From positions 2,903,964 to 2,967,963 of the forward strand of contig OZ245842.1 in NCBI GenBank assembly GCA_965228895.1: DNA of 64,000 nucleotides, written 5' to 3'. Source of the DNA: Alphaproteobacteria bacterium (GTDB lineage: Bacteria; Pseudomonadota; Alphaproteobacteria; SP197). Below the pieces are notes generated by a model. The model was not told where the DNA came from, did not search any database, and saw nothing but the letters and a program-made list of their open reading frames with translations. How positions within the stretch are numbered: position 1 is the first letter of the stretch; every line of letters begins with the position of its first letter. The translations under genes and the position numbers were made by a program. Below, one piece after another: positions 1-64,000 of the stretch.

Positions 1-183
1 GGCCCGCATCACGGTATCGAGCAAGAAGCTGAGGACAAACCAGGTCGCCAGGAACGCCACACATTCCAGGAGGAACGACTGGAACTTGTAGAAGAGTTCC
101 GCGATCACCAGCGCGGCCAAGCCGCCCGGCGCCTCCTTGATCAAGAATCGGCGCAAGCCTTGTGACCTGATCATCTGATGCAT
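1..183 (-). CDS. Partial CDS (N-terminal ~61 aa), hydrophobic hypothetical protein; gene continues beyond window start
   Basis: The minus-strand reading from ATG at 183 (MHQMIRSQGLRRFLIKEAPGGLAALVIAELFYKFQSFLLECVAFLATWFVLSF...) has no stop before position 1. A GGAGAGG Shine-Dalgarno lies 8-10 nt upstream. It is not in the ORF track because it is truncated. Confidence 0.35.
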   Translation of the reverse strand, partial: MHQMIRSQGLRRFLIKEAPGGLAALVIAELFYKFQSFLLECVAFLATWFVLSFLLDTVMRA

Positions 184-208
184 CGCTTTTTTCCTCTCCT
201 CAACTGAT

Positions 209-1504
209 CTAAGCGTTAGCCCAGCGCTCGACCGCCGCGCGGTCGCGCTCGCGCCCGAAGTGGACGACGCGCGGTTCAATGCTGTTGCGCGTACCGCCAC
301 CGCGCAGGGTGAAGCCGCTCGCGATCCAGGTCAGGCCATCCGGCGAATGGCGTCGACACGCCAGGTAATCGCCCCACTTGCCGTCAATCGGACCATCGGT
401 GCCGTTGCGCGTCGAACGTAACTGCCAGCCCGCCGAATAGTCGTCCCAGATGCCGACGAGGTGGCTGGGATGGACACTGCCGCCGCCCATAAAGAGTGTG
501 ATACCGACATGGCCGCGATCGTTCGGCGCGGCTTCGGGATAGGCAAACGCGATGCGCCGATTCCAGATATCCGGTTCATCAACAACGTCCTTGGTGTCTT
601 CGTCCAGACGGACGACGCGCACATAGGGCCGTGGACGTGCGGCTCCCAGACGGTTGGCCGACCACATGACGCCGATCTGCCCGTCGGCGACCCAGGCGCC
701 GGTGATGCGCGAATCACAGCGGGTCAACCAATTCCGCCCATCCGGTCCCGCCGCGCTGTACTGGCCGGCCGCCCAGAACGAGATATCGACATCGGTGACG
801 GAGACATCGGGCGAATCTTCGGGCCATGAATAGACACGCAGTTGTCGGTTCGAATTGTGGCTGACGATATGCATGACATCGCGCGCGCCCTGCACGCAAC
901 GCAGCGAGAAGTTGGTCGTCGTCTGAAAGTGCGTGTGGGTCAACTGTCCGTTGGACGCCAGTTCATCCAGCGACAAGCGAAAGACGACACACCGCGTCCA
1001 TCGGTCGTCGGAGACACGGAACAGGTTCGACCCGACATAGAGATAGTTGTTCGACAGCGCCGCGTGGTTGTAGTCGAACCACTCACCCTGCCAGGCGGCA
1101 TTGACGTTGCCGGGTTTCAGGTCCCACCAGCGCCACGTGTTGTTGCCCAGCGTCGCGCCCTGCTTCACCGCGATACGCAGGGTGTTCGTGTTGTTGGCGG
1201 TGACGTACTGCAGAATCCAGAACAGGAGGTCGCGGCCGGGGTCGTAGATCACCGTCTGATCGCAACAGAAACCGCCATCGACTGGCGGCAACAGGTTGAA
1301 CGGGCTGATGTTCGCCCAGGTTGCGCCGTTGTCGAGCGAACGCGTCGCATACCAGTTCCCGGTCAGGAGGATCTGCTGGCCGTTGTTGGCGATGCTTGGC
1401 TCGCCGACCGTCGAGGTTTGGCCGCCCGTATCCGCGTCCGCCAGTCCGACATTGCGAAACATCACGAAGTCACTCGGCGGCATCGCCTGGCCCCCCTCTG
1501 CCAA
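209..1504 (-). CDS. BNR/Asp-box repeat-containing protein (sialidase-like fold), hypothetical
   Basis: 431 aa ORF with an Asp-box motif SLDNGATW (S-x-D-x-G-x-T-W). It lies 11 nt downstream of the small basic-protein gene on the same strand. No signal peptide is evident. Confidence 0.6.
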   Translation of the reverse strand: MAEGGQAMPPSDFVMFRNVGLADADTGGQTSTVGEPSIANNGQQILLTGNWYATRSLDNGATWANISPFNLLPPVDGGFCCDQTVIYDPGRDLLFWILQYVTANNTNTLRIAVKQGATLGNNTWRWWDLKPGNVNAAWQGEWFDYNHAALSNNYLYVGSNLFRVSDDRWTRCVVFRLSLDELASNGQLTHTHFQTTTNFSLRCVQGARDVMHIVSHNSNRQLRVYSWPEDSPDVSVTDVDISFWAAGQYSAAGPDGRNWLTRCDSRITGAWVADGQIGVMWSANRLGAARPRPYVRVVRLDEDTKDVVDEPDIWNRRIAFAYPEAAPNDRGHVGITLFMGGGSVHPSHLVGIWDDYSAGWQLRSTRNGTDGPIDGKWGDYLACRRHSPDGLTWIASGFTLRGGGTRNSIEPRVVHFGRERDRAAVERWANA

Positions 1505-1515
1505 TCAAGGCGTCG

Positions 1516-1806
1516 TCAGTCGTTGCGACGCGGGCGCGCTCGTTTTTTCATTCCCAACGGTTTGTCGGCCTCGGTTTCAGGCACCTTCGGTGCGGCGACC
1601 TTGCCCTTCGGCTTGTCGTCGAGTTTCGGTCCGCCGGCGCGCCGTTTGGTGCCGATCTTTTCCTGGCGCGCCTCAAGTTCATCGGCGGCAAGGAGGTCGG
1701 CGGCCTTTGCGCGTGCGCGCACGCCGGACTTGCGCGCGCGCTTGGCCTTGCCGAGCGAACCCTCGCTCGCCCGGATCGTCGGACGTTTTCGTGTTTTCTT
1801 TGCCAT
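1516..1806 (-). CDS. Small lysine/arginine/alanine-rich basic protein (~96 aa), hypothetical
   Basis: The internal ATG at 1806 (MAKKTRKRPTIR...) is preceded by a GGGGGA SD-like motif. The 31-aa upstream extension from the ORF track was rejected. Composition is low-complexity and basic. Confidence 0.5.
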   Translation of the reverse strand: MAKKTRKRPTIRASEGSLGKAKRARKSGVRARAKAADLLAADELEARQEKIGTKRRAGGPKLDDKPKGKVAAPKVPETEADKPLGMKKRARPRRND

Positions 1807-1956
1807 GTGTCCCCCACCGCTGCGTGGCCGTGCTGACACCGCTAAAGTGTAGCCGCACACTGGCCTGAGTCCAAGCTGGCGATCCCGCGAAATGTTCAAG
1901 GTTTGCGCGGCGTTGCCGCTGTGGCAGGCTGCCGCGCTGCAACATAACGGGGTGTC

Positions 1957-2874
1957 ATGGCCGAGATGGACTTTGAGATTCTGGATCCTTCTTTCGAACG
2001 CCTTGTGAACACGAGCGCACGGGTCGAACGGTTATGGAGCCGCGGACGGTGGACCGAAGGGCCGGCCTATTTTCCGGCATTAAGGTCACTTGTCTTTAGC
2101 GACATTCCCAACGACCAGCTGCTGCGCTGGGACGAGACGACCGGCAAGACCGGCGCGCTGGTCGCCGGTGCGGGACGTTACACCAATGGCAACACGGTCG
2201 ATCGCGAAGGCCGTCTGATCAGCTGTGAGCACGGGACCCGCCGCGTCACGCGCACCGAGCACGACGGCACCTTGACGGTGCTGGTCGATAACTTTGACGG
2301 GAAGCGCTTCAACAGCCCCAACGATGTCGTCGAGAAGTCGGACGGCTCTATCTGGTTTACCGATCCCGCCTACGGCATCGATTCGAACTACGAAGGATAT
2401 GAGGCCGATCCGGAGCTGGATGGCTGCTACGTGTTTCGTCTGGACCCGCAGTCCGGCGAGTGCCGCATCGTCGCCGACGATTTCTCACGCCCCAACGGCC
2501 TTGCCTTCTCGCCCGACGAGACGAAGCTCTTTATCGTCGACAGTGGGGGCACCACGCACGGCAAGGGCGAACGGCACATGCGCGTGTTCGACGTCGGCGA
2601 TGACGGGAACCTGTCGGGCGGCGCGGTGTTCGCGACATGCACGGCGGGCGGCTTTGACGGGTTTCGCTTCGACAACCGGGGCCGCATCTGGACGAGTGCT
2701 GAGGACGGCGTGCATTGCCTGGACAGCGACGGCAACCTGTTGGGCAAGATCCTGATACCGGAGTGCGTATCCAACGTGTGTTTCGGCGGACCCAAACGCC
2801 ACCGCCTGTTCATCACCGCGACGACATCGCTCTATTCGGTTCTGCTGCCGGCGACCGGGCTTAAGACGTTCTAG
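1957..2874 (+). CDS. SMP-30/gluconolactonase/LRE-like region family hydrolase
   Basis: 305 aa with typical SGL-family residues (NGLAFSPDE, FTDP, six-bladed propeller pattern). The stop TAG lies inside the first bases of the downstream repeat element. Confidence 0.85.
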   Translation: MAEMDFEILDPSFERLVNTSARVERLWSRGRWTEGPAYFPALRSLVFSDIPNDQLLRWDETTGKTGALVAGAGRYTNGNTVDREGRLISCEHGTRRVTRTEHDGTLTVLVDNFDGKRFNSPNDVVEKSDGSIWFTDPAYGIDSNYEGYEADPELDGCYVFRLDPQSGECRIVADDFSRPNGLAFSPDETKLFIVDSGGTTHGKGERHMRVFDVGDDGNLSGGAVFATCTAGGFDGFRFDNRGRIWTSAEDGVHCLDSDGNLLGKILIPECVSNVCFGGPKRHRLFITATTSLYSVLLPATGLKTF

Positions 2875-3007
2875 AGCAGATCCCGGTTAGGTGGAACCGT
2901 TCATCGGTTCCACCTAAACACGACCCGCTCTCTATCGATGAGTAGAGCAGATTCACCCGTCTTGACGGCATCGCGAAGCGATTCCATCAAAACGGGATCT
3001 GCTCTAG
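2871..3007. repeat. MITE-like palindromic intergenic repeat, copy A (137 bp)
   Basis: Perfect 15-bp terminal inverted repeats (ctagagcagatcccg ... cgggatctgctctag) and an internal hairpin (ggtggaaccgttcatcggttccacc). A second copy at 29972-30111 is nearly identical in reverse-complement orientation. It sits between convergent genes. Confidence 0.8.
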
Positions 3008-3013
3008 GCTCGT

Positions 3014-4060
3014 TCAGTACCACTCCACCCGATGCCAACTACCGGGTCCAAGCGTACCGACCATGTTGAATGTGTCCTTGTTGGGCACCTCATAGGAGCC
3101 ACGATCAGTCCAGTCGCTGGTCTCGGACGTCATTTGCCATGTTCCGTCCTTGGCCGCGAAGGTGCCGCTGTGGCCGAACACATCCTCTTGGTAAAAAACG
3201 TAGGTCCCGTCTGCAGCGATATCCAATGTCCAGCGCCGCCAATCATTGCCTTCGAGCACGAAGAGCTCCCATAGGCCGACCACCTGGCCCTCGACCGGCC
3301 CGTCGACCGCGATCAGGGGCTCGCCAAGTTCTTTCAGTCTAACCTGCGCGTCGTAGTGGCCCATATCGGCGGCTATCCGGTACCAACGCACGGCCTCCCC
3401 GTAGTCCGGCTCAATGCCATCGCCATAATAGTAGGTGTCACCGAGGTCGAAGGGTGCGTCGTAGTGTCCCTGGTCGGCGGCAGCCTTGAGCCAGCGGATC
3501 GACTCCGCCAAGTTCACGTCAACCCCCTCGCCCATATAGTAGACCCAGCCCATCTCATATTGAGCGTCCATGTGGCCCTGCTCGGCGGCAAGCAGTGTCC
3601 AGCGCGCAGACTCGACGAGATCCAGCGGCACGCCTTCGCCGGCGTAATACATGCTGCCCAACGCGAACTGTGCCTCTGCGTGACCCTGCTCGGCGGCCTG
3701 ACGCGTCCAGTAAGCGGATTGCTTGAGGTCGACCGGTATGCTGTCGCCCCAATAGAGCATCTCGCTGTACTGAAACTGGGCGTCGGCATGGCCTTGTTCC
3801 GCGGCGGCAAGAAACCACCTCGCGGCTTCCTCAAAGTTCTGCTTGGTGCCGAAACCGTCGAAGTACAGGAAGGCAAGCTCGTACTGGGCATCCGCGTTGC
3901 CGGCTTCCGCTTCGGCCATGTATTCGGCAAAGGCGGTAGCATAATCGCCTTGATTGTAGGCCTGTTCGGCTTCAGCCATGCCAGCTTGGGCCGGCACCGA
4001 CCACGCGGCCAGAACAACGACCAGGACCCCAAAAAATCGAACAACGGGTTGCAGCATCAC
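3014..4060 (-). CDS. Sel1-like repeat (TPR-like) secreted protein with an unassigned C-terminal domain
   Basis: Start assigned to ATG at 4060 with a GGGAGG SD, giving N-terminal MLQPVVRFFGVLVVVLAAWSVPAQA, a signal-peptide-like stretch. There are at least five Sel1 repeats (AEQGHADAQF, AEQGHAEAQF, AEQGHMDAQY, ADQGHYDAPF, ADMGHYDAQ). The ~110 aa W-rich C-terminus is unassigned. Confidence 0.8.
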   Translation of the reverse strand: MMLQPVVRFFGVLVVVLAAWSVPAQAGMAEAEQAYNQGDYATAFAEYMAEAEAGNADAQYELAFLYFDGFGTKQNFEEAARWFLAAAEQGHADAQFQYSEMLYWGDSIPVDLKQSAYWTRQAAEQGHAEAQFALGSMYYAGEGVPLDLVESARWTLLAAEQGHMDAQYEMGWVYYMGEGVDVNLAESIRWLKAAADQGHYDAPFDLGDTYYYGDGIEPDYGEAVRWYRIAADMGHYDAQVRLKELGEPLIAVDGPVEGQVVGLWELFVLEGNDWRRWTLDIAADGTYVFYQEDVFGHSGTFAAKDGTWQMTSETSDWTDRGSYEVPNKDTFNMVGTLGPGSWHRVEWY

Positions 4061-4258
4061 GACCTCCCTCACCGCGTTATCGACACAATAACCGCCAGCG
4101 CGCCTGTACAACACTAGACCATCCGGAAACCTTGCGCACACGTGACATTGCGGCATACGCCCCATAAAACGGTCGCGGTGCCATAGGCAGTGTTACCGAG
4201 AACGGTAACGCGTCATTGTGGCCAGCGGGCGGCATACCGGTGGGTTAGAGGGGGCGGC

Positions 4259-4420
4259 ATGGCAGCGGGCAAGTCATCGAAGCGTTGGGTTGTCGCCGCA
4301 TGGCCGGTGACCTCGACCGGTGATGCGATGGCGTTTTCCTGGTACGTGATCCTCGCGGCCGCCGTGTCCCTCGGCGGGCTGCTGACCCTGCCCAGGACGC
4401 TCGGTCACAGGATGGATTGA
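4259..4420 (+). CDS. Possible small membrane protein (53 aa)
   Basis: ATG at 4259 preceded by agaggggg SD. One predicted TM helix (FSWYVILAAAVSLGGLLTL). The stop is 7 nt before the DUF1801 gene start. Speculative. Confidence 0.25.
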   Translation: MAAGKSSKRWVVAAWPVTSTGDAMAFSWYVILAAAVSLGGLLTLPRTLGHRMD

Positions 4421-4427
4421 TTCAGCG

Positions 4428-4847
4428 ATGGCGACTCTGAAAACCGCACGCAACGACGCCAGCGTCGATGCCTATCTCCAGACCGTCGAAAACGAGAGCC
4501 GGCGCGAGGACTGCCGGACGGTCATCGACATCATGATGCGCGTCACCGGCGAGGCACCGGCCATGTGGGGGCCCAGCATCATCGGCTTCGGCAGCTATCA
4601 CTACAGGTATGACAGCGGCCGCGAAGGCGACTTCTTCCTGACCGGTGTGGCGCCACGCAAACAGGCGCTGACCGTCTACATCATGCCGGGCTTCAGCAGC
4701 TATGACGGCCTGATAGCCAAACTCGGCAAACACAAGACCGGACGCTCCTGCCTCTACATCAGGAAGCTGGAGGATGTCGATCTAGAGCTGTTGGAAAAGC
4801 TGATCGCGAAGTCCGTTGTCTGGATGCGCGAAAAGTATCACGTCTGA
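4428..4847 (+). CDS. DUF1801 (YdhG-like) domain protein
   Basis: 139 aa. Pattern MATLKTARNDASVDAYL...CLYIRKLEDVDLELLEKLI is typical of the DUF1801 family. Confidence 0.8.
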   Translation: MATLKTARNDASVDAYLQTVENESRREDCRTVIDIMMRVTGEAPAMWGPSIIGFGSYHYRYDSGREGDFFLTGVAPRKQALTVYIMPGFSSYDGLIAKLGKHKTGRSCLYIRKLEDVDLELLEKLIAKSVVWMREKYHV

Positions 4848-4855
4848 CTGATCTC

Positions 4856-5758
4856 TTAGGCCGGCTTCCTGCCCGGCACGATAACCAGCGCGACGCCGAT
4901 GACGGTGAGCACCATGCCGGCGATGCCGATCGGCGTCAGGGTTTCGCCCAGCATGACCCAGGCCATGGCGGTCGCGGTCGGCGGCACCAGGAAAAACAGG
5001 CTGGTCATGCGCGAGGCCTGACCGCGCCGGATCATGATGGTCAAAAGCGTGATCGAGATCAGCGACAGAAAGATCGCGACATAGAGCAGCGCCAGGATCA
5101 TGTCGGTCGACCAGTTGATGGTCTGGTCTTCAAAGATCAACGCCAGCGGCGCCAAGATGGCAATCGCGACGATGAACTGAATGGTACCGCCGGTCCTGGG
5201 GTCCATGTGTGGACAGAAGCGTTTCTGGTAAAGCGTACCCGCCGTGATGCAGAGGAGCGCGACAAACGACCAGCCCATGGCCATCGGCGTGCCGAAACCA
5301 AGCTCCAGTTTCTTGGCGACGACCATGGCGACGCCGGCGAAGCCGAGCGCCAGGCCGAGCCATTGGCGCGGACCGACCCGCTCTCCCAGAAGCGGTCCCG
5401 CGACGATGGCGGTCAGAATCGGCTGCAGGCAGACGATCAGCGCCGAGACGCCGGCGCCGACACCCATCGCCATGGATACCCAGGCGCCGCCGAAATAGCC
5501 CGCCTGCATGAAGACGCCGGTCACCGCGATGTGGCCGAGCTCGCGCGTGGACTTGGGCCAAGGCGCGCGCATGGCGAAGACGATGATCAACATCAACACC
5601 GTGACGAGCGCAAAGCGCATGGTGAGAAACGTCAGTGGCCCGGCATCGCGAACGCCGATCTTGGCGGCGATGAAACCACTGGACCAGAAGATGACAAAAA
5701 GCGCCGGGATGAGGAGCGTATAGCGGTTATCGGCCAAAGCCGGGCTTGACGTGGACAT
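4856..5758 (-). CDS. EamA/DMT-family transporter
   Basis: Ten hydrophobic segments across two EamA-like halves. Start taken at ATG 5758 (MSTSSPALADNRYTLL); the upstream extension was rejected. Confidence 0.8.
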   Translation of the reverse strand: MSTSSPALADNRYTLLIPALFVIFWSSGFIAAKIGVRDAGPLTFLTMRFALVTVLMLIIVFAMRAPWPKSTRELGHIAVTGVFMQAGYFGGAWVSMAMGVGAGVSALIVCLQPILTAIVAGPLLGERVGPRQWLGLALGFAGVAMVVAKKLELGFGTPMAMGWSFVALLCITAGTLYQKRFCPHMDPRTGGTIQFIVAIAILAPLALIFEDQTINWSTDMILALLYVAIFLSLISITLLTIMIRRGQASRMTSLFFLVPPTATAMAWVMLGETLTPIGIAGMVLTVIGVALVIVPGRKPA

Positions 5759-5904
5759 GGGACCGACACCGGTTTCAAGACGGGAACGGCAATCTAGGGT
5801 GTATCGGGCCAAGAAAGAAGATGCCCCCGCCACATGGCCGCCATGCGGCAGAAAAAGGGCGCCGGGATCTCGCCCGGCGCCCCAATGTCACACGACGTCG
5901 TAGA

Positions 5905-7431
5905 TTACGACGCCGGCTCGATCGTCACTTCCTCCAGCATCATCCGGCCCAGCGGATTCTGCATGAAGCCTTGGACGTTGGACCGCGAAATGTTGCGGAA
6001 CGGGCTGTAGTAGAGATCGATCCAGTTGACGTCGTCTTTGGCCTGCGCCTGGATCTCGTAGTAGATGGCCTGACGTTTGTCAGGATCCAGCTCGACCCGG
6101 GCCGCGGCCACCATGTCGGCGACGTCCTGGTTCTCATACCAGGTGTAATAGTTGAGGTTGTCATCCATACCGACGCTGAAGGTCGACTTCTGGTCGGGAT
6201 CGATGATGTCGTTGGTCCAGTAACCGACGGTCAGATCGTAGTTGCCACTGGTCAGCTCATCCCAGAACTGGCTGGGATCGACCTTGACGATGTTCACGTC
6301 GACATCGATCTGGGCGAGCTGGTCCTTGACCAGAATGGCGGTCTGCTCCTCGACCTTGTCGCCGGCGGAGACCATATAGGTCAGCTCCAGATCCTCGATG
6401 CCTTCGGCCTCCAGCATCTCGCGTGCCTTGTCGGGATCGTAGGCATAGGTCTCGTTGTCGGGATTGTAGTGGAGCGCACCCAACGGCAGGTAGGAATTCG
6501 CCGGCGTGCCGAGCCCGAAGGTCACGACATCGACAATGGCGTTCTGGTCGACCGCCATGTGCAGCGCCTGCCTGACGGCCTTGTTGTCGAGCGGCGCGTG
6601 CGAATGGTTGACCAGCAGGTGATCCTGACGGGTCGAGGGATCCAGATGCACATTGATGTTGGGGTCGGATTCAAGGTCCGTCACGCGGTTGAACGGAATG
6701 AAGATCGCCGCATCCAACTCGCCCGCCTGTACTTTCAGAATGCGCGTGTTGTCGTCGGCGATGGCGTGCCACTCGACGCCGTCAAGCTTCGGCAGGCCCT
6801 CTTCCCAATAGTATTCGTTCTTTTCCAGAACGACCTTCACGCCGCGTTCCCATTCCTTCAGACGGAACGCGCCGGCACCGACCGGATTGGTGTTGAAGTC
6901 GTCACCCAGTTCGGTCACCGCGTGTTCCGGCACGATCGCTGCCGAGAACATGGCAAGCGTCGCGAGGAACGGCGCGGAGGGTTCGTTGAGCGTGATCGCG
7001 ACGGTCTTGTCGTCGACCGCATCGACCGACTTGATGATCTGATACATCGCGCCCTGCACGGACTCGGGATCGTCGCGCAGACGGGTCAGGCTGAACACCA
7101 CGTCGCCGGCGGTCACATCGGTGCCGTCGGAGAACTTCGCGTCGCGCAGATTGAAGGTGTAGACCAGGCCGTCATCGGAGATTGACCAGCTTTCGGCGAG
7201 GTCGGGTTCCAAGTTCACGCCGTCCATGGACCGAACCAGGAAGGCGTTCATGTTGTTCATGACCCAGATATCCAGGTTCTGGATCGTCTTGACCGGATCG
7301 AAACCGGTGCTGTCGGCATCACGGCCAATCCTGAGCACGCCGCCATCGGCGAAGGCGCTTGTCGCCGCCGCAAAGGCGAGGCCGGCGGCCAGCACCATGG
7401 CCGATGCCGCACGCATCAATCGTCGTGTCAT
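5905..7431 (-). CDS. ABC transporter substrate-binding protein, family 5 (DppA/OppA-like peptide/nickel SBP)
   Basis: Start at ATG 7431 with GGAGGA SD. N-terminal MTRRLMRAASAMVLAAGLAFAAATSAFA is a signal peptide. SBP_bac_5 architecture. It is the last gene of the peptide ABC operon. Confidence 0.9.
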   Translation of the reverse strand: MTRRLMRAASAMVLAAGLAFAAATSAFADGGVLRIGRDADSTGFDPVKTIQNLDIWVMNNMNAFLVRSMDGVNLEPDLAESWSISDDGLVYTFNLRDAKFSDGTDVTAGDVVFSLTRLRDDPESVQGAMYQIIKSVDAVDDKTVAITLNEPSAPFLATLAMFSAAIVPEHAVTELGDDFNTNPVGAGAFRLKEWERGVKVVLEKNEYYWEEGLPKLDGVEWHAIADDNTRILKVQAGELDAAIFIPFNRVTDLESDPNINVHLDPSTRQDHLLVNHSHAPLDNKAVRQALHMAVDQNAIVDVVTFGLGTPANSYLPLGALHYNPDNETYAYDPDKAREMLEAEGIEDLELTYMVSAGDKVEEQTAILVKDQLAQIDVDVNIVKVDPSQFWDELTSGNYDLTVGYWTNDIIDPDQKSTFSVGMDDNLNYYTWYENQDVADMVAAARVELDPDKRQAIYYEIQAQAKDDVNWIDLYYSPFRNISRSNVQGFMQNPLGRMMLEEVTIEPAS

Positions 7432-7555
7432 ATCTTTCCTCCCCACGGGGTCAAATCGCGGTGTGCCGGGGCGAACGCCCGCACCGCTTGTTCGAGCGTC
7501 ACAAGGCTCAGGTTGCATACTTCCACGACATACTGTCGGACGCAAAGCCCTTTGG

Positions 7556-8563
7556 CTATTCGGCGGCCGTCGACGCCTTGGCGTCGGGTGCGTGGAGATG
7601 ACAGCGCACGTCCTGTCCCCCGACCCGATAGCTCGGCGGCGGCGGATCGCTCTCGCAAATCGGCATAACGTGGGGACACCGCGGGTGGAATGGGCAGCCG
7701 GCGGGCATCTGCATCGGGCTGGGCGGCTCGCCCTTGGGCAGGTCCTCGGCCAGTCCGGCATCCGCGTCCATCACCGGAATCGCCGTGATCAACGCCTGGG
7801 TGTATGGGTGCTGGGGATTGTTGAAGACATCCTCAGACGGGCCGTATTCGACGATCTGCCCGAGATACATGACCGCGACCATCTGACACATGTGGCGCAC
7901 GACCGAGAGATCGTGGGAAATGAACACCATGGTGAGGTCGAGTTCGCGGCGCAGCTCCATGAACAGGTTCAAGATCTGCGCCTGGATCGAAACGTCGAGC
8001 GCGGAGACGGACTCATCGGCGATAATCAGGTCCGGGTTAACGGCAAGTGCGCGCGCGATACCGACGCGCTGACACTGGCCGCCACTGAGACCTGCCGGCT
8101 TGCGATCGATCAGGTCGGGTGTCAGGCCCGCATGGGTGACAAGTTCGCGCACGCGGTCGTCAATCTCCTCCTTCGGGCACAGGCGATGGACCCGCAGCAC
8201 CTCGGCAAGCGTCTGGCCCACCGTCAGTTTGGGATTCATAGAGGCGTGGGGATCCTGAAACACCATTTGCGCGCGACGGCGAAACGCGAGCAGGTCGTCG
8301 CCTTTCAGATCCAGAACCGATTGTCCATCGAAGATCACATCGCCTGACGTCGCGTCGGTCAGTCTCAGGATCGCGCGGCCCAGCGTGCTCTTGCCGCAGC
8401 CGCTTTCACCGACCAGCCCCAGGGTCTGTCCCTTCTCCAGTGTCAGCGATACGCCGTTGACCGCGCGCACGACACGATGGGGCGCGCGGACCAGGATGTC
8501 CGCGAGATCGCGCTCGAGCGGAAAGTGGACGGTGAGGTCGCGGACCTCCAGCAGCGCGGTCAT
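7556..8563 (-). CDS. Peptide ABC transporter ATP-binding protein (DppF/OppF-like)
   Basis: Walker A GESGCGKST, ABC signature LSGGQCQRV, Walker B DESVSALD and a C-terminal oligopeptide-ABC extension. The start ATGA overlaps the upstream ATPase stop. Confidence 0.9.
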   Translation of the reverse strand: MTALLEVRDLTVHFPLERDLADILVRAPHRVVRAVNGVSLTLEKGQTLGLVGESGCGKSTLGRAILRLTDATSGDVIFDGQSVLDLKGDDLLAFRRRAQMVFQDPHASMNPKLTVGQTLAEVLRVHRLCPKEEIDDRVRELVTHAGLTPDLIDRKPAGLSGGQCQRVGIARALAVNPDLIIADESVSALDVSIQAQILNLFMELRRELDLTMVFISHDLSVVRHMCQMVAVMYLGQIVEYGPSEDVFNNPQHPYTQALITAIPVMDADAGLAEDLPKGEPPSPMQMPAGCPFHPRCPHVMPICESDPPPPSYRVGGQDVRCHLHAPDAKASTAAE

Positions 8564-9543
8564 CGCCCGGGCTCCAGCTCCTGCCACTTGATGCAGGCGC
8601 TGACATGACGCTCGGCCACCGACACAAGCGGCGGCGACACGCCCTGGCATGCTGCATCACCATAGGAACAGCGCGGGTGAAACCGGCAGCCCGCGGGCAG
8701 CGTGGTCAGCGAAGGCGGCTGACCGGGGATCGACGGCAGCGGTTCATGCGGCGTCATGCCGCCGGGCTGGGAATCCGTCAGGCCCTTGGTATAGGGATGC
8801 AGCGGATGTTCCAGCAGCACCTGTTTGGGTGCGCGCTCGATGATACGGCCGGCATACATGACCGCGACGGTGTCGCAGGTCTGCGCGACGATGCCGAGAT
8901 CGTGGGTGATCAGGATGATGGCGAGGCCGGTCTGGTCGCGCAGCTCCAACAGCAGGCGCAGGATCTGCGCCTGCACGGTGACGTCAAGCGCCGTCGTCGG
9001 CTCGTCGGCGATCAGGACGGCGGGATCGCAGGCCAGCGCACCGGCGATCATCGCGCGCTGACGCATACCGCCGGAAAATTCGTGAGGATAAGACGCAATG
9101 CGCGACGCGGGATCGGGAATGCCGACCTGGCGCAGTTTTTCGATCGCCTCGCGCAGCGCTTCCTTGCGGTTCAAGCCCCTGTGCACCCGCATGGTCTCGG
9201 CGATCTGATCGCCGACCGTCATGACAGGATTCAGATGGGTGAGCGGGTTCTGAAAGATCATACCGATGCGGCTACCGCGCCGTTTGCGCATATCCGCCTC
9301 GCTCATTGTCGTCAGTTCCTCGCCGGCGAGCTTGACGGAGCCGGACACGATACCCGCGCGCCGGCTGGGCAAGAGGCGAATGATGGCGCGGCAGGTCACG
9401 GTCTTGCCGGAACCGCTCTCGCCGACCAGTCCCAACACCTCCCCTTCGTTGAGGTCGAAGGACACGCCGTCGACGGCGCGCAACACGCCATGGTCCGTCT
9501 CAAACTCCACAACGAGGTCGCGCACGTCCAGAATGGGCGCCAT
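8560..9543 (-). CDS. Peptide ABC transporter ATP-binding protein (DppD/OppD-like)
   Basis: Walker A GESGSGKT, signature FSGGMRQRA, Walker [12 protein letters not shown]. The start ATG at 9543 overlaps the permease stop (TGATG). Confidence 0.9.
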
Positions 9544-10412
9544 CAATCGCGCACCCCGAGCTTTTCGCCCAACCCGTCGGCCAGCAGGCTGAAGCCGAGC
9601 GCCAGGATGACAATCGCGATACCGGGGAATGTCGTTACCCACCACGCGGTGGTCATGAATTGCTGGCCCTCGGCGATCATAACACCCCATTCCGCGGTCG
9701 GCGGCTGAACACCCAGACCGAGGTAACTGATCGCCGAACCGGCCAGAATGACAATGACGACGTCCGACATCGAGAAGACGATGGATGGCACCAGCGCGTT
9801 GGGCAGGATGTGGCGGAACATGATGCGCCCGTGGCTGTATCCCAGGTTACGCGCGGCCATGACGAACTCGCTGTTCTTCAGGACCAGCACTTGTGATCGG
9901 ACCAAACGGCAATAGGAGACCCAACCGACCAGGGTGACCGCGATATAGAAGCTGTGCAGGCCGGGCTGCAGGATCGAGATGATCGCGAGCATCAAGACGT
10001 AGAACGGGAACGCCATGGTGACGTCCAGAAGACGCATCATCAGGGTGTCGACCCAGCCGCCGAAATAGCCGGAGATCGCGCCCAGCGTGGTGCCCAGCAG
10101 GAACGGGAAGAGCACGGCAAGGATGCCCATCTGAAGATCGATGCGCGTGCCGTGGATGACGCGCGACAAGACGTCACGGCCGTAGTTATCGGTACCCAGC
10201 CAGTGCTCCCAGCTTGGCGGCTGCAGGACAATGGAGAGGTTGTGGGCGTTCGGCGGGAATGGCGCGACCACATCGGCCAGCAGCGCAAGCAAGGCCCAGA
10301 ACAAGACAAGGATGATGCCGAAGCGAAGTGTGAGCGGGAGTCTCGCGAAGGCGCGCCAGTCCGGCAGCCGGGGAAAGGCGCGCGTGCTCGTCCGGCGGTC
10401 GGCGACGCTCAC
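9543..10412 (-). CDS. Peptide ABC transporter permease (DppC/OppC-like)
   Basis: GTG start at 10412 in a GTGA overlap with the upstream permease stop, giving ~290 aa. The long arginine-rich N-terminal extension in the ORF track was rejected. BPD-transporter motifs are present. Confidence 0.8.
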   Translation of the reverse strand: MSVADRRTSTRAFPRLPDWRAFARLPLTLRFGIILVLFWALLALLADVVAPFPPNAHNLSIVLQPPSWEHWLGTDNYGRDVLSRVIHGTRIDLQMGILAVLFPFLLGTTLGAISGYFGGWVDTLMMRLLDVTMAFPFYVLMLAIISILQPGLHSFYIAVTLVGWVSYCRLVRSQVLVLKNSEFVMAARNLGYSHGRIMFRHILPNALVPSIVFSMSDVVIVILAGSAISYLGLGVQPPTAEWGVMIAEGQQFMTTAWWVTTFPGIAIVILALGFSLLADGLGEKLGVRD

Positions 10413-11347
10413 AGCTTGATCCTCGGGTCGAGCGACACGGTCGCGATATCGACAAGAAAGTTGATCAGGACCGTCGCGCAGGCAAAGACCAGCGTGATCA
10501 TCTGCACGATCATGTAGTCGCGCGCGAAAATACTCTGCACCAGTAGCGAGCCGAGACCTGGCACCGAGAACACCGACTCGACGACGACCGTGCCGCCGAT
10601 CAACCAGCCGAGATTGACGCCCAAAAGATTGATCGTCGGGATCAGCGAGTTGCGGAACACGTGACGGACAAAGATCCATCGGGCCGGCAAGCCCTTGGCG
10701 CGCGCCGTCGAGATGTGATCGCTGTCGAGTTCGGCGAGCAGGCTGGCGCGCAGATTACGTGTCAGCACCGCCGAGAGCGCGAGCGCGATGGCGAAGGAGG
10801 GCAAGAAGAGCGAATGCAGGTGGCCGAAGAAGCCCTCGCCGAAGCCGGAGACCGGAAACAGGCCGAGCCAGACGCTGAACACGATCATCAGCATGATGCC
10901 GAGCCAGAACACCGGAAAGCCGAGGCCGGATGTAGAGAGCACGCGTATCAGGTGATCCGGTAACCTCCCCCGATAGAGCGTCGCGACAATGGCGAGCGGT
11001 ATGGTGAAGAGCAGCGCCAGGGTGACGCCATAGCCCAGCAGGAACAGGGTCGCCGGCAGCCGGTCGAAGACGAGCTGTAGGACCGGCACCTTGTAGACCA
11101 CCGAGACTCCCATCTCGCCCTGGGTCAGGTTCTCGAGGAAATAGACGTATTGCAGCCAGACCGGCTGATCGAGCCCGAACTCCGCGCGAATGCGCTCGAT
11201 GGCCTCCGGCGTCGCCTTGCTGCCCAGGAGCGTGCGGACGGGATCGCCGGGGATGCTGTGCACCATGACGAAGGTGACGATCGAAATCCCGAACAGGACG
11301 GGTATGAGTTGGATCGGCCGGCTTAAGATAAACTTGAAGCGGCCCAT
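10409..11347 (-). CDS. Peptide ABC transporter permease (DppB/OppB-like)
   Basis: 312 aa, typical DppB N-terminus (MGRFKFILSRPIQLIPVLFGISIVTF), EAA-loop region. Confidence 0.9.
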   Translation of the reverse strand: MGRFKFILSRPIQLIPVLFGISIVTFVMVHSIPGDPVRTLLGSKATPEAIERIRAEFGLDQPVWLQYVYFLENLTQGEMGVSVVYKVPVLQLVFDRLPATLFLLGYGVTLALLFTIPLAIVATLYRGRLPDHLIRVLSTSGLGFPVFWLGIMLMIVFSVWLGLFPVSGFGEGFFGHLHSLFLPSFAIALALSAVLTRNLRASLLAELDSDHISTARAKGLPARWIFVRHVFRNSLIPTINLLGVNLGWLIGGTVVVESVFSVPGLGSLLVQSIFARDYMIVQMITLVFACATVLINFLVDIATVSLDPRIKL

Positions 11348-11384
11348 CAGCCCCTGCCCGTTGCCGTGGCGTCAGCCCGCATGA

Positions 11385-12275
11385 TCAACGGTTGCGGCCG
11401 AGGAAATCGAGCAGCACCGTAAAGAATGCATCGGGCTCCTCAAAGAACGGCGTGTGGGAGCTGTTGGGGAAGACGTTGAGTTCCGCATTGGGCAGCGCGT
11501 TCTTCATCTTCAGCGAACAGGCCGGCGTCAGCTCGTCGTGCTGGCCGACCATGATCAAGGCCGGACAGGTGATGCGGTGCATGTCGGCCAGCCGGTTCCA
11601 GTCCTTCAAGTTGCCGGTATAGAGGAACTCGTTGGGCCCTTGCATGGTGCCGTAGACGTTCATGTTCCAATCGTTGAGGGAACGCAGCAGCGGCGCCGGA
11701 TACTCCTGCAGACGGCAGACATGACGGTAATTCAGCACCGTGATCGCCGCCTGGTATTCCGGGTGATCGAGCGTGCCCTCGGCCTCGTGGCGCTGCATCA
11801 TCGCGACCGTCTCCGGCCCCAGCGCTTCGCGGTGACGCTCGAGCTCGCCGATCAGATGCGGCATGTCGCCGCAGGTGTTTTCCAGAATGACCGTCTTCAG
11901 ATTGTCGGGATAGGTGACGCCGTATTCGATGGAGAGCCAGCCGCCCCACGACTGCCCGACCAGATGCACCTTGCCGAGGTCGAGCGCCTTGCGGACCGTC
12001 TCGACCTCCTCGACATAACGCGTGATGGTCCACAGCGATTTGTCGTCGGGCTTGTCGGACTTGCCGCAACCCAACTGGTCGAAGGCGACGACACGGTAAC
12101 CGTGATCGGAGAGAAACGAGTGGCTGTCGCGCACATAGTCGCACGGCAGGCCGGGCCCGCCGTTCAGGCACAGCAGCACATCATCGCCGCTGCCGAAGCT
12201 ATAGGTAACGACCTTGTAGCCATCGACCTCGACGTCAACGACAGCGTCGGCTTCCTTCTCGTACCACATGCGCAC
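11385..12275 (-). CDS. pip: Proline iminopeptidase (alpha/beta hydrolase, S33 family)
   Basis: 296 aa with a nucleophile elbow GQSWGG and prolyl-aminopeptidase-like N-terminal region. It lies immediately upstream of the peptide ABC transporter genes on the same strand. Confidence 0.85.
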   Translation of the reverse strand: MRMWYEKEADAVVDVEVDGYKVVTYSFGSGDDVLLCLNGGPGLPCDYVRDSHSFLSDHGYRVVAFDQLGCGKSDKPDDKSLWTITRYVEEVETVRKALDLGKVHLVGQSWGGWLSIEYGVTYPDNLKTVILENTCGDMPHLIGELERHREALGPETVAMMQRHEAEGTLDHPEYQAAITVLNYRHVCRLQEYPAPLLRSLNDWNMNVYGTMQGPNEFLYTGNLKDWNRLADMHRITCPALIMVGQHDELTPACSLKMKNALPNAELNVFPNSSHTPFFEEPDAFFTVLLDFLGRNR

Positions 12276-12357
12276 CCTCCCCGGCTTGGCCGTCGCACGA
12301 CGGCGGCGAAAGCTTGGGGCGGAGATCGTGTGAGGTCAAGGGAACGGCGCAGTGACT

Positions 12358-14496
12358 TCAAGACTGCGACGCGCACCACTCGCGCCACATGTGGCGTAAC
12401 GCCGCCTCGAAGTCCCTGGTGTAACGATCGATATCCCACGCGGGCCGGGCCAACAGGCGCTCTCGCAAACCGCGCTTCAGCGATAGCAATGCAGCACGAT
12501 CTTGTGCCTTGGCGGCAGCAATCTCGATGTAAGCGTCATCGTCATCTGCGATCCAGTCGTCCAACCCGGCGGCATTCATGAAACTGGCACCCATGCGCTG
12601 AGAGAAGTTGCCCCCTCTTTTCGTCACAACGGGTACACCCATCCACATGGCCTGCAACGTTGTTACGCCGCCTGTTACGGGAACGGGATCGAGGCCAATG
12701 TCGATGCTGGCGTATTCCGACATCATGGCCAGAAGCGGCCGCTCGCCTCGAAGAATGAGCTGTTCGAAACCAATGCCTTCATTCTCGAAGAGGTCTTTGT
12801 AGCGGTTGACGACTCCCGGATCGCCCAAACCCTTGCAGGCGAGGAGCAGGCGCGACTCAGCAACCCGCTTTAGAACGCGCGACCACAAGCGAACGGTCGA
12901 CATTGTGAGACTTTCAATATCGTTGAAAGATCCGAAAGTAAGTGGACGATCTCGATAGCGATCTGTGAAGTCTGGAAGCTGGTAGTCGGCATCTGGTGCA
13001 TAGCAAAAAACCGTATTGGGAAGTCGCACAACTTTCTCGGAGTAAAGCTCGTCATGCTCGGGCGGAGCGACGACGTTGTCGGCGATAATCCACCCCATAT
13101 TGGGCACACCGGTCGTTCCAGGGTAGCCGAGATATGTCGTCTGAACTGGCGCAAGATTCTGGAAGATAAGAACCATGGCGTTGTGATTCGTATGCCCGGC
13201 CAGATCGACCATGATGTCTATGCGATCTTCCTCGACCCGACGTCTGAACTCGCCACGAAAGATTGCAGGGATTGGTCGCCAAGCATCGACTTGCGAGATG
13301 GCACGCCGTGTCTCCGCGTCATAGGCGGCACCCGTCTTGTAGAATGTCGTATGGAAAAGTCGGGGATCGAGCCGCCTCAAGATTGGCTGCATAAGCTCAT
13401 TGATGCGGCTTTCGCGGCGCAAATCTGACGTCATGAAACCGACACGGATTTGTCGTTCGGGGTCGGGGTTGTTGGGAAACGGTTCGCGGCGTTGGATCCA
13501 TGTGTTCAGGAACTCCAACAGTTCGACATGCAGATCTGAAATCTCAGCAGGATTTAGGTGTTCGCTGTACAACGACATCGTCGCAGCATCCGAAGTCACG
13601 GCGGTAAAACCCTTCTTGGCTCTGCTCTCGTAGATCTTGAATGCTCTCGCCGTATCACCGGTCTTGGCAGCGATTGAGCCATTTAGCTCAGTCTCGTGCA
13701 GGCTGAGATCGGATGCTGACTCCTCGATCTCATTCATTGCCTCGGTCAGTGCGCCGCTATCAACCATCATGCGAACCAGAAGATAACGGGCGCTTCGCCT
13801 ATCGTGCTTGAGTTCGGCCTCGCGTCGCAACGCAGCAAACGCACTGTCATAAAGTCCGCTGCGGAACGCAATTCTTGCCGCACGTTCATGAGCGTAGTCA
13901 TCGTCAGATAGAAGCACTTCATCAAACACACATCGCGCTTCGCGGACCAGACCAACCTGCGCCAACGCGTCACCGAGTTCGATCAGAGTATGCGCGACAA
14001 CTTTCTGGGCGTTGTCATCGACCACCTGACGCGCGAACTCCAAGGATCGACGGAAGCATTCGATAGCACAACCCGGTCTGCCAATATGAAGTCGGGTGCG
14101 GCCGATGCTTCGATGTACATTGGCGAGGTCCTTGGCGTCTTCGCCCGCTGTGGCGATGGTAAGATAGTACTGGGCGGCAGCTTGTTCGATACGTCCGACG
14201 TCCTCCAAACAGGACACGTAGGACAACCTCGCCCTCCAGCGCGTATCGTCCAAGAGCAATGCTTGTTCGTAACACAACATCGCGCTCTCTCGAGCACGAA
14301 GGCACACATAAGTGCCCGCTAACTCCAACCAATCGTCCACGCTCTGACGATTCGATCGAAGGCGATCCACGTAATCATCGCGAAACCGCTCCAGCTCTGC
14401 CCTGGAAGCGCGGGCACGAACGAGAACCATGTCTCGAGACGAGTCAGTTCTATCCGCCGCCGTATCTGGCGTCGGCGGCTTTATCGCGTCACTCAT
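12358..14496 (-). CDS. TPR-repeat protein with C-terminal GT41 O-GlcNAc-transferase-like catalytic domain
   Basis: The C-terminal half matches the OGT catalytic-domain pattern (RVGFMTSDLRRES..., DIMVDLAGHTNHN..., YLGYPGTTGVPNMGWIIADN..., YSEKVVRLP). The N-terminal half is TPR-like. Start taken at ATG 14496. The GC content over about 12870-14400 is visibly lower than the flanks. Confidence 0.8.
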   Translation of the reverse strand: MSDAIKPPTPDTAADRTDSSRDMVLVRARASRAELERFRDDYVDRLRSNRQSVDDWLELAGTYVCLRARESAMLCYEQALLLDDTRWRARLSYVSCLEDVGRIEQAAAQYYLTIATAGEDAKDLANVHRSIGRTRLHIGRPGCAIECFRRSLEFARQVVDDNAQKVVAHTLIELGDALAQVGLVREARCVFDEVLLSDDDYAHERAARIAFRSGLYDSAFAALRREAELKHDRRSARYLLVRMMVDSGALTEAMNEIEESASDLSLHETELNGSIAAKTGDTARAFKIYESRAKKGFTAVTSDAATMSLYSEHLNPAEISDLHVELLEFLNTWIQRREPFPNNPDPERQIRVGFMTSDLRRESRINELMQPILRRLDPRLFHTTFYKTGAAYDAETRRAISQVDAWRPIPAIFRGEFRRRVEEDRIDIMVDLAGHTNHNAMVLIFQNLAPVQTTYLGYPGTTGVPNMGWIIADNVVAPPEHDELYSEKVVRLPNTVFCYAPDADYQLPDFTDRYRDRPLTFGSFNDIESLTMSTVRLWSRVLKRVAESRLLLACKGLGDPGVVNRYKDLFENEGIGFEQLILRGERPLLAMMSEYASIDIGLDPVPVTGGVTTLQAMWMGVPVVTKRGGNFSQRMGASFMNAAGLDDWIADDDDAYIEIAAAKAQDRAALLSLKRGLRERLLARPAWDIDRYTRDFEAALRHMWREWCASQS

Positions 14497-14619
14497 GGTC
14501 GAAAATCCAAGTCTTGCGACGACCGGCGGAATCTCAAATCGGGAGAGTTCTCCAAACCGGCAAGCCGCCGCGGTATGGACTACAGGTTGCACCTGCGGCG
14601 TGTCAAGCACGCCATGGTA

Positions 14620-15600
14620 TTAGGTCTCCGTGGACGTGACCGTCACCGGCGCCGGCAAGACCTGGAAGTAAGGATGCACCGGCGCGTCCTTTGGCTTGAC
14701 GAAAAAACGCCGGGCGAGTTCGCGGTAGCCGTTCTGCACGAAGCCGCCGTTTTCGGCCAGCACCTCGTCGCGTTGTTCGCGATAGCGCGCCGGCAGTTCG
14801 TACCACGGGCGGCCGGGCTCGCGGTGATGGACGGCGTGCAGGTTGTTGTTGAGGAACAACAGTGCCAGCGGCCACTCCGCTTCGTTGATCACCGTGCGGT
14901 GGCCGACCTGTTCAGCCGGGCGGTGTTCGGCGTAGGAGCGCAGCAAGGTCAGCGCCATACCGGGATAGGCAAAGAACAGCAGATACGCCCAGACCGGAAT
15001 GCCGCAAACCGCGATCACCCAGGTCAACACGAGAGCGACGCCGACAAAATGCAGTAGCCAGGCAACCATCTGTTCTCTGTCGCCCTGCATGAAGCTGATG
15101 ACGGCCGCACGATAGAGCCAGAAGGTCGTGACGAACGGCCCGACGATCAGGCGGCCGGCCAAGGTGCTGAGCACCCAGCGCAGGCCACGCCCCACGGCAC
15201 CCATTGATTCCCAGGCGTCCGGTGTTGCGTAACAGCTTTCCGGATCCTTGATCGGACACGTCAATTGCTGGTCGCGATGGTGAGTCAGATGGCTCTCGCG
15301 GTAGACCCGGTAGGGATACCAGAGAGACAGCGACGGAAAGACGATGAGTTCGTTGACGAGGTCATTGCGCGTCGGGTGGCCGTGGACGGCCTCATGCTGC
15401 AACGACCCGTGCCAAGCGCAGAGCCAGCCGCCAAGCAGGAAAACCAGCCAGCCCGGCAGGACATCATAACTCCAGGTAACCGCGAACCAGCCGAGGTAGA
15501 TGACCACGACCAGCGCCCATGTCGGCACCTCATGACGGCGCCAAAAGTTCGGCACATCAAGGCTGATGGGTCTGTTATGTCGCGCGCTCGTTCCTGACAT
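14620..15600 (-). CDS. Membrane fatty-acid desaturase family protein
   Basis: Three histidine boxes (HEAVHGH, HLTHH, HAVHH) and multiple TM helices. Start at ATG 15600. Confidence 0.85.
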   Translation of the reverse strand: MSGTSARHNRPISLDVPNFWRRHEVPTWALVVVIYLGWFAVTWSYDVLPGWLVFLLGGWLCAWHGSLQHEAVHGHPTRNDLVNELIVFPSLSLWYPYRVYRESHLTHHRDQQLTCPIKDPESCYATPDAWESMGAVGRGLRWVLSTLAGRLIVGPFVTTFWLYRAAVISFMQGDREQMVAWLLHFVGVALVLTWVIAVCGIPVWAYLLFFAYPGMALTLLRSYAEHRPAEQVGHRTVINEAEWPLALLFLNNNLHAVHHREPGRPWYELPARYREQRDEVLAENGGFVQNGYRELARRFFVKPKDAPVHPYFQVLPAPVTVTSTET

Positions 15601-15617
15601 GACCCTGTCATGTTTCC

Positions 15618-15629
15618 CCGTGATCACGG
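15618..15629. promoter_or_regulatory. Perfect 12-bp palindrome ccgtgatcacgg flanked by tgtcatg direct repeats in the desaturase/XRE divergent promoter
   Basis: Seen directly in the 108-nt divergent intergenic region. Candidate operator for the adjacent XRE regulator. Confidence 0.3.
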
Positions 15630-15708
15630 TTTTGTCATGATGGGAATGCGCAGATTCCGAGACGATTAGTCACCAAGTGCGACATTTTGTGATAAAACAC
15701 AGCATCTG

Positions 15709-16593
15709 TTGGAAAAAGAGGATAGTGTGACGACGTTACGCTACGACCGACGAGAGACCGTCAGGATCTTTCGGGATCGCCTGCAGGCGGTATTGGAGCA
15801 AGGCCAGTTCAGCCAGTCGGCGTTCGCCCAGCGCATAGGCATCGACCGTTCGACGCTGTCGCAATTGCTGTCGCCCCATAACGACCGCCTGCCGCGCGCC
15901 GATACGGTGGCGGCGATGGCGTTGGCCGGTCAGGTCAGTGTCGACTGGCTGTTGGGTTTGAGCCAGGACGAGACCGGCGACGAGGCTATTGTCGGCCAGC
16001 CCCTGGAGATCGCACGCGAAGCCTGGGACCCCGCCAACGAACGGCTGACCGTGTGGCACGCGGAAGCCGCCGGCTACAAGATCCGCTATGTGCCGAGTAC
16101 CCTGCCCGACCTCCTGAAGACCGACGCGGTGACGGAGTTCGAATACGAACCGAGCCAGGGCATGACCGTGAACGAGGCCGCTACCACGGCGCAATCAAGG
16201 CTCGACTATTCGCGCCGGCCCGAGACCGATATCGAAGCCTGCAGTTCGTTCCAGTCGGTTGAGGGTTTTGCCCGCGGCGAAGGCATCTGGCGCGACCTGC
16301 CGGCCCAGGCGCGGCGCGAACAACTGACCCAGTTGGCCGATTTGTCGGAGGAGCTCTACCCGACCTTCCGCTGGTTCCTGTTCGACGCGCTCGAACGCTA
16401 CGTGCCGCCGATCACGGTGTTTGGCCCATTGCGCGCCATTCTCTATGCCGGCGAGGTCTATTTCATCTTCAACGCGACCGAACACATCCGGCTCCTCACC
16501 GAACATTTCGATTCGCTGATCCGTTCGGCCGTGGTACAGCCGAACGAGCTGCCGCAATACGTTCGCGACCTCATGGGAGAGATCGATGGCTGA
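15709..16593 (+). CDS. XRE-family helix-turn-helix transcriptional regulator with ~220 aa C-terminal domain
   Basis: HTH segment QSAFAQRIGIDRSTLSQLL near the N-terminus. It is divergent from the desaturase gene, and its stop overlaps the start of the downstream GFA gene. Confidence 0.75.
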   Translation: MEKEDSVTTLRYDRRETVRIFRDRLQAVLEQGQFSQSAFAQRIGIDRSTLSQLLSPHNDRLPRADTVAAMALAGQVSVDWLLGLSQDETGDEAIVGQPLEIAREAWDPANERLTVWHAEAAGYKIRYVPSTLPDLLKTDAVTEFEYEPSQGMTVNEAATTAQSRLDYSRRPETDIEACSSFQSVEGFARGEGIWRDLPAQARREQLTQLADLSEELYPTFRWFLFDALERYVPPITVFGPLRAILYAGEVYFIFNATEHIRLLTEHFDSLIRSAVVQPNELPQYVRDLMGEIDG

Positions 16594-17008
16594 GCCCACA
16601 AAACCCATGCGCGGCGGTTGCCTGTGCGGCGCCGTGCGTTATGAGATCGACGGCCCGTTGCGCGATGTCGTCACCTGCCATTGCGGCCAGTGCCTGAAGA
16701 CCCACGGCAACTACGCCGCCTATAGCGCCACCGACAAAACGAACCTGCGGCTGATCGAGGACCGCGGCCTCGCCTGGTACGATTCCTCCGACAAGGCCAA
16801 GCGCGGCTTTTGCCGGGAGTGCGGCGCGAGCCTGTTCTGGGAACCCAGCTTCGCCGACTATGTCGCGGTCTCCGCCGGTTCGATGGAGGGACCGACCGGG
16901 TTGAAAGTCACGCGGCATATCTTCACCCGGGACAAGCCGGACTGGTACGAGATTACCGATGGCAAGGACGAGGTCCTGGAAAGCATGTACACGTCGGACA
17001 CCGGATGA
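16586..17008 (+). CDS. GFA-family (CENP-V/glutathione-dependent formaldehyde-activating enzyme-like) zinc protein
   Basis: Cys motifs CLCGAVRY...CHCGQC...CRECG. The ATGGCTGA start overlaps the XRE stop. Confidence 0.85.
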   Translation: MAEPTKPMRGGCLCGAVRYEIDGPLRDVVTCHCGQCLKTHGNYAAYSATDKTNLRLIEDRGLAWYDSSDKAKRGFCRECGASLFWEPSFADYVAVSAGSMEGPTGLKVTRHIFTRDKPDWYEITDGKDEVLESMYTSDTG

Positions 17009-17808
17009 TCGCCGGCCTGCCCATGTACGCGCTGCCAGAGGTTCAGGCGGCGACCGATGCATGGTGGCAGGGCTTGGCGCGGGCGTTTCGTGCCGCCGGT
17101 CTCGACGACGTGCCGGACGGTCTGGATCAAGACGGCGACCGGCTGCAACACTGGGCTTCGCCCGATCTGCTGTTGTCGCAGAGCTGCGGCTATCCGCTCA
17201 GGCACGACTTTGCCGATCACCTGCAGCCCGTCGCAACGCCATGTTACCGGGCCGAAGGCTGCGACGGCCCGACCTATCTGAGCGTGATCATCGTCGCCCA
17301 GGACAATCCGGCTGGCGCGATCACCGACCTGCGCGGCCAACGCGCGGCGATCAACGGCTGGGACTCCCAATCGGGCATGAGCGCGCTGCGCGCCGTGGTC
17401 GCGCCCCACCACCGCGACGGGCGTTTCTTTGGCGAGGTCATGGTCTCCGGCGGCCATGGGCTCAGCCTCGCGGCGGTGCGCGAGGGCAAGGCCGATGTGG
17501 CGGCGATCGACTGCGTGACCTTCGCGCTTGTCCTGCGTCACGCACCCGCCATGGTCGACGGCGTCAGGGTTCTCATGCGGTCACCGGCGGTACCGGCCCT
17601 GCCCTACGTCACCCATATCGGTCACCCCGCCGAGACGGTCGCGAAGCTGCAAAACGGGCTGGCCGCCGCCATCGCCAACCCGGACCTCGCGGGCGCCCGC
17701 GACACGCTTTTGATCGAGGATTTCGCCGTTCTGACGGTCGACGATTACGCGCCAATCGACGCGATGCAGGACGAGGCGATCGCGCGAGGTTACCCACAAA
17801 TCGCCTAA
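17005..17808 (+). CDS. PhnD/SsuA/transferrin-family substrate-binding-domain protein (no signal peptide)
   Basis: Start at ATG 17005 (ATGA overlap with the GFA stop), MIAGLPMYALPEVQAATDAWW.... The 65-aa upstream extension in the ORF track was rejected. The phosphonate-binding-like fold is assigned by pattern only. Confidence 0.65.
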   Translation: MIAGLPMYALPEVQAATDAWWQGLARAFRAAGLDDVPDGLDQDGDRLQHWASPDLLLSQSCGYPLRHDFADHLQPVATPCYRAEGCDGPTYLSVIIVAQDNPAGAITDLRGQRAAINGWDSQSGMSALRAVVAPHHRDGRFFGEVMVSGGHGLSLAAVREGKADVAAIDCVTFALVLRHAPAMVDGVRVLMRSPAVPALPYVTHIGHPAETVAKLQNGLAAAIANPDLAGARDTLLIEDFAVLTVDDYAPIDAMQDEAIARGYPQIA

Positions 17809-17938
17809 CACTACACTATCTTGTGGATGAACATTGTTCACGGCCGCAACATCTGTCTTTCTTCTGTATAAGTCAGATTATGCTTGAATCTCATTGAGTT
17901 AGACGTGACCCTTCACGTGGGAGTTCAAAGGGGAACGT

Positions 17939-18604
17939 TTGTACACCATGAGTGCCAAGCACCAGGCGCCACGACTGGCGGGCGCGTATTCTGTCATCTA
18001 CGCCGACCCGCCGTGGAACTTCGCGACATACTCAAGAAAAGGTCGGGGCAGGAGCGCCCACGCCCATTACGACTGCATGTCGCAAGCCGAACTCGAGGCA
18101 CTGCCCGTTGCGGACTGGGCGGCGGATGACGCCGCTCTTTTGATGTGGATTACCGACCCGCACCTGCCCCGCGCCTTCGAGCTGATCGAGGCCTGGGGTT
18201 TCACCTACAAGACGGTCGGATTCTACTGGGCCAAGCTGAACCGCTCGGCATCGGCCGATCAGTTCAGCGAAGACGATTTCTTTACCGGTATGGGTTACTG
18301 GACACGGGCCAATGCCGAACAATGCCTGCTGGCGACACGCGGCTCGCCAAAGCGACAAGGGCGTGACGTCCGGCGCCTGCTGGTCTCGCCGCGGCGCGAA
18401 CACAGCCGCAAGCCGGACGAGGCCTATGGCCGCATCGAGCGGCTGATGGACGGGCCTTATCTCGAGATGTTTGCCCGCACGACCCGGCCCGGCTGGGACA
18501 GCTGGGGCAACCAGGCCGGCCTGTTCGACGCCGGCGAGGTCGCCACCCGCCGCTGGGCCTCCAACCTCAAGAAACACCCGCAGCCCGCGGCGTCGCTGCG
18601 CTAA
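17939..18604 (+). CDS. MT-A70-family N6-adenine DNA methyltransferase (DPPW motif), orphan
   Basis: VIYADPPWNF catalytic motif and family-typical length (221 aa). It is preceded by a 130-nt AT-rich region. No restriction endonuclease gene is adjacent. Confidence 0.8.
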   Translation: MYTMSAKHQAPRLAGAYSVIYADPPWNFATYSRKGRGRSAHAHYDCMSQAELEALPVADWAADDAALLMWITDPHLPRAFELIEAWGFTYKTVGFYWAKLNRSASADQFSEDDFFTGMGYWTRANAEQCLLATRGSPKRQGRDVRRLLVSPRREHSRKPDEAYGRIERLMDGPYLEMFARTTRPGWDSWGNQAGLFDAGEVATRRWASNLKKHPQPAASLR

Positions 18605-18610
18605 GCGCCG

Positions 18611-18910
18611 TCAGCCCGCCGACGTCACGACATCGTTGACGTTGACGAGGGCGGCCAGGCACCGGGCGATATAGAGGCCCGTTTCCGGCTCCAGGTCGTC
18701 GACCTGGACGTCGATCTGTAGTTCGGCGCGCGGGCCATCGACGACGGCGCTGTGCCAGCGGGTCGGCACCAAATCGCGCTTGGCGAACTGCTCGAGCACG
18801 CGCGGCATGACGCACGGCTCGGGAGCGGCATAGACGGCAAAATGGAAACGTTGGGATTGGCGGGCGCTCAGGGCGGCGCCGGCGGCGAAATCAGATGAAA
18901 CGGTCGACAT
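18611..18910 (-). CDS. Hypothetical protein (~99 aa)
   Basis: Convergent with the MT-A70 gene. Start taken at ATG 18910. No recognisable motif. Confidence 0.4.
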   Translation of the reverse strand: MSTVSSDFAAGAALSARQSQRFHFAVYAAPEPCVMPRVLEQFAKRDLVPTRWHSAVVDGPRAELQIDVQVDDLEPETGLYIARCLAALVNVNDVVTSAG

Positions 18911-19096
18911 GACGATCGGTCTCCAAAAAGGCAAAAGGACGAATCACGGAACCCGGACACCCCTGGGGCGCCCGGCCGGTAATTCGCCTGATGGCCTTCA
19001 AGACCGACATCGCGTCGATATTCCTTGGTCCGTTCAAGACGCCACTTTATACGCCGAAATCGAAATTCCATCAATTCACCCAAAAGGCTGAACGTG

Positions 19097-19672
19097 ATGG
19101 CCGACACCGGCTTTAACCAAATCGATACCGATCGCCTGGTGATCCGCCGGTTCCGCCCGGACGATGCCTCAGCCTTCAGCGCCTATCGGTCAATCCCCGA
19201 GGTCGCACGTTATCAAAGCTGGGAGGCCCCCTACTCGCTCGCCGAGGCGCAGGTCTTCATGGACGAGATGGCGGCATGCCATCCGGACACGGAAGGCGAA
19301 TGGTTCCAGTTCGCGGTCGCGCTGTGTGATCAACCCGGTTTGATCGGCGACGTCGCCGTACTGGTACCCGATGGCGATCCCGGTTCCGTCGAGATCGGTT
19401 ACTCGCTGGATCCGGCGTTCGGCGGACGCGGTTATGCCGGCGAGGCGGTCGCCGCCATCGTGACCTATTACTTTGACGCGCGCGGCAAGCGCGAGGTGAT
19501 GGCGTGGACCGACACGCGCAACCTGCCCTCGATCGCCCTGGCCGAACGGCTTGGCTTTCGGCGCGACCCCGCCTCGCGCCAACACACCATGTTCAAGGGC
19601 GCGTGGTGCGACGAGGACCGCTACGTCATGACATCAGAGGATTGGGCGGCGCGTTCGAACGACTGCATATAG
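19097..19672 (+). CDS. GNAT-family N-acetyltransferase (RimJ/RimL-like)
   Basis: Start at ATG 19097. Acetyl-CoA-binding region ...GGRGYAGEAVAAIVTYYF... follows the RimL-like pattern. Confidence 0.8.
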   Translation: MADTGFNQIDTDRLVIRRFRPDDASAFSAYRSIPEVARYQSWEAPYSLAEAQVFMDEMAACHPDTEGEWFQFAVALCDQPGLIGDVAVLVPDGDPGSVEIGYSLDPAFGGRGYAGEAVAAIVTYYFDARGKREVMAWTDTRNLPSIALAERLGFRRDPASRQHTMFKGAWCDEDRYVMTSEDWAARSNDCI

Positions 19673-19731
19673 ACAATTGAAGAGGTCGTGCTCACGTGTG
19701 CGACGTATCGAATGCCCGATGGAGAAAGTGG

Positions 19732-20064
19732 ATGCAGCACGGCAAGGCAGACGATGGCCCGATCATGCGGCTGTTCGAGGTGCGGACCAAAGAAGGTTGT
19801 GCCGACAGATTGATTCAAAAATTCGCCACAACATCTGCCGACGTGGTGCGCAACGAACCAGGAAACGAGGGCTATTTCTTCGGGCGAGGCGTTCCTGGTG
19901 ACGGCAATGTCGTCGTGTTTGCCTCCATGTGGAAGGACCTGGACGCGATCAAAGACCGCTTCGGAGAGGATTGGCAGAAGTCATACCTGCCGCCAGGCTA
20001 CGAAGATCTGATCGAGGCGTGTTCCGTTCGCCACTTTGATTTGGCCTCGGGCTGGCACGTGTAG
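19732..20064 (+). CDS. ABM-like (dimeric alpha+beta barrel) protein, hypothetical
   Basis: ~110 aa from ATG 19732. The start is uncertain; ATG 19765 is an alternative. Confidence 0.5.
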   Translation: MQHGKADDGPIMRLFEVRTKEGCADRLIQKFATTSADVVRNEPGNEGYFFGRGVPGDGNVVVFASMWKDLDAIKDRFGEDWQKSYLPPGYEDLIEACSVRHFDLASGWHV

Positions 20065-20069
20065 GTTCT

Positions 20070-20183
20070 CGGTCCAGCTCAGCAGAATGTCCTCATAGGG
20101 ATAGGTCGACAGGCGCTGCTGGGCATTCTCGACCTGATCCGCCAACTGCTCGCCTTTAGTAAGCCCGCCATCGGCGGCGGGGT
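20070..20183 (-). pseudogene. Relic 3-prime fragment of a creatinase/M24-family gene (about 35 codons, stop lost)
   Basis: The minus-strand translation ...DGGLTKGEQLADQVENAQQRLSTYPYEDILLS aligns with the C-terminus of the M24 gene at 22691-23944 (...DGVEGVKLEEQVLMTENGLQRLSTYPYEDILLS). The segment 20077-20117 has 37 of 41 identical nucleotides to 22694-22734. The stop codon is TGG in place of TAG. Confidence 0.5.
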
Positions 20184-22637
20184 TCAGCAGCGTATGCGCG
20201 CGTTCTTGGGATCGTACATCGGTGTCAGAGAGGCACGCGCGTCGTAGACGCGGTCGGCCTGTTCGATGCGATAACTACCGGCATCGACAAAGTCCGCGGT
20301 GACACCGTCCTCACAGCGCAGATAGCCCATCGCGGCGCACCCGCCCAGTGTATGCGCATAGCCCGACGACAGCGTATAGCCGGCGCGCTCGCCGTTGCGC
20401 AGGATCGGCTCGTTGTGGGTCAGCATGGGTTCGGGGTCCTCGAGCAGGAACTGTACCAGACGTCGGCGCGGCACCCCGGCGTCGCGCTGTTCGAGCAGCG
20501 CCTCGCGGCCGATGAAACCGCCGGGCTTGTCCCAGGCGCAGGTAAAGGCAAGCCCGGCGTCGATCAGCGAATCCAGCGGCCCGATGTCGTGGGCCCATTC
20601 GCGATACGCCTTTTCGATGCGCAAGGTGTTGAGCGTGTGATAGCCGCAATGTTTAAGCCCATGCCCGGTACCCGCCTCGATCAGGCGGTCGTAGACCGGC
20701 AGCGCCATTTCGGTGGGCACATAGAGTTCCCAGCCGAGTTCGCCGGTATAGGAGATGCGGATCGCCATGGCGTTCTGGTAGCCGATTTCGACGGGCTGCA
20801 TGGTGGCGAAGGGAAATGCTTCGTTCGAATAATCCGCGCTCGAAATCTCGGAAAGAAGGGCGCGCGCGTTGGGGCCCTGCACGTTGAGCATGGCATAGGC
20901 GCCGGTGACGTCGGTCAGCACGCAGAACGCGTCTTCGCCGATGTTCTCGTGGATCCAGGCCTTCACGTGTGTCGCGGTGAACGCCGCCGTCACCACCATG
21001 AACGTATCGTCGGCAAGGCGTGTGATGGTGAGGTCGGCCTCGACGCCGCCGCGCGCGTTGAGGAATTGGGTGTAGGCCACCTCGCCGGCGGGCATCGCCA
21101 TGTCGGCGGTAGCAATCCGGTTCAGGACCTTTTCCGCGTCCCGACCCTGGACCAGAATCTTGGCGAACGACGACTGTTCGAACACACCAACCGCCTCGCG
21201 CACGGCGCGGTGCTCCTCCGCGTTGTTGTCGAACCAGTTCTGGCGGCCGAAGTCATACGCATAGGCCGGTTCCTGGCCCGGCCGTGCGAACCAGTTCGGC
21301 CGCTCCCAGCCGGCGCCGGCGCCGAAACAGGCGCCGGCCGCGGCCATGCGGTCGTGCAGGATGGAGCGTTTGACGTCGCGGCCGGTCTCCCACTGACGGT
21401 TCGGCCAGTGCATCTGGTAGGCGATGCCCAGCGATTCGACGATGCGATCGACAATAAAGGACTTGTTGTTCTCGGACGGCAGGATGCGGCGCACGTCGAC
21501 ATCCCAGATGTCATAGGGCTGCACACCGTCGTTGATCCAGTGCGACATCACGTAACCCGCGCCGCCGCCTGACAGGATGCCGAGCGAGTTGAAGCCGCAG
21601 GCGACGTAGAGATTGTCGATATAGGGCGCGCGGCCCATCAGATAGTTGTGGTCCGGGGTGAACGATTCGGGGCCGCAGAAGAACTGACGGATACCGGTTT
21701 CGAACAGGATCGGCAGACGCTGCATGCCGCGCTCGATATGCGGCTCCATGCGCTCCCAATCGGGCTGGATCTCGTCGAAACAGAAACTCTCAGGAATGCC
21801 GTCGACACCCCAGGGCGCGGCTGTCGGCTCGAACAGCCCGAGCATGAGTTTCCCCGCCTCCTCGCGCGCATAGATGCCGCGGCCGGGATCGCGCAGGATC
21901 GGCAGCATGTTGTGCAGACGCTCGATCGGCTCGGAGATCAGGTAGTAGTGCTCGGCCGCCTGCAGCGGAATGTCGATGCCGGCCATCAGGCCGACCTCGC
22001 GGCCCCACATGCCCGGACACAACACCACGACCTCGGCGCGCACGTCGCCCTTATCGGTATTGACGCCGACCGCGCGGCCGTTCTCCTTGATCAGGCCCGT
22101 GACCTTGGTGTCCTCGAAGATGCGCACGCCGCGCTGACGCGCGCCCTTGGCCAGCGCCTGCGCAACGTCGGCGGGATTGACCCGACCGTCCTCCGGGAAC
22201 CAGAAACCGCACACGAGGTCGTCGACTTGGGCGAGCGGAAACTTCTCCTTGATTTCCGCCGGCGAAATCTCGTGGTTCTCGACGTCAAACGTGCGCGCCA
22301 TCGCACAGCCGCGGCGCATTTCCTCGGCCTTGTCCTCGGTCATGGCAAGCTGGATCGAGCCGCATTTGATGAAGCCCGTCGCCTGCTCGGTTTCGGCCTC
22401 AAGCTCGCTGTAGAGTTTGAGCGAGTACTGCGCCAGCCGCGTCTGTGCCTCGGTATCGCGCAGGGTGGTGACCAGGCCGGCGGCATGCCAGGTGGTGCCG
22501 CTGCTCACCTGCTTGCGCTCAAGCAGGACGACGTCCTCCCAACCGAGCTTCGCCAGGTGATAGGCCACCGAACACCCGATGACACCGCCGCCGACAACGA
22601 CTGCGCGAGCGTTGGAGGGGATCGCGTCTGTGTTCAT
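20184..22637 (-). CDS. Dimethylglycine/sarcosine dehydrogenase-family enzyme (FAD DAO domain + GcvT aminomethyltransferase-like folate domain)
   Basis: Start at ATG 22637 with GAGAGAGG SD. N-terminal GGGVIGCSVAYHLAK FAD fold. The C-terminal GcvT-like region (~811 aa total) fits the architecture of mitochondrial DMGDH/SarDH and bacterial homologs. Confidence 0.9.
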   Translation of the reverse strand: MNTDAIPSNARAVVVGGGVIGCSVAYHLAKLGWEDVVLLERKQVSSGTTWHAAGLVTTLRDTEAQTRLAQYSLKLYSELEAETEQATGFIKCGSIQLAMTEDKAEEMRRGCAMARTFDVENHEISPAEIKEKFPLAQVDDLVCGFWFPEDGRVNPADVAQALAKGARQRGVRIFEDTKVTGLIKENGRAVGVNTDKGDVRAEVVVLCPGMWGREVGLMAGIDIPLQAAEHYYLISEPIERLHNMLPILRDPGRGIYAREEAGKLMLGLFEPTAAPWGVDGIPESFCFDEIQPDWERMEPHIERGMQRLPILFETGIRQFFCGPESFTPDHNYLMGRAPYIDNLYVACGFNSLGILSGGGAGYVMSHWINDGVQPYDIWDVDVRRILPSENNKSFIVDRIVESLGIAYQMHWPNRQWETGRDVKRSILHDRMAAAGACFGAGAGWERPNWFARPGQEPAYAYDFGRQNWFDNNAEEHRAVREAVGVFEQSSFAKILVQGRDAEKVLNRIATADMAMPAGEVAYTQFLNARGGVEADLTITRLADDTFMVVTAAFTATHVKAWIHENIGEDAFCVLTDVTGAYAMLNVQGPNARALLSEISSADYSNEAFPFATMQPVEIGYQNAMAIRISYTGELGWELYVPTEMALPVYDRLIEAGTGHGLKHCGYHTLNTLRIEKAYREWAHDIGPLDSLIDAGLAFTCAWDKPGGFIGREALLEQRDAGVPRRRLVQFLLEDPEPMLTHNEPILRNGERAGYTLSSGYAHTLGGCAAMGYLRCEDGVTADFVDAGSYRIEQADRVYDARASLTPMYDPKNARIRC

Positions 22638-22690
22638 GAAAGCCTCTCTCTCCGCGCGCCGCCTTGGCGAAGCGTTAACAGGACCACGTC

Positions 22691-23944
22691 CTAGCTCAAC
22701 AGGATGTCCTCGTAGGGATAGGTCGACAGACGCTGCAGGCCGTTCTCGGTCATCAACACCTGCTCCTCGAGCTTCACGCCTTCGACGCCGTCTTCGGCGC
22801 CGATATAGCTCTCGACGCAAATCGTCATGCCGGGATCGAACGAGAACGCCGAGCTCTCGGCCGCGTTGTCACTGAACGACACGTGCGGGTATTCATCGCA
22901 CAGGCCGACGCCATGGGCCAAGACGCCGTAGCGGCGCGCGTTGAACTCGTTGGGGACCTTCCAGGACTTCTCGGCGATCTCCACGAAGCTCATGCCCGGC
23001 CTCATGATATCCATGTTGTAGTGCACCTGGTCATAGGCGTAGCGGTAGAGGCGCTTTTGCTCGTCGCTCGGCTTGCCGGGACCGCAGAACCAGGTACGGC
23101 TGATATCCGAGCAATAGCCGAACGGGCCGATCAGGTCGGTATCGAAGGCAACGAGTTCGCCGGCGCGGATGATGCGGTCGCTGCATTCGCGGAACCACGG
23201 ATTGGTCCGACCGCCCGACGCCAGCAACCGAGTCTCGATCCATTCGCCGCCGCGCGCGATGTTGACCTGATGCAGATGCGACCACAGCTCGTTTTCGGTG
23301 ATGCCGGCATGCATTTCCTCATACATCTTGGCCATGCCGGCCTCGCAGACAGAGATCGCGATGGTCATGGCGGCGATCTCGTCGGGCGACTTGATGGCGC
23401 GGGCGAGCTCCATGACCTGCTGGCCGTTGTGGATCTCGTAGCCCAGCTTCTCGATTTCTCTCGCGCCCGCCGGGTCCAAATGGTCCGCGGCGATACGTTT
23501 GTTGCCCTCGCCCATGGTCTGGCGGATCGCGTCATCCATGTCCTGGGCCCAAAGATGCGCCTTCTCCGCATAACGTTCGTCGGCGCCGAAATAGGTCCAG
23601 CCGATGCACGGGCGGATCTCGCCGATGGTCTCCAGGTGTTCGGAAAGATGCATGGAGGCCTTGTATTCGAACAGGACGGTCGGCCCCTCGGCCGGCACGA
23701 AGCAATAACGGGCCTGGTTGTGCAGGATCCAGACCTGCATGTTGCTGGAGCCGTTGGCGTAACGCACGTTGATGGGGTCATAGAGAATGACTCCGGCCAG
23801 ATCGCGCTTCTTGAGCTGCTCCTGGACGCGCGCCAGGCGATAGGCGCGCATGCGCTTGATATCGATCTGCGGTTCGGCGTCATGCTGGGCGATGCCCGGG
23901 GTGTTGCGTCCCAGGCGGATCTCATCGAGGGGTACGTCGTTCAT
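22691..23944 (-). CDS. M24-family creatinase/Xaa-Pro aminopeptidase-like hydrolase
   Basis: Start at ATG 23944. Creatinase_N-like N-terminal domain plus a pita-bread C-terminal domain with metal-ligand pattern (D..D..H..E..E-like residues). Confidence 0.85.
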   Translation of the reverse strand: MNDVPLDEIRLGRNTPGIAQHDAEPQIDIKRMRAYRLARVQEQLKKRDLAGVILYDPINVRYANGSSNMQVWILHNQARYCFVPAEGPTVLFEYKASMHLSEHLETIGEIRPCIGWTYFGADERYAEKAHLWAQDMDDAIRQTMGEGNKRIAADHLDPAGAREIEKLGYEIHNGQQVMELARAIKSPDEIAAMTIAISVCEAGMAKMYEEMHAGITENELWSHLHQVNIARGGEWIETRLLASGGRTNPWFRECSDRIIRAGELVAFDTDLIGPFGYCSDISRTWFCGPGKPSDEQKRLYRYAYDQVHYNMDIMRPGMSFVEIAEKSWKVPNEFNARRYGVLAHGVGLCDEYPHVSFSDNAAESSAFSFDPGMTICVESYIGAEDGVEGVKLEEQVLMTENGLQRLSTYPYEDILLS

Positions 23945-24035
23945 GATGGCTCCCGGCGGCGGCCAACGGTCATGTTGGCGGCGCCCATGGGAATAGCGGA
24001 CCGGCCCGGGTGTCAATCGGGAACGGCAGGTGCGG

Positions 24036-24815
24036 TCAACTTTTTTGATCGCCGGCGGAACGAACAATGCCTTCGCGCATCAGATAATCGAAGATCGCCT
24101 CGGCAGCGTCATCGGCTTCCGGGTGATCGAGAAGTTCGGCCCGCCCCTGCACCATCTGCGTCGCGGCGCGCATACGCTCGGCTGCGTTGCCCTCGCCGAC
24201 GATCTTGAGCCGGCGCGGTTTCGGTTTGGCCGGCTGCCAACGACCGTCGAGCGCATAGGGCGTGCTCTGACAGGGCGTCGCCTCGATGATACCGCGGCGC
24301 GCCTGACCGAATGCGACGGGCACCGGTTCGGGCGCGGCCGGCGACACGGTGACGATGGCATTGCGCGGCGCGCTGACCTTGCGCCGGCGCCCGCCCGGCA
24401 GTCCCTGTGCAACGTGAACGTCGCCGCCGTCGAGCGTCAGATCGGCCGCGCCCGGCACCAGCGGACGGCCCGATCGTTCGGCAAGCAGGTAAGACACCAT
24501 GCCGCTCGCCTCGCCGCTTTCGGTGCGCTCGCCCGCCAGCACGAGGGCATCAGGGCGGGCCTCCAGATAGGCGAGCAAGGGTGGCACGATGTCGTCGTCG
24601 GCCGTAACCGTCAGCACATCCATTCGCGCCACGCCCATGCCCAGGTAGTCGCGCAAGGCCGGCTCAGCATCACGACCGACATGAACGAGATCGATTGCAG
24701 CGCCGCCCACGGAACGCGCCAGCCCCACGGCACGGGCATCGAGCGATGCGCGGCGTGGTCTGCCTGACACCGGATGACGGCCCAGCGAGACCAACACGAT
24801 CACGTCGGCGGTCAT
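24036..24815 (-). CDS. etfB: Electron transfer flavoprotein beta subunit
   Basis: EtfB/FixA-like pattern (VIVLVS...D..A). Its start overlaps the stop of etfA. Confidence 0.85.
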   Translation of the reverse strand: MTADVIVLVSLGRHPVSGRPRRASLDARAVGLARSVGGAAIDLVHVGRDAEPALRDYLGMGVARMDVLTVTADDDIVPPLLAYLEARPDALVLAGERTESGEASGMVSYLLAERSGRPLVPGAADLTLDGGDVHVAQGLPGGRRRKVSAPRNAIVTVSPAAPEPVPVAFGQARRGIIEATPCQSTPYALDGRWQPAKPKPRRLKIVGEGNAAERMRAATQMVQGRAELLDHPEADDAAEAIFDYLMREGIVRSAGDQKS

Positions 24816-25966
24816 GGCTTCTCGCCCCGCGCCCGGGCCGTCAGCGCCGGCATAACAAGCTGGGCGTCTTGGATGATCGCGAGGTCGGCGCGCTTAACCA
24901 TGTCGGCATGCAGGTCGGTGTTGATGGCAACGACGCGTTCACATCGTTCGATACCCTGCAGATGCTGCGGCGCGCCGGCGATGCCGAAGGCGAGATAGCA
25001 GCGTGGTTCGACCAGCGTGCCCGACGCGCCGACCTGACGGTCGCGCGGCAACTGACCGGTGTCACAGACCACGCGGCTGCCGCCTTCGACCGCACCGAGT
25101 GCGGCCGCGACATCGTGAAACGCCGCCCAGTCGGTCACGCCGTTACCGGCGGAAACGATGAAGTCAGCTTCGGCCAGCGCGACGGCGCTCGTGTCCAGCG
25201 GCATCGGCCCGCCGTCCTCGAGCCGTGGTGAGACCGCGACCTCCGGTGCATCAAGGCGGCGCGCTTCGTGCGCCGAGCCACGATGGGGTTCGTTCGACTC
25301 AGGCGTCATCAACATGACATCGACCAATTCGCGGACGATATCGCGGCGCCCGCCATCGGCGCGGCAAACGATGCCATCCGTCTCGATGGCGTAGACACTT
25401 GCCGCGACCTTGAGACCGCGCGCGGCGGCCAGGCGCCGCGCAACGTCGCCCGCACCGACCGGCGTGTCGGGCGCCAGAACGTGACGCGGACGCAGTTGCT
25501 TGACCAACGTGACGGCGAGCGCCGCCATCCGTTCGGGCTGATAGGATGACGTTGTGTCACCGCAGGCGACGACACGGTCGGCGCCCGCCGCGCCCAGTTC
25601 ATCGTGGCTCACCGGGACAAGCGCGATGACGCCGCCGCCGTCGCGGTCCGCGAGTCCACGTGCTGCGCCCAGCACGTCACGGTCGTGCGGCGACAGGCGG
25701 CCATCGGGCATATCGGCAAGGACCAGTATCCAGAAGGCCGAATCCTCGATGACCTCAATCGGCGTTGCGGTTTGGCCCGGCGTAACCTGCCCGTGGCTTG
25801 GCGCGGTGGCGGCAATCAGTCCGCGACGCACATCGCGTTCGGCGCGGGGATCGCGGCGCACCAACCGCCCTGGTTGGTCGATAACTGGCGACGCCGGCGC
25901 TTCCGGTTGTTCGCCACGGCGCGCGTTGCGCTCGGCGCGGGGATCGCGGCGTTTGCGCGTTGTCAT
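24812..25966 (-). CDS. etfA: Electron transfer flavoprotein alpha subunit with Arg-rich N-terminal extension
   Basis: C-terminal FAD-binding region (...AFGIAGAPQHLQGIERC...VAINTD...) is EtfA/FixB-like. Start at ATG 25966 overlaps the Fe-S protein stop (ATGA). The N-terminal ~55 aa are low-complexity and contain a duplicated RRDPRAER motif. Confidence 0.8.
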   Translation of the reverse strand: MTTRKRRDPRAERNARRGEQPEAPASPVIDQPGRLVRRDPRAERDVRRGLIAATAPSHGQVTPGQTATPIEVIEDSAFWILVLADMPDGRLSPHDRDVLGAARGLADRDGGGVIALVPVSHDELGAAGADRVVACGDTTSSYQPERMAALAVTLVKQLRPRHVLAPDTPVGAGDVARRLAAARGLKVAASVYAIETDGIVCRADGGRRDIVRELVDVMLMTPESNEPHRGSAHEARRLDAPEVAVSPRLEDGGPMPLDTSAVALAEADFIVSAGNGVTDWAAFHDVAAALGAVEGGSRVVCDTGQLPRDRQVGASGTLVEPRCYLAFGIAGAPQHLQGIERCERVVAINTDLHADMVKRADLAIIQDAQLVMPALTARARGEKP

Positions 25967-27879
25967 GGCTCGACCGCCTCCAGCATCAGTTCGGCGATAT
26001 CGACGACCTGGGGCCGTGGCTCGACGACGCCTTCCAGCATCTGCATGCAGTTGGGGCATGCGACCACCACCCTCTCGGCACCGGTCTCGCGTGCCTGATC
26101 CATGCGCAGGTCCGAGATCCGCGCCTTGCCGGGGATGTCGGTGACCGGCGCGCCGCCACCTCCACCGCAGCAGAACGAGCGCAGGCCCGACCGTTCCATT
26201 TCACGTCGCTCCAGACCGAGCGCATCGATCAGATCGCGCGGCGCGTCGATCTCTCCGTTGTAGCGGCCGAGATAGCAGGGATCGTGATAGGTGACCGTGC
26301 CCTCAATCGGGTGCACGACATCAAGTCGCTTGTCGGCGGTCAAGGTCGCCAGGAGCTGCGTGTGGTGCAGCACCTCATAGTGTCCGCCAAAGTCGGGGTA
26401 TTCGTTCTTCAGGCAGTGCAGCACGTGAGGATCGGCGGTCACGATCCGTTTCACGCCCCGACTTTCCAGCGTCGCGATGTTTTCTTTGGCCAGACGCTGG
26501 AACGTCGCCTCGTCGCCCAAACGCCGCGATAGATCACCACAGTCTTTTTCGGCATCGCCGAGCACCGCGACCTCGATGCCCGCGAGGCGCAACAGCTTGA
26601 CGAGCGCGCGTAGAGTCCGCTGATTGCGCCGGTCGTACCCGCCATCGCCCAGCCACAAGAGCCAGTCGTGATCGCTGGCCTCATGCGCGATCTGAAGCGA
26701 AAGGTCGCTCGCCCAATCCAAACGCTCACTGAGCGCCCGGCCACCGGGATTGTCGGCCAAGCGTGTCTCTTCCAGCACGTCCGGTCCGTGGCCCGGCACC
26801 CTGCCCTCTTCGAGTGTGAGGAACCGGCGCAGATCGACCATGGCGTCGACATGCTCGATCATCATGGGGCATTCATAGACGCACGCCCGGCAGGTGGTGC
26901 ACGCCCAGATCGTCTGCTCGGGCACCAGGTTGCCGGCGATCAGGCCGCCGGTACCGTGCCGGCGCGCGCCGAGCGCAATGCCTGGATAAGGCTGGCCCGT
27001 ATAGGTCACGTCGTTGGCGTTGCGGCTGGTGCCGGCAATCAGGTCCTGGACGAACTTCTTGGGCGTCAATGGCTGGCCCGCGGCAAACGCCGGGCACGCC
27101 GCTTCGCACCGGCCGCACGAGACGCAGGCATCGAAGCCGAGCAACTGGTTCCACGCGAACTCACCGATCGTGCCGACACCGAGCGGGCCCTTGTCCAGGT
27201 CGAGCGGCTTGAGCGCCGCATCCGGCGCCTTGCTCCTGAAGCGCGCCTGGCGCGGATGCCATGCCAGATGCAGCGCGCCAGCGATCGCGTGCCGCATGGG
27301 GCCATAGGGCCCGAGGGCAATCAGATCGAGCAGAATCCAGATTGCGACCAGCATGCCGATAAAGATGAGGAGATCGGGCTCCCACGCCTGATAGAGGTTC
27401 GCAACGTTGACCAGACCAAAAAACACGGCAAACGCCATCAACACGAATGGCAAGACACCCCAGCGCCCCCCGGACAATCGTGCCGGACGCTGGGGCCACC
27501 TTCGTGCCAATGCCAGGAGTGCACCAACGATCATCGCGGCAAGCGCCGCCAACAGGAGGTAGCGGGTTACATGCGTCGCCAGACCCAACAAATGAACGAT
27601 GGGAATGAGAATAAGCGCCGCAACAAACCCACCGGCCACCGGCACATGCAGACGGGCGGCCTGCTTGTCGCGCGAGACAACATGGTGAACGTCAATCAGG
27701 TAGCGCGCGGGGATCCTGAGCAGACTGCCGCCGCTCGCTATGTTACGGCCACGATACCACCGTCGCGAACGCGCAAAGATGGCAAGAAGGCAACCTGCAA
27801 TGGCCACCAGGAAGAAAATGCCCGGCCAATAAAGCAAGAAGTAAAAGGCCCACACAGATCCAAACGGTGGTTCAAGCAT
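25963..27879 (-). CDS. dgcB: Membrane-anchored Fe-S oxidoreductase with 4Fe-4S and CCG domains (DgcB-like)
   Basis: N-terminal TM helices. Ferredoxin-type CxxCxxCxxxCP motifs (CVSCGRCEAACP, CTTCRACVYECP). CCG motifs (CCGGGGG..., PCY...). Context with the OYE-type partner and etfAB matches the dimethylglycine demethylase system described in Pseudomonas. Confidence 0.85.
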   Translation of the reverse strand: MLEPPFGSVWAFYFLLYWPGIFFLVAIAGCLLAIFARSRRWYRGRNIASGGSLLRIPARYLIDVHHVVSRDKQAARLHVPVAGGFVAALILIPIVHLLGLATHVTRYLLLAALAAMIVGALLALARRWPQRPARLSGGRWGVLPFVLMAFAVFFGLVNVANLYQAWEPDLLIFIGMLVAIWILLDLIALGPYGPMRHAIAGALHLAWHPRQARFRSKAPDAALKPLDLDKGPLGVGTIGEFAWNQLLGFDACVSCGRCEAACPAFAAGQPLTPKKFVQDLIAGTSRNANDVTYTGQPYPGIALGARRHGTGGLIAGNLVPEQTIWACTTCRACVYECPMMIEHVDAMVDLRRFLTLEEGRVPGHGPDVLEETRLADNPGGRALSERLDWASDLSLQIAHEASDHDWLLWLGDGGYDRRNQRTLRALVKLLRLAGIEVAVLGDAEKDCGDLSRRLGDEATFQRLAKENIATLESRGVKRIVTADPHVLHCLKNEYPDFGGHYEVLHHTQLLATLTADKRLDVVHPIEGTVTYHDPCYLGRYNGEIDAPRDLIDALGLERREMERSGLRSFCCGGGGGAPVTDIPGKARISDLRMDQARETGAERVVVACPNCMQMLEGVVEPRPQVVDIAELMLEAVEP

Positions 27880-29914
27880 CGCGCATCAAGCGTCGGGCAT
27901 CGTAAAGGGCGGCGTGGATGTTGCGCCCGGCGACACAGTCGCCGATGCGGAAGAGCTGGAATCGTCCGGCATCGTTGTTGACGATGGCCTGCGCCCGCCC
28001 CTCGATCAACGCGTCGAGGTCGACCTCGCCCAGGTTCGATGAATGGGGTTTGAGCGCGAAGTAGAGATCGTCGACCGGCAGCGTGCCGTGTTCGCCGACC
28101 ACCTGATCGACCAGGCGTTCTTCTTCCACCAAGGAGAACTCGTTGCGCAGGGTGGCGCGCAGCTTGTTGCCGTCGCGCCTGATCGCGGTAAGCCGCAGGC
28201 TGGGCGTCATGACGATGCCAAGCCGGTACATCTCCGCCAGATGCACCGAGAAGTTCGTCGAGCCCATTTCTTCGGCGACCATGCGGTCGGGCGTCGCGAG
28301 CTCCACTTGCGACCCGCGCGTTGCCATAAACTGGGCAACGCTCGGTCCCTGATGCTGGCCGTTGTCGTCGTGCAGCAGCACGTTTTCACCGGGCTCGACC
28401 GCGCCCGACAGCACATCCCAGGCCGAGACCGCGAGGTCGTTGCCGCCGAACAAGCCCTTGTTCGGACGCCCACCGGTCGCGACGACAACAAGGTCCGGCT
28501 CGTCCGCCTCGACGGCCTCGCGCGTCGCCGCCGCGCTCAGGCGCAGGTCGATCGGTTGCTTCTCAACCTGTTGGGCCAGCCAGCGGGTGATACCGGAGAG
28601 GTTCTCGCGCCACACCGCGCGCGCCGCCAGGTTGACCTGGCCGCCGAGCCGGTCGGCCTTTTCGTAGAGCACGACATCGTGGCCGCGCTCGGCCGCCGCG
28701 CGTGCCGCCTCCATGCCCGCGACCCCGCCGCCGGCGACGACGATGCGACGTTTGCCTTGGGCCCTGGGCAGTACGTGGGGCAGGCTCTGTTCGCGCCCGG
28801 TCGACGGGTTCTGGATGCACAGGGCATCGCCGCCGACGTAGATACGGTCGATGCAGTAGTTGGCGCCGACGCACTGGCGCACATCGTCAACGCGATCCTC
28901 CGACAGTTTCTTCATGAGGTGCGGGTCGGCCATGTGAGCGCGCGTCATGGCGATCATGTCGACATGGCCTTCGGCGACCGCACGATCGGCGGTTGCCAGA
29001 TCGGCGATCCGTCCGGCATGGAACACCGTGACATCGCAAGCCTGCTTGACCGCGCTGGGCAGATAGAGGAACGCCGCCGGCGGGTACGCCATGTTGGGGA
29101 TCATGACGGCCAACGCATGATGGGTTTCGGTGTTGCCGTGCATGACGTTCATAACGTCGACCAGACCGGAATCGGCGTAGCGCTTCAAAACGCCGATCAT
29201 CTCTTCCTGGGTCAACCCGCCATCGAGCAGCGAGTCGCCGGTCACGCGCAGCGAGATGATGAAGTCGTCGCCAACCGAGCGCCGGACTTCCTGCATCACC
29301 AGATGGCCAAAGCGTTCGCGGTTCTCCAAGCTGCCGCCCCATTCGTCGTCGCGCAGGTTGTTGGACGGTGTCAGGAACTGTTCGACCAGGTGGGAGGCAT
29401 CGAACATCATCTCGACGCCGTCCAGGCCGCCTTCCTTGCAGCGCGCCGCGGCCTCGCCGAACGCCTTGATGATGCGTTCGATGTCGAAGTCTTCGATCTC
29501 CTTGGCGAAGGCGCGGTGGGCGGGCTCGCGCATCTGGGTCGGCGCGACGAGCGGCAGCCAGTCGGCGGTGTCCCAGCGGTTGCGTTTTCCCATGTGGGTG
29601 ATCTGGCACATCAGCGCCGCGCCCTCGTCGTGGACCCGCCGCGAGAACTCCTGGAAAAAGGGGATGACCCGGTCCTCGCTGACCGAGATCTGGCCGAACG
29701 CCTCGGCCGAACTGTCAGGTGCGACCGAGGCCGACCCGCCGAACATGGTAAGCCCAATGCCGCCCTTGGCCTTCTCCAAATGATAGAGCTGGTATCGTTC
29801 GCCCGGCATGCCGGCATCCGCATAGGCCGGCGCATGGCTCGTGCTCATGACCCGGTTGCGGATCGTGATGTTCTTGATGGTGAGCGGTTTGAGCAGCGCC
29901 TCGAACTGTGCCAT
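27872..29914 (-). CDS. dgcA: OYE-like FMN oxidoreductase fused to FAD/NAD(P)-binding domain (DgcA-like N-methyl demethylase family)
   Basis: 680 aa. The N-terminal TIM-barrel OYE pattern and C-terminal GGGVAGMEAARAAAERGHDV Rossmann fold match the architecture of the TMADH/DgcA/N-methylproline-demethylase family. It is the first gene of a minus-strand operon. The gene symbol rests on context and is tentative. Confidence 0.85.
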   Translation of the reverse strand: MAQFEALLKPLTIKNITIRNRVMSTSHAPAYADAGMPGERYQLYHLEKAKGGIGLTMFGGSASVAPDSSAEAFGQISVSEDRVIPFFQEFSRRVHDEGAALMCQITHMGKRNRWDTADWLPLVAPTQMREPAHRAFAKEIEDFDIERIIKAFGEAAARCKEGGLDGVEMMFDASHLVEQFLTPSNNLRDDEWGGSLENRERFGHLVMQEVRRSVGDDFIISLRVTGDSLLDGGLTQEEMIGVLKRYADSGLVDVMNVMHGNTETHHALAVMIPNMAYPPAAFLYLPSAVKQACDVTVFHAGRIADLATADRAVAEGHVDMIAMTRAHMADPHLMKKLSEDRVDDVRQCVGANYCIDRIYVGGDALCIQNPSTGREQSLPHVLPRAQGKRRIVVAGGGVAGMEAARAAAERGHDVVLYEKADRLGGQVNLAARAVWRENLSGITRWLAQQVEKQPIDLRLSAAATREAVEADEPDLVVVATGGRPNKGLFGGNDLAVSAWDVLSGAVEPGENVLLHDDNGQHQGPSVAQFMATRGSQVELATPDRMVAEEMGSTNFSVHLAEMYRLGIVMTPSLRLTAIRRDGNKLRATLRNEFSLVEEERLVDQVVGEHGTLPVDDLYFALKPHSSNLGEVDLDALIEGRAQAIVNNDAGRFQLFRIGDCVAGRNIHAALYDARRLMRDA

Positions 29915-29971
29915 GGCCGGATTGTCACCGGCGTGGCGCCGAATGCAAGCGGACCTTGACGCCGGAATCGG

Positions 29972-30111
29972 CTAGAGCAGATCCGGGTTTGATGGGATCG
30001 CTTCGCGATTCCATCAAGGCAGGTGAATCTGCTCTACTCTTAGATAGAGAGCGGATTCACATGGTTAGGTGGAACCGTCTGACGGTTCCACCTAACCATG
30101 ATCCGCTCTAA
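29972..30111. repeat. MITE-like palindromic intergenic repeat, copy B (140 bp), inverted relative to copy A
   Basis: Reverse-complement alignment with 2871-3007 is nearly colinear, with the same TIR and the same ggtggaacc...ggttccacc hairpin. It lies between the divergent starts of the dgcA-like gene (29914) and the GFA gene (30145). Confidence 0.8.
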
Positions 30112-30144
30112 GGTCGAGTCGCCATCGAATTGGGGGAGGCAAAC

Positions 30145-30630
30145 ATGGTGAGCGAAGCATTCTCCGCCGAGGGCGGCTGTCTGTGCGGCGAGGTCCGCTA
30201 CCGCATGACGTCGAACCCCCTGTTCGTCCATTGCTGCCACTGCACGCGCTGCCAGCGGGGCACCGGTTCGGCGTTCGTCCTGAACGCGATGATCGAGGCC
30301 GACCGGGTCGCGCTGATGCAGGGCAGCCCCGAGGTCGTGCCCGTGACGGCGCCCAACGGCAACGTCCACAGCATCTCTCGCTGCCCGACCTGCGAGGTGG
30401 CGGTCTGGAGCACCTATTCAGGTGCCGGCGACAAGATCTATTTCGTGCGGGTCGGCACCCTGGACGAGCCCCATCGCGTGCCGCCGGACATCCACATCTT
30501 CACCTCGACCAAGCAGCCGTGGGTGCAGTTGCCCGACGACGTCCCGGTGATGGAGGAATACTACAGTGCCAAGAAGTACTGGCCTCAGGAAAGCCTGGAG
30601 CGGTTCGCGGTGCTCAAAGGAAGGGCGTGA
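30145..30630 (+). CDS. GFA-family zinc protein (second paralog)
   Basis: ATG 30145 is preceded by GGGGGAGG. Motifs CLCGEVRY...CHCTRCQ...CPTCE. Confidence 0.8.
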   Translation: MVSEAFSAEGGCLCGEVRYRMTSNPLFVHCCHCTRCQRGTGSAFVLNAMIEADRVALMQGSPEVVPVTAPNGNVHSISRCPTCEVAVWSTYSGAGDKIYFVRVGTLDEPHRVPPDIHIFTSTKQPWVQLPDDVPVMEEYYSAKKYWPQESLERFAVLKGRA

Positions 30631-30712
30631 TAGTTCACGTTGCGTGATTCCTACGCTAGTCTCCCAAAACTAATGCAACTATCAAGTTTGACGATGTTTA
30701 GGGAGGTCGTGA

Positions 30713-31084
30713 ATGGCGCTGATCAAACCCGCGCTTTTGGCCATTTGTACAGTTCTGGCCGTCTCAGGATGCGCCGGCACCGAGGGAACGCCGGTTGCGG
30801 TTAAGCAAATCCTTGAAGAGAAGTACATCGGTAAGCACGTAGATGAGGCTTTCCTCGATCTAGGGCCGGCAGACGAAAGGGAACAATTAAGTAGCGGAAA
30901 CTATCTGTACTCTTGGACCAGGCAGAGCAACAAGTACGACACCAACCTGTTTATCAAGTCCGATGAGCGTTGTTCGATCAGCATCATGGCCGACAAGGAC
31001 GGTATCGTCAGGAAGATTGGTACAGTTGACGACAGCCTGGGCGCTTGGGAGATCAGCTACTGTAAAGAGCAGTTCAGTTTGTAA
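30713..31084 (+). CDS. Small lipoprotein, hypothetical (low-GC gene)
   Basis: Lipobox LAVSGC after a signal peptide. GGGAGG SD. Local GC is clearly below the flanks. Confidence 0.6.
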   Translation: MALIKPALLAICTVLAVSGCAGTEGTPVAVKQILEEKYIGKHVDEAFLDLGPADEREQLSSGNYLYSWTRQSNKYDTNLFIKSDERCSISIMADKDGIVRKIGTVDDSLGAWEISYCKEQFSL

Positions 31085-31146
31085 AGCCATGGCACGGCGC
31101 TTGGCAGCGCGCTTTGATGCGGAAACCGAGCACCCAGTCGACCGAC

Positions 31147-31653
31147 CTACCCGTGCATTTGCAGCTTGCGGCGTCGCGCGACGCGGCGGCTTAGCAGCCA
31201 AACCAGAATGACCAAGGCAAGTAGGTTGATCGAAACCGTCGCAACCGGACCGGCGGCGCCGGCGGCGGGTGCGGATATGTCGGCGGCGGCCACCAAAGTC
31301 TCGAAGCTGAACTCGAAACCATCGCCTCTGAATCCAACACCCACATAGGGCCCGCTGATAAAGAAGAGCCAGAGAGACGCCGTTTTGACCTGCACGAGTT
31401 GCAAGACCTGATTGATCATCGATAGGACGACGCCGGAACTTTTTAGCCGCAGTAGTTGGATGCCCGCGATGATGCTGTTGAGAAACAGCACGACGAAAAG
31501 AGCAAGAATGAAAACGTTGAGGATCGGCTGTGTCGAGAGGCCGCCGACCGCCCTCAAGAGCAGAAGCAATCCGTAGGCGCCGCCCGCGATCTGGATAACG
31601 GCAATAACCAGTGCGATGGCAAAGGCTGGTCCGGTTTCCTTGGCGCTTGTCAT
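31147..31653 (-). CDS. Hypothetical membrane protein (~168 aa)
   Basis: Start at ATG 31653. Four hydrophobic segments. No recognisable family. Confidence 0.5.
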   Translation of the reverse strand: MTSAKETGPAFAIALVIAVIQIAGGAYGLLLLLRAVGGLSTQPILNVFILALFVVLFLNSIIAGIQLLRLKSSGVVLSMINQVLQLVQVKTASLWLFFISGPYVGVGFRGDGFEFSFETLVAAADISAPAAGAAGPVATVSINLLALVILVWLLSRRVARRRKLQMHG

Positions 31654-31770
31654 CTCGTCACCCCCCTGTTGCCGGCATCGGCACACGTCGACCCATCGTA
31701 GGATTGTTTCGTCGAGCGAAAAGGCAAACTTTTAGGAGACTTCCAACGCAGGCCCCTGGCCGGCGGCACC

Positions 31771-32769
31771 CTACTGCATCATCAGCGGGTGGGCGGGCGT
31801 CGAGAGCGCCATGTGCAGGAGCGAGGCGCCAAACGCCAGGACGATAAGCCCGCCGGCCAGCGCGATGACATCGACAGCGGCGCCGACGCGCTGGCCGCTC
31901 TCCGGCAGACGATCGGCGAGGCGCAGCGAAAAGCCGCGTGCGTAAACCGCCAGCACCGCGAGGATTGAGACGGTCAGCGCGGTGCCGATCGACATGGCAA
32001 GCACGGCAGCCATGCCGCTCCAGGTCAGGTTCAGGGCATAGGCCAGCAGCAGGACCAGGATCGCGCCGCTGCACGGGCGCAAACCGATCGAGACGATAAC
32101 ACCGAAACCCTTGCGCCAGGACGCGCCGCCCTTGATATCGCGGGGGTCGGGCATGTGGCTGTGACCGCAGTGATCATGCCCCTCGCCATGACCGGCCTCG
32201 CCATGATGGTGGTGGCCGTGACCACCGGAACGGCGGCGCCAGAGCCGGCGCAATGCCGACACCACCAGCACGAGACCGAGCAGCAGCACGGCGGCGTAGC
32301 TGGCTGTCTCGAAATGGCCGGCGGTTCGCTGGGCGCCACGCAGCGGCAGATCGAGCAGTGTTACCGTTACCTCGACGGCGATGATGGCGACGATGCCTTG
32401 GGTTAGGGCCGCCAGAAACGAGAGTGCCACGCCACGGCGCAGCTCGCTCTCCTGGGTCAACAGATAGGTGGCGATGACGACCTTGCCGTGACCGGGGCCG
32501 ACCGCGTGGAAAACGCCATAAAGGAAGCTCAAGCCGATCAGGCCCCAGGCCGCCCAGATTCCGTGCTCGCCGACCGCCCTTACCGCGAACGCCAGGCGGT
32601 CGTGCAGGTCGCGCTGCATGGTCTGCACCCAGCCAACCAGCTGTGACCACGGATTGTCGACGAAGGCATAGAGCAGAGCGACGAGCGCGGCCGCCACCAG
32701 CAAAGCGGCGACCGGCAACCATGCGACCGGCAGGGGCCGGCCAGTCAGTCGCAGGTTACGTGAACCCAT
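31771..32769 (-). CDS. NicO/HoxN-like nickel/cobalt transporter with His-rich loop
   Basis: Multiple TM helices and a central loop HGHHHHGEAGHGEGHDHCGHSH. It is paired with a DUF1007 gene upstream, the conserved partner of this transporter family. Confidence 0.8.
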   Translation of the reverse strand: MGSRNLRLTGRPLPVAWLPVAALLVAAALVALLYAFVDNPWSQLVGWVQTMQRDLHDRLAFAVRAVGEHGIWAAWGLIGLSFLYGVFHAVGPGHGKVVIATYLLTQESELRRGVALSFLAALTQGIVAIIAVEVTVTLLDLPLRGAQRTAGHFETASYAAVLLLGLVLVVSALRRLWRRRSGGHGHHHHGEAGHGEGHDHCGHSHMPDPRDIKGGASWRKGFGVIVSIGLRPCSGAILVLLLAYALNLTWSGMAAVLAMSIGTALTVSILAVLAVYARGFSLRLADRLPESGQRVGAAVDVIALAGGLIVLAFGASLLHMALSTPAHPLMMQ

Positions 32770-33416
32770 TCAGCGAACATCGAGCCCAAGTCTGAGGGTC
32801 CGGTCTGCGTGCGGTCGAGCGCCGACGCCAAAGCGACAGCCTCAAAGGTCGGATCGGCCGCCTCGGTCAGCGCGATGCAAGTGCCGGTTTCCCCGCCGCG
32901 CAACATCACCGGATCACCTTCCAGATGAACCATTTCGATGTAGTAACTGGGATCGTAGATCGAATAGCTGACGATTTGCGCATTCGGGTCGACCGGTTCG
33001 GCGAGCTCGACGACGAACCGCAGCCAAAGCCGCTCGTCGCGCATTTCGGTTTCGTACTCCAGGATCTCGCCGATCGCCACGGTGTCACCATCGGCGATCA
33101 TCTGCGTGAAATAGTCGTAGTCCGCCAAGCTTGTCAGATTGATCTCGGCGAGTTCGTCGAGCACCTCCTGAAGCGGCCGGTCCTCCATCGCCAGTTCTTC
33201 GGCGATCAGACCGGAATAGAAGTAATCGAAGAACCACTCCTGTTCGATCGCCGTGATCCGGCCGTCCTCATCGAACAGCAGACCACTTCTAAGATCGATC
33301 CAGGCGTGGGGGTGGGAGGTCGCGGGCTCTCCCGGCATCGCGATCAAGAGCGCCGTAAGGGCCGCCACAAGGAAACGTGGCAACGTAACGACATGCGACA
33401 GGCTGCGACGCGTCAT
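32745..33416 (-). CDS. DUF1007-family periplasmic protein (partner of NicO-type transporter)
   Basis: Start ATG 33416. Signal peptide followed by the family-signature HPHAWID motif. Overlaps the transporter gene by 25 nt. Confidence 0.8.
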   Translation of the reverse strand: MTRRSLSHVVTLPRFLVAALTALLIAMPGEPATSHPHAWIDLRSGLLFDEDGRITAIEQEWFFDYFYSGLIAEELAMEDRPLQEVLDELAEINLTSLADYDYFTQMIADGDTVAIGEILEYETEMRDERLWLRFVVELAEPVDPNAQIVSYSIYDPSYYIEMVHLEGDPVMLRGGETGTCIALTEAADPTFEAVALASALDRTQTGPSDLGSMFAEWVHVTCD

Positions 33417-33542
33417 GAACACGCAATTGTTCGAAATGATCCGATCCCCTACCAAACGCGGCCGAACTCTATCGCAAGCCAGCCATCGTTGCACATCACG
33501 TTCAGAGACCTAACCGCGGCGTGAGTCCGAAATGTGGCGGCG

Positions 33543-34058
33543 CTATGAAACGCGCCACAGCGTGACCGCCGGGCCGTCCGCGCCCATAAGCGGGTCGGAT
33601 ACCGGTAAGGCGACAGCCTCGATGCTCGCGCGGATGGCGTTCTTTTGGGGCTCGTGCTCACGCTTGATGTCGGGCGCCTGGCCCGGCGGATAGGCGCCGA
33701 CGACGGACAGACCCGGCGCATCGTCCAACCGGCGATGGCCGACGCCGGCCGGGATCACCGCCGCATCGCCCGCCTCGACATCGAACACCGGTCCTTCCGG
33801 CCCGCCGAACTGGATGCGCGCGCTACCCTTGGCGATGCCGACGACTTCGTGCGCCTCGGCGTGATAATGATGAAAGTCGAAGATGACGCCGCCGCGCCAG
33901 CCGTCGCCCCAGCCGTTCTCGCGGAAAACCGTCTCGAACGCACCGTCGGGATCGTCACCGGCGACATCGACGGCGCCCTTATAGAGAATCAGTGGCAGAC
34001 GCCCGTTGTTCGGGATGTCGCCGTCATCGGTCAGAACCTGATGGATTACTTCGGCCAT
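33543..34058 (-). CDS. Cupin-domain protein
   Basis: Start ATG 34058. Cupin-like His cluster (HHYHAEAHE). The 53-aa upstream extension was rejected. Confidence 0.65.
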   Translation of the reverse strand: MAEVIHQVLTDDGDIPNNGRLPLILYKGAVDVAGDDPDGAFETVFRENGWGDGWRGGVIFDFHHYHAEAHEVVGIAKGSARIQFGGPEGPVFDVEAGDAAVIPAGVGHRRLDDAPGLSVVGAYPPGQAPDIKREHEPQKNAIRASIEAVALPVSDPLMGADGPAVTLWRVS

Positions 34059-34265
34059 GGTGTCGCTCCTTCGCCGGTCTGTACCAAGAGCCTGAAGCCA
34101 AGCGTTTCTGCGGTCAACCGTGCACCCGGCGATCACGCGACCGGCCGTACCCCCAATGAATTCGACCGAATTCTTGCTCAGACCTGAGCCCAAATCTAAC
34201 CTATGGTGTTGCAGCAATAAAGGTTAACAACCTGGAGCCGCACCGGCGCGGTACCCGGTGAGCAC

Positions 34266-35264
34266 GTGAGCGACACACAACGAAGTTTCGGCCCTTGGGC
34301 CGGGTTGACCTTGCCGCGCCTTGTGCGGTTGCCGGCCGCGTTGGTTCTGGTCCTTGGGCTCGGCGCCTGCGCTGGCGCGATCCATCAGCTCCCACAGATC
34401 ACCGAGGCGGATGTCAATCGGGCGACCTCGGAGATTCAAAACGCCGAGGGGCTTCACGTCACCAAACGTACGGTCGCAGAGAACCGCGCCATCGTCATGC
34501 GCGTCGCGGCACGCCTGCAGCAGTCTGCCGGCGAGATTTGCCGTCACGTCGACAGTCCGACATGCCGCTTCCATGTGGTGTTCGATCCAAGCCTTGAACT
34601 CGACGCCTATGCCCACGGCGACAACCGCATCACCATCACCCAGGGCCTTGCCAGACACCTGGAAACCGAGTCCGAGTTTGCGACGGTAATCGCCCACGAG
34701 ATGGGCCATCACATGAACGATCACATAACAAAGCTGCAGGAGAACGCGGTCGCCGGCGCCCTTATCTCAGGCGTCTTGTTCGGCGTGATTGCCGTGGGCA
34801 CAGGCGCCTACGAGGTCGACCCCACCGGCACAGCGGACACCATGAACGAGGCAATGCAGTTGGGCAGTGGTCTCGGCGTGCTTTCCTATAGCAAGGAGCA
34901 TGAACGCGAAGCCGACTACATCGCAGCCTACATCATGGCTCGCGCGGGCTATGATCTGCACGACGGCCGCATGCTTTGGGCGAAGCTGACCCGCCAGTCC
35001 GAGAACTACGAAACCGGCCTCTTCGACACACACCCCTCCGGTCCCGACCGGCTGGCAGCCTGGGACGTCACGGTCATGGAGGTCGAGCGAAGTCCGGACT
35101 TGCTTCCCAACCTGATCGGCGAAACAGACGAGGTGTTATCCGCAACAACCCCGGCCGTCAGCGACGGCAGCAATGTCGTGCAAAAACAAACAAAAACATC
35201 GTCAACCACCAAGAGCGTGAATGTGGATTCGGCTGAGCGGCCATCCAAACCCGCCGCCCCCTGA
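34266..35264 (+). CDS. M48-family zinc metallopeptidase lipoprotein
   Basis: HEMGHH zinc motif with downstream E (EHEREAD). N-terminal signal plus LGLGAC lipobox. Apparent GTG start. Confidence 0.8.
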   Translation: MSDTQRSFGPWAGLTLPRLVRLPAALVLVLGLGACAGAIHQLPQITEADVNRATSEIQNAEGLHVTKRTVAENRAIVMRVAARLQQSAGEICRHVDSPTCRFHVVFDPSLELDAYAHGDNRITITQGLARHLETESEFATVIAHEMGHHMNDHITKLQENAVAGALISGVLFGVIAVGTGAYEVDPTGTADTMNEAMQLGSGLGVLSYSKEHEREADYIAAYIMARAGYDLHDGRMLWAKLTRQSENYETGLFDTHPSGPDRLAAWDVTVMEVERSPDLLPNLIGETDEVLSATTPAVSDGSNVVQKQTKTSSTTKSVNVDSAERPSKPAAP

Positions 35265-35352
35265 TTTCTGTCAATTGCTTCACCTGATCATCCGAGGCCG
35301 ATAGGATCTACGGCACGATCATACCTTCGCCCAACGGCGCTCGGGACCCCAC

Positions 35353-36438
35353 ATGAAGGACGATTTCCAACACCGTGGAGCGGGACCTGAGGATCTTGCC
35401 GACGGCTGGTCCGTCGCCGCCCCTGACGATCGCGGTATGGATGGTGCACTGCTGGCCGAAATCGCCAAGCACTTTAGGGCGTGGAGCGAGGCCAATGTCC
35501 ATGGCGTGGCGATCGCGCGTTGCGGCGCTCTGGTCTACGAGCACTACTTCACCGGCGAGGATCAGGCCTGGGGCAAACCACTGGGCCAGGTCACCTATGA
35601 CGCGTCCACACGTCACGACCTGCGTTCGATGACAAAAAGCGTCACCGGGCTTCTGGTTGGCATCGCGTTCGAACGCGGTTGGCTGAACGATATCGAGGCG
35701 CCGGTCTTTTCGTTTTTCCGGGAACACGACGATCTGAAGACGCCGGAGAAAGCGGGGATCACCCTACGCCATCTGCTCACCATGTCGCCGGGCCTGGCGT
35801 GGGACGAGAACACGCCCTATAGCGACCCCGCCAACAGCGAGCGTCAGATGTCGGTGGCGCCCGATCCCGTCCGCTACGTGCTCGAGCAGCCGCTGGTGCG
35901 CCCGCCCGGTGTCTCCTACAACTATGGTGGCGGCAACACGGCGCTTCTTGCCGCGATCCTGAAACGCGTTTCAGACAAGGCACTCGACGACCTCGCCCAA
36001 GAGGTCCTGTTCGATCCGCTCGGCATCAGCGACGTCGAGTGGATACGGTATCCGGACGGCACGCCGATCGCGGCGTCTGGCCTGCGCCTGCGCCCGCGTG
36101 ACATTGCCAAGGTTGGCCAGCTCGTGTTGGACAAGGGCCAATGGCGCGGCGAACGGGTCGTCTCGGCGGACTGGATCGAACAATCGATCACGCCACAGAT
36201 CAACGGCCAGAGTCTTTTCTTCTACGGCTACCATTGGTGGCTCGGCCGCTCGCTGGTCGACAAACGCGAGGTCACCTGGGCGTCTGCCGTCGGCTGGGGT
36301 GGCCAGCGCATGTTCGTCGTGCCAAGCCACGACCTCGTGGTCACCGTGCTGGCCGGGCTCTACGACAACATGTTCCTGCAGCCGATCCCCGGCGAGGTCG
36401 TCTTGCGGCGCTACGCGCTGGCGTCGATCCAACCGTAA
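35353..36438 (+). CDS. Serine hydrolase of the beta-lactamase/transpeptidase-like family
   Basis: S-x-x-K motif SMTKS, a later YNYGGGN-type region, and typical length (361 aa). Confidence 0.8.
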   Translation: MKDDFQHRGAGPEDLADGWSVAAPDDRGMDGALLAEIAKHFRAWSEANVHGVAIARCGALVYEHYFTGEDQAWGKPLGQVTYDASTRHDLRSMTKSVTGLLVGIAFERGWLNDIEAPVFSFFREHDDLKTPEKAGITLRHLLTMSPGLAWDENTPYSDPANSERQMSVAPDPVRYVLEQPLVRPPGVSYNYGGGNTALLAAILKRVSDKALDDLAQEVLFDPLGISDVEWIRYPDGTPIAASGLRLRPRDIAKVGQLVLDKGQWRGERVVSADWIEQSITPQINGQSLFFYGYHWWLGRSLVDKREVTWASAVGWGGQRMFVVPSHDLVVTVLAGLYDNMFLQPIPGEVVLRRYALASIQP

Positions 36439-36523
36439 GACATCCTATCGCAGTCCGTCCCGTGCAACCGTCGCGCGCGTCTGTTAGGGTGCCGACGGCG
36501 CGCAGTTCATCCCTGGGTTAACC

Positions 36524-37822
36524 ATGAGTCAAACGATGGCGGCATCGCCAGCTGCGCGCAAAAGCAAGGTGACGCCGAAGACCGTCTTCGCCTGCGTCAT
36601 CGGCAACATCCTCGAATGGTACGACTTCACCGCCTACGGTTTTCTGGCGACGATCATCGGCGCCAGCTTCTTTCCGTCCGGCGATAGCTTCGCCTCGGTG
36701 CTCGCGGCGTTCGGCGCGCTTGCTGCGGGTTACGGCGCCAGACCGCTGGGCAGCATCATCGGCGGTCACCTGGGCGACCGCATCGGGCGCAAGCCGACCA
36801 TGATCCTGTGCATGACGACCATGGGTCTGTCGACCTTCGCCATCGGCCTCTTGCCGACCTATGAGCAGATCGGCGTCACGGCTGCCGTGCTGCTGGTCGC
36901 CATCCGCGTCATCCAGGGTCTCTCGGTGGCCGGCGAATACAGTTCGTCGTCGGTCCTGCTGGTCGAAAACGCCGAACCGCGCCGGCGCGGCTTTGTCGGC
37001 AGCTGGATTGCCTGCGCCATGATGGCCGGCTGTCTGCTGGGCTCCGGCATGGCGGCACTTTCCAGCGCCATCGTCGGCGACACCGCGATGGCGGCATGGG
37101 GCTGGCGTATCCCGTTTCTGTTCGGCGGCGTTATCGCCATCATCGGCATCGTGATCCGCCGGCGGCTCACCGAGTCGGCGGCCATGCCAGGCACCGACGA
37201 GGTCCTCGCCGTCCCGATCGTCGACGCGTTCAGGAACCACTGGCGCACGATCGTCACCATCGTCGGCATCAACATGCCGATTTCGGTCAGCTACTTCGTT
37301 CTTTTTGTCTACGCCGTCTCGTACCTGACCGACCAGATGCACTTCACGACGTCCCAGGCGATGGACATCAACACCGTCAGCCTGATCGCCATGACCCTGC
37401 TGATCCCGCTGACGGGCCTTGCGGCGGACCGTTTCGGGCGCAAGACCGTGCTCTACGTCTCACTGCTCGGCACCATCGTCGCCGGCTGGCCCGCCTGGTA
37501 CCTGATGCACACGCCGGAACTTGGCCTGGTCCTGGTTGGTCAGCTGGTCATCGCGTGCCTCAGCGCGGCGGGCTGGGCGTTGTCGGTTCCGATGATGGTC
37601 GAGCTGCTGCCGGCCAAGGTGCGCTGCACCGGCGGCGGCCTTGGCTACAACATCTGCCTCGCCCTGTTTGGCGGTACGACGCCGTTGATCGCCGCCTATC
37701 TGGTCGAGCGCACGGGCGATGACTTCACGCCGATCTACTACGTGATGATCGCCGCCGCGATCGCCTTCGTCTTCACACTGCGCATGCCGGAGATGGCGGG
37801 CAAACCGCTGCCGAGAGACTAG
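36524..37822 (+). CDS. MFS transporter of the metabolite:H+ symporter type (ProP/KgtP-like)
   Basis: 12 TM pattern. N-terminal ...NILEWYDFTAYGF... and GRKP motifs are characteristic of MHS family. Confidence 0.85.
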   Translation: MSQTMAASPAARKSKVTPKTVFACVIGNILEWYDFTAYGFLATIIGASFFPSGDSFASVLAAFGALAAGYGARPLGSIIGGHLGDRIGRKPTMILCMTTMGLSTFAIGLLPTYEQIGVTAAVLLVAIRVIQGLSVAGEYSSSSVLLVENAEPRRRGFVGSWIACAMMAGCLLGSGMAALSSAIVGDTAMAAWGWRIPFLFGGVIAIIGIVIRRRLTESAAMPGTDEVLAVPIVDAFRNHWRTIVTIVGINMPISVSYFVLFVYAVSYLTDQMHFTTSQAMDINTVSLIAMTLLIPLTGLAADRFGRKTVLYVSLLGTIVAGWPAWYLMHTPELGLVLVGQLVIACLSAAGWALSVPMMVELLPAKVRCTGGGLGYNICLALFGGTTPLIAAYLVERTGDDFTPIYYVMIAAAIAFVFTLRMPEMAGKPLPRD

Positions 37823-40254
37823 GCCCGCAACCTTTCGTTCTCCGGATCGAACGGCGACTCCTCGATGATCGTGACGCGGTGGCCGTTGCCCAGGATGTCC
37901 ATCTGAAGATCGGTGCCAATCTCCGAGACCTCCGGGCGGACCATGCCGAGCGCCAGAGACTTGCCGAGGCGGAAGCCGTAATTGCCGGAGGTCGCGCGGC
38001 CGACGACCTCGCCGTTCAGCGAGATCGGGTTGTTGCCGAGCGCGTCGGCATCGGTCACGTCGTGCACCTCCATGGTAACGAAGGTGTTCTGGAAACCCTT
38101 CTCCTGCCACTGCGACAACGCGTCGCGGCCGATGAACTCGCCCTTGTTCAAGTGAACGAAGCGGTGCAGGCCGGATTCAAGCGCGGCGTACTCGATCGAG
38201 AGTTCCTGGCCGACCATGCGGTAGGACTTCTCGACACGCATGGCTTCCATGGCGCGAATGCCGAAGGGTTTGATGCCCAGGTCCTCGCCCGCCGCCACGA
38301 CGGCGTCGAAGATGTGGTTCTGGTACTCCAGCGGATGGTGCAGCTCCCAGCCGAGCTCGCCGACAAAGTTCATGCGCAAGGCAAGCGTCGGCGCCAGGCC
38401 GACATCAATCCAGCGGCCCGACAGCCACTTGAAGCTGTCGGCAGAGAGGTCGTCACGGGTGATGCTCTGCAAAAGCTCACGCGACTTCGGACCGGCGACG
38501 ACCAGCACGCCCATCTGGTTGGTCAGATGGTCGAAACGGACCGAACCGTCCGACGGCATGTGCTTCTTGAGCCAGTCATGGTCGAGGCGCTGGAGCGCAC
38601 CGGCGGAGACGACATAAAACGAGTCCTCGGCTTCACGCATGATCGTGAACTCCGAATGGACGCCGCCACGCGTGTTGAGCGCGTGGACCAAGCCGACCCG
38701 GCCGATCTTCTTGGGCAGGCGGTTGGCAATCAGGCCGTCCAGAAAGGCCTCCGCGCCGGGGCCGGAAATGCGGCACTTGGCAAACGCTGTCATGTCTAAA
38801 ACACCAACGTTTTCATGCACATTGCGGACTTCGTTACCAACATGCTCGAACCACTTGGAACGGCGGAACGACCAATCGTCTTCCTGGGCCACGCCGGACG
38901 GGGCAAACCAGTTGGCGCGTTCCCAGCCGAACTTCTGGCCGAACACCGCGCCCATGCCCTTCAGCCGGTCGTAACAGGGTGCCTGGCGCAGCGGACGGGC
39001 GGCCTCGCGCTCTTCGTCGGGGTAATGGATGACGAAGACGTTGGCGTAGGCTTCCTCGTTCTTTTCGACCAGATAGGACTTCGTGCAGTAGTCGCCATAA
39101 CGCCGCGGGTCGACGCCCAGCATATCGATGGTCGGCTCGCCCTCGACGATCCATTCGGCGAGCTGCCAACCGGCGCCGCCGGCCGCGGTGATGCCGAAGC
39201 TGTGGCCTTCGTTGAGCCAGAAATTAGGCAGATCCCAGGCCGGACCGATGATCGGGTTGCCATCTGGCGTATAACAGATGGCGCCGTTATAGACCTGCTT
39301 GACGCCGACCTCGCCGAACGCGGGAACGCGATTGATGGCGGACTCGATATGCGGCTCCAGGCGCTCCAGGTCTTCCTGGAAGAGTTCGTACTCCATGTCG
39401 TCGGATGGGCCGTCGACATAACAGGCGGGCGCGCCTTTCTCGTAGGGGCCCAGGATCAAACCGCCGCGCTCCTCGCGCATGTACCAGGAGCCATCGGACT
39501 CACGCAGCACGCCCATCTCGGGCAGGCCGTCGGCCTTGCGTTTTTGGATTTCCGGATGCGGCTCGGTGACGATGTACTGATGCTCGACCGGAATGACCGG
39601 CACGTCGAGACCGACCATGGCACCGACCTGACGCGCGAAGCTGCCAGATGCCGTCACGACATGCTCGCAGGTGATATCGCCCTTGTCTGTCTTGACCAGC
39701 CACTCGCCTGCGGGCGTGCGCTCGATGCCGGTGACCGTGGTGTTGCGATAGATCTCCGCGCCGTTGTTGCGCGCACCAATGGCGAGCGCCTGGGTCAGAT
39801 CGGCCGGCTGAATGTAACCGTCCTCGGGATGCTGAATGGCGCCGACCAGGCCTTCGGTGTTGCACAGCGGCCAGACTTCCTTCACCTGATCGGGCGTCAG
39901 GAAGTTGACCTCGACACCGATGGTGTCGGCAACGCCGGCATATTGGCGGTACTCGTCCATGCGCGCCTGGTTCATGGCGAGCCGAATGTTGGAGACCTTG
40001 GCGAAGCCGACCCGCTGGCCGGTTTCCTCCTCCAGCTCCTGATAGAACCGCACGGCAAACTTGTGCACCTGGCCGACCGAATAGCTCATGTTGAAGAGCG
40101 GCAGGAGGCCGGCCGCGTGCCAGGTCGAGCCGGACGTCAGTTCCTTGCGTTCGACCAGGACGACATCGGACCAGCCTTTCTTGGCCAGGTGATAGAGGGT
40201 GCCGACGCCGACCACACCGCCACCGATAACAACGACCCGTGCATGGCTCTTCAT
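37819..40254 (-). CDS. Dimethylglycine/sarcosine dehydrogenase-family enzyme, second paralog
   Basis: Start ATG 40254. Same FAD plus GcvT-like architecture as 20184-22637. The two are clearly paralogous but divergent. The 3-prime end overlaps the convergent MFS gene by 4 nt. Confidence 0.9.
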   Translation of the reverse strand: MKSHARVVVIGGGVVGVGTLYHLAKKGWSDVVLVERKELTSGSTWHAAGLLPLFNMSYSVGQVHKFAVRFYQELEEETGQRVGFAKVSNIRLAMNQARMDEYRQYAGVADTIGVEVNFLTPDQVKEVWPLCNTEGLVGAIQHPEDGYIQPADLTQALAIGARNNGAEIYRNTTVTGIERTPAGEWLVKTDKGDITCEHVVTASGSFARQVGAMVGLDVPVIPVEHQYIVTEPHPEIQKRKADGLPEMGVLRESDGSWYMREERGGLILGPYEKGAPACYVDGPSDDMEYELFQEDLERLEPHIESAINRVPAFGEVGVKQVYNGAICYTPDGNPIIGPAWDLPNFWLNEGHSFGITAAGGAGWQLAEWIVEGEPTIDMLGVDPRRYGDYCTKSYLVEKNEEAYANVFVIHYPDEEREAARPLRQAPCYDRLKGMGAVFGQKFGWERANWFAPSGVAQEDDWSFRRSKWFEHVGNEVRNVHENVGVLDMTAFAKCRISGPGAEAFLDGLIANRLPKKIGRVGLVHALNTRGGVHSEFTIMREAEDSFYVVSAGALQRLDHDWLKKHMPSDGSVRFDHLTNQMGVLVVAGPKSRELLQSITRDDLSADSFKWLSGRWIDVGLAPTLALRMNFVGELGWELHHPLEYQNHIFDAVVAAGEDLGIKPFGIRAMEAMRVEKSYRMVGQELSIEYAALESGLHRFVHLNKGEFIGRDALSQWQEKGFQNTFVTMEVHDVTDADALGNNPISLNGEVVGRATSGNYGFRLGKSLALGMVRPEVSEIGTDLQMDILGNGHRVTIIEESPFDPENERLRA

Positions 40255-40493
40255 GAATGCCTCTCCCCTGCACCGCCCGCTCTGGAGCGGTTGGTCCTGT
40301 CGTAACAAAAGCCAGGGCGCTTCACTAGCGCCCGACCGGACCCGCCATTGTCACACAGGCGACACCGACTGTGCGTGTGCCGTCATGGAGAGGCCGATTC
40401 GGCGGCGAATCCGGCAGCGAGTGGTGATTCGGCTGTCGAAACGCGGGTCAATTTGCTTGGCGATAGGATGGGCCGGGCCTTAGGGTCCCCTCC

Positions 40494-42833
40494 ATGACAG
40501 CACAAGGTATTGGCGCGCCGGTCAGGCGCAAGGAAGATCGGCGGTTCCTGACCGGGCGCGGGAACTATGTCGGCGACTATCACGTTCCCGGCGCGCTGCA
40601 TCTGGCTTTTGTCAGGTCAGTGCACGCCCACGCCACCATCCGCGAGATCGACACGTCGGCGGCGCGATCCATGCCGGGCGTCGTCGACGTAATGACCGGC
40701 GACGATCTGCAAGCCGACGGCATCAAGCCGATCGCCAACCGGATCGGTTTTGACGGCAGCGACGGACGTCCGCTGCCGACCCTGCCCCGGCCCGCCCTGG
40801 TCCGCGATACCGTCCGCGTGGTCGGCGACGCGGTCGCCGTTGTCGTGGCCGAGACCAGCGATGCCGCCCATGACGCCGCCGAGGCGGTGCATGTCGACTA
40901 TGACGACATACCCGCCGTCGTCACCATGGACCAGGCCCGCACCGACGGCGCCCAGACGATCTGGGAAGACGCGCCGGGCAACCGCGCCTATGTCTGGTCA
41001 AGCGGCGACGCGGCGGCGAGCGACGACGCGTTCGCCAACGCTGCTCATGTCGTCGACCTGGACCTCGTCAACAACCGCATCACCGCCAACCCGATGGAGC
41101 CGCGCCTGGTGGTCGCCGAGCCGGATGCGACGACCGGCGGCATCATCTTCACGCTCGGCAGTCAGGCGCCACATCTCCTGCGCACGCGCCTCGCCGGTCT
41201 TCTGGATATGGTGGAATCGCAACTGCGCATCGTCTCGCCCGATTTCGGCGGCGGGTTCGGCATGCGCGGCTCGACCCCCTACCCCGAAGAAATCGTCGCA
41301 TGCTGGCTTGCCCGGCGCCTCGATCGCCCGGTGCGCTGGACGGGCACGCGGCACGAGGTGCTGATGACCGACACCCAGGCGCGCGACCACGAGACGCGGG
41401 CCGAACTGGCGCTAGACGGCGACGGCCGGTTTCTAGCGTTGCGCGTTCACACGAAAGCCAATCTGGGCGCCTATCTGATCGGCATCGGCGCGATGCTGCC
41501 GATCCATCTTTATGCGCCGCTGCTCGCCGGCATCTACCGGATCGGCGCCGTCGACTTGACCATTGAGGGCATCCTCACCAACACGGTACCGACAGCGCCT
41601 TATCGCGGCGCCGGCCGGCCGGAGGCTGCCTATGTCATCGAACGGCTCGCCGATGAGGCCGCGATCGCGACGGGCATCGACCGGGTCGAAATCAGGCGCC
41701 GCAACATGTACCGCGCAGAGGACCTGCCCGTCACCAACGTGAACGGGCTCCGGATCGACAGCGGCGACTTCGGCGCGGTGATGGACCGCGCGCTCGACAG
41801 CGCGGCGGTTTCGGATTTCGCGTCACGCCGGGCGCAATCGGAGGCGAGCGGCCGTCATCGCGGCCTGGGGTTTGCGACCTATATTGAATCGGCCGCCGAC
41901 GGCTCGGCGACCAGCTATGAGTCCGCGCGGCTGCGCGTCAATCCGACCGGCACCGCGACACTGCATGTCGGCACCCACAGTCACGGCCAGGGCCACGCGA
42001 CCGCGTTCGTGCAGATCGCGGCCGACCGATTGGGCCTGCCCATCGATGCCATCGAGCTGGCGTTCGGCGATACGGAGCGCGAGCCCTATGGCCTCGGCAC
42101 ATACGCGTCCCGCTCGCTGGTCTCGGCCGGCCCGGCCATCGTGGCGGCGACCGACAAGGTGATCGACAAGGGACGGCACATCGCGGCGCACCTGTTTGAG
42201 TCCGATGTCGACGAGGTCACTTTCGCCGACGGTATGTTCGCGGTCGCCGGCACCAACCGCCAGGCAAGCTTCGCCGAGATCGCGCATGCCGCCTATGTGC
42301 CGCACAACTTTCCCCATGACAGCCTGGAACCCGGCCTGGACGAAACCGCGTTCAACAAGGTCCAGGCCTCGACCTTCCCCAACGGTTGCCATGTCGCCGA
42401 AGTGGAGATCGACCCTGAGACCGGTGTCGTAACGCTTCTCGATTACACCTGCGTCGACGATATCGGCACGGTCATCAACCCGATGATCGCCGCGGGACAA
42501 AGCCACGGCGCAATCGCCCAGGGCGTCGGTCAGGCGCTGATGGAGCTGTGCCACTATCACCCGCAGACCGGCCAGTTCCAGTCGGCGACGTTCCTGGACT
42601 ACTGCATGCCGCGCGCCGGCGACCTGCCGATGATCGACTGGTCGACCCGGCCAGTGCCGACCGGCACCAACAGCCTAGGCGTCAAAGGCGTCGGAGAGAC
42701 CGGCACCATCGCCGCGCCGCCGGCGGTGATGAACGCGATCCTGGATGCGCTGCGCCCCATCGGCGTCACCCAACTGGATATGCCGGCGACGCCTGAGACG
42801 GTGTGGCGCGCCATCCAAAACGTGAACCGGTGA
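40494..42833 (+). CDS. Molybdopterin-binding large subunit of the xanthine dehydrogenase/CoxL family (form II, AYRGAGR motif)
   Basis: 779 aa. Active-site loop PYRGAGRPEA indicates form II, not bona fide CO dehydrogenase. No CoxS/CoxM-type subunit genes are adjacent. Confidence 0.85.
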   Translation: MTAQGIGAPVRRKEDRRFLTGRGNYVGDYHVPGALHLAFVRSVHAHATIREIDTSAARSMPGVVDVMTGDDLQADGIKPIANRIGFDGSDGRPLPTLPRPALVRDTVRVVGDAVAVVVAETSDAAHDAAEAVHVDYDDIPAVVTMDQARTDGAQTIWEDAPGNRAYVWSSGDAAASDDAFANAAHVVDLDLVNNRITANPMEPRLVVAEPDATTGGIIFTLGSQAPHLLRTRLAGLLDMVESQLRIVSPDFGGGFGMRGSTPYPEEIVACWLARRLDRPVRWTGTRHEVLMTDTQARDHETRAELALDGDGRFLALRVHTKANLGAYLIGIGAMLPIHLYAPLLAGIYRIGAVDLTIEGILTNTVPTAPYRGAGRPEAAYVIERLADEAAIATGIDRVEIRRRNMYRAEDLPVTNVNGLRIDSGDFGAVMDRALDSAAVSDFASRRAQSEASGRHRGLGFATYIESAADGSATSYESARLRVNPTGTATLHVGTHSHGQGHATAFVQIAADRLGLPIDAIELAFGDTEREPYGLGTYASRSLVSAGPAIVAATDKVIDKGRHIAAHLFESDVDEVTFADGMFAVAGTNRQASFAEIAHAAYVPHNFPHDSLEPGLDETAFNKVQASTFPNGCHVAEVEIDPETGVVTLLDYTCVDDIGTVINPMIAAGQSHGAIAQGVGQALMELCHYHPQTGQFQSATFLDYCMPRAGDLPMIDWSTRPVPTGTNSLGVKGVGETGTIAAPPAVMNAILDALRPIGVTQLDMPATPETVWRAIQNVNR

Positions 42834-42893
42834 AGCTCGATCACTATGGCGATTTGCGCCAAACTTGGGCGAGTTCGCTGACGGGAGGTGACC

Positions 42894-43403
42894 ATGACCG
42901 GCAAAGCTGACATCCGCGGCCTGCATCACAACGCCTACCGCTGCCGCGATGCCGAGGAGACACGGCAGTTCTATGAGGACTTCCTGGGTCTGGAACTGGC
43001 CGAGGCCTTCGAGATCGCGACGACGCAGACTGGCCGCGACACCCGTGTCATTCATATCTTCTTCGAAATGGGCGATGGGTCGTTCCTGGCCTTCTTCGAG
43101 GCGCCGGGCCAACCCTTCACGTTCAAGGACCAGCACGACTTCGACCTGCACATTGCTCTGGAGGTCAGCATGGAGACGCTGCACGCCATGTTCCAGAAGG
43201 GCAAGGACGCAGGCATCGAAACCCGCGGTATCTCCGACCATGGTTTCATTCACTCGATCTATTTCCGCGACCCCAATGGTTACGTCATCGAGCTGACCGC
43301 CAAGACCGAAACGCGCGATGCCGATGAATGGCAGCGCGTGAAAGGCGGCGCGCGGGCGGCGCTGGACAAGTGGACGGCGACAAAACCGGCGGACGCCGCC
43401 TGA
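42894..43403 (+). CDS. VOC/glyoxalase-family protein
   Basis: ATG 42894 follows GGGAGG at 42883-42888. VOC-like beta-alpha-beta-beta-beta modules. Confidence 0.7.
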   Translation: MTGKADIRGLHHNAYRCRDAEETRQFYEDFLGLELAEAFEIATTQTGRDTRVIHIFFEMGDGSFLAFFEAPGQPFTFKDQHDFDLHIALEVSMETLHAMFQKGKDAGIETRGISDHGFIHSIYFRDPNGYVIELTAKTETRDADEWQRVKGGARAALDKWTATKPADAA

Positions 43404-43435
43404 CATCCGCATGACGGCGCGGTAGTGTCCTCTCC

Positions 43436-44572
43436 ATGACTGAGGCCGCACGCAAAGCGATAGACGGCAACGGGCCGTTCTTCACCTTGCCGCCCCGCTG
43501 GTTCACCGACCCGGCAGTCCTGGCGCGCGAAAAAGAAACGATCTTCTACAAGAGCTGGCGCTATGTCGGGCACGAGAGCGATTTACCCGAACCCGGCAGT
43601 TACATCACCTGTCGAATCGTCGATCAGTCGATCTTCCTGATCCGCAACCGGGATGGCGACATCAAGGCCTTTCACAACGTCTGCCGCCATCGCGCCCATG
43701 AGCTGCTGCAGGGGCACGGTAAGATAAAGGCCGTTATCACCTGCCCCTATCATGCCTGGGCCTATGACAGCGACGGCACCCTAAGGTCAGCGCGCCTGTC
43801 AGACGGCGTGCAGGGCTTCGACACGACGGATTTCAGCCTGGTGCCCGTCCGCGTCGAATCGATGCTGGGCCTGTTGTTCGTCAATCTCGATCCCGACGCC
43901 GTGCCCTTCGCCGAGCAGTTCGCAGGGCTGGCCGATGAGATCACGTCGCTGGTCCCGACATTTCCTGACCTGGTCAAGGTCGAACAGCAGCGCACCCGAA
44001 ACGGCGGCGATGACGTCGTCGACCTGAAGGCCAACTGGAAGGTGCTGATGGACAATTGCAGCGAGTGTTATCACTGCGATCCCGCCCATCCGGCCTTCGT
44101 CGACCTGGTCGACATGGCGAGCTACACGATCGACGTTCGCGACATGTACACACGCCACGAGATGGCGTGCACGAAACCCGCCAACGCAGCCTATGACTAC
44201 CGCACTGACACGACGGTGACGAAAGCCGTTTTCTGGCACCTGTGGCCGAACATGACGCTGGGCGTCATGCCGGGCTCACCGAACTTCGATGTCTTTCTGT
44301 TCGAGCCCGTCGAGGTCGAATCGACGCGCCTGGACGGCGACAGCTTCCGGCTGCCGGACGGCGCGGGCGAAACGGACGCCGCTCGGGCGCGCTATGGTTC
44401 GAATGTTCTGTGGCCCGAGGACCGCGACCTCTGCGAGTCCGTCCAGCGTGGGCTTCATTCACGCGGCTATCAGCGCGGCCGCTTCATGGTCGACGATCAG
44501 CGCAGCGCCATCTCCGAACACGTGCCCGCGTTCTTCCACCACAAGGTCGCCGAGGCGCTCGGCGAGGTCTAA
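43436..44572 (+). CDS. Rieske [2Fe-2S] non-heme iron oxygenase alpha subunit (GbcA/Stc2/CntA-like N-demethylase family)
   Basis: Rieske motif CRHRAHEL...CPYHAW. The C-terminal catalytic domain carries the His ligand context (NCSECYHCDPAHP). No reductase gene is adjacent. Confidence 0.85.
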   Translation: MTEAARKAIDGNGPFFTLPPRWFTDPAVLAREKETIFYKSWRYVGHESDLPEPGSYITCRIVDQSIFLIRNRDGDIKAFHNVCRHRAHELLQGHGKIKAVITCPYHAWAYDSDGTLRSARLSDGVQGFDTTDFSLVPVRVESMLGLLFVNLDPDAVPFAEQFAGLADEITSLVPTFPDLVKVEQQRTRNGGDDVVDLKANWKVLMDNCSECYHCDPAHPAFVDLVDMASYTIDVRDMYTRHEMACTKPANAAYDYRTDTTVTKAVFWHLWPNMTLGVMPGSPNFDVFLFEPVEVESTRLDGDSFRLPDGAGETDAARARYGSNVLWPEDRDLCESVQRGLHSRGYQRGRFMVDDQRSAISEHVPAFFHHKVAEALGEV

Positions 44573-44877
44573 GACCTTAGATGCGCGCTAGAGGGCGTCA
44601 CCAAATGAGTGCTGGCAACACTCTCACGGACGGTCAGTTGGGAGGCCTTGTGGTTCCCATCCTGGCTTGCTCCGGCGGCTTGTGCATTTATGCCAGTTCG
44701 TGGGTGGGTTGTCGGACTGTTGCCCAAGTCCTGCATCATTGACTGGATCGGACGTACCCAATTGCATCTAGGACAAGTCTGGCGATCCCCTGCTTGAACA
44801 AGCTGAGGCAGGCGGCAGCGTGGGATGGCTATCTAGAATGTCGAGAGTGAGCGAAGTGCCGACGATAAAGACAGGTT

Positions 44878-45879
44878 TCAGCAGTCATCGGCTCCGCTGT
44901 TCAAACAACGCTCGATTTCCTCAACGATTTCGTTGACTTCCTCGTCGGAGAGTGAGTCTACCCAACTGCTGATGTGTACGTTCTTGTTGAACTCCAGAAG
45001 GTTCGAGGCTGCGTGCTCAATACTGACGTATAGCGCATCAACAACGGCGTCGTGGCTAGTCTGCTGAAAGAACACCACGCTATCATCAATCACGTACCTA
45101 ACGCTCGTACAGTTGCTCAGTTCCGCCACGCCAAAACTCGATTTTTGCAGTTGTGGTGACAGATCTTCCTTGAAGAACTTATCCAGTTCAACGAGGACGT
45201 ACGCCCTTGCTAACTCTGGGCAAACTTTCGCAGTCACATAGTGGTCGGCAGCATACTGGAAGATCACGAATACCGGGAAGAATCCGCCGTCACGATAGAC
45301 ATACATCACAGGGCCGTTCAGCACTTCTTCACAGTTCTCATCGCCATTACAGCCAAATCTCTCACTAAGCCTTTCAAAGACGTCACTCATCACGAGAATT
45401 CTCGAAACGTGACCGTCGTGATTCTGGCCCGCTGTCGCAGCCAACCACTCCCGGCGCAGGAACGCATAGAAATCGCCATACCCGTCAAATGTAATGTGAT
45501 TGAAACGATAACCATCGATGTAAGCGACCAAGTCGGTGTTCGCTTGCTGCTTCTGGCGAAAGAAGACGCGAACGTCAGCCGCCGTGTCACCAAATGCGCC
45601 CATCAGTGAGGACGTGATACCGGACCGATACTCTTCCGTCATCTCCGTGGTTCCTTCGACAGCGAAGTTGATACCGCCACGGTCGAACGACGCGGCTTCC
45701 GCCTCATCTTCTGCAGAGTTCGCGGCCTCAATAAACTCCACTGTTCCGGCCGCCAGGGAGAGCTGGGTGCCCGATCCAAAACCAAGTGAAACCACAAACA
45801 ATGCCAACAGAAACTGATTCGAAAGAGCCTTCGACACAGCAGCCTCTTGTTCTCTTGACCAATTCTCAATTGTTAGCAC
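44878..45879 (-). CDS. Hypothetical secreted/membrane-anchored protein in low-GC insertion
   Basis: 333 aa. N-terminal hydrophobic anchor FLLALFVVSLGFGSG. GC is about 50%, far below the window average. No recognised domain. Confidence 0.6.
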   Translation of the reverse strand: MLTIENWSREQEAAVSKALSNQFLLALFVVSLGFGSGTQLSLAAGTVEFIEAANSAEDEAEAASFDRGGINFAVEGTTEMTEEYRSGITSSLMGAFGDTAADVRVFFRQKQQANTDLVAYIDGYRFNHITFDGYGDFYAFLRREWLAATAGQNHDGHVSRILVMSDVFERLSERFGCNGDENCEEVLNGPVMYVYRDGGFFPVFVIFQYAADHYVTAKVCPELARAYVLVELDKFFKEDLSPQLQKSSFGVAELSNCTSVRYVIDDSVVFFQQTSHDAVVDALYVSIEHAASNLLEFNKNVHISSWVDSLSDEEVNEIVEEIERCLNSGADDC

Positions 45880-45972
45880 GAAGCGTGTTACGGTTTCGAT
45901 GTTCTTTGCTCCGAAGACCGGGATCTCATCGAAACCATCCAGCGCAGTTTTATTGACGCGGCTCTTGGTACA

Positions 45973-46040
45973 ACGCCATCTCCGAACACGTGCCCGCGTT
46001 TTTCCACCGCAAGGTCGCCGAGGCTGTCGGTGACGTCTGA
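45973..46040 (+). repeat. 68-bp imperfect direct repeat duplicating the 3-prime end (last 22 codons plus stop) of the Rieske oxygenase gene
   Basis: About 60 of 68 positions are identical to 44505-44572. It translates to NAISEHVPAFFHRKVAEAVGDV*, against SAISEHVPAFFHHKVAEALGEV* in the intact gene. Confidence 0.7.
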
Positions 46041-46043
46041 CGC

Positions 46044-46505
46044 CTAGACGGGAGCCATGCCCTTCTCGGCCAGTTCCTTCTTCGCCTCGTCCGTCTTGTC
46101 GAGGCCTTCCAGCCCCATGCCTTTCAGCACGCCGGGCGCCTTGGTGTACTGGATGTTTTGGTAGGTCGTGATCTCAACCCGGTTGCCCCAGGGGTCCAGG
46201 AAGTCCAGGAAACGGCCCGGCATGATATCGACACCCATCGCCTTCAGGGTCTCGCGGACGAGTTCCTTGTCGTCAACCGCGATTCCAAAATGTCGTTTAT
46301 CATCAGCCTCTTGAGAGCGACCTTTGGCAAAGTTGATGAACTGGTCTCCGAAATAGATGAAGGCGGCGTTTTCGCTCTTGGACTTAAGCTCGAAGTTTAA
46401 GAAGCCCCCGTAGAAGTCGAGCGCTTGGTCGATATCGCCGACCTCCAACGCGATGTGATTGATACCGACCGCGTTGGCCTTCTTCGCACCGTTTCCTGTC
46501 GCCAT
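46044..46505 (-). CDS. VOC/glyoxalase-family protein
   Basis: Start ATG 46505. GINHIALEV... and a second VOC module. GC slightly below local average. Confidence 0.7.
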   Translation of the reverse strand: MATGNGAKKANAVGINHIALEVGDIDQALDFYGGFLNFELKSKSENAAFIYFGDQFINFAKGRSQEADDKRHFGIAVDDKELVRETLKAMGVDIMPGRFLDFLDPWGNRVEITTYQNIQYTKAPGVLKGMGLEGLDKTDEAKKELAEKGMAPV

Positions 46506-46557
46506 GGCGTCCTCCTTGCCTATGTTCATCTAACGATGGGAGCGCCGTCGAACCGGT

Positions 46558-47016
46558 TCAAGACCATGTCTTGCCGCCCGCGATCTTGGCCTTGGCCGCC
46601 TGGACGAAACGGCTGGCGTCCGACGGCTGCTGGGGCAGGTCGTCGGCGATTGTGTGCCAGGGCACCTTGCCCTCGATGCCCGTGTGATAGAGGTCCGGCG
46701 GCCAGTCTTCCGGCCGGTCGAAGCTGCCCAGGGTGACGGCCGGGACCTTGTCATCAACGAGCCAGAAATCGAGCGACGTACCGCAGGCTCCGCAGAACCC
46801 CCGCCTGGCCCACGCCGACGACTGGTAATAGCGCGGCTCACCCTGGGTGTAGCGGAAGGCGCCCAGGGGGAACGTAGCAAAGACGCCGAAGATGCCGCCA
46901 AGCGCCTTCTGGCACATCTTGCAGTGACAGTAGGCGACCCATTCCGTCGCGGCATCGGCTTGCCAACGTATGGCGCCGCACAGACAGCCGCCGGTCACCG
47001 GCAAGACGCCCGTCAT
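46558..47016 (-). CDS. GFA-family zinc protein (third paralog)
   Basis: Start ATG 47016 in an ATGA overlap with the GST stop. Motifs CLCGAIRW...CHCKMCQ...CGACG. Confidence 0.8.
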   Translation of the reverse strand: MTGVLPVTGGCLCGAIRWQADAATEWVAYCHCKMCQKALGGIFGVFATFPLGAFRYTQGEPRYYQSSAWARRGFCGACGTSLDFWLVDDKVPAVTLGSFDRPEDWPPDLYHTGIEGKVPWHTIADDLPQQPSDASRFVQAAKAKIAGGKTWS

Positions 47017-47630
47017 CAGCCAAAGACCTTTTTGACTGCCGGGCGCGCCGCGGCATTGGCGACGACGCGCTGGGCGTTGGGAAACTCGTCCATGGTCGGA
47101 TGGCCCATGTCCGGGCTGAGCCATGTCGCCAACATGCGCACGTGAATGTCGGCGGCGGTGAAGCGATTGCCGACCAGCCAGTCGTCGCCGCCGATCGCCT
47201 CGTCGATCATGCCCCAGATCTCACGCAGCCGGATGCACGACCGCGCCCGTGCACTCGCGATGTGCTCTTCGCTCTCGCAGAAACGAAGCGGGTAGTAGGT
47301 GAGCTGATAGGCCATCTGCAGGGTGTTCGACATATAGACCAACCACTGCAAGAACGGCCCGCGCAAGGGATCGTCCGCGGCCGGCGCCAGGCCCGCTTCC
47401 GCGTGACGGTCGGTGAGAAACACGGTGATCGCCGAGGCCTCATGCATGGCGCCGCCATCGTAGATCAGAACGGGGACCCAACCGTTGGGATTGAGTTCCA
47501 GAAGTTCCGGCGAACGCGGCTCATTGATGTCGATGCTGGAATCGAGAAGCTCGTACGGGGCGCCGATTTCCTCGAGCACCGCGCGCGTGCCCATGGCGGC
47601 CGAGTGATCGGCGTAAAACAACTTGTACAT
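47016..47630 (-). CDS. Glutathione S-transferase
   Basis: GST N-terminal thioredoxin-like (MYKLFYADHSAAMGTRAVLEE...) and C-terminal helical domains. GGAGA SD. Confidence 0.85.
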   Translation of the reverse strand: MYKLFYADHSAAMGTRAVLEEIGAPYELLDSSIDINEPRSPELLELNPNGWVPVLIYDGGAMHEASAITVFLTDRHAEAGLAPAADDPLRGPFLQWLVYMSNTLQMAYQLTYYPLRFCESEEHIASARARSCIRLREIWGMIDEAIGGDDWLVGNRFTAADIHVRMLATWLSPDMGHPTMDEFPNAQRVVANAAARPAVKKVFG

Positions 47631-47648
47631 GGCGTGTCTCCGGAATGG

Positions 47649-48758
47649 CTAGGCCGTATAGACGGCAACGGGTTCGCCGAGCTTATCGGGTTTGGGCTGA
47701 ATGCCCAGCCCCGGCGTCTCGGGCGCTGTCATGGTGCCGTCGACCCAGTCCGGTTTGCCGTCCGCCAGGGAGACGTCGTGAAGTTCGGTCGCGTCCCACA
47801 TGGAGTGGCATAGCGCCGCCGGCGTCGACTGGGCGAGATGCAGAATGGCGGCGGTGGCGATCTCGGAACCGCCGGTATCCTGCAGCGACATGGCAAGCCC
47901 TGCTTGGGCAGCAACATCGCGCATGAGCCGGGCCTTGGTCAGACCGCCGACCTTACCGATCTTGATGTTGATGGCCGCGCATACATTGTCGGCGATGGCG
48001 CGCAACAGTACCGTCAGGTCATCCAGGCTTTCATCCAGCATGATCGGCTGCGAAACCATGCGACTGACGGCAAGGCATTGTTCATAGGTCGCGCAAGGCT
48101 GCTCGAACAGCAGCGTCAGACCGCGCCGGCGCGCCGCTTCCATGACAGCGACAGCATCGCCTTGCAGCCAACCGCCGTTGCAGTCGCACAACGCATCGTC
48201 GCCCATGGCAACAATGTCGGCGACCACATCGAGGCGTGCGATATCCTCCGTCACGTCGCCACTGAACTTGACGGAGTGTTTGCCGTAGCCGCGTTGGCGC
48301 AGGGTCTTGAGATTGGCCAGCGTCTCCTCGGGGCCAGCGGCCGACACGCTGCTCACCAGGTCGACCGCGCCATCGGCGCGTCCGCCCATGAGGTCACAGA
48401 CCGGCATGCCCGCGTCCTTGCCCAGGATATCCCAGCACGCCATGTCGATGGCCGTCTTGCCATAGGGATGCCCCGGTAGCGCGCGATCCATAACGTCGTT
48501 GATCCGTTCCGTATGACGGGGGTCGCGGCCCAGGATCGTCGGCGCGAGCTCATCAATGACGGCGCGCGCACCCTTGGCGAAGGCCGGCAGGTAGCTGGAG
48601 CCAAACGGACATGTCTCGCCCCACCCGGTGATACCAGCATCCGTCTCCAGTGCAACAATCGTGGTGTCGAGCGACGTCCATGTGCGGCCGCCGGACAACC
48701 GGTACGGCTTCGTCATCGGCAGATCGACCTGATAGACGCGTATGGCGATTATGCGCAT
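47649..48758 (-). CDS. Enolase-superfamily enzyme, MLE subgroup-like (candidate betaine/N-substituted amino acid racemase or epimerase, HpbD-like)
   Basis: Capping plus barrel domains. Strand-2 lysines (KHSVKFSG) and strand-6 lysine (IKIGKVGG). Metal-ligand acids (D..E..D). Start ATG 48758 preferred over TTG 48767. Confidence 0.8.
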   Translation of the reverse strand: MRIIAIRVYQVDLPMTKPYRLSGGRTWTSLDTTIVALETDAGITGWGETCPFGSSYLPAFAKGARAVIDELAPTILGRDPRHTERINDVMDRALPGHPYGKTAIDMACWDILGKDAGMPVCDLMGGRADGAVDLVSSVSAAGPEETLANLKTLRQRGYGKHSVKFSGDVTEDIARLDVVADIVAMGDDALCDCNGGWLQGDAVAVMEAARRRGLTLLFEQPCATYEQCLAVSRMVSQPIMLDESLDDLTVLLRAIADNVCAAINIKIGKVGGLTKARLMRDVAAQAGLAMSLQDTGGSEIATAAILHLAQSTPAALCHSMWDATELHDVSLADGKPDWVDGTMTAPETPGLGIQPKPDKLGEPVAVYTA

Positions 48759-48776
48759 GCGATCCAACCGGGGCGC

Positions 48777-50051
48777 TCAGGAACCACGCGCCATCGCCAT
48801 AAGCGTCTCGACGTAGCGATCGGCGAAGGCCTCGGCGGCGGCGCGGTCACGCATCGGTTCGTCGTAACCGAACGAAAGACACGCGCCCGCGGCTGTCGAG
48901 ACAATCGCGACCATGACGGGATGCAGGCCGTGGTTCTGCGACGGCATGATCAAGATACGGGATATGCCGACCTGTCGTGCGGACAAGCGATCGAGGTCAC
49001 CGACATCCGAGACACAGATGCCGCTCGCGAACACCTCGCTCGACGCGGCGATCTGGTCGGCCTGTGCGACCGTAGTTTCGAGCGGCACACGGGTCTCCAT
49101 CAGAAGCGCCGGTGGGCGGTTGTCGCGAAGCCTTTCACCCATGGCGCGCGCGAGTTCGATCAGGCTGAGATCGGCGTGCTCGGGACCGGCGAAGATGTTG
49201 ATGGAGGCCACAAACTCGCCGACGGTGGTTCGCGAAATTGCCGGTTCGCAATCGGCGCGCACATCGGTCGGTTCGACAATTCCTGTCCACGGCGTGTGCC
49301 CCGGCAACGCGGGTCCCGCACGCACCGCAGCGGCGCAAAAGCCCGCGGCCAGATGGATGCCCTCACCGTGCAATCGATCGTGCAACGCCTGAAGATCCCC
49401 GCTCGGGAGAACCCTGAGTAGGGCGCGCGGCTGTCGGTCTTTTGCCGGGGCGCCCCTATCGACCGGCCAGATGGCATCGTCTGGCCATTCGGCGAAGATG
49501 CCGGCCTCGCCTTTCAGTCCGGCTGCCGCCAGCGCGCGTTCGGGCGCGTCGGTCAGCGTCAGCGAAGCTCGGTCGAGGGCATCGGGATCACGGGCCAGAA
49601 GATCGATCTCGTTGAACACAACCAGCGCGGAACGCCCGTCGATGGCCGCGTGATTGGTCACCAAGATCAGCCAAACCGCCTTTCCCGACGCATCCGTCAG
49701 CACCACCAGCCGCCATGACGTCACGGCGACATCGTCTAAAATGGCCGCTTCACGCGCATAGACCGCCTCCATGTCGAACGGCTCGCCTATGGCCTCCGTC
49801 CTGATCTCAATGGTCTCGAACGGCACATCGCACACCCACCACAGATTGTTGCGCGTCTCGATACGCCCGCGCATGAGCGGATGGCGGCCGTGGATGATCT
49901 TGAGAGCGCGACGGAGATTGGCAACGTCCATCGGCCGCTGCAACTCCGCCATGGCGACCAGTTGCACAGCGCCATTGCAACGCCTTTTCAGCTCGACAAG
50001 CAACGCCTCCTGCGGGCCTAGCTCTCGCTCGAAGACGTCCGTATTTCTCAT
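48777..50051 (-). CDS. Stand-alone condensation/acyltransferase-domain protein (HxxxDG motif; PapA5/NRPS C-domain-like)
   Basis: 424 aa with HAAIDGRS, matching the catalytic HHxxxDG consensus of CAT-like acyltransferases. No adenylation or carrier-protein genes nearby. Confidence 0.6.
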   Translation of the reverse strand: MRNTDVFERELGPQEALLVELKRRCNGAVQLVAMAELQRPMDVANLRRALKIIHGRHPLMRGRIETRNNLWWVCDVPFETIEIRTEAIGEPFDMEAVYAREAAILDDVAVTSWRLVVLTDASGKAVWLILVTNHAAIDGRSALVVFNEIDLLARDPDALDRASLTLTDAPERALAAAGLKGEAGIFAEWPDDAIWPVDRGAPAKDRQPRALLRVLPSGDLQALHDRLHGEGIHLAAGFCAAAVRAGPALPGHTPWTGIVEPTDVRADCEPAISRTTVGEFVASINIFAGPEHADLSLIELARAMGERLRDNRPPALLMETRVPLETTVAQADQIAASSEVFASGICVSDVGDLDRLSARQVGISRILIMPSQNHGLHPVMVAIVSTAAGACLSFGYDEPMRDRAAAEAFADRYVETLMAMARGS

Positions 50052-50088
50052 GTTGAACCCGTCATTTCGCTTGTCGGTATTCTGCCTG

Positions 50089-50856
50089 CTAAGTCTTGAG
50101 CTTTGTCATCGCCTTATCGAACTCGCGCCGGTTGATCGGGCAGGTGCTGACCAAGTGCCCGTCGCAGACGACGTGAAACACGCCATAGGCCGACGGCGCA
50201 CGGCGGCGCACGTCTTTGGCCGACGTTAGTTCGACCTCATTGAAGGCAACTCCATAGTCGTCTGCGGCCTCGCGCAACATGGTGACGGTGTCGTCGATAT
50301 AGGGACATTGGTCTGAGCGCATGACCGTCAGGCCCTTGCCCAGGGCGGCGCGCTTCTTCTCCCAATTGCCGGTGAACGTCGGCAGGTCAACGTCGCCCCA
50401 AGACTTCACCATCAACGAGAACGTGGGCGGCGCTTCTTCGACGCAGGTGAAGCCGTGTTTTTCGAGGAAGCGCCGGCCGATCAGCCAGTTGCCTTCGCTC
50501 GTCACCATCGCAATGCCGGGGAAACCCGCGCGCTTCGCCTCGTTGACGGCGAGGTCCATAAGGTGGCCACTCAGGCCACTGCCCTTACTGCGCCCGACGA
50601 CCCACAGACAGTGGATGACAAGATAGTCCGCCGCCTCGATCGACCGCCACGCATAGGCGCCAGGGATCGTCTCGACAAACCCGCGGCCGCCATCCCGGAT
50701 CATGTGGATCTTCAGGCCTTCGGCGAAACGTTTGTCGAGCCACGCGCGTTTTCGTTTGTAGCCGTCAGCCTTGCGTCGGCTCATCAAACAGAAAAACCCA
50801 GTCTCGTCCACGTTGTCCGGACCGACCTCAACAATGTTGAACGCGCCGGCAGCCAT
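50089..50856 (-). CDS. GNAT N-acetyltransferase with C-terminal YoaP-like domain
   Basis: Start ATG 50856, 5 nt after the upstream gene stop. GNAT core, then a C-terminal CPYIDD...VFHVVCDG segment resembling the YoaP-like domain. Confidence 0.65.
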   Translation of the reverse strand: MAAGAFNIVEVGPDNVDETGFFCLMSRRKADGYKRKRAWLDKRFAEGLKIHMIRDGGRGFVETIPGAYAWRSIEAADYLVIHCLWVVGRSKGSGLSGHLMDLAVNEAKRAGFPGIAMVTSEGNWLIGRRFLEKHGFTCVEEAPPTFSLMVKSWGDVDLPTFTGNWEKKRAALGKGLTVMRSDQCPYIDDTVTMLREAADDYGVAFNEVELTSAKDVRRRAPSAYGVFHVVCDGHLVSTCPINRREFDKAMTKLKT

Positions 50857-50861
50857 CGCGG

Positions 50862-52901
50862 CTAAAGATCCTTGACCAACCGCAGGGCATCGTAGACCGC
50901 CGCATGAATGTTGCGACTGGCAACGCAATCGCCGATGCGAAAGAGCTGGAAGCGTCCGTCCGGGTTGGTGCGTAGGGCCTGCGGCTCGCCCGCGATCAAC
51001 GCGTCATAGTCGGTCTGGCCACGATTGACCGAAAGCTCCTTGAGTTCGCCATAGAGCCCGTCATTGGCGAGCGTGCCGTAATCGGAGACGACCTGATCGA
51101 CGACACGCTCTTCCTCCTCGTGGCTGTAGTCGTTGTGCAGGAGACAGACCAGATGACCGTTCTCGCGGTAGATCTGTTTGAGATGGTGGTCAGGCGTCAA
51201 CAGGACGTCCGACTTATAGAGGTTCTGCATGTGGGTCGGCAGGTTGGTGGCGCCAACCTCCTCGCCGATCATGCGCCCATTGGTCACGACTTCGACCAGC
51301 GCGCCGCGCTCGGCCAGGAACTCCGCACAGGACGGGCCCTGCTGCATGCCACTCTCGTCGTAGAGCAACACGTTCTTCGCAGGCTCGACCGCGCCGGTCA
51401 GAATGTCCCAGACACTGGCGGCCAGGTCGGCGCCATCGTAATAGCCGGTGTTGGGCCGCCCGCCGGTCGCCAGGATCACCACGTCCGGGTTCTCATTCAC
51501 AATGGCGTCACGGGTCGCTTCGGTGCCGTAGCGTTGGTCAATGCCCAGTTTCGTCACCTGCCCATCGAACCAGCGCACGATGCCCGATAGATTTTCGCGC
51601 CACGGTGCCTTGGCCGCGATGTTGATCTGACCGCCGGGTTGTTCAGCCATCTCGAACAGGATGACATCGTGACCGCGTTCGGCGGCGACGCGGGCCGCCT
51701 CCAGGCCACCTGGGCCTGCCCCGACCACGACCACCTTGCGCGCCGATGACGCCTTGTCGATGACATGGGGCATGGTCTGTTCGCGGCCGGTCGCGGCGTT
51801 GTACGCGCACAATGCCTCGCCGCCCATCGAGACCCGGTCGACACAATAGGTCGCGCCGACACACTGACGGATATCGTCGACGCGCCCTTCCACCAGTTTG
51901 TTGACGATATGCGGATCGGCGATGTGGGCTCGGGTCATGGCAACCATGTCGATATGCCCCTCGGCGATGGCGCGATCGGCCGTCGGCAGATCGCGGATTG
52001 CCGAGGCATGCAGAACAGGGATGTCGACCTGGGCCTTCACCGCGCTTGCCAGATGGAGAAACGGCGCCGGCGGAAAGCTCATGTTCGGCATCAGCATAGC
52101 GAGCCCCGACCAGTCGGTGCCGTGACTTTGATAGACAGACAAGAAGTCGATCAGGCCGGACTGGGCGAAACGTGTCGCGATTGTCATGCAGTCGGACTGA
52201 TCGAGGCCGCCTTCCAGAAGTTCGTCGCCGGACAGGCGCATGCCGACGATAAAGTCGTCGCCGACGGCCTCGCGGATCGCCTCGAACACCTCCAGGCCAA
52301 AGCGCATGCGGTTATCCAGGCTGCCACCGTAGCCGTCGGTCCGTTGGTTGACGCTGGGCGACAGAAAGGCATCGATCAGATGTTGCGCGGCGGCGATCAC
52401 CTCGACGCCATCGAGGCCGCCTTCCCGGCAACGCTGGGCCGCGCGCGCGTAGCACGCGATGATGCGGCGGATGTCCCAATCTTCGGCTTCCTTCGGAAAG
52501 CTGCGGTGCAGCGGCTCACGCACCGGCGACGGCGCCACCAGCGGCATCCAGTTGCCGCCGTCCCAACGCCCCCGCCGGCCTATATGGGTGATCTGGCACA
52601 TGGTCGCCGCACCATGGCTGTGCACCCGCTCGGCGAGCGCCTTCAGGTGCGGGATGACATCGTCGTGGGCCACCGATAGCTGGCGGAACGGCAGCGGCGA
52701 ATCCGGCGCGACCGACGACGAGCCGCCGAACATGGTAAGCGCAATGCCGCCCCTCGCTTTTTCCTCGTGATAGAGCTGGTAGCGCTCGCCCGGCATGCCA
52801 TCCTCGGCATAGGCCGGCGCGTGCGCCGTCGACATGATGCGGTTCCTGAGCGTCAGCCCCTTGATGGTCAGGGGTTTCAAAAGCGCGTCGTACTGGGCCA
52901 T
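50862..52901 (-). CDS. OYE-like FMN oxidoreductase fused to FAD/NAD(P)-binding domain, second DgcA-like paralog
   Basis: 679 aa, colinear with 27872-29914 and identical over long stretches (MAQ.DALLKPLTIK..., RIGDCVA.RNIHAA.YDA.RL). There is no adjacent dgcB/etf, so its electron-transfer partner is unknown. Confidence 0.85.
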   Translation of the reverse strand: MAQYDALLKPLTIKGLTLRNRIMSTAHAPAYAEDGMPGERYQLYHEEKARGGIALTMFGGSSSVAPDSPLPFRQLSVAHDDVIPHLKALAERVHSHGAATMCQITHIGRRGRWDGGNWMPLVAPSPVREPLHRSFPKEAEDWDIRRIIACYARAAQRCREGGLDGVEVIAAAQHLIDAFLSPSVNQRTDGYGGSLDNRMRFGLEVFEAIREAVGDDFIVGMRLSGDELLEGGLDQSDCMTIATRFAQSGLIDFLSVYQSHGTDWSGLAMLMPNMSFPPAPFLHLASAVKAQVDIPVLHASAIRDLPTADRAIAEGHIDMVAMTRAHIADPHIVNKLVEGRVDDIRQCVGATYCVDRVSMGGEALCAYNAATGREQTMPHVIDKASSARKVVVVGAGPGGLEAARVAAERGHDVILFEMAEQPGGQINIAAKAPWRENLSGIVRWFDGQVTKLGIDQRYGTEATRDAIVNENPDVVILATGGRPNTGYYDGADLAASVWDILTGAVEPAKNVLLYDESGMQQGPSCAEFLAERGALVEVVTNGRMIGEEVGATNLPTHMQNLYKSDVLLTPDHHLKQIYRENGHLVCLLHNDYSHEEEERVVDQVVSDYGTLANDGLYGELKELSVNRGQTDYDALIAGEPQALRTNPDGRFQLFRIGDCVASRNIHAAVYDALRLVKDL

Positions 52902-52903
52902 CG

Positions 52904-53431
52904 TCAGCGAGCCCTCTGTCCGACGGCTGCGGCCAAGGTGGTCATCGCATCGGCCTCAAGGCGATAGTGACGGTGTCCCAAGTCGATCATCCCGATTGCC
53001 TCGTAAAACTCTATCGCCGGAAGTCCTTCCTCGACAAACAGCTCGATACGAATCCAATCGCGCTCGACGGCAAGTCTCGCCACCTCTGCCATCAACTGCC
53101 GCGCGATGCCATGCTGGCGGTATTCTGGTCCGACATAGAGCGCATGAACAATGCCCATCGGCCGCCCCCTCCATCCGGCATAGCCGCGAAAGAACGAGAC
53201 AAAGCCGATAACCGTTCGATCGACCTCGGCCGCGAGAGCCTCAAAGAGAGGGTCGACACCGAATCCCGCGCGAGAAATTGCATCGACCGTAAGTTGTGCA
53301 TGGAAGCCGGGCCGATGGCTCTCGATCAGACAACACGTCAGGCGATGGAGCGCCTCGGCATCTTCGACACATGCCGGCCGCACGGAAGCCCGAACCAACG
53401 CGCGCTCCTGCGATCCGTGCACGGTCGGCAT
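52904..53431 (-). CDS. GNAT-family N-acetyltransferase
   Basis: Start ATG 53431. Acetyl-CoA-binding motif ...RQHGIARQLMAEVARLA.... Confidence 0.7.
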   Translation of the reverse strand: MPTVHGSQERALVRASVRPACVEDAEALHRLTCCLIESHRPGFHAQLTVDAISRAGFGVDPLFEALAAEVDRTVIGFVSFFRGYAGWRGRPMGIVHALYVGPEYRQHGIARQLMAEVARLAVERDWIRIELFVEEGLPAIEFYEAIGMIDLGHRHYRLEADAMTTLAAAVGQRAR

Positions 53432-53444
53432 CCGCCTCGCCAGC

Positions 53445-54746
53445 CTAACGCGCGACGCGGTCGCGGTATTGGTAATAGCGCTGCACGATCGGCAGGAACC
53501 AGGGATTGCCGTCATAGAGCGGGATGGTCGGAAAGGCCAACCCCTCGAACGCGCACTCGGCTTCCGGCGTTCCCAGGATGCGCTGTGCGGTCTTGTAGCC
53601 GAGATAGGTCTGCTTCACGACGCCCGACCCATTGCAGGCGAGCGCAAAGTGCAGGCCATCCTTGACGCCGGTATGCGGCAGCTTGTCGAAGGCGAACGCG
53701 ACGTTGCCTGTCCAGCTATGGGTGACCTTGATGTCTTTCAGTTCCGGGAACACGCCGGTCATGAAGTCGTGCAGGATTTTGCCGCTCTCGTGTGTCTCGA
53801 CATCGCGCGTCTTGGCGCGGCCGCCGAAGATGACGCGCTTCCGGTCGGGCGACGGCCGGTAGTAGTAGAGGATCTTCTTGGTGTCGGCGATCATCCGGTG
53901 ATTGGGGAACAACCGGTTCATGGTCTCGACCGGCAGTTCCTCGGTCGCGATGATGTAGCTGCCGACCGGGACCAGGCGGCGGCGGAAATTCTGCGCCGCG
54001 CGCGGCGTGTAGCCGTTGGTCATGACGGCGACCTCTTTGGCTCTGACCGTGCCGCGCGATGTCGTCACCTGGAATCCGTCGCCGTCCCGGCTGATGCGCT
54101 CGACCGGCGTGTGGGCCGCCAGCTTGACCCCGGCCGCCATCACGCGATCGAGGAACTCCTGATGGTAGACGGCCGGATGCAGACCGCCGCCCGACAACGT
54201 CACCTTGCCGCCGTGATAGATATCGGTCGCGACCTCGTTCGCCACATCGCCCTTGGCGATCATGTGGCCGGTATCGAGGCCGACTTCCTTTTTCACCAGG
54301 TCGGCGTCGCGCGCCATGGCTTCATAGTGGCTGGGGGCGTGGGCGCCGACGAAACGGCCGACCTTCTGATAGTGGCACTGCATCTGTTCGGACGCGATGA
54401 ACTCGTCGAAAAACACCATGGCGTTGTTGGCTTCGCGCACCAGGGCGGCGGCCTTGGTCTGGCCGTACTTGGCCTTCAGCTCGCTGTAGCCCAGCTTGAG
54501 CCCGCCACCAGCCATGCCGCCGCTGCGCGAGCTGGCACCGTAGCCGGGTTCGCTGGCTTCCAGGATCAGGACGTCACGCCCGGCGCGGGCCAGGTAGAGC
54601 GCGGCCGCCATGCCGGCATAGCCGGAGCCGACCACGGCCACGTCGACGGTTTCGGGCAAGGCGATCGGAACGAACTCAGGCCGGGGCGCCTCCTCCCACC
54701 AATAGGGCGTTGCCTTCCAGTCGTCGGCAAACGGGGCCTCGGCCAT
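53445..54746 (-). CDS. FAD-dependent oxidoreductase of the DAO family (D-amino acid/glycine/gamma-glutamylputrescine oxidase-like)
   Basis: Start ATG 54746. Dinucleotide fold VAVVGSGYAGMAAALYLARAG. First gene of the nine-gene minus-strand cluster. Confidence 0.85.
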   Translation of the reverse strand: MAEAPFADDWKATPYWWEEAPRPEFVPIALPETVDVAVVGSGYAGMAAALYLARAGRDVLILEASEPGYGASSRSGGMAGGGLKLGYSELKAKYGQTKAAALVREANNAMVFFDEFIASEQMQCHYQKVGRFVGAHAPSHYEAMARDADLVKKEVGLDTGHMIAKGDVANEVATDIYHGGKVTLSGGGLHPAVYHQEFLDRVMAAGVKLAAHTPVERISRDGDGFQVTTSRGTVRAKEVAVMTNGYTPRAAQNFRRRLVPVGSYIIATEELPVETMNRLFPNHRMIADTKKILYYYRPSPDRKRVIFGGRAKTRDVETHESGKILHDFMTGVFPELKDIKVTHSWTGNVAFAFDKLPHTGVKDGLHFALACNGSGVVKQTYLGYKTAQRILGTPEAECAFEGLAFPTIPLYDGNPWFLPIVQRYYQYRDRVAR

Positions 54747-54916
54747 GGGTGTCCTCCTGTGTTTCACCGCAACCTAGCGGATTCACGCCGCCACCGACAA
54801 GACGGGCGAACCCGACCAAAGGCGACCTTGGTCTCGTTGTCGGCGACGGAAACTGGCCGTTTTGCCGTGCAACCGCGTGTCATAAGCAGCCCGGCAGGCC
54901 CGAGGAGGCAGTAACG

Positions 54917-56488
54917 ATGAACGAAGAGGCACCGAGCGGACGGCGCGGCAGGCGCCATCGCGGCGAACACGGCGGCAGCGGCGCGCGGCGCGCCCAGCGC
55001 AGCCACAAGTATTCGACCGACGCCCTGCCCTATATCCAGCGCAACATCCCGCTGACGGAGGTGCTGACCGAAGAGGCGCTGGAGATCATCGAAAACAATG
55101 CCGAAACGGTCATGGAAGAGGTCGGCATCGCCATCCACGACGACCAGGAGGTCGTCGACCTGTGGAAGGAGGCCGGCGCCGATGTCGGCAAGGACGGCCA
55201 AACGCTCCACGTGCCCCGCGGCCTGGCGCGCAAGCTGATTTCGACCGCGCCCAACCACTTCATCCAGCATGCCCGCAACCCCGACCGCAAGGTCAAGATC
55301 GGCGACGGCGCGACCGTCTTCGCGCCGGTCTACGGCCCGCCCTTCATCCGCAATCTGGACGATGGCCGGCGCTACGCGACAATCGAGGATTTCCGCAACT
55401 TCGTGAAGCTGGCCTATATGACGCCGGCCATGCACCATTCCGGCGGCACAGTGTGCGAGCCGGTCGATATCCCGGTCAACAAGCGTCACCTGGATATGGT
55501 CTATTCCCATATCCGCTATTCCGACAAACCGTTCATGGGTTCGGTGACGGCGCCGGAGCGCGCCGAAGACACGGTGGCGATGGCGAAGCTGGTGTTCGGC
55601 GATCAGTTCGTCGAAGACAATTGCTGCATCATCAACCTGATCAACGCCAACTCGCCGATGACCTTCGACGGCACCATGCTGGGCGCGTTGAAGGTCTATG
55701 CCCGTCACAACCAGGCCTGCGTCGTCTCGCCGTTCATTCTGGCCGGCGCCATGAGCCCGGTGACCGTCGCCGGCACGCTGGCCCAGTTGCTGGCCGAAGC
55801 CATGGTCGGCATGGCGACGACCCAGTTGGTCCGGCCTGGCGCACCGGTGGTGTTCGGCACCTTCGGCAGCTCGATCTCCATGCAGTCGGGCGCGCCGACC
55901 TTCGGCACGCCGGAACCGACCCAGGTGCTGCTGGGCAGCGCGCAACTGGCGCGCCGTCTGGGCGTGCCGTTCCGTTCCGGCGGATCGTTGTGCGGCTCCA
56001 AGATCGCCGACGCGCAGGCGGCCTATGAAAGCGCCAACACGCTGCTGCCGACGATGCTGGGCGGCGTCAACTTTGTGCTGCACGCGGCCGGCTGGCTCGA
56101 AGGCGGTTTGGCGTCCGGATACGAGAAGTTCGTCATGGACGCCGATCAGCTCGGCATGATGCAGGTGCTGGCCCGTGGCGTCGACATCTCGGAGAACGGC
56201 CAGGCGATGGATGCCATCCGCGAGGTCGGCCCGGGTAGTCACTTCCTGGGCTGCGCCCACACCCAGGCCAACTTCGAGACCGCGTTCTACCGCTCGACCA
56301 TCGCCGACAACAACAGCTTCGAGCAGTGGGAAGCCGAAGGCAGCCAGGATGCCATGCAGCGCGCCAACAAGCTGTGGAAGGAGATGCTGGCATCCTACGA
56401 GGCGCCTGCCATCGACCAGAGCGTCGACGAGGCGCTCAACGCCTTCATCGCCGAAAAAAAGGCTGCGGTGCCCGATTCCTTCACTTGA
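54917..56488 (+). CDS. MttB-superfamily methyltransferase (non-pyrrolysine; glycine betaine/proline betaine/carnitine:corrinoid methyltransferase-like)
   Basis: ATG 54917 preceded by GAGGAGG. 523 aa TIM-barrel MttB-family pattern with no in-frame amber codon. No corrinoid-protein or MtgA-like genes in the window. Confidence 0.85.
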   Translation: MNEEAPSGRRGRRHRGEHGGSGARRAQRSHKYSTDALPYIQRNIPLTEVLTEEALEIIENNAETVMEEVGIAIHDDQEVVDLWKEAGADVGKDGQTLHVPRGLARKLISTAPNHFIQHARNPDRKVKIGDGATVFAPVYGPPFIRNLDDGRRYATIEDFRNFVKLAYMTPAMHHSGGTVCEPVDIPVNKRHLDMVYSHIRYSDKPFMGSVTAPERAEDTVAMAKLVFGDQFVEDNCCIINLINANSPMTFDGTMLGALKVYARHNQACVVSPFILAGAMSPVTVAGTLAQLLAEAMVGMATTQLVRPGAPVVFGTFGSSISMQSGAPTFGTPEPTQVLLGSAQLARRLGVPFRSGGSLCGSKIADAQAAYESANTLLPTMLGGVNFVLHAAGWLEGGLASGYEKFVMDADQLGMMQVLARGVDISENGQAMDAIREVGPGSHFLGCAHTQANFETAFYRSTIADNNSFEQWEAEGSQDAMQRANKLWKEMLASYEAPAIDQSVDEALNAFIAEKKAAVPDSFT

Positions 56489-56712
56489 GTTTGGTTAACA
56501 AGGGCCAGATGCCGCCCGTGACGGCTGTCACCCTTCGTGGCGCTACCCCGTCTGGCCGATAGGCGTATCGGACGTCGTTTGATAGACTTTCGCTCCGCGC
56601 ACGGCCTCTCGGACATCGTTTGGTGCCGGACGGCCGCACGACTTCGACCATAAGGACCAGAGCCCGGCCGCCGAGCCGATGGTGTTCGACGGGCGGCCGA
56701 TGACCATCTGCC

Positions 56713-57972
56713 ATGCATATCGACATTGTCGACGATTACGAGAGTTTTCTTGCGCTGAAGGATGACTGGGAGTCCGTCTATGCGGATGATCCCGAAGCAC
56801 ATTTTTTCCTGTCGTGGACATGGATGACCAAGTGGCTGGATTCGGCGATTTCCGAGTGGGAGATTGTGGTTGCCCGTGACGACGAAAACGGTGGGCGGTG
56901 CGTCGCCGTTCTTCCACTGCGGATCAGGGCCTTTCCGGCAAAGAACGGCACGCTCTATACCGAAATCTGGATGGCGGCCCAAGGCGTCGCCGACTATGTC
57001 GGTTTCTTGTGCCGCCCGGGTGCGGAAGAAAGCGCCCTTCCGGCCATGGCCGACTATATCAAGACGCTCAAGTGGAACGGCTTGAACCTGCGTTGTTTCG
57101 ATGCGTCGGAAACGCGCGCCAAATTATGGACGGACGCGTTTCCGCGCTCTGACTTCAAGCTGAAGCGCGTGACGTCGACCGACAACGAAGAAGGCTACGA
57201 CAATTCCGTTTGCCCCTACGTGACATTGCCGGATGACTGGGACACCTATCTCGACACCCAGGTCAGCACCAACACGCGCCAGAAGATCCGGCGTTTCCTG
57301 AGAAAAGTCGAGAACAGCGACGAGTACAGCATCACCGTGACGAGTCCTGAGACGTTGGAGCGGGACTATGCGGTGCTGAACAAGCTGTGGGAAGACAAGT
57401 GGGGTCAGTCAAAGGGCGAAATGGTAACGCAGATCTTCTACAGGATCCGCCGGACCATGCTGACCCACTGCCTGGAGCACGACGCGCTGTTCATGCCGAT
57501 TCTCTGGCACAACGACAAACCGGTCGGCGCCCTGGGCTCGATCGTCGATCCGGTCAAGAAGTCGATGCTGTTTTTGATCGCAGGCCGTGACGTGAAAGCC
57601 AAGGGTCCGCCAAGCGGCCTGGTCTTGCATGCCTACAGCATACGCCATGCCATCCAGCGCGGCCTCAAGACTTATGATTTCCTTCGCGGCAACGAGCCCT
57701 ACAAGTACTCCTTCGGCTCCCAGGAACGGCGGATCAAGTATCTGATGGTCGAACGCAAGATCGCCAGCAAACAGCTGGACCCGCGTTGCGTAGGTTCTGC
57801 CATAGAGATGACGAAGCGAATGCAGGCATCCGGCAGGCTGACCGAGGCCGAACGCGGTTATCGCCAAATTCTCAAGATCCAGCCCGAGAATGAAACCGCC
57901 CAACAACATCTCGATCAAGTCGTGGCGGCGAAAAGCCGTTCCAAGGCCGCCAACAAGAGATTGAACGCTTAA
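56713..57972 (+). CDS. CelD/BioF2-like (FemAB-type GNAT fold) acyltransferase-family protein
   Basis: C-terminal YDFLRGNEPYKYSFG motif typical of CelD-like/Acetyltransf_6 proteins. TPR-like tail. GC lower than flanks. Confidence 0.65.
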   Translation: MHIDIVDDYESFLALKDDWESVYADDPEAHFFLSWTWMTKWLDSAISEWEIVVARDDENGGRCVAVLPLRIRAFPAKNGTLYTEIWMAAQGVADYVGFLCRPGAEESALPAMADYIKTLKWNGLNLRCFDASETRAKLWTDAFPRSDFKLKRVTSTDNEEGYDNSVCPYVTLPDDWDTYLDTQVSTNTRQKIRRFLRKVENSDEYSITVTSPETLERDYAVLNKLWEDKWGQSKGEMVTQIFYRIRRTMLTHCLEHDALFMPILWHNDKPVGALGSIVDPVKKSMLFLIAGRDVKAKGPPSGLVLHAYSIRHAIQRGLKTYDFLRGNEPYKYSFGSQERRIKYLMVERKIASKQLDPRCVGSAIEMTKRMQASGRLTEAERGYRQILKIQPENETAQQHLDQVVAAKSRSKAANKRLNA

Positions 57973-57986
57973 GGCGTCTGCAGAGA

Positions 57987-58553
57987 TTGACAAAAACTCT
58001 CCGTCAATCCGCAAGATTTGTAAGCGGTCCGATGGCGATTGCCGTGCTGCTGATGACAGCATGCGCGTTACCATCACACGAGAGCAACGCGTCTGAAGAC
58101 AAGATCGCCGACTTGATCGAGGCGCGGCTGGCGCTCATGAAAGACGTTGCGGCTTACAAGTTCCTCAACGACATTGCAATCGAGGACAAGGAACGCGAGG
58201 CGGTGGTTCTAAGCCGTGCCGTCGATCAGGCAGAGGCGGCCGGTTTGGATGGTGCGTCCGTCGCGCCCTTTTTCACCGCCCAGATCGATGCCGCAAAGGT
58301 CATTCAGCAATGCTGGTTCGTACGCTGGCGGCAGGACGAAGCGGACATTCCCGAGGGTACGCCCGACCTGCAGAACGACATTAGGCCCCGTTTGATCGAC
58401 ATCGGCAACGACCTCGTGACCGCGATCGCCGACTTGGCGGCCGAAGGTGCCCATCTCGACCGCGTGTCGGCGCCGCGTCTCGAATGCCTACCGAATGACA
58501 AGGCCGAGGCGATCACGACGAGCCTGTCCGGAGTTTTCGCAGCGACGGACTAA
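57987..58553 (+). CDS. Secreted (lipoprotein) chorismate mutase, AroQ class
   Basis: Lipobox LMTAC. CM-2-like helices (IEARLALMKDVAAYKF...IEDKEREAVVL...). The true start may be ATG 58032. Confidence 0.6.
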   Translation: MTKTLRQSARFVSGPMAIAVLLMTACALPSHESNASEDKIADLIEARLALMKDVAAYKFLNDIAIEDKEREAVVLSRAVDQAEAAGLDGASVAPFFTAQIDAAKVIQQCWFVRWRQDEADIPEGTPDLQNDIRPRLIDIGNDLVTAIADLAAEGAHLDRVSAPRLECLPNDKAEAITTSLSGVFAATD

Positions 58554-58581
58554 CCCGCACCAGTGACGTTTTCGCCAAGCA

Positions 58582-59373
58582 TCAGAAGAATTCGTCGACG
58601 AGCCGATAGTACGCCAAGCGTTCGTGATCCGGTGCAGTAACACCGTAGCGGTCGAGAAACGGTTGGACCCACGACGCGCCCAACCTCGAGGCTATGTTAC
58701 GGCAGGCGATGGCCAGATCCTGGTACCGGTCGGCGCGCCCCAACCGGCCGCAATCGACAAAGCCGGCAAACCTCTCGTCCTGCATCATGACATTCGGCAG
58801 GCACGCGTCGCCATGCGTCACGACGATATCCTCCATAACCGGTCTGTCCGCCAGCGCGATCGCGAGTAGATCTCGTGCGGTGTGACCAATGTGCATGTCA
58901 TCAAAGGCTGTCTCATCAACCAACCCCTGCTCGACGTTGACGCGCGCGCGCTCGAGTTTGAGGTCGAGCGACTCGTCGAAGGGACAGGAGCTGGGATCGA
59001 GTGCATGAACTTGGCGCAGGCCAACTGCCATCGCGGCAACAATGGTGTCGGCTGGCGCCTGCACAGCCAAAGCATTGGCTCCCTTGACGACCGTCATCAC
59101 CAGCCACTCGCGATCACCTTCAGCCATGAACAAGACCCGCTCCGGACCGGCGACGGACGTCTGCACGAGCCAGTCGAGCCTGTCGGCCTCGTCAGCCAGA
59201 CTCTCGACGTGACCCGCCTTCTGGATTTTGACAATCAGAGGTGGCCTGGCATCGGCCGTCAGCCGGTAGACAGATGACGGCGACTGGCTGTCCACTTCAC
59301 CTCGCCACACATAGCCCTCAACGAGGTCGTCGAGCGGCTGCGGCAACGGAGTGTCCGGCGTCAACGGCACCAC
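58582..59373 (-). CDS. Aminoglycoside 3-prime-phosphotransferase, APH(3')-II-like
   Basis: C-terminal region [13 protein letters not shown]...[24 protein letters not shown]...YYRLVDEFF closely follows the APH(3')-IIa (NPTII) pattern [35 protein letters not shown]...FYRLLDEFF. Confidence 0.85.
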
Positions 59374-59512
59374 GGCATGAAACTCCCTCCTGGTCCCTGC
59401 GACAAAGTTTCGCCTGCTTCGGTCAGGGATTCACGCAGATTTGCCGAAGCCATCTACCCAAGTGCGAGCCGGGCGATTATGCTCCTCCGAAATGATAACA
59501 GGAGGGATCGCC

Positions 59513-60163
59513 ATGACCGATTACGACTCCGCCAAAATCGCCGCGCTGCACCGCGAGCTGCACAGCCACCTGCCCTCCGATCCCGCACTGCGGGTGAAGG
59601 TGCTGGAAAGTCTGCTGGTCGACAAAGGCATGATCGACCGCAAGACCATCGACTCCTGGGTCGAGGTCTATGCCGAAGACATCGGGCCCAAGCGCGGCGC
59701 CCATGTGGTGGCCAAGGCCTGGACCGACGCGGCGTTCAAGGAGCGGTTGATGGCCGATGCCCCGTCGGCGATCGAGGAGCTTGGTTATCTGGGCGTGGCG
59801 ACCGGTCATCTGCATGTCGTCGAGAACACCGACGACGTCCACAACCTCGTCGTCTGCACGCTGTGCTCGTGTTACCCCTTCTCGGTGCTGGGTATCGCGC
59901 CCAACTGGTACAAGACGGCGGCCTATCGTTCGCGCGTGGTGCGCGATCCGCGCGGCGTGCTCGAAGAGTTCGGTGTCGACATCTCCAACGACGTCGAGGT
60001 ACGCGTCTGGGACAGCACCGCGGAGCTGCGCTATCTCGTTTTGCCGCAGCGCCCGTCCGGCACCGACGACATGGACGAGGCCGCGTTGGGCGCCCTGGTC
60101 AGCCGTAACTCCATGATCGGCACCGACCGTGATCTCTCCAAGTACATCAACGGAGCGGGCTGA
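59513..60163 (+). CDS. nthA: Nitrile hydratase alpha subunit (cobalt-type metal-binding motif)
   Basis: ATG 59513 preceded by AGGAGGGA. Metal centre motif VCTLCSCYP (the T/Y variant is characteristic of Co-type). Confidence 0.9.
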   Translation: MTDYDSAKIAALHRELHSHLPSDPALRVKVLESLLVDKGMIDRKTIDSWVEVYAEDIGPKRGAHVVAKAWTDAAFKERLMADAPSAIEELGYLGVATGHLHVVENTDDVHNLVVCTLCSCYPFSVLGIAPNWYKTAAYRSRVVRDPRGVLEEFGVDISNDVEVRVWDSTAELRYLVLPQRPSGTDDMDEAALGALVSRNSMIGTDRDLSKYINGAG

Positions 60164-60819
60164 TGGACGGCATCCATGATCTCGGCGGCAAGCAGGGCTA
60201 TGGCCCGGTCGATGTCGACGAGGAGGACGTACCGTTCCACGCGCCGTGGGAGGCACGCATGTGGGCGATCTCGCGCAACCGTGGCGCGCCCGGCTGCACC
60301 ATCGACTGGTGGCGCCATGTGCGCGAGCTGATCGACCCGGCGGACTATCTGACCCGCGCCTACTTCGACCAGTGGATCCAGACCGAACTCGCCGTTCACA
60401 TCGATGCCGGCGTGTTCACGCTGGACGAGGTGATCGCGGGCCGTTCATCGACGGCACCGGTGCCCGAAGGACCGGGCATCGACCGCGCCGGCGCGCTGGA
60501 TGCCGACCGCGCTCTGGCGACGCGGTTTGATCGCGACGTCAACGAAGCGCCGGCCTTTCAACCGGGCGATCAGGTCAAGACCGCGAGGTTCGGTCATAGC
60601 CATCATACGCGGCTGCCGGAATACGCCCGCGACCGCGAGGGCGAGATCCTGGCCCATCGCGGCGCCCACCTGTTTCCCGATGCCGGTGCGCGCGGCAAAC
60701 ACGAGCCGCAGCATCTCTATACGGTCGGCTTCGATGGCGCGGAGCTGTGGCCGGAATCCGGAGGCCGCCGCGACCGCGTCTACCTCGACCTGTGGGAGCG
60801 TTACCTTGAACCGGCCTGA
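60163..60819 (+). CDS. nthB: Nitrile hydratase beta subunit
   Basis: Signature N-terminus MDGIHDLGG. Its start overlaps the alpha stop (TGATG). Confidence 0.9.
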   Translation: MDGIHDLGGKQGYGPVDVDEEDVPFHAPWEARMWAISRNRGAPGCTIDWWRHVRELIDPADYLTRAYFDQWIQTELAVHIDAGVFTLDEVIAGRSSTAPVPEGPGIDRAGALDADRALATRFDRDVNEAPAFQPGDQVKTARFGHSHHTRLPEYARDREGEILAHRGAHLFPDAGARGKHEPQHLYTVGFDGAELWPESGGRRDRVYLDLWERYLEPA

Positions 60820-61162
60820 GGGTGACGCCCTGAAACCGCTGGCCCGGCTCGACGGCGATCCCGTCTTCGACGAGCCGTGGCAGGCGGAGGTTCTGGCACT
60901 GGCCGACCGGCTTTCGACAGCCGGCGTGTTCACCCGCGAGCTGTGGTCCGAGACATTGGGCGATGAACTCGTGCGCGCCGAGCAAGACGGCAAACCCGAC
61001 GATGTCACGACCTACTACGAAGCCGCACTCAAGACACTCGAACGGCTTCTGGAGGACGGAGGTCACGTGACGCCATCGGCACGCGCCGAGCGGCGCACAG
61101 CCTGGGAAGACGCCTATCGCTCAACGCCCCATGGCAAGCCGGTGCTGCTGCAGAGCCGCTGA
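60806..61162 (+). CDS. Nitrile hydratase accessory (activator/metallochaperone-like) protein
   Basis: Conserved ...DGDPVFDEPWQAEVLALA... block. There is no in-frame ATG downstream of the beta stop, so a TTG start at 60806 overlapping the beta gene is inferred. Confidence 0.6.
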   Translation: MNRPEGDALKPLARLDGDPVFDEPWQAEVLALADRLSTAGVFTRELWSETLGDELVRAEQDGKPDDVTTYYEAALKTLERLLEDGGHVTPSARAERRTAWEDAYRSTPHGKPVLLQSR

Positions 61163-61208
61163 ATCCCGCCGATTCCCCATCCCTGGGGTTCTCGATTAAA
61201 CTGGACCC

Positions 61209-61886
61209 ATGTCGCCTGAAGCCGCAGCCGCGTTGCGCGGCCGAATCGAAAGCGACGGCGAGACATTCTATGAGGAACTCGCCAGTGCGCTGATCCATGG
61301 CATTGGCGCCGTGCTGGCGGCGGCGGGCCTGGCGCTCCTGGTCGTACTGGCGTCGATGACCGGCAGCGCGACGGCGATTGTCACCTGCGCAATCTACGGG
61401 TCGGCCGTCTTTTTGACCCTGCTTGCCTCGGCGCTCTATCACGGTGTATGGCATCAAACGACCAAGGCCGTGTTCCTGGCACTCGACCACTGCGCGATCT
61501 TTGTCTTGATCGCGGGCACCTATACGCCGATCGCCCTGCTGGTGCTGCCGCCGGGATTGGGCTGGACGCTGTTCGGTTTGATTTGGGGCCTCGCCATCCT
61601 GGGCATTGCGATCAGGCTGTGGCTCGGCCATCTGCACTGGATCCTGATTCCCGTCTTCGTCGCCATGGGCTGGCTGGGGTTTGCCTGGGGCGGTGCGTTG
61701 TTCGCGGCACTTGGCCCCGCCGGTGGCTGGCTGCTGATCGCCGGCGGGATTTGTTACACGGGCGGCCTCGTCTTCTACCTGTGGCGCGGCCTGCCGTTCA
61801 ACCACGCGATCTGGCACTTCTTCGTGCTTGCCGGCGTCGTCTGCCACTTCCTGGTCGTCGCGCTCTACGCGCTGCCGCAAACCTAG
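61209..61886 (+). CDS. Hemolysin III/PAQR-family membrane protein
   Basis: Seven TM helices with family His motifs (HGIGAVL..., LDHCAIFVLIAGTYTP, HAIWHFFV). Confidence 0.85.
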   Translation: MSPEAAAALRGRIESDGETFYEELASALIHGIGAVLAAAGLALLVVLASMTGSATAIVTCAIYGSAVFLTLLASALYHGVWHQTTKAVFLALDHCAIFVLIAGTYTPIALLVLPPGLGWTLFGLIWGLAILGIAIRLWLGHLHWILIPVFVAMGWLGFAWGGALFAALGPAGGWLLIAGGICYTGGLVFYLWRGLPFNHAIWHFFVLAGVVCHFLVVALYALPQT

Positions 61887-62806
61887 ATCAGAACACCTTT
61901 GCTGACGGCAACGCAGGTCCCGCGAATGGTCGGCGCCTGCACCTGACCATCTTCTGCCGGCACCGTCACCGTGATCTGACTGGGCCGTCCCATTTCGACG
62001 CCCTGCTCGATGTGTACGGTGGTCGAGGCCTTGGGCACAGTGCGGCTCGCCGCGAGCAGCGAGGCCAGCGCGCCCGATGCGCTGCCGGTCGCCGGGTCTT
62101 CCGGGGGATGGCCGAGCGGCGAGAGAACACGCGAGCGCACGCGAAACGCCTCATCGTCGTCGCTGAGCACCACAAACGCACAGAGCGCGAAGTCGTCGAC
62201 CGTGTTGACCTCCAATGCAGCTGCCTCGGCGAAAGCACCACTATCCGGCCTCAGATTTTCAAGGTCGTCCAAGCTCGCGAGTTCCGCGAACGCAAACTCC
62301 AATCCGACCGATGCCACAGTCGGCGCAAAGCGGTTTGTGACGATTGCGGTCTCAGGAAGGCTGAGGCATCGCGCCACGCGCCCGGTATCGCAGGTTCCCA
62401 GGCGATCGAGCGCCCGCGGCGCCGTGATCGCCGCGCCGACGATAGCATTCCCATCACGAACGACGTCGACAGCGACCGGCCCGCCAGCTTCGTCAAACAC
62501 CATGGTGTCGCCGATGTCGAGGTCGAGCGCGCAGCCGCCGTTGGCGAGAACAAACGCCGTGCCGACATTGGGGTGACCGGCAAACGGCACTTCGGTCAAT
62601 GGCGTGAAGATGCGGACATGGGCCGTTGTCTCGGTGTTGCGCGACGGCAGCACAAAGGTGGTCTCGGCGTAGCCGAATTCCTTTGCGATTGCCTGCATGG
62701 TCGCATCGTCAAGAGAACGCGCATCGGTGATGACCGCCAGCGGATTGCCGGCATAGCGCCGGTTGGTGAACACATCGACGGTGCAATAGGGAACGCCAGT
62801 CGTCAT
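61883..62806 (-). CDS. PhzF-family (diaminopimelate-epimerase-like fold) protein
   Basis: N-terminal VDVFTNRRYAGNPLAV and catalytic E region, typical of PhzF-like isomerases. Confidence 0.8.
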   Translation of the reverse strand: MTTGVPYCTVDVFTNRRYAGNPLAVITDARSLDDATMQAIAKEFGYAETTFVLPSRNTETTAHVRIFTPLTEVPFAGHPNVGTAFVLANGGCALDLDIGDTMVFDEAGGPVAVDVVRDGNAIVGAAITAPRALDRLGTCDTGRVARCLSLPETAIVTNRFAPTVASVGLEFAFAELASLDDLENLRPDSGAFAEAAALEVNTVDDFALCAFVVLSDDDEAFRVRSRVLSPLGHPPEDPATGSASGALASLLAASRTVPKASTTVHIEQGVEMGRPSQITVTVPAEDGQVQAPTIRGTCVAVSKGVLI

Positions 62807-62914
62807 CACGCACACCTCCGGGCATCACGTCCACGTCACGGATGTGGTGACATCACCGACCTGGAACGGCAATCAAAGTATTGTCGTGGTGACAATCCTT
62901 ATGTGCGCGGCAAC

Positions 62915-64000
62915 TCAGGATGTTGTTGCCGTGATCTTTCCTTGCCGCCGGCGCTGTTCGCCGGGAGTCGGCGCGAGCAAACGCATGACAGCTTCCAGCG
63001 GCCCGTTGGCAAAGACCAGAAGCCAAAGATGGGCGCCCACCACACACACGGCAAACAGAGCGATCGCCCAATAGAATCCGTCGGCGGCATCGCAGTGAAG
63101 GCCGCGCGAACAGACCGCGTCGAACCAGGCGGTCAGGACGACACCGTGAATGACATAGAGCGTCAACGCCATGCGCCCGGCGCTCGCCAGGGCGCGCAAC
63201 GGGAGGCTCCTGCCAAAACGCAGGCCCAATTCAAGACAGGCGATGATGACGGCGACGGCCGTGCCCGATGCGGCGATAATGTAGAGCGGACCCGGTGGCC
63301 AGCCGTCCAGGGCAATCAGTATTTGGCCGGGGTCGCGATAGGTGTCGCCGCCCGGATAGACCTGACCCAGGCCATTGAAGATCAGCGCGACGGCGACGCC
63401 GCCGAGGAACAGGTGCAGGCGCGTGCGGCCATCATTGAGTTGCTGTCGACCCAACCAGAGACCAACCAAGATGAACGCGAACCACGGCAGGATCGGATGC
63501 AGGCCGTTGACCAGGAGGTTGCGCAGGAAACCGCCGATGGTCCAGACGTCGACATAGCGGTCGGTTCGCCAGTCCCATCCCCAGTTGTAGTCGATATAGA
63601 AGCGCAGGAAGACCGCCGCCAGGATCACGGCGATGGCGCCGGCCGCCAACAGAGAGCGCGGCGCCGCCAGGAAGGCCAGGGACAGGGCGAAGTAGACGCC
63701 ATAGAAATGCAGGATGTCGCCGCGCCAATAGGTGAACAGGAGAACACCGACGACGAACAGGAAGACGGCGCGACGCGCGACGCAGCCGTAGAACAGGCTG
63801 CGGTCCTCAGGCGGCGTGGCGCGCATCATCAACGACAGCCCGACACCGGCCAGCACGACGAAGGTACCGGCGGCGCGGCCCAGAAGCTGCTGGTCAATGA
63901 CCACCGCCCATGCCGGACCCGTGAACCACGTCTTCATGATCCAGTTGAAATTGACGATCAGCATGCCGAGCAGCGCCAGCGCGCGGCAAATGTCCAAACC
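62915..64000 (-). CDS. DUF418/YeiB-like membrane protein, 5-prime end probably beyond window
   Basis: N-terminal LDICRALALLGMLIVN resembles the DUF418 start motif. The ORF-track start is a TTG 3 nt from the window edge, so the true start is probably outside the window. Confidence 0.55.
   Translation of the reverse strand, partial: GLDICRALALLGMLIVNFNWIMKTWFTGPAWAVVIDQQLLGRAAGTFVVLAGVGLSLMMRATPPEDRSLFYGCVARRAVFLFVVGVLLFTYWRGDILHFYGVYFALSLAFLAAPRSLLAAGAIAVILAAVFLRFYIDYNWGWDWRTDRYVDVWTIGGFLRNLLVNGLHPILPWFAFILVGLWLGRQQLNDGRTRLHLFLGGVAVALIFNGLGQVYPGGDTYRDPGQILIALDGWPPGPLYIIAASGTAVAVIIACLELGLRFGRSLPLRALASAGRMALTLYVIHGVVLTAWFDAVCSRGLHCDAADGFYWAIALFAVCVVGAHLWLLVFANGPLEAVMRLLAPTPGEQRRRQGKITATTS

Follow-up and report, generated by a model that had tools for sequence, protein, structure and literature searches.

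Within the 64,000-nucleotide stretch of DNA analysed here (the ‘window’), the nine open reading frames (ORFs) on the minus strand are real and, going by their spacing, probably co-transcribed; on balance, we take them for a lineage-restricted string, with gains and losses, inside a catabolic island for methylated amines in an uncultured alphaproteobacterium, and not for the nine steps of one conserved pathway. Set beside five related genomes, the string is a variant, confined to this lineage, of betaine catabolic clusters already known—a locally assembled and insertion-prone patchwork—with a stable core that comprises a divergent MttB gene together with the DAO-family, DgcA-family (demethylase), condensation-fold, GST and VOC genes, usually joined by an MLE-subgroup and a GFA gene.

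The nine ORFs occupy positions 46044–54746, with domains as originally claimed for them (Pfam-type family searches):

53445–54746, minus strand: DAO-family enzyme, 433 aa; first of the string (Pfam DAO, 2.5e-53)
52904–53431, minus strand: small GNAT, 175 aa (Acetyltransf_1, 1.8e-14)
50862–52901, minus strand: OYE/FAD two-domain flavoenzyme, DgcA-family, 679 aa (Oxidored_FMN, 5.5e-58, plus Pyr_redox_2)
50089–50856, minus strand: GNAT protein with a YoaP-like C-terminal domain, 255 aa
48777–50051, minus strand: stand-alone condensation-fold protein, AzeD-like, 424 aa (motif NHAAIDG)
47649–48758, minus strand: MLE-subgroup enzyme of the enolase superfamily, 369 aa (MR_MLE_N and MR_MLE_C)
47016–47630, minus strand: glutathione S-transferase (GST), 204 aa (GST_N and GST_C)
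46558–47016, minus strand: GFA-domain zinc protein, 152 aa (PF04828, 2.6e-20)
46044–46505, minus strand: VOC/glyoxalase-fold protein, 153 aa; last of the string (Glyoxalase, 7e-10)

The original prediction of nine minus-strand genes separated by small gaps or overlaps is borne out by the ORF limits and by the measured gaps, which from DAO to VOC are 13, 2, 5, 37, 18, 18, −1 and 52 nt. The GFA frame is the ORF 46558..47124 read from Met37, which gives it a 1-nt overlap with the end of GST; the alternative ORF 46530..46955 has no family match. The DAO gene (AGGAGG) and the VOC gene both have a strong Shine-Dalgarno sequence. Promoter- and terminator-like signals within the string do not rise above shuffled controls, so it is from spacing only that we infer co-transcription of the nine, which is probable. 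Neither a transporter nor an intact regulator was found in, or adjoining, the string among the window ORFs scanned.

Six loci of the clade were compared: that of the window and those of L001, L002, L027, L061 and L026, all of these relatives being metagenome-assembled genomes. Wherever the clade contigs extend far enough, they carry the DAO, OYE, condensation-fold, GST and VOC genes; DAO in 5/5 loci that cover its position, VOC in all five that reach its own, and the condensation-fold and GST genes inside the string in 6/6, with the condensation-fold gene beside the MLE gene (9–21 nt) in five of the six, i.e. in all that keep the latter. The small GNAT is missing from three of the five clade genomes (L002, L027 and L061), where a DAO–OYE spacing of 13–17 nt leaves no room for it; two of six lack the YoaP-type gene in whole (L026) or in half (the sister strain L001); the GFA gene is absent from L026 and L061; and the MLE gene is missing from one locus in six (L061), where a 33-aa remnant is left and the condensation-fold gene is kept—some of these apparent absences could be assembly artefacts, since L026 looks rich in frameshifts and every relative is a metagenome assembly. 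The L027 locus runs DAO-OYE-YoaP, then an opposite-strand, truncated GcvA-like LysR gene and a dehydrogenase gene, then the condensation-fold and MLE genes, a 198-aa gene and GST-GFA-VOC. On this comparison the make-up of the string is not fixed, and it is better described as a stable core with gene gain and loss; the idea of nine genes conserved as one unit fails on the loss of MLE in L061 and on the splitting of L027 by the opposite-strand regulator remnant.

Both flanks of the string carry further features, among them genes of betaine-type families:

54917–56488, plus strand: non-pyrrolysine MttB-family methyltransferase, 523 aa, divergent from DAO (PF06253, 2.1e-231)
54747–54916, no strand assigned: divergent DAO–mttB intergenic region, 170 nt; presumed shared control region
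44578–46045, no strand assigned: strain-specific insertion, 1.47 kb, which separates VOC from the Rieske gene and carries orf333
44878–45879, minus strand: orf333 (GC3 0.60; no family match)
43436–44572, plus strand: GbcA-like alpha subunit of a Rieske non-haem iron oxygenase, gene convergent with the string (Rieske and Ring_hydroxyl_A)

The MttB protein matches PDB entry 4yyc at 7e-250 and two glycine betaine methyltransferases, 2qne and 9yce, at ~1e-120, is conserved at 96–100% in L001, L002, L027 and L061, and shares 73% identity with orthologs in Paracoccus and Sinorhizobium. There, the mttB orthologs adjoin genes for B12-binding, DUF1638, MetF, methyl-THF:cobalamin methyltransferase (MtgD-like) and ASKHA proteins; neighbours of the mtgC/mtgD/ramA type, as in the MtgBCD-type system for which an aerobic mechanism has been described (PMC12478193). 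MttB is thus a probable MtgB-type betaine:corrinoid methyltransferase. Within the 170-nt region between DAO and mttB we found no consensus sigma-70 site and no Rfam element. At the opposite end, the Rieske protein reaches 159/670 bits (score/cut-off, here and below) against the GbcA model, and its gene lies directly beside VOC in L001, L027, L026 and L061, all of which lack the 1.47-kb insertion; on either side of the insertion stands a 75-nt direct repeat of 87% identity that copies the Rieske 3′ end.

With an Azospirillum DgcA, itself set in a gbcAB/dgcAB/etfAB/proVW cluster, the OYE protein shares 64% identity; it shares 52% with a Ralstonia protein whose annotation reads N-methylproline demethylase, and 58% with a dgcB-linked paralog elsewhere in the window. 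It is a probable oxidative N-methyl-amino-acid demethylase. That no DgcB or ETF gene adjoins it is true, yet a dgcA-dgcB-etfA string lies 21 kb away:

24036–29914, minus strand: dgcA-dgcB-etfA(-etfB?) string, canonical (family matches)
27872–29914, minus strand: dgcA paralog (Oxidored_FMN and Pyr_redox_2)
25963–27879, minus strand: dgcB (DUF3483, CCG and Fer4)
24812–26059, minus strand: etfA (ETF and ETF_alpha)
24036–24815, minus strand: putative etfB, a 259-aa ORF without a Pfam match, named from its size and position

The dgcB/etf products could serve the string’s OYE paralog in trans as electron-transfer partners. Two DMGDH/sarcosine dehydrogenase-like genes are also found in the window. 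The DAO-family protein falls far under the cut-offs of curated models, the best being L-pipecolate oxidase AmaA (141/600 bits), with 116/633 bits for aminophosphonate oxidoreductase and a weak 38/529 bits for sarcosine oxidase beta; its matches to solved structures do not extend beyond the dinucleotide-binding motif, it has no characterised close relative, and its closest plasmid homolog is 45% identical.

The GST (58/198 bits against the GstA model) and VOC (weak FosA-type matches, 40/280 bits) proteins belong to generic families. In the published pathway proline betaine induces formaldehyde detoxification, and a GFA-domain gene does lie near each of the two DgcA paralogs in the window; saying this, the proposed capture of formaldehyde by GST plus GFA makes a weak case, as both GFA-domain proteins (the second, at 30130–30630, is 30% identical to the first) fall short of the curated S-(hydroxymethyl)glutathione synthase model, and that of the string, with no NCBIfam match, is not a curated Gfa enzyme.

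The MLE enzyme had been described as HpbD-like. Its place in the MLE subgroup stands, but it is nearer to the cis-3-hydroxy-L-proline (c3LHyp) dehydratase group (44–50% identity) than to HpbD (31–35%); PDB matches are 3eez (5e-100), 4mgg (5e-97) and HpbD itself (4e8g, 4e-54), and the score against the c3LHyp dehydratase model NF043002 is 407.8 bits, under the cut-off of 500. Only five sequences at least 72% identical to it were found, the next being at most 53%, and by these identities it is a separate small clade within the HpbD/cis-3-hydroxyproline dehydratase cluster. It keeps the catalytic lysines (K164 and K266), the three metal ligands (D192, E219 and D242) and a conserved W321, equivalent to the Trp with which HpbD binds the quaternary nitrogen—a residue kept throughout the MLE clade but absent from c3LHyp dehydratase—whereas the position of HpbD Asp293 is taken by Gln. 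In metagenome contigs unrelated to this one (L041, L043, L044, L048, L050 and L052), homologs of 34–53% identity have an OYE-like, Rieske or MttB gene as neighbour.

Against Pfam PapA_C the condensation-fold protein scores 26.9 bits (threshold 30). Its N-H-A-A-I-D-G motif replaces the first His of HHxxxDG; across 30 homologs H134 and D138 are invariant, with Asn or Ser at that first position. An AlphaFold2 model has the C-domain fold (pLDDT 94.7), and its top Foldseek match is AzeD (8s6l; E 7e-25, TM 0.75, identity 21%), also the sole PDB match of the family profile (1.2e-17). AzeD, a stand-alone member of the C family, works as a dehydratase and not as an acyltransferase; the group it removes is a free hydroxyl carried on the ring of a bicycle derived from proline or azetidine. 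Whilst the assignment as a stand-alone condensation domain holds for the fold, the acyltransferase role does not follow, the sole solved relative being a dehydratase; by analogy with AzeD, this protein need not be an acyltransferase. Homologs number 51 by word-indexed search of 5.8e9 proteins, or 32 representatives at E ≤ 1e-30 among 1.84e9, and in 17 more distant genomes they are solo genes (48–59% identity) in unrelated contexts, with none of the string’s other genes alongside.

The small GNAT, of GC3 0.66 against 0.75–0.87 in its neighbours, occurs only in the window and L001 (99%), i.e. in one species, and is an insertion peculiar to that species, lodged between DAO and OYE. For the YoaP-type protein, family membership stands but a YoaP match of its own does not: it gives a weak GNAT match (E 1.3e-3) and none to PF14268 YoaP, and at ~50% identity along the whole protein it belongs with a family of >1000 members across phyla, in which invariant GFFC and R-x-DQCPY motifs are seen and GNAT matches were obtained for 22/22 aligned members, PF14268 for 7/22. 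Two homologs examined (L024 and L025) are solo genes in housekeeping contexts, and the L001 gene has lost its C-terminal half (window positions 50148–50469). Both GNATs are, by their distribution, variable passenger genes; with same-strand neighbours 2–13 nt away, both are likely to be co-expressed here and may yet matter in this strain.

This bears directly on the notion of a single nine-gene pathway, with N-acylation by the GNATs or condensation enzyme, NSAR-type racemisation by the MLE enzyme, then demethylation and oxidation, which we regard as very improbable. Nine co-directional genes with gaps of no more than 52 nt, three acyltransferase-type folds, and a condensation-fold gene retained in all six genomes (beside MLE in five) speak for it; yet the small GNAT and YoaP-type genes are patchy in the relatives as set out above, L061 does without MLE whilst keeping the condensation-fold gene, and the latter’s nearest characterised relative is a dehydratase. 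The MLE enzyme reaches just 79/200 bits against OSBS/NSAR models, and its relatives use free or quaternary imino acids. The window ORFs scanned gave no deacylase/amidohydrolase, no carrier protein, no CoA ligase and no adenylation enzyme, and in the other genomes examined the two larger acyltransferase-like families always stand as solo genes; as far as sampled (17 genomes for the condensation-fold gene, two for the YoaP-type GNAT), acyltransferases do not co-occur with the epimerase/demethylase pair outside one small clade, which is the result originally named as refuting the idea. Three acyltransferases building an N-acylated intermediate thus find no support. The betaine route envisaged alongside them survives at the level of families (MttB, Rieske, dgcA-dgcB-etf and the neighbours of MLE), whereas the N-acyl nine-gene unit does not.

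Two narrower readings were also weighed. In one, unlikely in our estimation, only the left end is a module, for glycine betaine (MttB yielding dimethylglycine, the DgcA paralog sarcosine and DAO glycine), and the remaining genes are unrelated neighbours. The mtgC/mtgD setting of the MttB orthologs, the identity of OYE to DgcA, the split of L027 immediately after DAO-OYE-YoaP and the richness of the window in pathway genes all favour this; however, DAO scores poorly as a sarcosine oxidase, the module would be redundant with the canonical DgcAB-ETF and the two DMGDH/sarcosine dehydrogenase-like enzymes, family-level MLE enzymes recur beside N-demethylases, and condensation-fold, GST and VOC persist with DAO and OYE clade-wide. 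The other, which we consider a little less likely still, treats the core as one route for the betaine of a hydroxylated cyclic imino acid, for instance hydroxyproline or hydroxypipecolate: demethylation would fall to MttB and/or Rieske and then to the DgcA paralog, epimerisation to MLE, dehydration of the free ring hydroxyl to the condensation-fold protein and oxidation of the imino acid to DAO. The HpbD-type Trp, the ring-hydroxyl chemistry of AzeD, the close pairing of condensation-fold and MLE genes and the (weak) top match of DAO to L-pipecolate oxidase are consistent with it, and, since a canonical dgcAB-etf set is already present in the window, the other DgcA paralog may have a different substrate. 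Set against it are L061, with a condensation-fold gene but no MLE, the solo homologs of the former, its 21% identity to AzeD, the Gln at HpbD Asp293 and the glycine betaine context of the MttB orthologs.

Returning to the reading we favour, of a lineage-restricted string in a methylated-amine island, several of the points above count against it: the clade-wide retention of the condensation-fold gene, no transporter or intact regulator found in or beside the string, a DAO enzyme with no characterised close relative, GFA proteins short of the curated model alongside generic GST and VOC proteins, two GNATs probably co-expressed with their neighbours, and relatives that are all metagenome assemblies. 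The setting of the MttB orthologs also points to glycine betaine, which needs no epimerase, so that the demethylases and the MLE enzyme may each have a substrate of their own. For the organism, the string would act on a betaine-type osmolyte, with glycine betaine or a proline-type betaine the candidate substrate: MttB would pass the first methyl to a corrinoid protein encoded elsewhere; the DgcA paralog would remove the next oxidatively, its electrons going to the DgcB/ETF encoded 21 kb away; the amino or imino acid left behind may go to the MLE enzyme for epimerisation or dehydration and to the DAO-family enzyme for oxidation; and the glutathione-linked GST, GFA and VOC proteins may handle formaldehyde or other electrophiles.

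Reading along the minus strand from position 54746 down to 46044, we see nine ORFs with the high third-position G+C of coding sequence in this window (overall G+C ~63%), for which Pfam and NCBIfam searches give the following family assignments.

Genes of the string, DAO end first
53445–54746, minus strand: DAO-family flavoprotein
52904–53431, minus strand: GNAT (the small GNAT)
50862–52901, minus strand: OYE/FMN plus FAD/NAD two-domain flavoenzyme (the OYE protein)
50089–50856, minus strand: 255-aa protein, weak GNAT match (the YoaP-type GNAT)
48777–50051, minus strand: 424-aa protein, sub-threshold PapA_C match (the condensation-fold protein)
47649–48758, minus strand: MLE-subgroup enolase-superfamily enzyme (the MLE enzyme)
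47016–47630, minus strand: GST
46558–47016, minus strand: GFA-domain protein
46044–46505, minus strand: VOC protein

Taken in the same order, the intergenic gaps are 13, 2, 5, 37, 18, 18, −1 and 52 nt; the original prediction of nine co-directional, closely spaced genes is thus recovered in its ORFs, domains and spacing. Spacing alone makes co-transcription of the nine plausible. Promoter-like and terminator-like sites within the string do not rise above shuffled controls, and a scan with Rfam and promoter/terminator models found no regulatory element for it. The stronger claim of an operon agrees with the shared orientation, with gaps no wider than 52 nt and with the lack of an internal terminator above controls, but sits less comfortably with the related loci, where gene order is not conserved.

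Five such loci were compared with the window, and each of the six has its own gene content.

Related loci and how each differs
L001: sister strain (97–99.5% DNA identity); same string, C-terminal half of the YoaP-type gene deleted, insertion carrying orf333 absent
L002: small GNAT absent
L027: small GNAT absent; string split into three blocks
L061: small GNAT and GFA gene absent; MLE gene reduced to a 33-residue remnant
L026: YoaP-type gene and GFA gene absent; two transposase genes inserted

The blocks of L027 run DAO–OYE–YoaP, then an opposite-strand truncated GcvA-like regulator gene and a dehydrogenase gene, the condensation-fold and MLE genes, a gene for a 198-aa protein and finally GST–GFA–VOC; in L061 an opposite-strand RTX-like gene precedes the VOC gene. 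Of the string, only the genes for the DAO, OYE, condensation-fold, GST and VOC proteins are kept wherever contigs reach, as are those on its flanks for MttB, the Rieske oxygenase, the second VOC protein and the XDH-type enzyme. In the window, a 1.47-kb strain-specific insertion (44503–46045), missing from all four relatives that reach this position, parts the string’s VOC gene from the Rieske gene; it is bounded by a direct repeat of 75 nt (87% identity) that duplicates the 3′ end of the Rieske gene, and contains an ORF of 333 aa (orf333; 44878–45879) with a low GC3 of 0.60 and no match in Pfam or NCBIfam. The 198-aa protein, encoded just upstream of the GST in L027 (11260–11856) and L061 (11518–12114; copies 75% identical), has no family match, and its gene is absent from the window. 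Within the YoaP-type GNAT gene, 322 bp (window 50148–50469) are missing from L001; an alignment overlap at the deletion junction suggests a 23-nt repeat, and the change in identity between window and L001, from ~97% on the left of the deletion to 99.5% on the right, suggests a recombination boundary.

Looking outwards, the DAO gene is divergent, across 170 nt, from a non-pyrrolysine mttB-family gene (54917–56488; PF06253, 769 bits), and at the other end a GbcA-like Rieske oxygenase gene, a second VOC gene and an XDH/CODH-type molybdoenzyme gene are convergent on the string’s VOC gene. A further set of genes lies to the left.

Genes of the dgcA string and its divergent neighbour
27872–29914, minus strand: dgcA
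25963–27879, minus strand: dgcB (DUF3483, CCG, Fer4)
24812–26059, minus strand: etfA
24036–24815, minus strand: probable etfB, without a Pfam match
22691–24067, minus strand: M24 peptidase
20184–22820, minus strand: DMGDH-like gene
30130–30630, divergent from the dgcA string: second GFA-domain gene

Two DMGDH/sarcosine dehydrogenase-like genes are found in this left-hand part of the window. Together, the DMGDH-like, dgcAB-etfA, MttB and Rieske genes mark the region as a methylated-amine catabolic island.

Several other features of these flanks deserve a mention. The XDH/CODH-type gene (40494–43403) encodes a lone molybdopterin large subunit, with no FAD or 2Fe-2S subunit gene adjacent; its best curated model is glyceraldehyde dehydrogenase alpha (599/790 bits), and the succession of this gene, the VOC gene and the Rieske gene is kept across the clade. 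Homarine or picolinate catabolism was considered for this trio and set aside, as no literature in support was found. Downstream of mttB (56713–58553, plus strand) lie genes for an Acetyltransf_6 (FemAB-like GNAT) protein and a type II chorismate mutase, a pair kept in L001, L002 and L061, with the start of the Acetyltransf_6 gene seen at the contig end of L027; this is a fourth acyltransferase-like gene of the neighbourhood, missing from the list first drawn up. Nitrile hydratase alpha and beta subunit genes (59441–60819) adjoin an APH-family kinase gene and are seemingly unrelated to the string.

The OYE protein has the two-domain OYE/FMN plus FAD/NAD architecture of DgcA (Pfam) and is 64% identical, over 676 aa, to Azospirillum DgcA (WP_012977303), which sits in a gbcAB/dgcAB/etfAB/proVW cluster with DUF3483 (DgcB) and ETF genes adjoining; to the window’s own dgcB-linked DgcA paralog it is 58% identical. 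That its gene has no DgcB or ETF neighbours is correct locally: dgcB (DUF3483/CCG/Fe-S) and etfAB are not found within the string, and are encoded 21 kb off in the window, at 24.0–27.9 kb, beside the other paralog. An absent Fe-S cysteine was rejected as the mark of an odd paralog, the pattern CVGAxYCxDR...ALC being common to the dgcB-linked paralog and Azospirillum DgcA. The locus thus resembles Pseudomonas-type GbcAB/DgcAB-EtfAB systems in the similarity of its OYE protein to a dgcAB-etfAB-linked DgcA and in its Rieske gene, whose best curated model is GbcA, yet at 159 bits against a cut-off of 670; it differs from them in the distance between the string and DgcB/ETF, which accompany another DgcA paralog, and from glycine betaine demethylation systems in that the DAO enzyme of the string is not a SoxB-type sarcosine oxidase.

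The MttB ORF (PF06253, 768.7 bits) is uninterrupted, without an in-frame amber codon, and matches the glycine betaine methyltransferases 2qne and 9yce in the PDB at ~1e-120, against 1e-37 for true trimethylamine MttB. Orthologs in Paracoccus methylovorus and Sinorhizobium meliloti (73% identity) both neighbour B12-binding, DUF1638, MetF, methyl-THF:cobalamin methyltransferase and ASKHA genes, a layout that is the aerobic MtgBCD arrangement, by which Ruegeria demethylates glycine betaine in a cobalamin-dependent manner, the corrinoid protein, methyl-THF methyltransferase and reductive activator working in trans (Mausz et al. 2025, PMC12478193). The window’s MttB is like the MtgBCD system in its 73% identity to proteins encoded beside mtgC/mtgD/ramA-type genes, and unlike it in that the ORFs scanned within the 64-kb window included no corrinoid protein gene; a methyl-THF methyltransferase or reductive activator gene was not seen among them either. 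Rfam also reports PYLIS_3, the mttB pyrrolysine insertion sequence, at 55988–56087 (38.1 bits, gathering score 38.0); in an amber-free ORF this most likely reflects coding-sequence homology and not a functional PYLIS element.

The MLE enzyme recalls the hydroxyproline-betaine/proline-betaine (Hpb) catabolic pathway of Paracoccus denitrificans and Rhodobacter sphaeroides, in which HpbD is the racemase/epimerase, HpbB/C the Rieske demethylase and HpbA the flavin N-methylproline demethylase (Kumar et al. 2014, PMC3950512). It belongs to HpbD’s sequence cluster; K164, K266, D192, E219 and D242, corresponding to the two acid/base lysines and the Asp/Glu/Asp metal ligands described for HpbD (PMC3950512), are invariant in an alignment that includes 4e8g and 2pmq, and W321 aligns with the EG[AV]W tryptophan with which HpbD binds the quaternary nitrogen. 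Rieske oxygenase and flavin N-demethylase genes lie near the MLE gene, as in the Hpb pathway, and formaldehyde handling would be expected in both. Against this, the enzyme is only 31–35% identical to HpbD and carries Gln in place of HpbD Asp293; the string lacks an HpbC-type reductase, the LysR regulator HpbR and an ABC transporter, is accompanied by an MttB-family methyltransferase, interleaves the stand-alone C-fold, GST, GFA and VOC proteins and two GNATs, and has a relative in which the MLE gene is dispensable. HpbD structures are matched at 4e-54 to 1e-49, against 5e-100 for 3eez and 4mgg, the latter of which we take to be the cis-3-hydroxy-L-proline dehydratase of Labrenzia aggregata; for scale, the true HpbD ortholog encoded on the metagenome contig L050 reaches 1e-144 with 4e8g. 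By these measures the similarity of the MLE enzyme to HpbD is not that of an ortholog.

Nor does the protein fall squarely with the dehydratases. The best curated match is NF043002 (cis-3-hydroxy-L-proline dehydratase) at 407.8 bits, below the equivalog cut-off of 500, and identity to this group is 44–50% with catalytic residues shared; in contrast, clade and dehydratases differ at position 321 (Trp in the clade, Thr in the dehydratases), at 293 (Gln and Glu, respectively) and at 296 (Gly and Trp). The clade itself is small: only five sequences at or above 72% identity were found before a fall to 53% or less, and a metagenome scan added no member above 53%. Homologs from the same cluster are encoded beside OYE-like, Rieske or MttB genes on six unrelated metagenome contigs; on one of these the partners are an HpbD ortholog and an MttB gene. 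On L050 (Ga0065715_10090304, 3538–6167) an MttB-family gene, its product 42% identical to the window’s, lies 38 nt upstream of the clear HpbD ortholog; this pair could be a cobalamin-dependent proline/hydroxyproline betaine demethylase with a betaine racemase.

The remaining members of the string give less guidance. Curated models, solved structures and plasmid homologs yielded no characterised close relative of the DAO enzyme, and the plasmid loci of the best DAO and MLE homologs (L032 and L033) share neighbours at family level only (MLE 24%, Rieske 32% and GST 32% identity). The string’s GFA protein has the broad Pfam GFA domain and no NCBIfam match, and the second GFA protein scores 22/234 bits with the Gfa equivalog (TIGR02820/PRK05417); judged by these scores, neither GFA protein reaches the curated model of S-(hydroxymethyl)glutathione synthase.

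The presence of two GNATs and a condensation-type protein had been taken to suggest an N-acylated intermediate, by analogy with the N-succinyl-amino-acid racemase route, which combines an NSAR/OSBS-family racemase, a GNAT succinyltransferase and a desuccinylase. The window is like that route in placing an enolase-superfamily enzyme near GNAT genes; it is unlike it in that the MLE enzyme lies outside the OSBS/NSAR family (menC models, 79/200 bits), neither the string nor its flanks yielded an amidohydrolase or other deacylase, and the GNATs are not conserved partners. The small GNAT is generic and compositionally atypical (GC3 0.66). The 255-aa protein is part of a large family (over 1000 members, ~50% identity) spread across phyla, in which GNAT is detected in all 22 aligned members and the YoaP domain (PF14268) in seven, the window’s own protein giving a GNAT match at 1.3e-3 and none to YoaP; two YoaP-type homologs examined are solo genes amid housekeeping genes, and a search for literature on YoaP returned nothing. 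The condensation-fold gene, too, travels alone: in 17 species-representative genomes outside the clade with homologs at 27–57% identity, the other string genes never adjoin it. Outside this clade, as far as sampled, homologs of these acyltransferases do not co-occur with the epimerase/demethylase pair, an outcome that the original prediction itself had named as refuting it; a deacylase, a carrier protein and an NSAR-type racemase are missing too, and the N-acylated intermediate is not supported.

For the condensation-fold protein itself, the question is whether the fold implies acyl transfer. A confident predicted model (pLDDT 94.7) has the C-domain fold, as in NRPS-type condensation domains or PapA5-type acyltransferases, but other traits of these differ: the family motif is [N/S]HxxxDG, with His and Asp invariant and the first His of HHxxxDG replaced, PapA_C scores 26.9 bits against a threshold of 30, and the scanned ORFs of the window include no carrier, adenylation or CoA-ligase gene. 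The single solved relative by family profile (1.2e-17), and also the best fold match, is 8s6l, which is AzeD, shown in a 2026 preprint to dehydrate a small molecule in its free form, and founder of the C_standalone clade of discrete C-family proteins with the first motif His replaced (bioRxiv 10.64898/2026.07.17.738954). Since the sole solved relative is a dehydratase, an acyltransferase role is not the default. The traits of C_standalone appear to fit: these are discrete proteins of ~420–460 aa with a C-domain fold and a replaced first His, AzeD is the closest solved relative, and the best-scoring distant relatives in an exhaustive search are mostly discrete too (~400–460 aa). Saying this, identity to AzeD is 21%, the residue before the catalytic His is Asn or Ser instead of Pro, NRPS and PKS genes are absent nearby, and the gene sits within a catabolic island in the window and is a solo gene elsewhere.

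The family is rare, with 51 homologs among 5.8 billion proteins in a word-indexed search and 32 representatives at E<=1e-30 among 1.84 billion in the exhaustive one; an exact-sequence look-up gave no match, that for the OYE protein returning the sister-strain contig. The four annotated contexts of distant homologs are unrelated to one another, and all-against-all ORF clustering (within 7 kb, 18 loci) found no conserved neighbours, bar those shared by a trio of Hoeflea/Rhizobiaceae genomes that are close relatives. In the distant locus L007 a VOC homolog (62% identity) lies 9.6 kb from the gene on the opposite strand, and another, L003, has a weak DAO-family match (29%); both were treated as chance. 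That the protein is a dehydratase, or another non-acyltransferase, which acts with the MLE clade and has as its substrate a free imino acid, either N-methylated or hydroxylated, is a reading we consider improbable, if one raised by the retention of its gene within the string in all six clade genomes.

The best explanation of these observations, from homology and gene context, is an insertion-prone, lineage-restricted string whose core task would be to strip N-methyl groups, step by step, from a betaine-type osmolyte. MttB would remove the first methyl group, with corrinoid proteins supplied in trans, and the DgcA paralog (OYE) the next, with DgcB/ETF likewise supplied in trans; the product would then be processed by the MLE enzyme and the DAO-family oxidase, the glutathione-linked proteins may serve against formaldehyde or other electrophiles, and both GNATs would be passengers. 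Of the betaine pathway originally predicted, what stands at family level is the core of N-demethylation, MLE enzyme and amine oxidase; the N-acylated intermediate does not. As to substrate, the context of the MttB orthologs favours glycine betaine, and the MLE tryptophan, together with redundancy with the canonical dgcAB-etf set, favours a proline-type betaine.

We regard this as an ordinary gene string, a new form among the betaine catabolic clusters already known, carried by an uncultured alphaproteobacterium, in which the most interesting remainder is the AzeD-like C-fold protein, kept clade-wide in the string, and the MLE clade that usually adjoins it. It also cautions that a tight same-strand gene run in one genome may be an accretion of passengers, and that a C-domain fold by itself is no indication of acyl transfer. 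Two small groups are flagged: an uncharacterised MLE clade between HpbD and cis-3-hydroxyproline dehydratase, and a rare stand-alone condensation-fold family whose only characterised relative is a dehydratase. Were the improbable role on a free imino acid true, the latter would provide the first instance of a C-family protein taken over from natural-product chemistry for the primary catabolism of osmolytes, and betaine degradation would gain a new branch. Should the core reading hold, the known routes of methylated-osmolyte consumption in marine and soil alphaproteobacteria gain a variant that joins a cobalamin-dependent MttB-type first step to a DgcA-type oxidative step.

What the first reader, a model, noticed from the sequence alone, without database searches (positions are those of the whole stretch)
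54917..56488. Orphan non-pyrrolysine MttB-family methyltransferase divergent from the catabolic operon, with no corrinoid partner
Characterised non-pyrrolysine MttB members (glycine betaine, proline betaine, carnitine and γ-butyrobetaine methyltransferases) work with a cognate corrinoid protein and a methylcorrinoid:THF methyltransferase encoded alongside. Here the gene stands alone, divergent from the operon above, in an organism that also encodes oxidative demethylases for the same class of substrates. Either the partners are elsewhere, or this family member functions differently.
Basis: partly seen in the sequence, partly recalled or inferred. Interest (0 to 1): 0.55.

Follow-up and report, generated by a model that had tools for sequence, protein, structure and literature searches.

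The report
Unlinked aerobic glycine-betaine methyltransferase (MtgB)
The gene is a real, intact pyrrolysine-free MttB-family methyltransferase, but standing apart from its vitamin-B12 carrier protein is an already described, common arrangement in aerobic Alphaproteobacteria, so the finding is ordinary.

Summary
Window 54917-56488 (+) encodes a full-length 523-aa MttB-family protein with Leu (TTG) where methanogen MttB has pyrrolysine. No B12-binding, pterin-binding, RamA or DUF1638 gene lies anywhere in the 64 kb.

The "orphan, may work differently" reading is not supported. The protein is 70-80% identical to orthologues in 80 other species, whereas paralogues are 50% or less. In 37 of 73 of those loci the orthologue is transcribed divergently from a corrinoid protein gene, followed by DUF1638, MTHFR, a pterin-binding methyltransferase and RamA. 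This includes Sinorhizobium meliloti (73% identity, PDB 4YYC). In 30 of 73 loci no partner is nearby.

Published work on Ruegeria pomeroyi and Phaeobacter inhibens shows that aerobic MtgB enzymes use one shared, unlinked MtgC/MtgD pair. It also shows that they coexist with oxidative demethylases.

Here the neighbours are dimethylglycine-dehydrogenase-like genes and sarcosine oxidase. They fit a pathway from glycine betaine to dimethylglycine, sarcosine and glycine.

I could not show that the partners are present in this same genome.

A side observation: MtgB, MtgD, MtgE and RamA all carry arginine-rich terminal tails, and MtgC has an acidic N-terminus.

The parts
54917..56488 (+). MttB-superfamily methyltransferase, 523 aa, non-pyrrolysine. 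It is the orthologue of the aerobic alphaproteobacterial MtgB (putative glycine betaine:corrinoid protein methyltransferase).
   Evidence: Pfam PF06253 at 1.4e-231. PDB 4YYC 833 bits; D. hafniense MtgB 2QNE/9YCE 409/405 bits. 73% identity to the S. meliloti gene that lies next to a cobalamin-binding protein gene.
54935..55003 (+). N-terminal arginine-rich segment (residues 7-29, SGRRGRRHRGEHGGSGARRAQRS). It is conserved in the aerobic clade and absent from D. hafniense MtgB.
   Evidence: All 81 homologues carrying the PYIQR anchor have at least 6 R/K upstream of it. The alignment to 2QNE starts only at residue 36.
55988..55990 (+). TTG codon (Leu358) at the position of the UAG/pyrrolysine codon of methanogen MttB. 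The Rfam PYLIS_3 match (55988-56087) begins here.
   Evidence: Alignment to 7XCL, the sequence itself, and Rfam RF02510 at 38.1 bits against a 38 cut-off.
55331..56107 (+). Span holding the equivalents of the D. hafniense MtgB glycine-betaine contacts. Y139 (=Y97), R353 (=R312) and H389 (=H348) are conserved. F356 is replaced by G397, with W393 four residues upstream (motif AAGWLEGG, shared with 4YYC).
   Evidence: HMMER alignments to 2QNE and 9YCE. Residue roles are taken from PMC13080624.
54747..54916 (.). 170-bp divergent intergenic region. It contains the motif GTGTCATAAG (54877-54886) about 30 nt before the start codon, conserved only in the closest clade.
   Evidence: Upstream regions compared. 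In 1.5 Mb of loci the motif occurs upstream of MttB only in L001, L002 and L082-L085.
53445..54746 (-). DAO-family FAD oxidoreductase, 433 aa, the divergent neighbour. The pairing with MttB is conserved only in close relatives.
   Evidence: Pfam DAO at 2.5e-53. No PDB relative at E <= 1e-10. The DAO/MttB pair is present in L002, L083, L084 and L085.
40494..53515 (.). Variable block between the DMGDH-like gene and the DAO/MttB pair. It holds a Mo-hydroxylase, glyoxalases, a Rieske oxygenase, a strain-specific insertion, GFA, GST, an MR_MLE enzyme (closest to cis-3-hydroxy-L-proline dehydratase), an unknown 424-aa protein, an OYE/FadH-type flavoenzyme and a GNAT. It is not conserved next to MttB.
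   Evidence: Pfam, NCBIfam and PDB searches. Only L002 shares these neighbours.
37819..40308 (-). Dimethylglycine-dehydrogenase-like protein (DAO-FAO_M-GCV_T). Its orthologue is the direct divergent neighbour of MttB in related genomes.
   Evidence: Pfam. 82% identity to the gene adjacent to MttB in L003 and L004, and 64-72% in L006, L008, L015, L018, L022, L037 and L040.
20184..29914 (-). A second DMGDH-like gene, a DddP-like M24 protein, ETF alpha and beta, and a DgcB-like (DUF3483+CCG) / DgcA-like (OYE) pair. Together these are oxidative N-demethylation machinery.
   Evidence: Pfam and NCBIfam.

Best explanation
The gene encodes the substrate-specific module (MtgB) of the modular cobalamin-dependent methyltransferase system of aerobic Alphaproteobacteria.

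Proposed mechanism. MtgB binds a carboxylate-bearing quaternary amine, most probably glycine betaine, in its TIM-barrel pocket. It transfers one N-methyl group to the Co(I) corrinoid of a separate small corrinoid protein, MtgC. A pterin-binding protein, MtgD, then passes the methyl group to tetrahydrofolate. A RamA/RACo-type activase, together with DUF1638, repairs oxidised cobalamin.

In this genome those partners are not next to the gene. They are inferred to be encoded elsewhere and shared with other MttB paralogues and with the split methionine synthase, as in Ruegeria pomeroyi and Phaeobacter inhibens. The product, dimethylglycine, would then be oxidised by the DMGDH-like and DgcAB-like enzymes in the window and by the sarcosine oxidase just downstream.

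What is shown: family membership, absence of pyrrolysine, absence of partners in the window, orthology to partner-linked genes, and purifying selection.

What is inferred: presence of mtgC and mtgD elsewhere in this genome, the substrate, and the direction of methyl flow.
For: Family and integrity:
- Full-length MTTB domain.
- 24 synonymous and 0 non-synonymous differences between strains.

Orthology to partner-linked genes:
- 70-80% identity to orthologues in 80 species, against 41-50% for second MttB copies in the same loci.
- 40 of 73 orthologue loci carry a B12-binding protein gene, and in 37 it is the immediately upstream divergent gene. DUF1638 is present in 38, Pterin_bind in 37, RACo in 35 and MTHFR in 27.
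- The public annotation of S. meliloti shows the same layout: cobalamin-binding protein, DUF1638, MTHFR, methyltetrahydrofolate cobalamin methyltransferase and ASKHA protein on one side of the orthologue, with bmt and a glycine betaine/proline ABC transporter ATP-binding protein on the other. The S. meliloti protein is 73% identical to the window protein.

Published precedent:
- PMC12478193 shows by proteomics and knock-outs that R. pomeroyi needs the unlinked MtgC (SPO2160) and MtgD (SPO1863) for glycine betaine demethylation. Two pfam06253 proteins are induced, and up to seven pfam06253 ORFs occur per genome.
- bioRxiv 10.64898/2025.12.19.695462 shows that P. inhibens lacking both mtgB1 and gbcAB cannot grow on glycine betaine, and that the two systems coexist.

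Substrate:
- Three of the four glycine-betaine contact residues of D. hafniense MtgB are conserved.
- The orthologue of the window's DMGDH-like gene is the direct neighbour of MttB in relatives.
- soxBDAG flanks the orthologue in the closest relatives, and SoxG lies about 10 kb downstream here.

Sequence signature:
- The N-terminal Arg-rich tail is shared with other modules of the system.
Against: - No corrinoid, pterin-binding or RamA gene could be shown in this same genome. Searches seeded with relatives' MtgC and RamA returned no hit carrying the contig-length fingerprint of this genome. That result is uninformative rather than negative.
- F356 of D. hafniense MtgB, whose F356L variant raises Km several-hundred-fold, is Gly here. 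The pocket is therefore not identical and the substrate is not proven.
- No biochemical assay exists for this clade. The 4YYC entry is named only as a putative trimethylamine methyltransferase.
- The window protein was never compared with the experimentally studied proteins themselves (R. pomeroyi SPO2108/SPO2134, P. inhibens MtgB1). The link to them runs through S. meliloti and the paper's own BLAST-based assignment.
- The immediate neighbours here (DAO, OYE, MR_MLE) are not glycine betaine genes.
Confidence: 0.8

Rival explanations
1. The mechanism is the same (MtgC/MtgD-dependent methyl transfer) but the substrate is a different quaternary amine, for example proline betaine, hydroxyproline betaine, carnitine or gamma-butyrobetaine. 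It would feed the divergent DAO/OYE/MR_MLE operon.
For: F356 of the glycine-betaine pocket is replaced by Gly. The divergent operon holds an OYE/FadH-type flavoenzyme of the kind used for N-methyl amino acid demethylation (my own knowledge) and an enolase-superfamily enzyme. That enzyme is closest to cis-3-hydroxy-L-proline dehydratase (408 bits; PDB 3EEZ 339 bits and 4MGG 330 bits). Characterised MttB paralogues differ in substrate (PMC13080624).
Against: The W393/G397 motif is shared with the S. meliloti orthologue, which sits beside bmt and a glycine betaine/proline ABC transporter gene. The OYE/MR_MLE block is next to the orthologue only in one 96%-identical MAG. The conserved neighbours across species are DMGDH-like genes, sarcosine oxidase and the MtgE-like gene. 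Identity of 70-80% across orders argues for a conserved function.
Confidence: 0.14
2. A true orphan. The genome lacks an MtgC-type corrinoid protein, and the enzyme either uses free cobalamin or another carrier (for example the B12 domain of MetH), or transfers methyl groups by a corrinoid-independent route.
For: No partner lies in 64 kb, and none could be traced to this genome. D. hafniense MtgB can methylate free cob(I)alamin in vitro.
Against: The failure to trace a partner is a limit of the tools, not a negative result. 30 of 73 orthologue loci are equally partner-less locally, and the two studied unlinked genomes do have MtgC and MtgD. The window protein keeps the conserved Arg-rich N-terminal tail that characterises the modules of the MtgC system. 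Strong purifying selection on an orthologue of partner-linked genes suggests the function is unchanged.
Confidence: 0.05
3. A decaying or silent relic left behind after rearrangement of a former mtg cluster.
For: It is separated from the DMGDH-like gene by a variable 14.6-kb block, and accessory genes lie downstream of it (aminoglycoside phosphotransferase, nitrile hydratase).
Against: The reading frame is intact with a good ribosome-binding site. There are 0 non-synonymous against 24 synonymous differences between strains. The upstream motif is conserved in the clade.
Confidence: 0.01

Closest known systems
Aerobic MtgBCD(E) modular cobalamin-dependent glycine betaine demethylase / split methionine synthase of Ruegeria pomeroyi, Phaeobacter inhibens and Sinorhizobium meliloti (Mausz et al. 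2025, PMC12478193)
   Same: Both are pfam06253 proteins in an aerobic alphaproteobacterium. The window protein is 73% identical to the S. meliloti gene that the paper reports as colocalised with mtgC, mtgD, mtgE and the reactivation genes. The gene can be unlinked from mtgC and mtgD, as in R. pomeroyi and P. inhibens. It coexists with oxidative demethylases. DMG and sarcosine demethylation genes lie nearby.
   Different: Presence of mtgC and mtgD in this genome is not shown. The local context (DAO, OYE, MR_MLE, then aminoglycoside phosphotransferase and nitrile hydratase) is lineage-specific. I did not compare the sequence directly with SPO2108, SPO2134 or P. inhibens MtgB1.
PDB 4YYC, deposited as 'putative trimethylamine methyltransferase'. 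Its aligned sequence matches the S. meliloti orthologue; the organism assignment is partly from my memory.
   Same: 833 bits over residues 6-523. It has the same AAGWLEGG motif and the same Arg-rich N-terminus.
   Different: It is a structural-genomics entry with no assigned substrate.
Desulfitobacterium hafniense MtgB (DSY3156; PDB 2QNE, 9YCE), glycine betaine:corrinoid methyltransferase
   Same: Same fold family (about 409 bits). Non-pyrrolysine. The Y97, R312 and H348 equivalents are conserved.
   Different: It comes from an anaerobe and is described as working with a cognate corrinoid protein and MtgA; that these are encoded alongside it is my recollection of Ticak et al. 2014 and was not checked here. 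It lacks the Arg-rich N-terminal tail. F356 is Gly in the window protein.
Methanosarcina MttB (PDB 7XCL), pyrrolysine-dependent trimethylamine methyltransferase
   Same: Same superfamily (130 bits).
   Different: It has pyrrolysine where the window protein has Leu358. The window protein is far below the TIGR02369 cut-off (276 against 525).

Membership tests
MttB superfamily (Pfam PF06253) | Full-length match to the MTTB profile above the gathering score | tested here: met
   769 bits against a cut-off of 25; residues 18-518 cover profile positions 2-499 of 500.
Pyrrolysine-dependent trimethylamine methyltransferase MttB (TIGR02369) | In-frame UAG (pyrrolysine) at the active site, and a score above the equivalog cut-off | tested here: not met
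   There is no in-frame stop. The pyrrolysine position aligns to Leu358 (TTG). The score is 276 bits against a cut-off of 525.
MtgB glycine betaine methyltransferase (D. hafniense type) | The four glycine-betaine contact residues Y97, R312, H348 and F356 | tested here: inconclusive
   Y139, R353 and H389 are conserved. F356 aligns to G397, with W393 nearby as a possible substitute aromatic residue.
MtgB glycine betaine methyltransferase (D. hafniense type) | Gene encoded beside its corrinoid protein and methylcorrinoid:THF methyltransferase | tested here: not met
   None is present in the 64-kb window.
Aerobic MtgBCD(E) system (PMC12478193) | pfam06253 protein orthologous to the mtgB that lies next to mtgC in genomes where the cluster is intact | tested here: met
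   73% identity to the S. meliloti gene divergent from the cobalamin-binding protein gene. 37 of 73 orthologue loci have that arrangement. Paralogues are 50% identical or less.
Aerobic MtgBCD(E) system (PMC12478193) | mtgC (corrinoid protein), mtgD (pterin-binding protein) and a RamA/DUF1638 reactivation pair present in the same genome | tested here: inconclusive
   They are absent from the window. Searches seeded with relatives' MtgC and RamA listed only the 120 best clusters each, and none carried this genome's contig length. The rest of the genome cannot be read with these tools.
Aerobic MtgBCD(E) system (PMC12478193) | Glycine-betaine-dependent induction, and loss of glycine betaine use on deletion | not testable with these tools
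   This needs culture work. The organism is known only from metagenome assemblies.

The most novel reading that the evidence does not exclude
Proposal: the arginine-rich terminal tails are docking peptides that bind the strongly acidic N-terminal segment of MtgC, so that interchangeable modules encoded anywhere in the genome can compete for one corrinoid carrier.

The tails sit at the N-terminus of MtgB, including this protein and its paralogues, and at the C-terminus of the MtgD-, MtgE- and RamA-like proteins. If the proposal is right, the tail on the window protein is a sequence-level marker that an apparently orphan MttB still depends on MtgC.

A separate, less likely novel reading is a truly partner-less enzyme (about 5%).
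Probability: 0.3. Interest if true: 0.5.

Novelty: already known. Interest (0 to 1): 0.17.

Why it matters
As a finding it mainly corrects an outdated expectation. In aerobic Alphaproteobacteria, MttB-family genes are often scattered and share one corrinoid/pterin core that also serves as the methionine synthase. A lone MttB gene is therefore not evidence of new chemistry. For annotation, the gene should be read as a cobalamin-dependent first step (probably glycine betaine to dimethylglycine) that complements, rather than duplicates, the flavin-dependent demethylases around it. The only element that might repay further work is the pairing of Arg-rich tails with the acidic MtgC N-terminus. It could explain how the modular system assembles and could serve as a marker for MtgC-dependent modules.

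Tried and rejected
1. Tracing the partners in the same genome. I searched the 5.8-billion-protein collection with a relative's MtgC and RamA. I also listed members of the ten largest or most likely MtgC clusters, looking for the 5,528,408-bp or 1,643,648-bp contig that carries the window protein. No match appeared. MtgC is so conserved (the 120th hit is still 87-89% identical) that the listing is saturated, so the test is uninformative.

2. Walking outward with the look-up of encoding contigs from other window genes failed. One further call (57) failed on a frame error in my coordinates. The record held (ENA ERZ26167852 contig_1) is a 98.6%-identical strain, not the window itself.

3. Conservation of the divergent operon. 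The hypothesis that MttB is functionally tied to the OYE/MR_MLE/GNAT genes was rejected, because they recur only in L002.

4. A shared operator between this gene and the mtgC operons. The conserved upstream motif GTG[TC]CATAAG is confined to the closest clade. Nothing can be said about co-regulation.

5. The Rfam PYLIS_3 hit inside the gene was rejected as a pyrrolysine signal. It reflects coding-sequence homology, and the aligned codon is TTG.

6. No cobalamin riboswitch reached the Rfam gathering score in the window.

7. The promoter and terminator scan was uninformative.

8. The Rieske oxygenase as GbcA was rejected (159 bits against a 670 cut-off).

9. PHROGs gave nothing for the three unknown ORFs.

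Full report
**What is there.** The ORF at 54917-56488 (+) begins with an ATG eight bases after GAGGAGG and encodes 523 residues. It matches Pfam MTTB (PF06253) over its whole length at 1.4e-231. Against the equivalog model for the pyrrolysine-dependent trimethylamine methyltransferase it scores 276 bits, well below the 525 cut-off. There is no in-frame stop. In the alignment to Methanosarcina MttB (PDB 7XCL), the pyrrolysine position falls on Leu358, codon TTG at 55988-55990. An Rfam PYLIS_3 match that starts exactly there (38.1 bits against a 38 cut-off) is therefore coding-sequence homology, not a recoding signal. The gene is divergent from a DAO-family oxidoreductase gene (53445-54746, -).

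**No partners in the window.** Pfam scans of about fifty ORFs spanning the 64 kb found no B12-binding, Pterin_bind, RACo or DUF1638 domain. tblastn with those proteins from relatives found nothing better than E = 0.2.

**The gene is functional.** The exact protein is also encoded on a 1.64-Mb ENA contig whose DNA is 98.6% identical to the window. Between the two strains the gene has 24 synonymous and no non-synonymous codon differences. Against a 96%-identical MAG the counts are 84 and 22.

**What the orthologues show.** A scan of one genome per species returned 584 relatives, and the best 80 (70-96% identity) were fetched with up to 10 kb of flank on each side, where the contig allowed. Second MttB copies in those same loci are only 41-50% identical to the window protein, so the 70-80% group is an orthologous set. 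I called ORFs in all loci, clustered them and checked representatives with Pfam.
- Of 73 loci in which the orthologue was recovered, 40 contain a corrinoid protein of about 232 aa (B12-binding_2 plus B12-binding).
- In 37 of them that gene is the immediately upstream, divergently transcribed gene.
- It is typically followed by DUF1638, a "Virulence_fact" protein, a formyltransferase-like protein, MTHFR with its C-terminal partner, a Pterin_bind protein of about 320 aa, and a RACo/RamA activase.
- A single-domain homocysteine S-methyltransferase lies nearby in 31 loci.
- The public annotation of S. meliloti shows the same layout, plus bmt and a glycine betaine/proline ABC transporter ATP-binding protein gene. 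The S. meliloti protein is 73% identical to the window protein and corresponds to PDB 4YYC (833 bits).
- Thirty of the 73 loci, mostly Rhodospirillales-like relatives, have none of these partners in the flank. The window's arrangement is therefore common within the orthologous group.

**What the literature already says.** Mausz et al. (PNAS 2025, PMC12478193) showed that aerobic Ruegeria pomeroyi demethylates glycine betaine with pfam06253 proteins (SPO2108, SPO2134). These work with a corrinoid protein MtgC (SPO2160) and a pterin-binding protein MtgD (SPO1863). MtgC and MtgD lie at separate loci and also form a split methionine synthase with MtgE. RamA and DUF1638 are induced too, genomes hold up to seven pfam06253 ORFs, and in S. 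meliloti the genes are colocalised. A 2025 preprint (10.64898/2025.12.19.695462) reports that Phaeobacter inhibens has four such genes. Deleting mtgB1 impairs growth on glycine betaine when cobalt is replete, and deleting both mtgB1 and gbcAB abolishes it. The cobalamin-dependent and oxidative routes coexist and are switched by cobalt supply.

**Local context and likely substrate.**
- The window's second DMGDH-like gene (37819-40308) is the orthologue (82%) of the gene that lies directly divergent from MttB in the nearest large-contig relatives.
- In relatives at 82-85% identity, the orthologue is flanked by the heterotetrameric sarcosine oxidase operon, and in two of the three it is also paired with the DAO gene.
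- In the 98.6%-identical ENA strain (L001), and so presumably in this genome, SoxG lies about 10 kb downstream of MttB.
- The 14.6 kb between the DMGDH-like gene and MttB is a variable block. Its OYE, MR_MLE and GNAT genes recur next to the orthologue only in the 96% MAG.
- The MR_MLE enzyme is closer to cis-3-hydroxy-L-proline dehydratase-like structures than to hydroxyproline-betaine epimerases.
- The Rieske oxygenase is not GbcA.
- The oxidative enzymes in the window (two DMGDH-like proteins, a DgcAB-like pair with ETF) belong to types that act on tertiary and secondary amines. They are later steps of the same pathway, not competitors for the quaternary amine.
- Of the four residues that bind glycine betaine in D. 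hafniense MtgB (Y97, R312, H348, F356; PMC13080624), three are conserved (Y139, R353, H389). F356 aligns to G397, with W393 nearby. The same motif occurs in 4YYC.

Glycine betaine is therefore the most likely substrate, but it is not proven.

**What I could not do.** I tried to find the corrinoid protein or RamA of this same genome by searching with relatives' proteins and looking for the contig length that carries the window protein. Nothing matched. Only 120 clusters are listed per search, and MtgC is 87-95% identical across orders, so the result says nothing either way. I cannot claim that the partners exist in this genome; that step is inferred.

**Side observation.** The window protein has an arginine-rich N-terminal segment (residues 7-29).
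- The segment is conserved in the clade: all 81 homologues with the PYIQR anchor have at least 6 R/K upstream.
- It is also present in the two paralogues examined and absent from D. hafniense MtgB.
- In the related loci, an Arg-rich C-terminal tail (at least 5 Arg in the last 25 residues) occurs in 28 of 36 MtgD-like, 31 of 31 MtgE-like and 31 of 34 RamA-like proteins.
- By contrast it occurs in 0 of 43 MtgC-like, 1 of 39 DUF1638, 0 of 28 MTHFR and 89 of 1017 other proteins.
- MtgC-like proteins have a strongly acidic N-terminus, with a mean of 9.1 D/E and 0.2 K/R in the up to 32 residues (typically 23-25) before a conserved anchor.
- The held literature does not mention this.

An electrostatic docking role is my speculation.

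**Verdict.** The gene is a real, conserved, ordinary member of the aerobic MtgB clade in its frequent unlinked arrangement. The arrangement and its explanation are already published. Interest is low.

Noticed in passing
window 54935-55003; loci L006-L081 (C-termini of the MtgD-, MtgE- and RamA-like ORFs); proteins P0124-P0243: Arginine-rich terminal tails sit on other modules of the MtgC-based system: the N-terminus of MtgB and the C-termini of MtgD-like (28/36), MtgE-like (31/31) and RamA-like (31/34) proteins. The background rate is 8.8%, and MtgC itself has none (0/43). MtgC has a very acidic N-terminal stretch of about 23 residues. This may be an electrostatic docking code. It is not mentioned in the papers I could search.
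   Followed up: partly
window 55988-56087 (+): An Rfam PYLIS_3 (pyrrolysine insertion sequence of mttB) match lies right at the gathering score, inside a gene that has no UAG. The model's first position falls on the Leu358 TTG codon. This is coding homology rather than a recoding element.
   Followed up: yes
window 44578-45970 (repeats at 44503-44577 and 45971-46045): A 1.39-kb segment absent from the 98.6%-identical ENA strain is flanked by 75-nt direct repeats (87% identical) that duplicate the 3' end of the Rieske oxygenase gene. It has low G+C (0.56 against about 0.63) and carries a 333-aa ORF (44878-45879, -) with no Pfam, NCBIfam or PHROGs match.
   Followed up: partly
window 58582-59373 (-) and 59441-60819 (+): A protein that passes the NCBIfam APH(3') aminoglycoside O-phosphotransferase cut-off (288 bits against 205) sits between a chorismate mutase gene and nitrile hydratase alpha/beta genes, just downstream of MttB. 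This block separates MttB from the sarcosine oxidase genes that adjoin it in relatives.
   Followed up: no
window 22691-24067 (-): An M24-family protein scores 421 bits against the DMSP lyase DddP model (cut-off 600). It lies between a DMGDH-like gene and the etfAB/dgcAB-like genes.
   Followed up: no
window 54877-54886; L001, L002, L082-L085: The motif GTG[TC]CATAAG lies about 30 nt upstream of the MttB start and is conserved only in the closest clade. In 1.5 Mb of related loci it was otherwise found once, on the opposite strand just downstream of the MttB orthologue in L079. It may be a lineage-specific promoter or operator element.
   Followed up: partly
locus L082 4570-7119: In an 82%-identical relative, the cobalamin lower-ligand genes (CobT-like DBI_PRT, CobS, CobC-like His_Phos_1) lie a few kb upstream of the MttB orthologue. 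This is another genomic link of the clade to B12.
   Followed up: no
window 48777-50051 (-) and 50089-50511 (-): Two conserved ORFs of unknown function (424 aa with a weak PapA_C/condensation-like hit, and 140 aa) lie inside the OYE/MR_MLE operon. They have no NCBIfam or PHROGs match.
   Followed up: no
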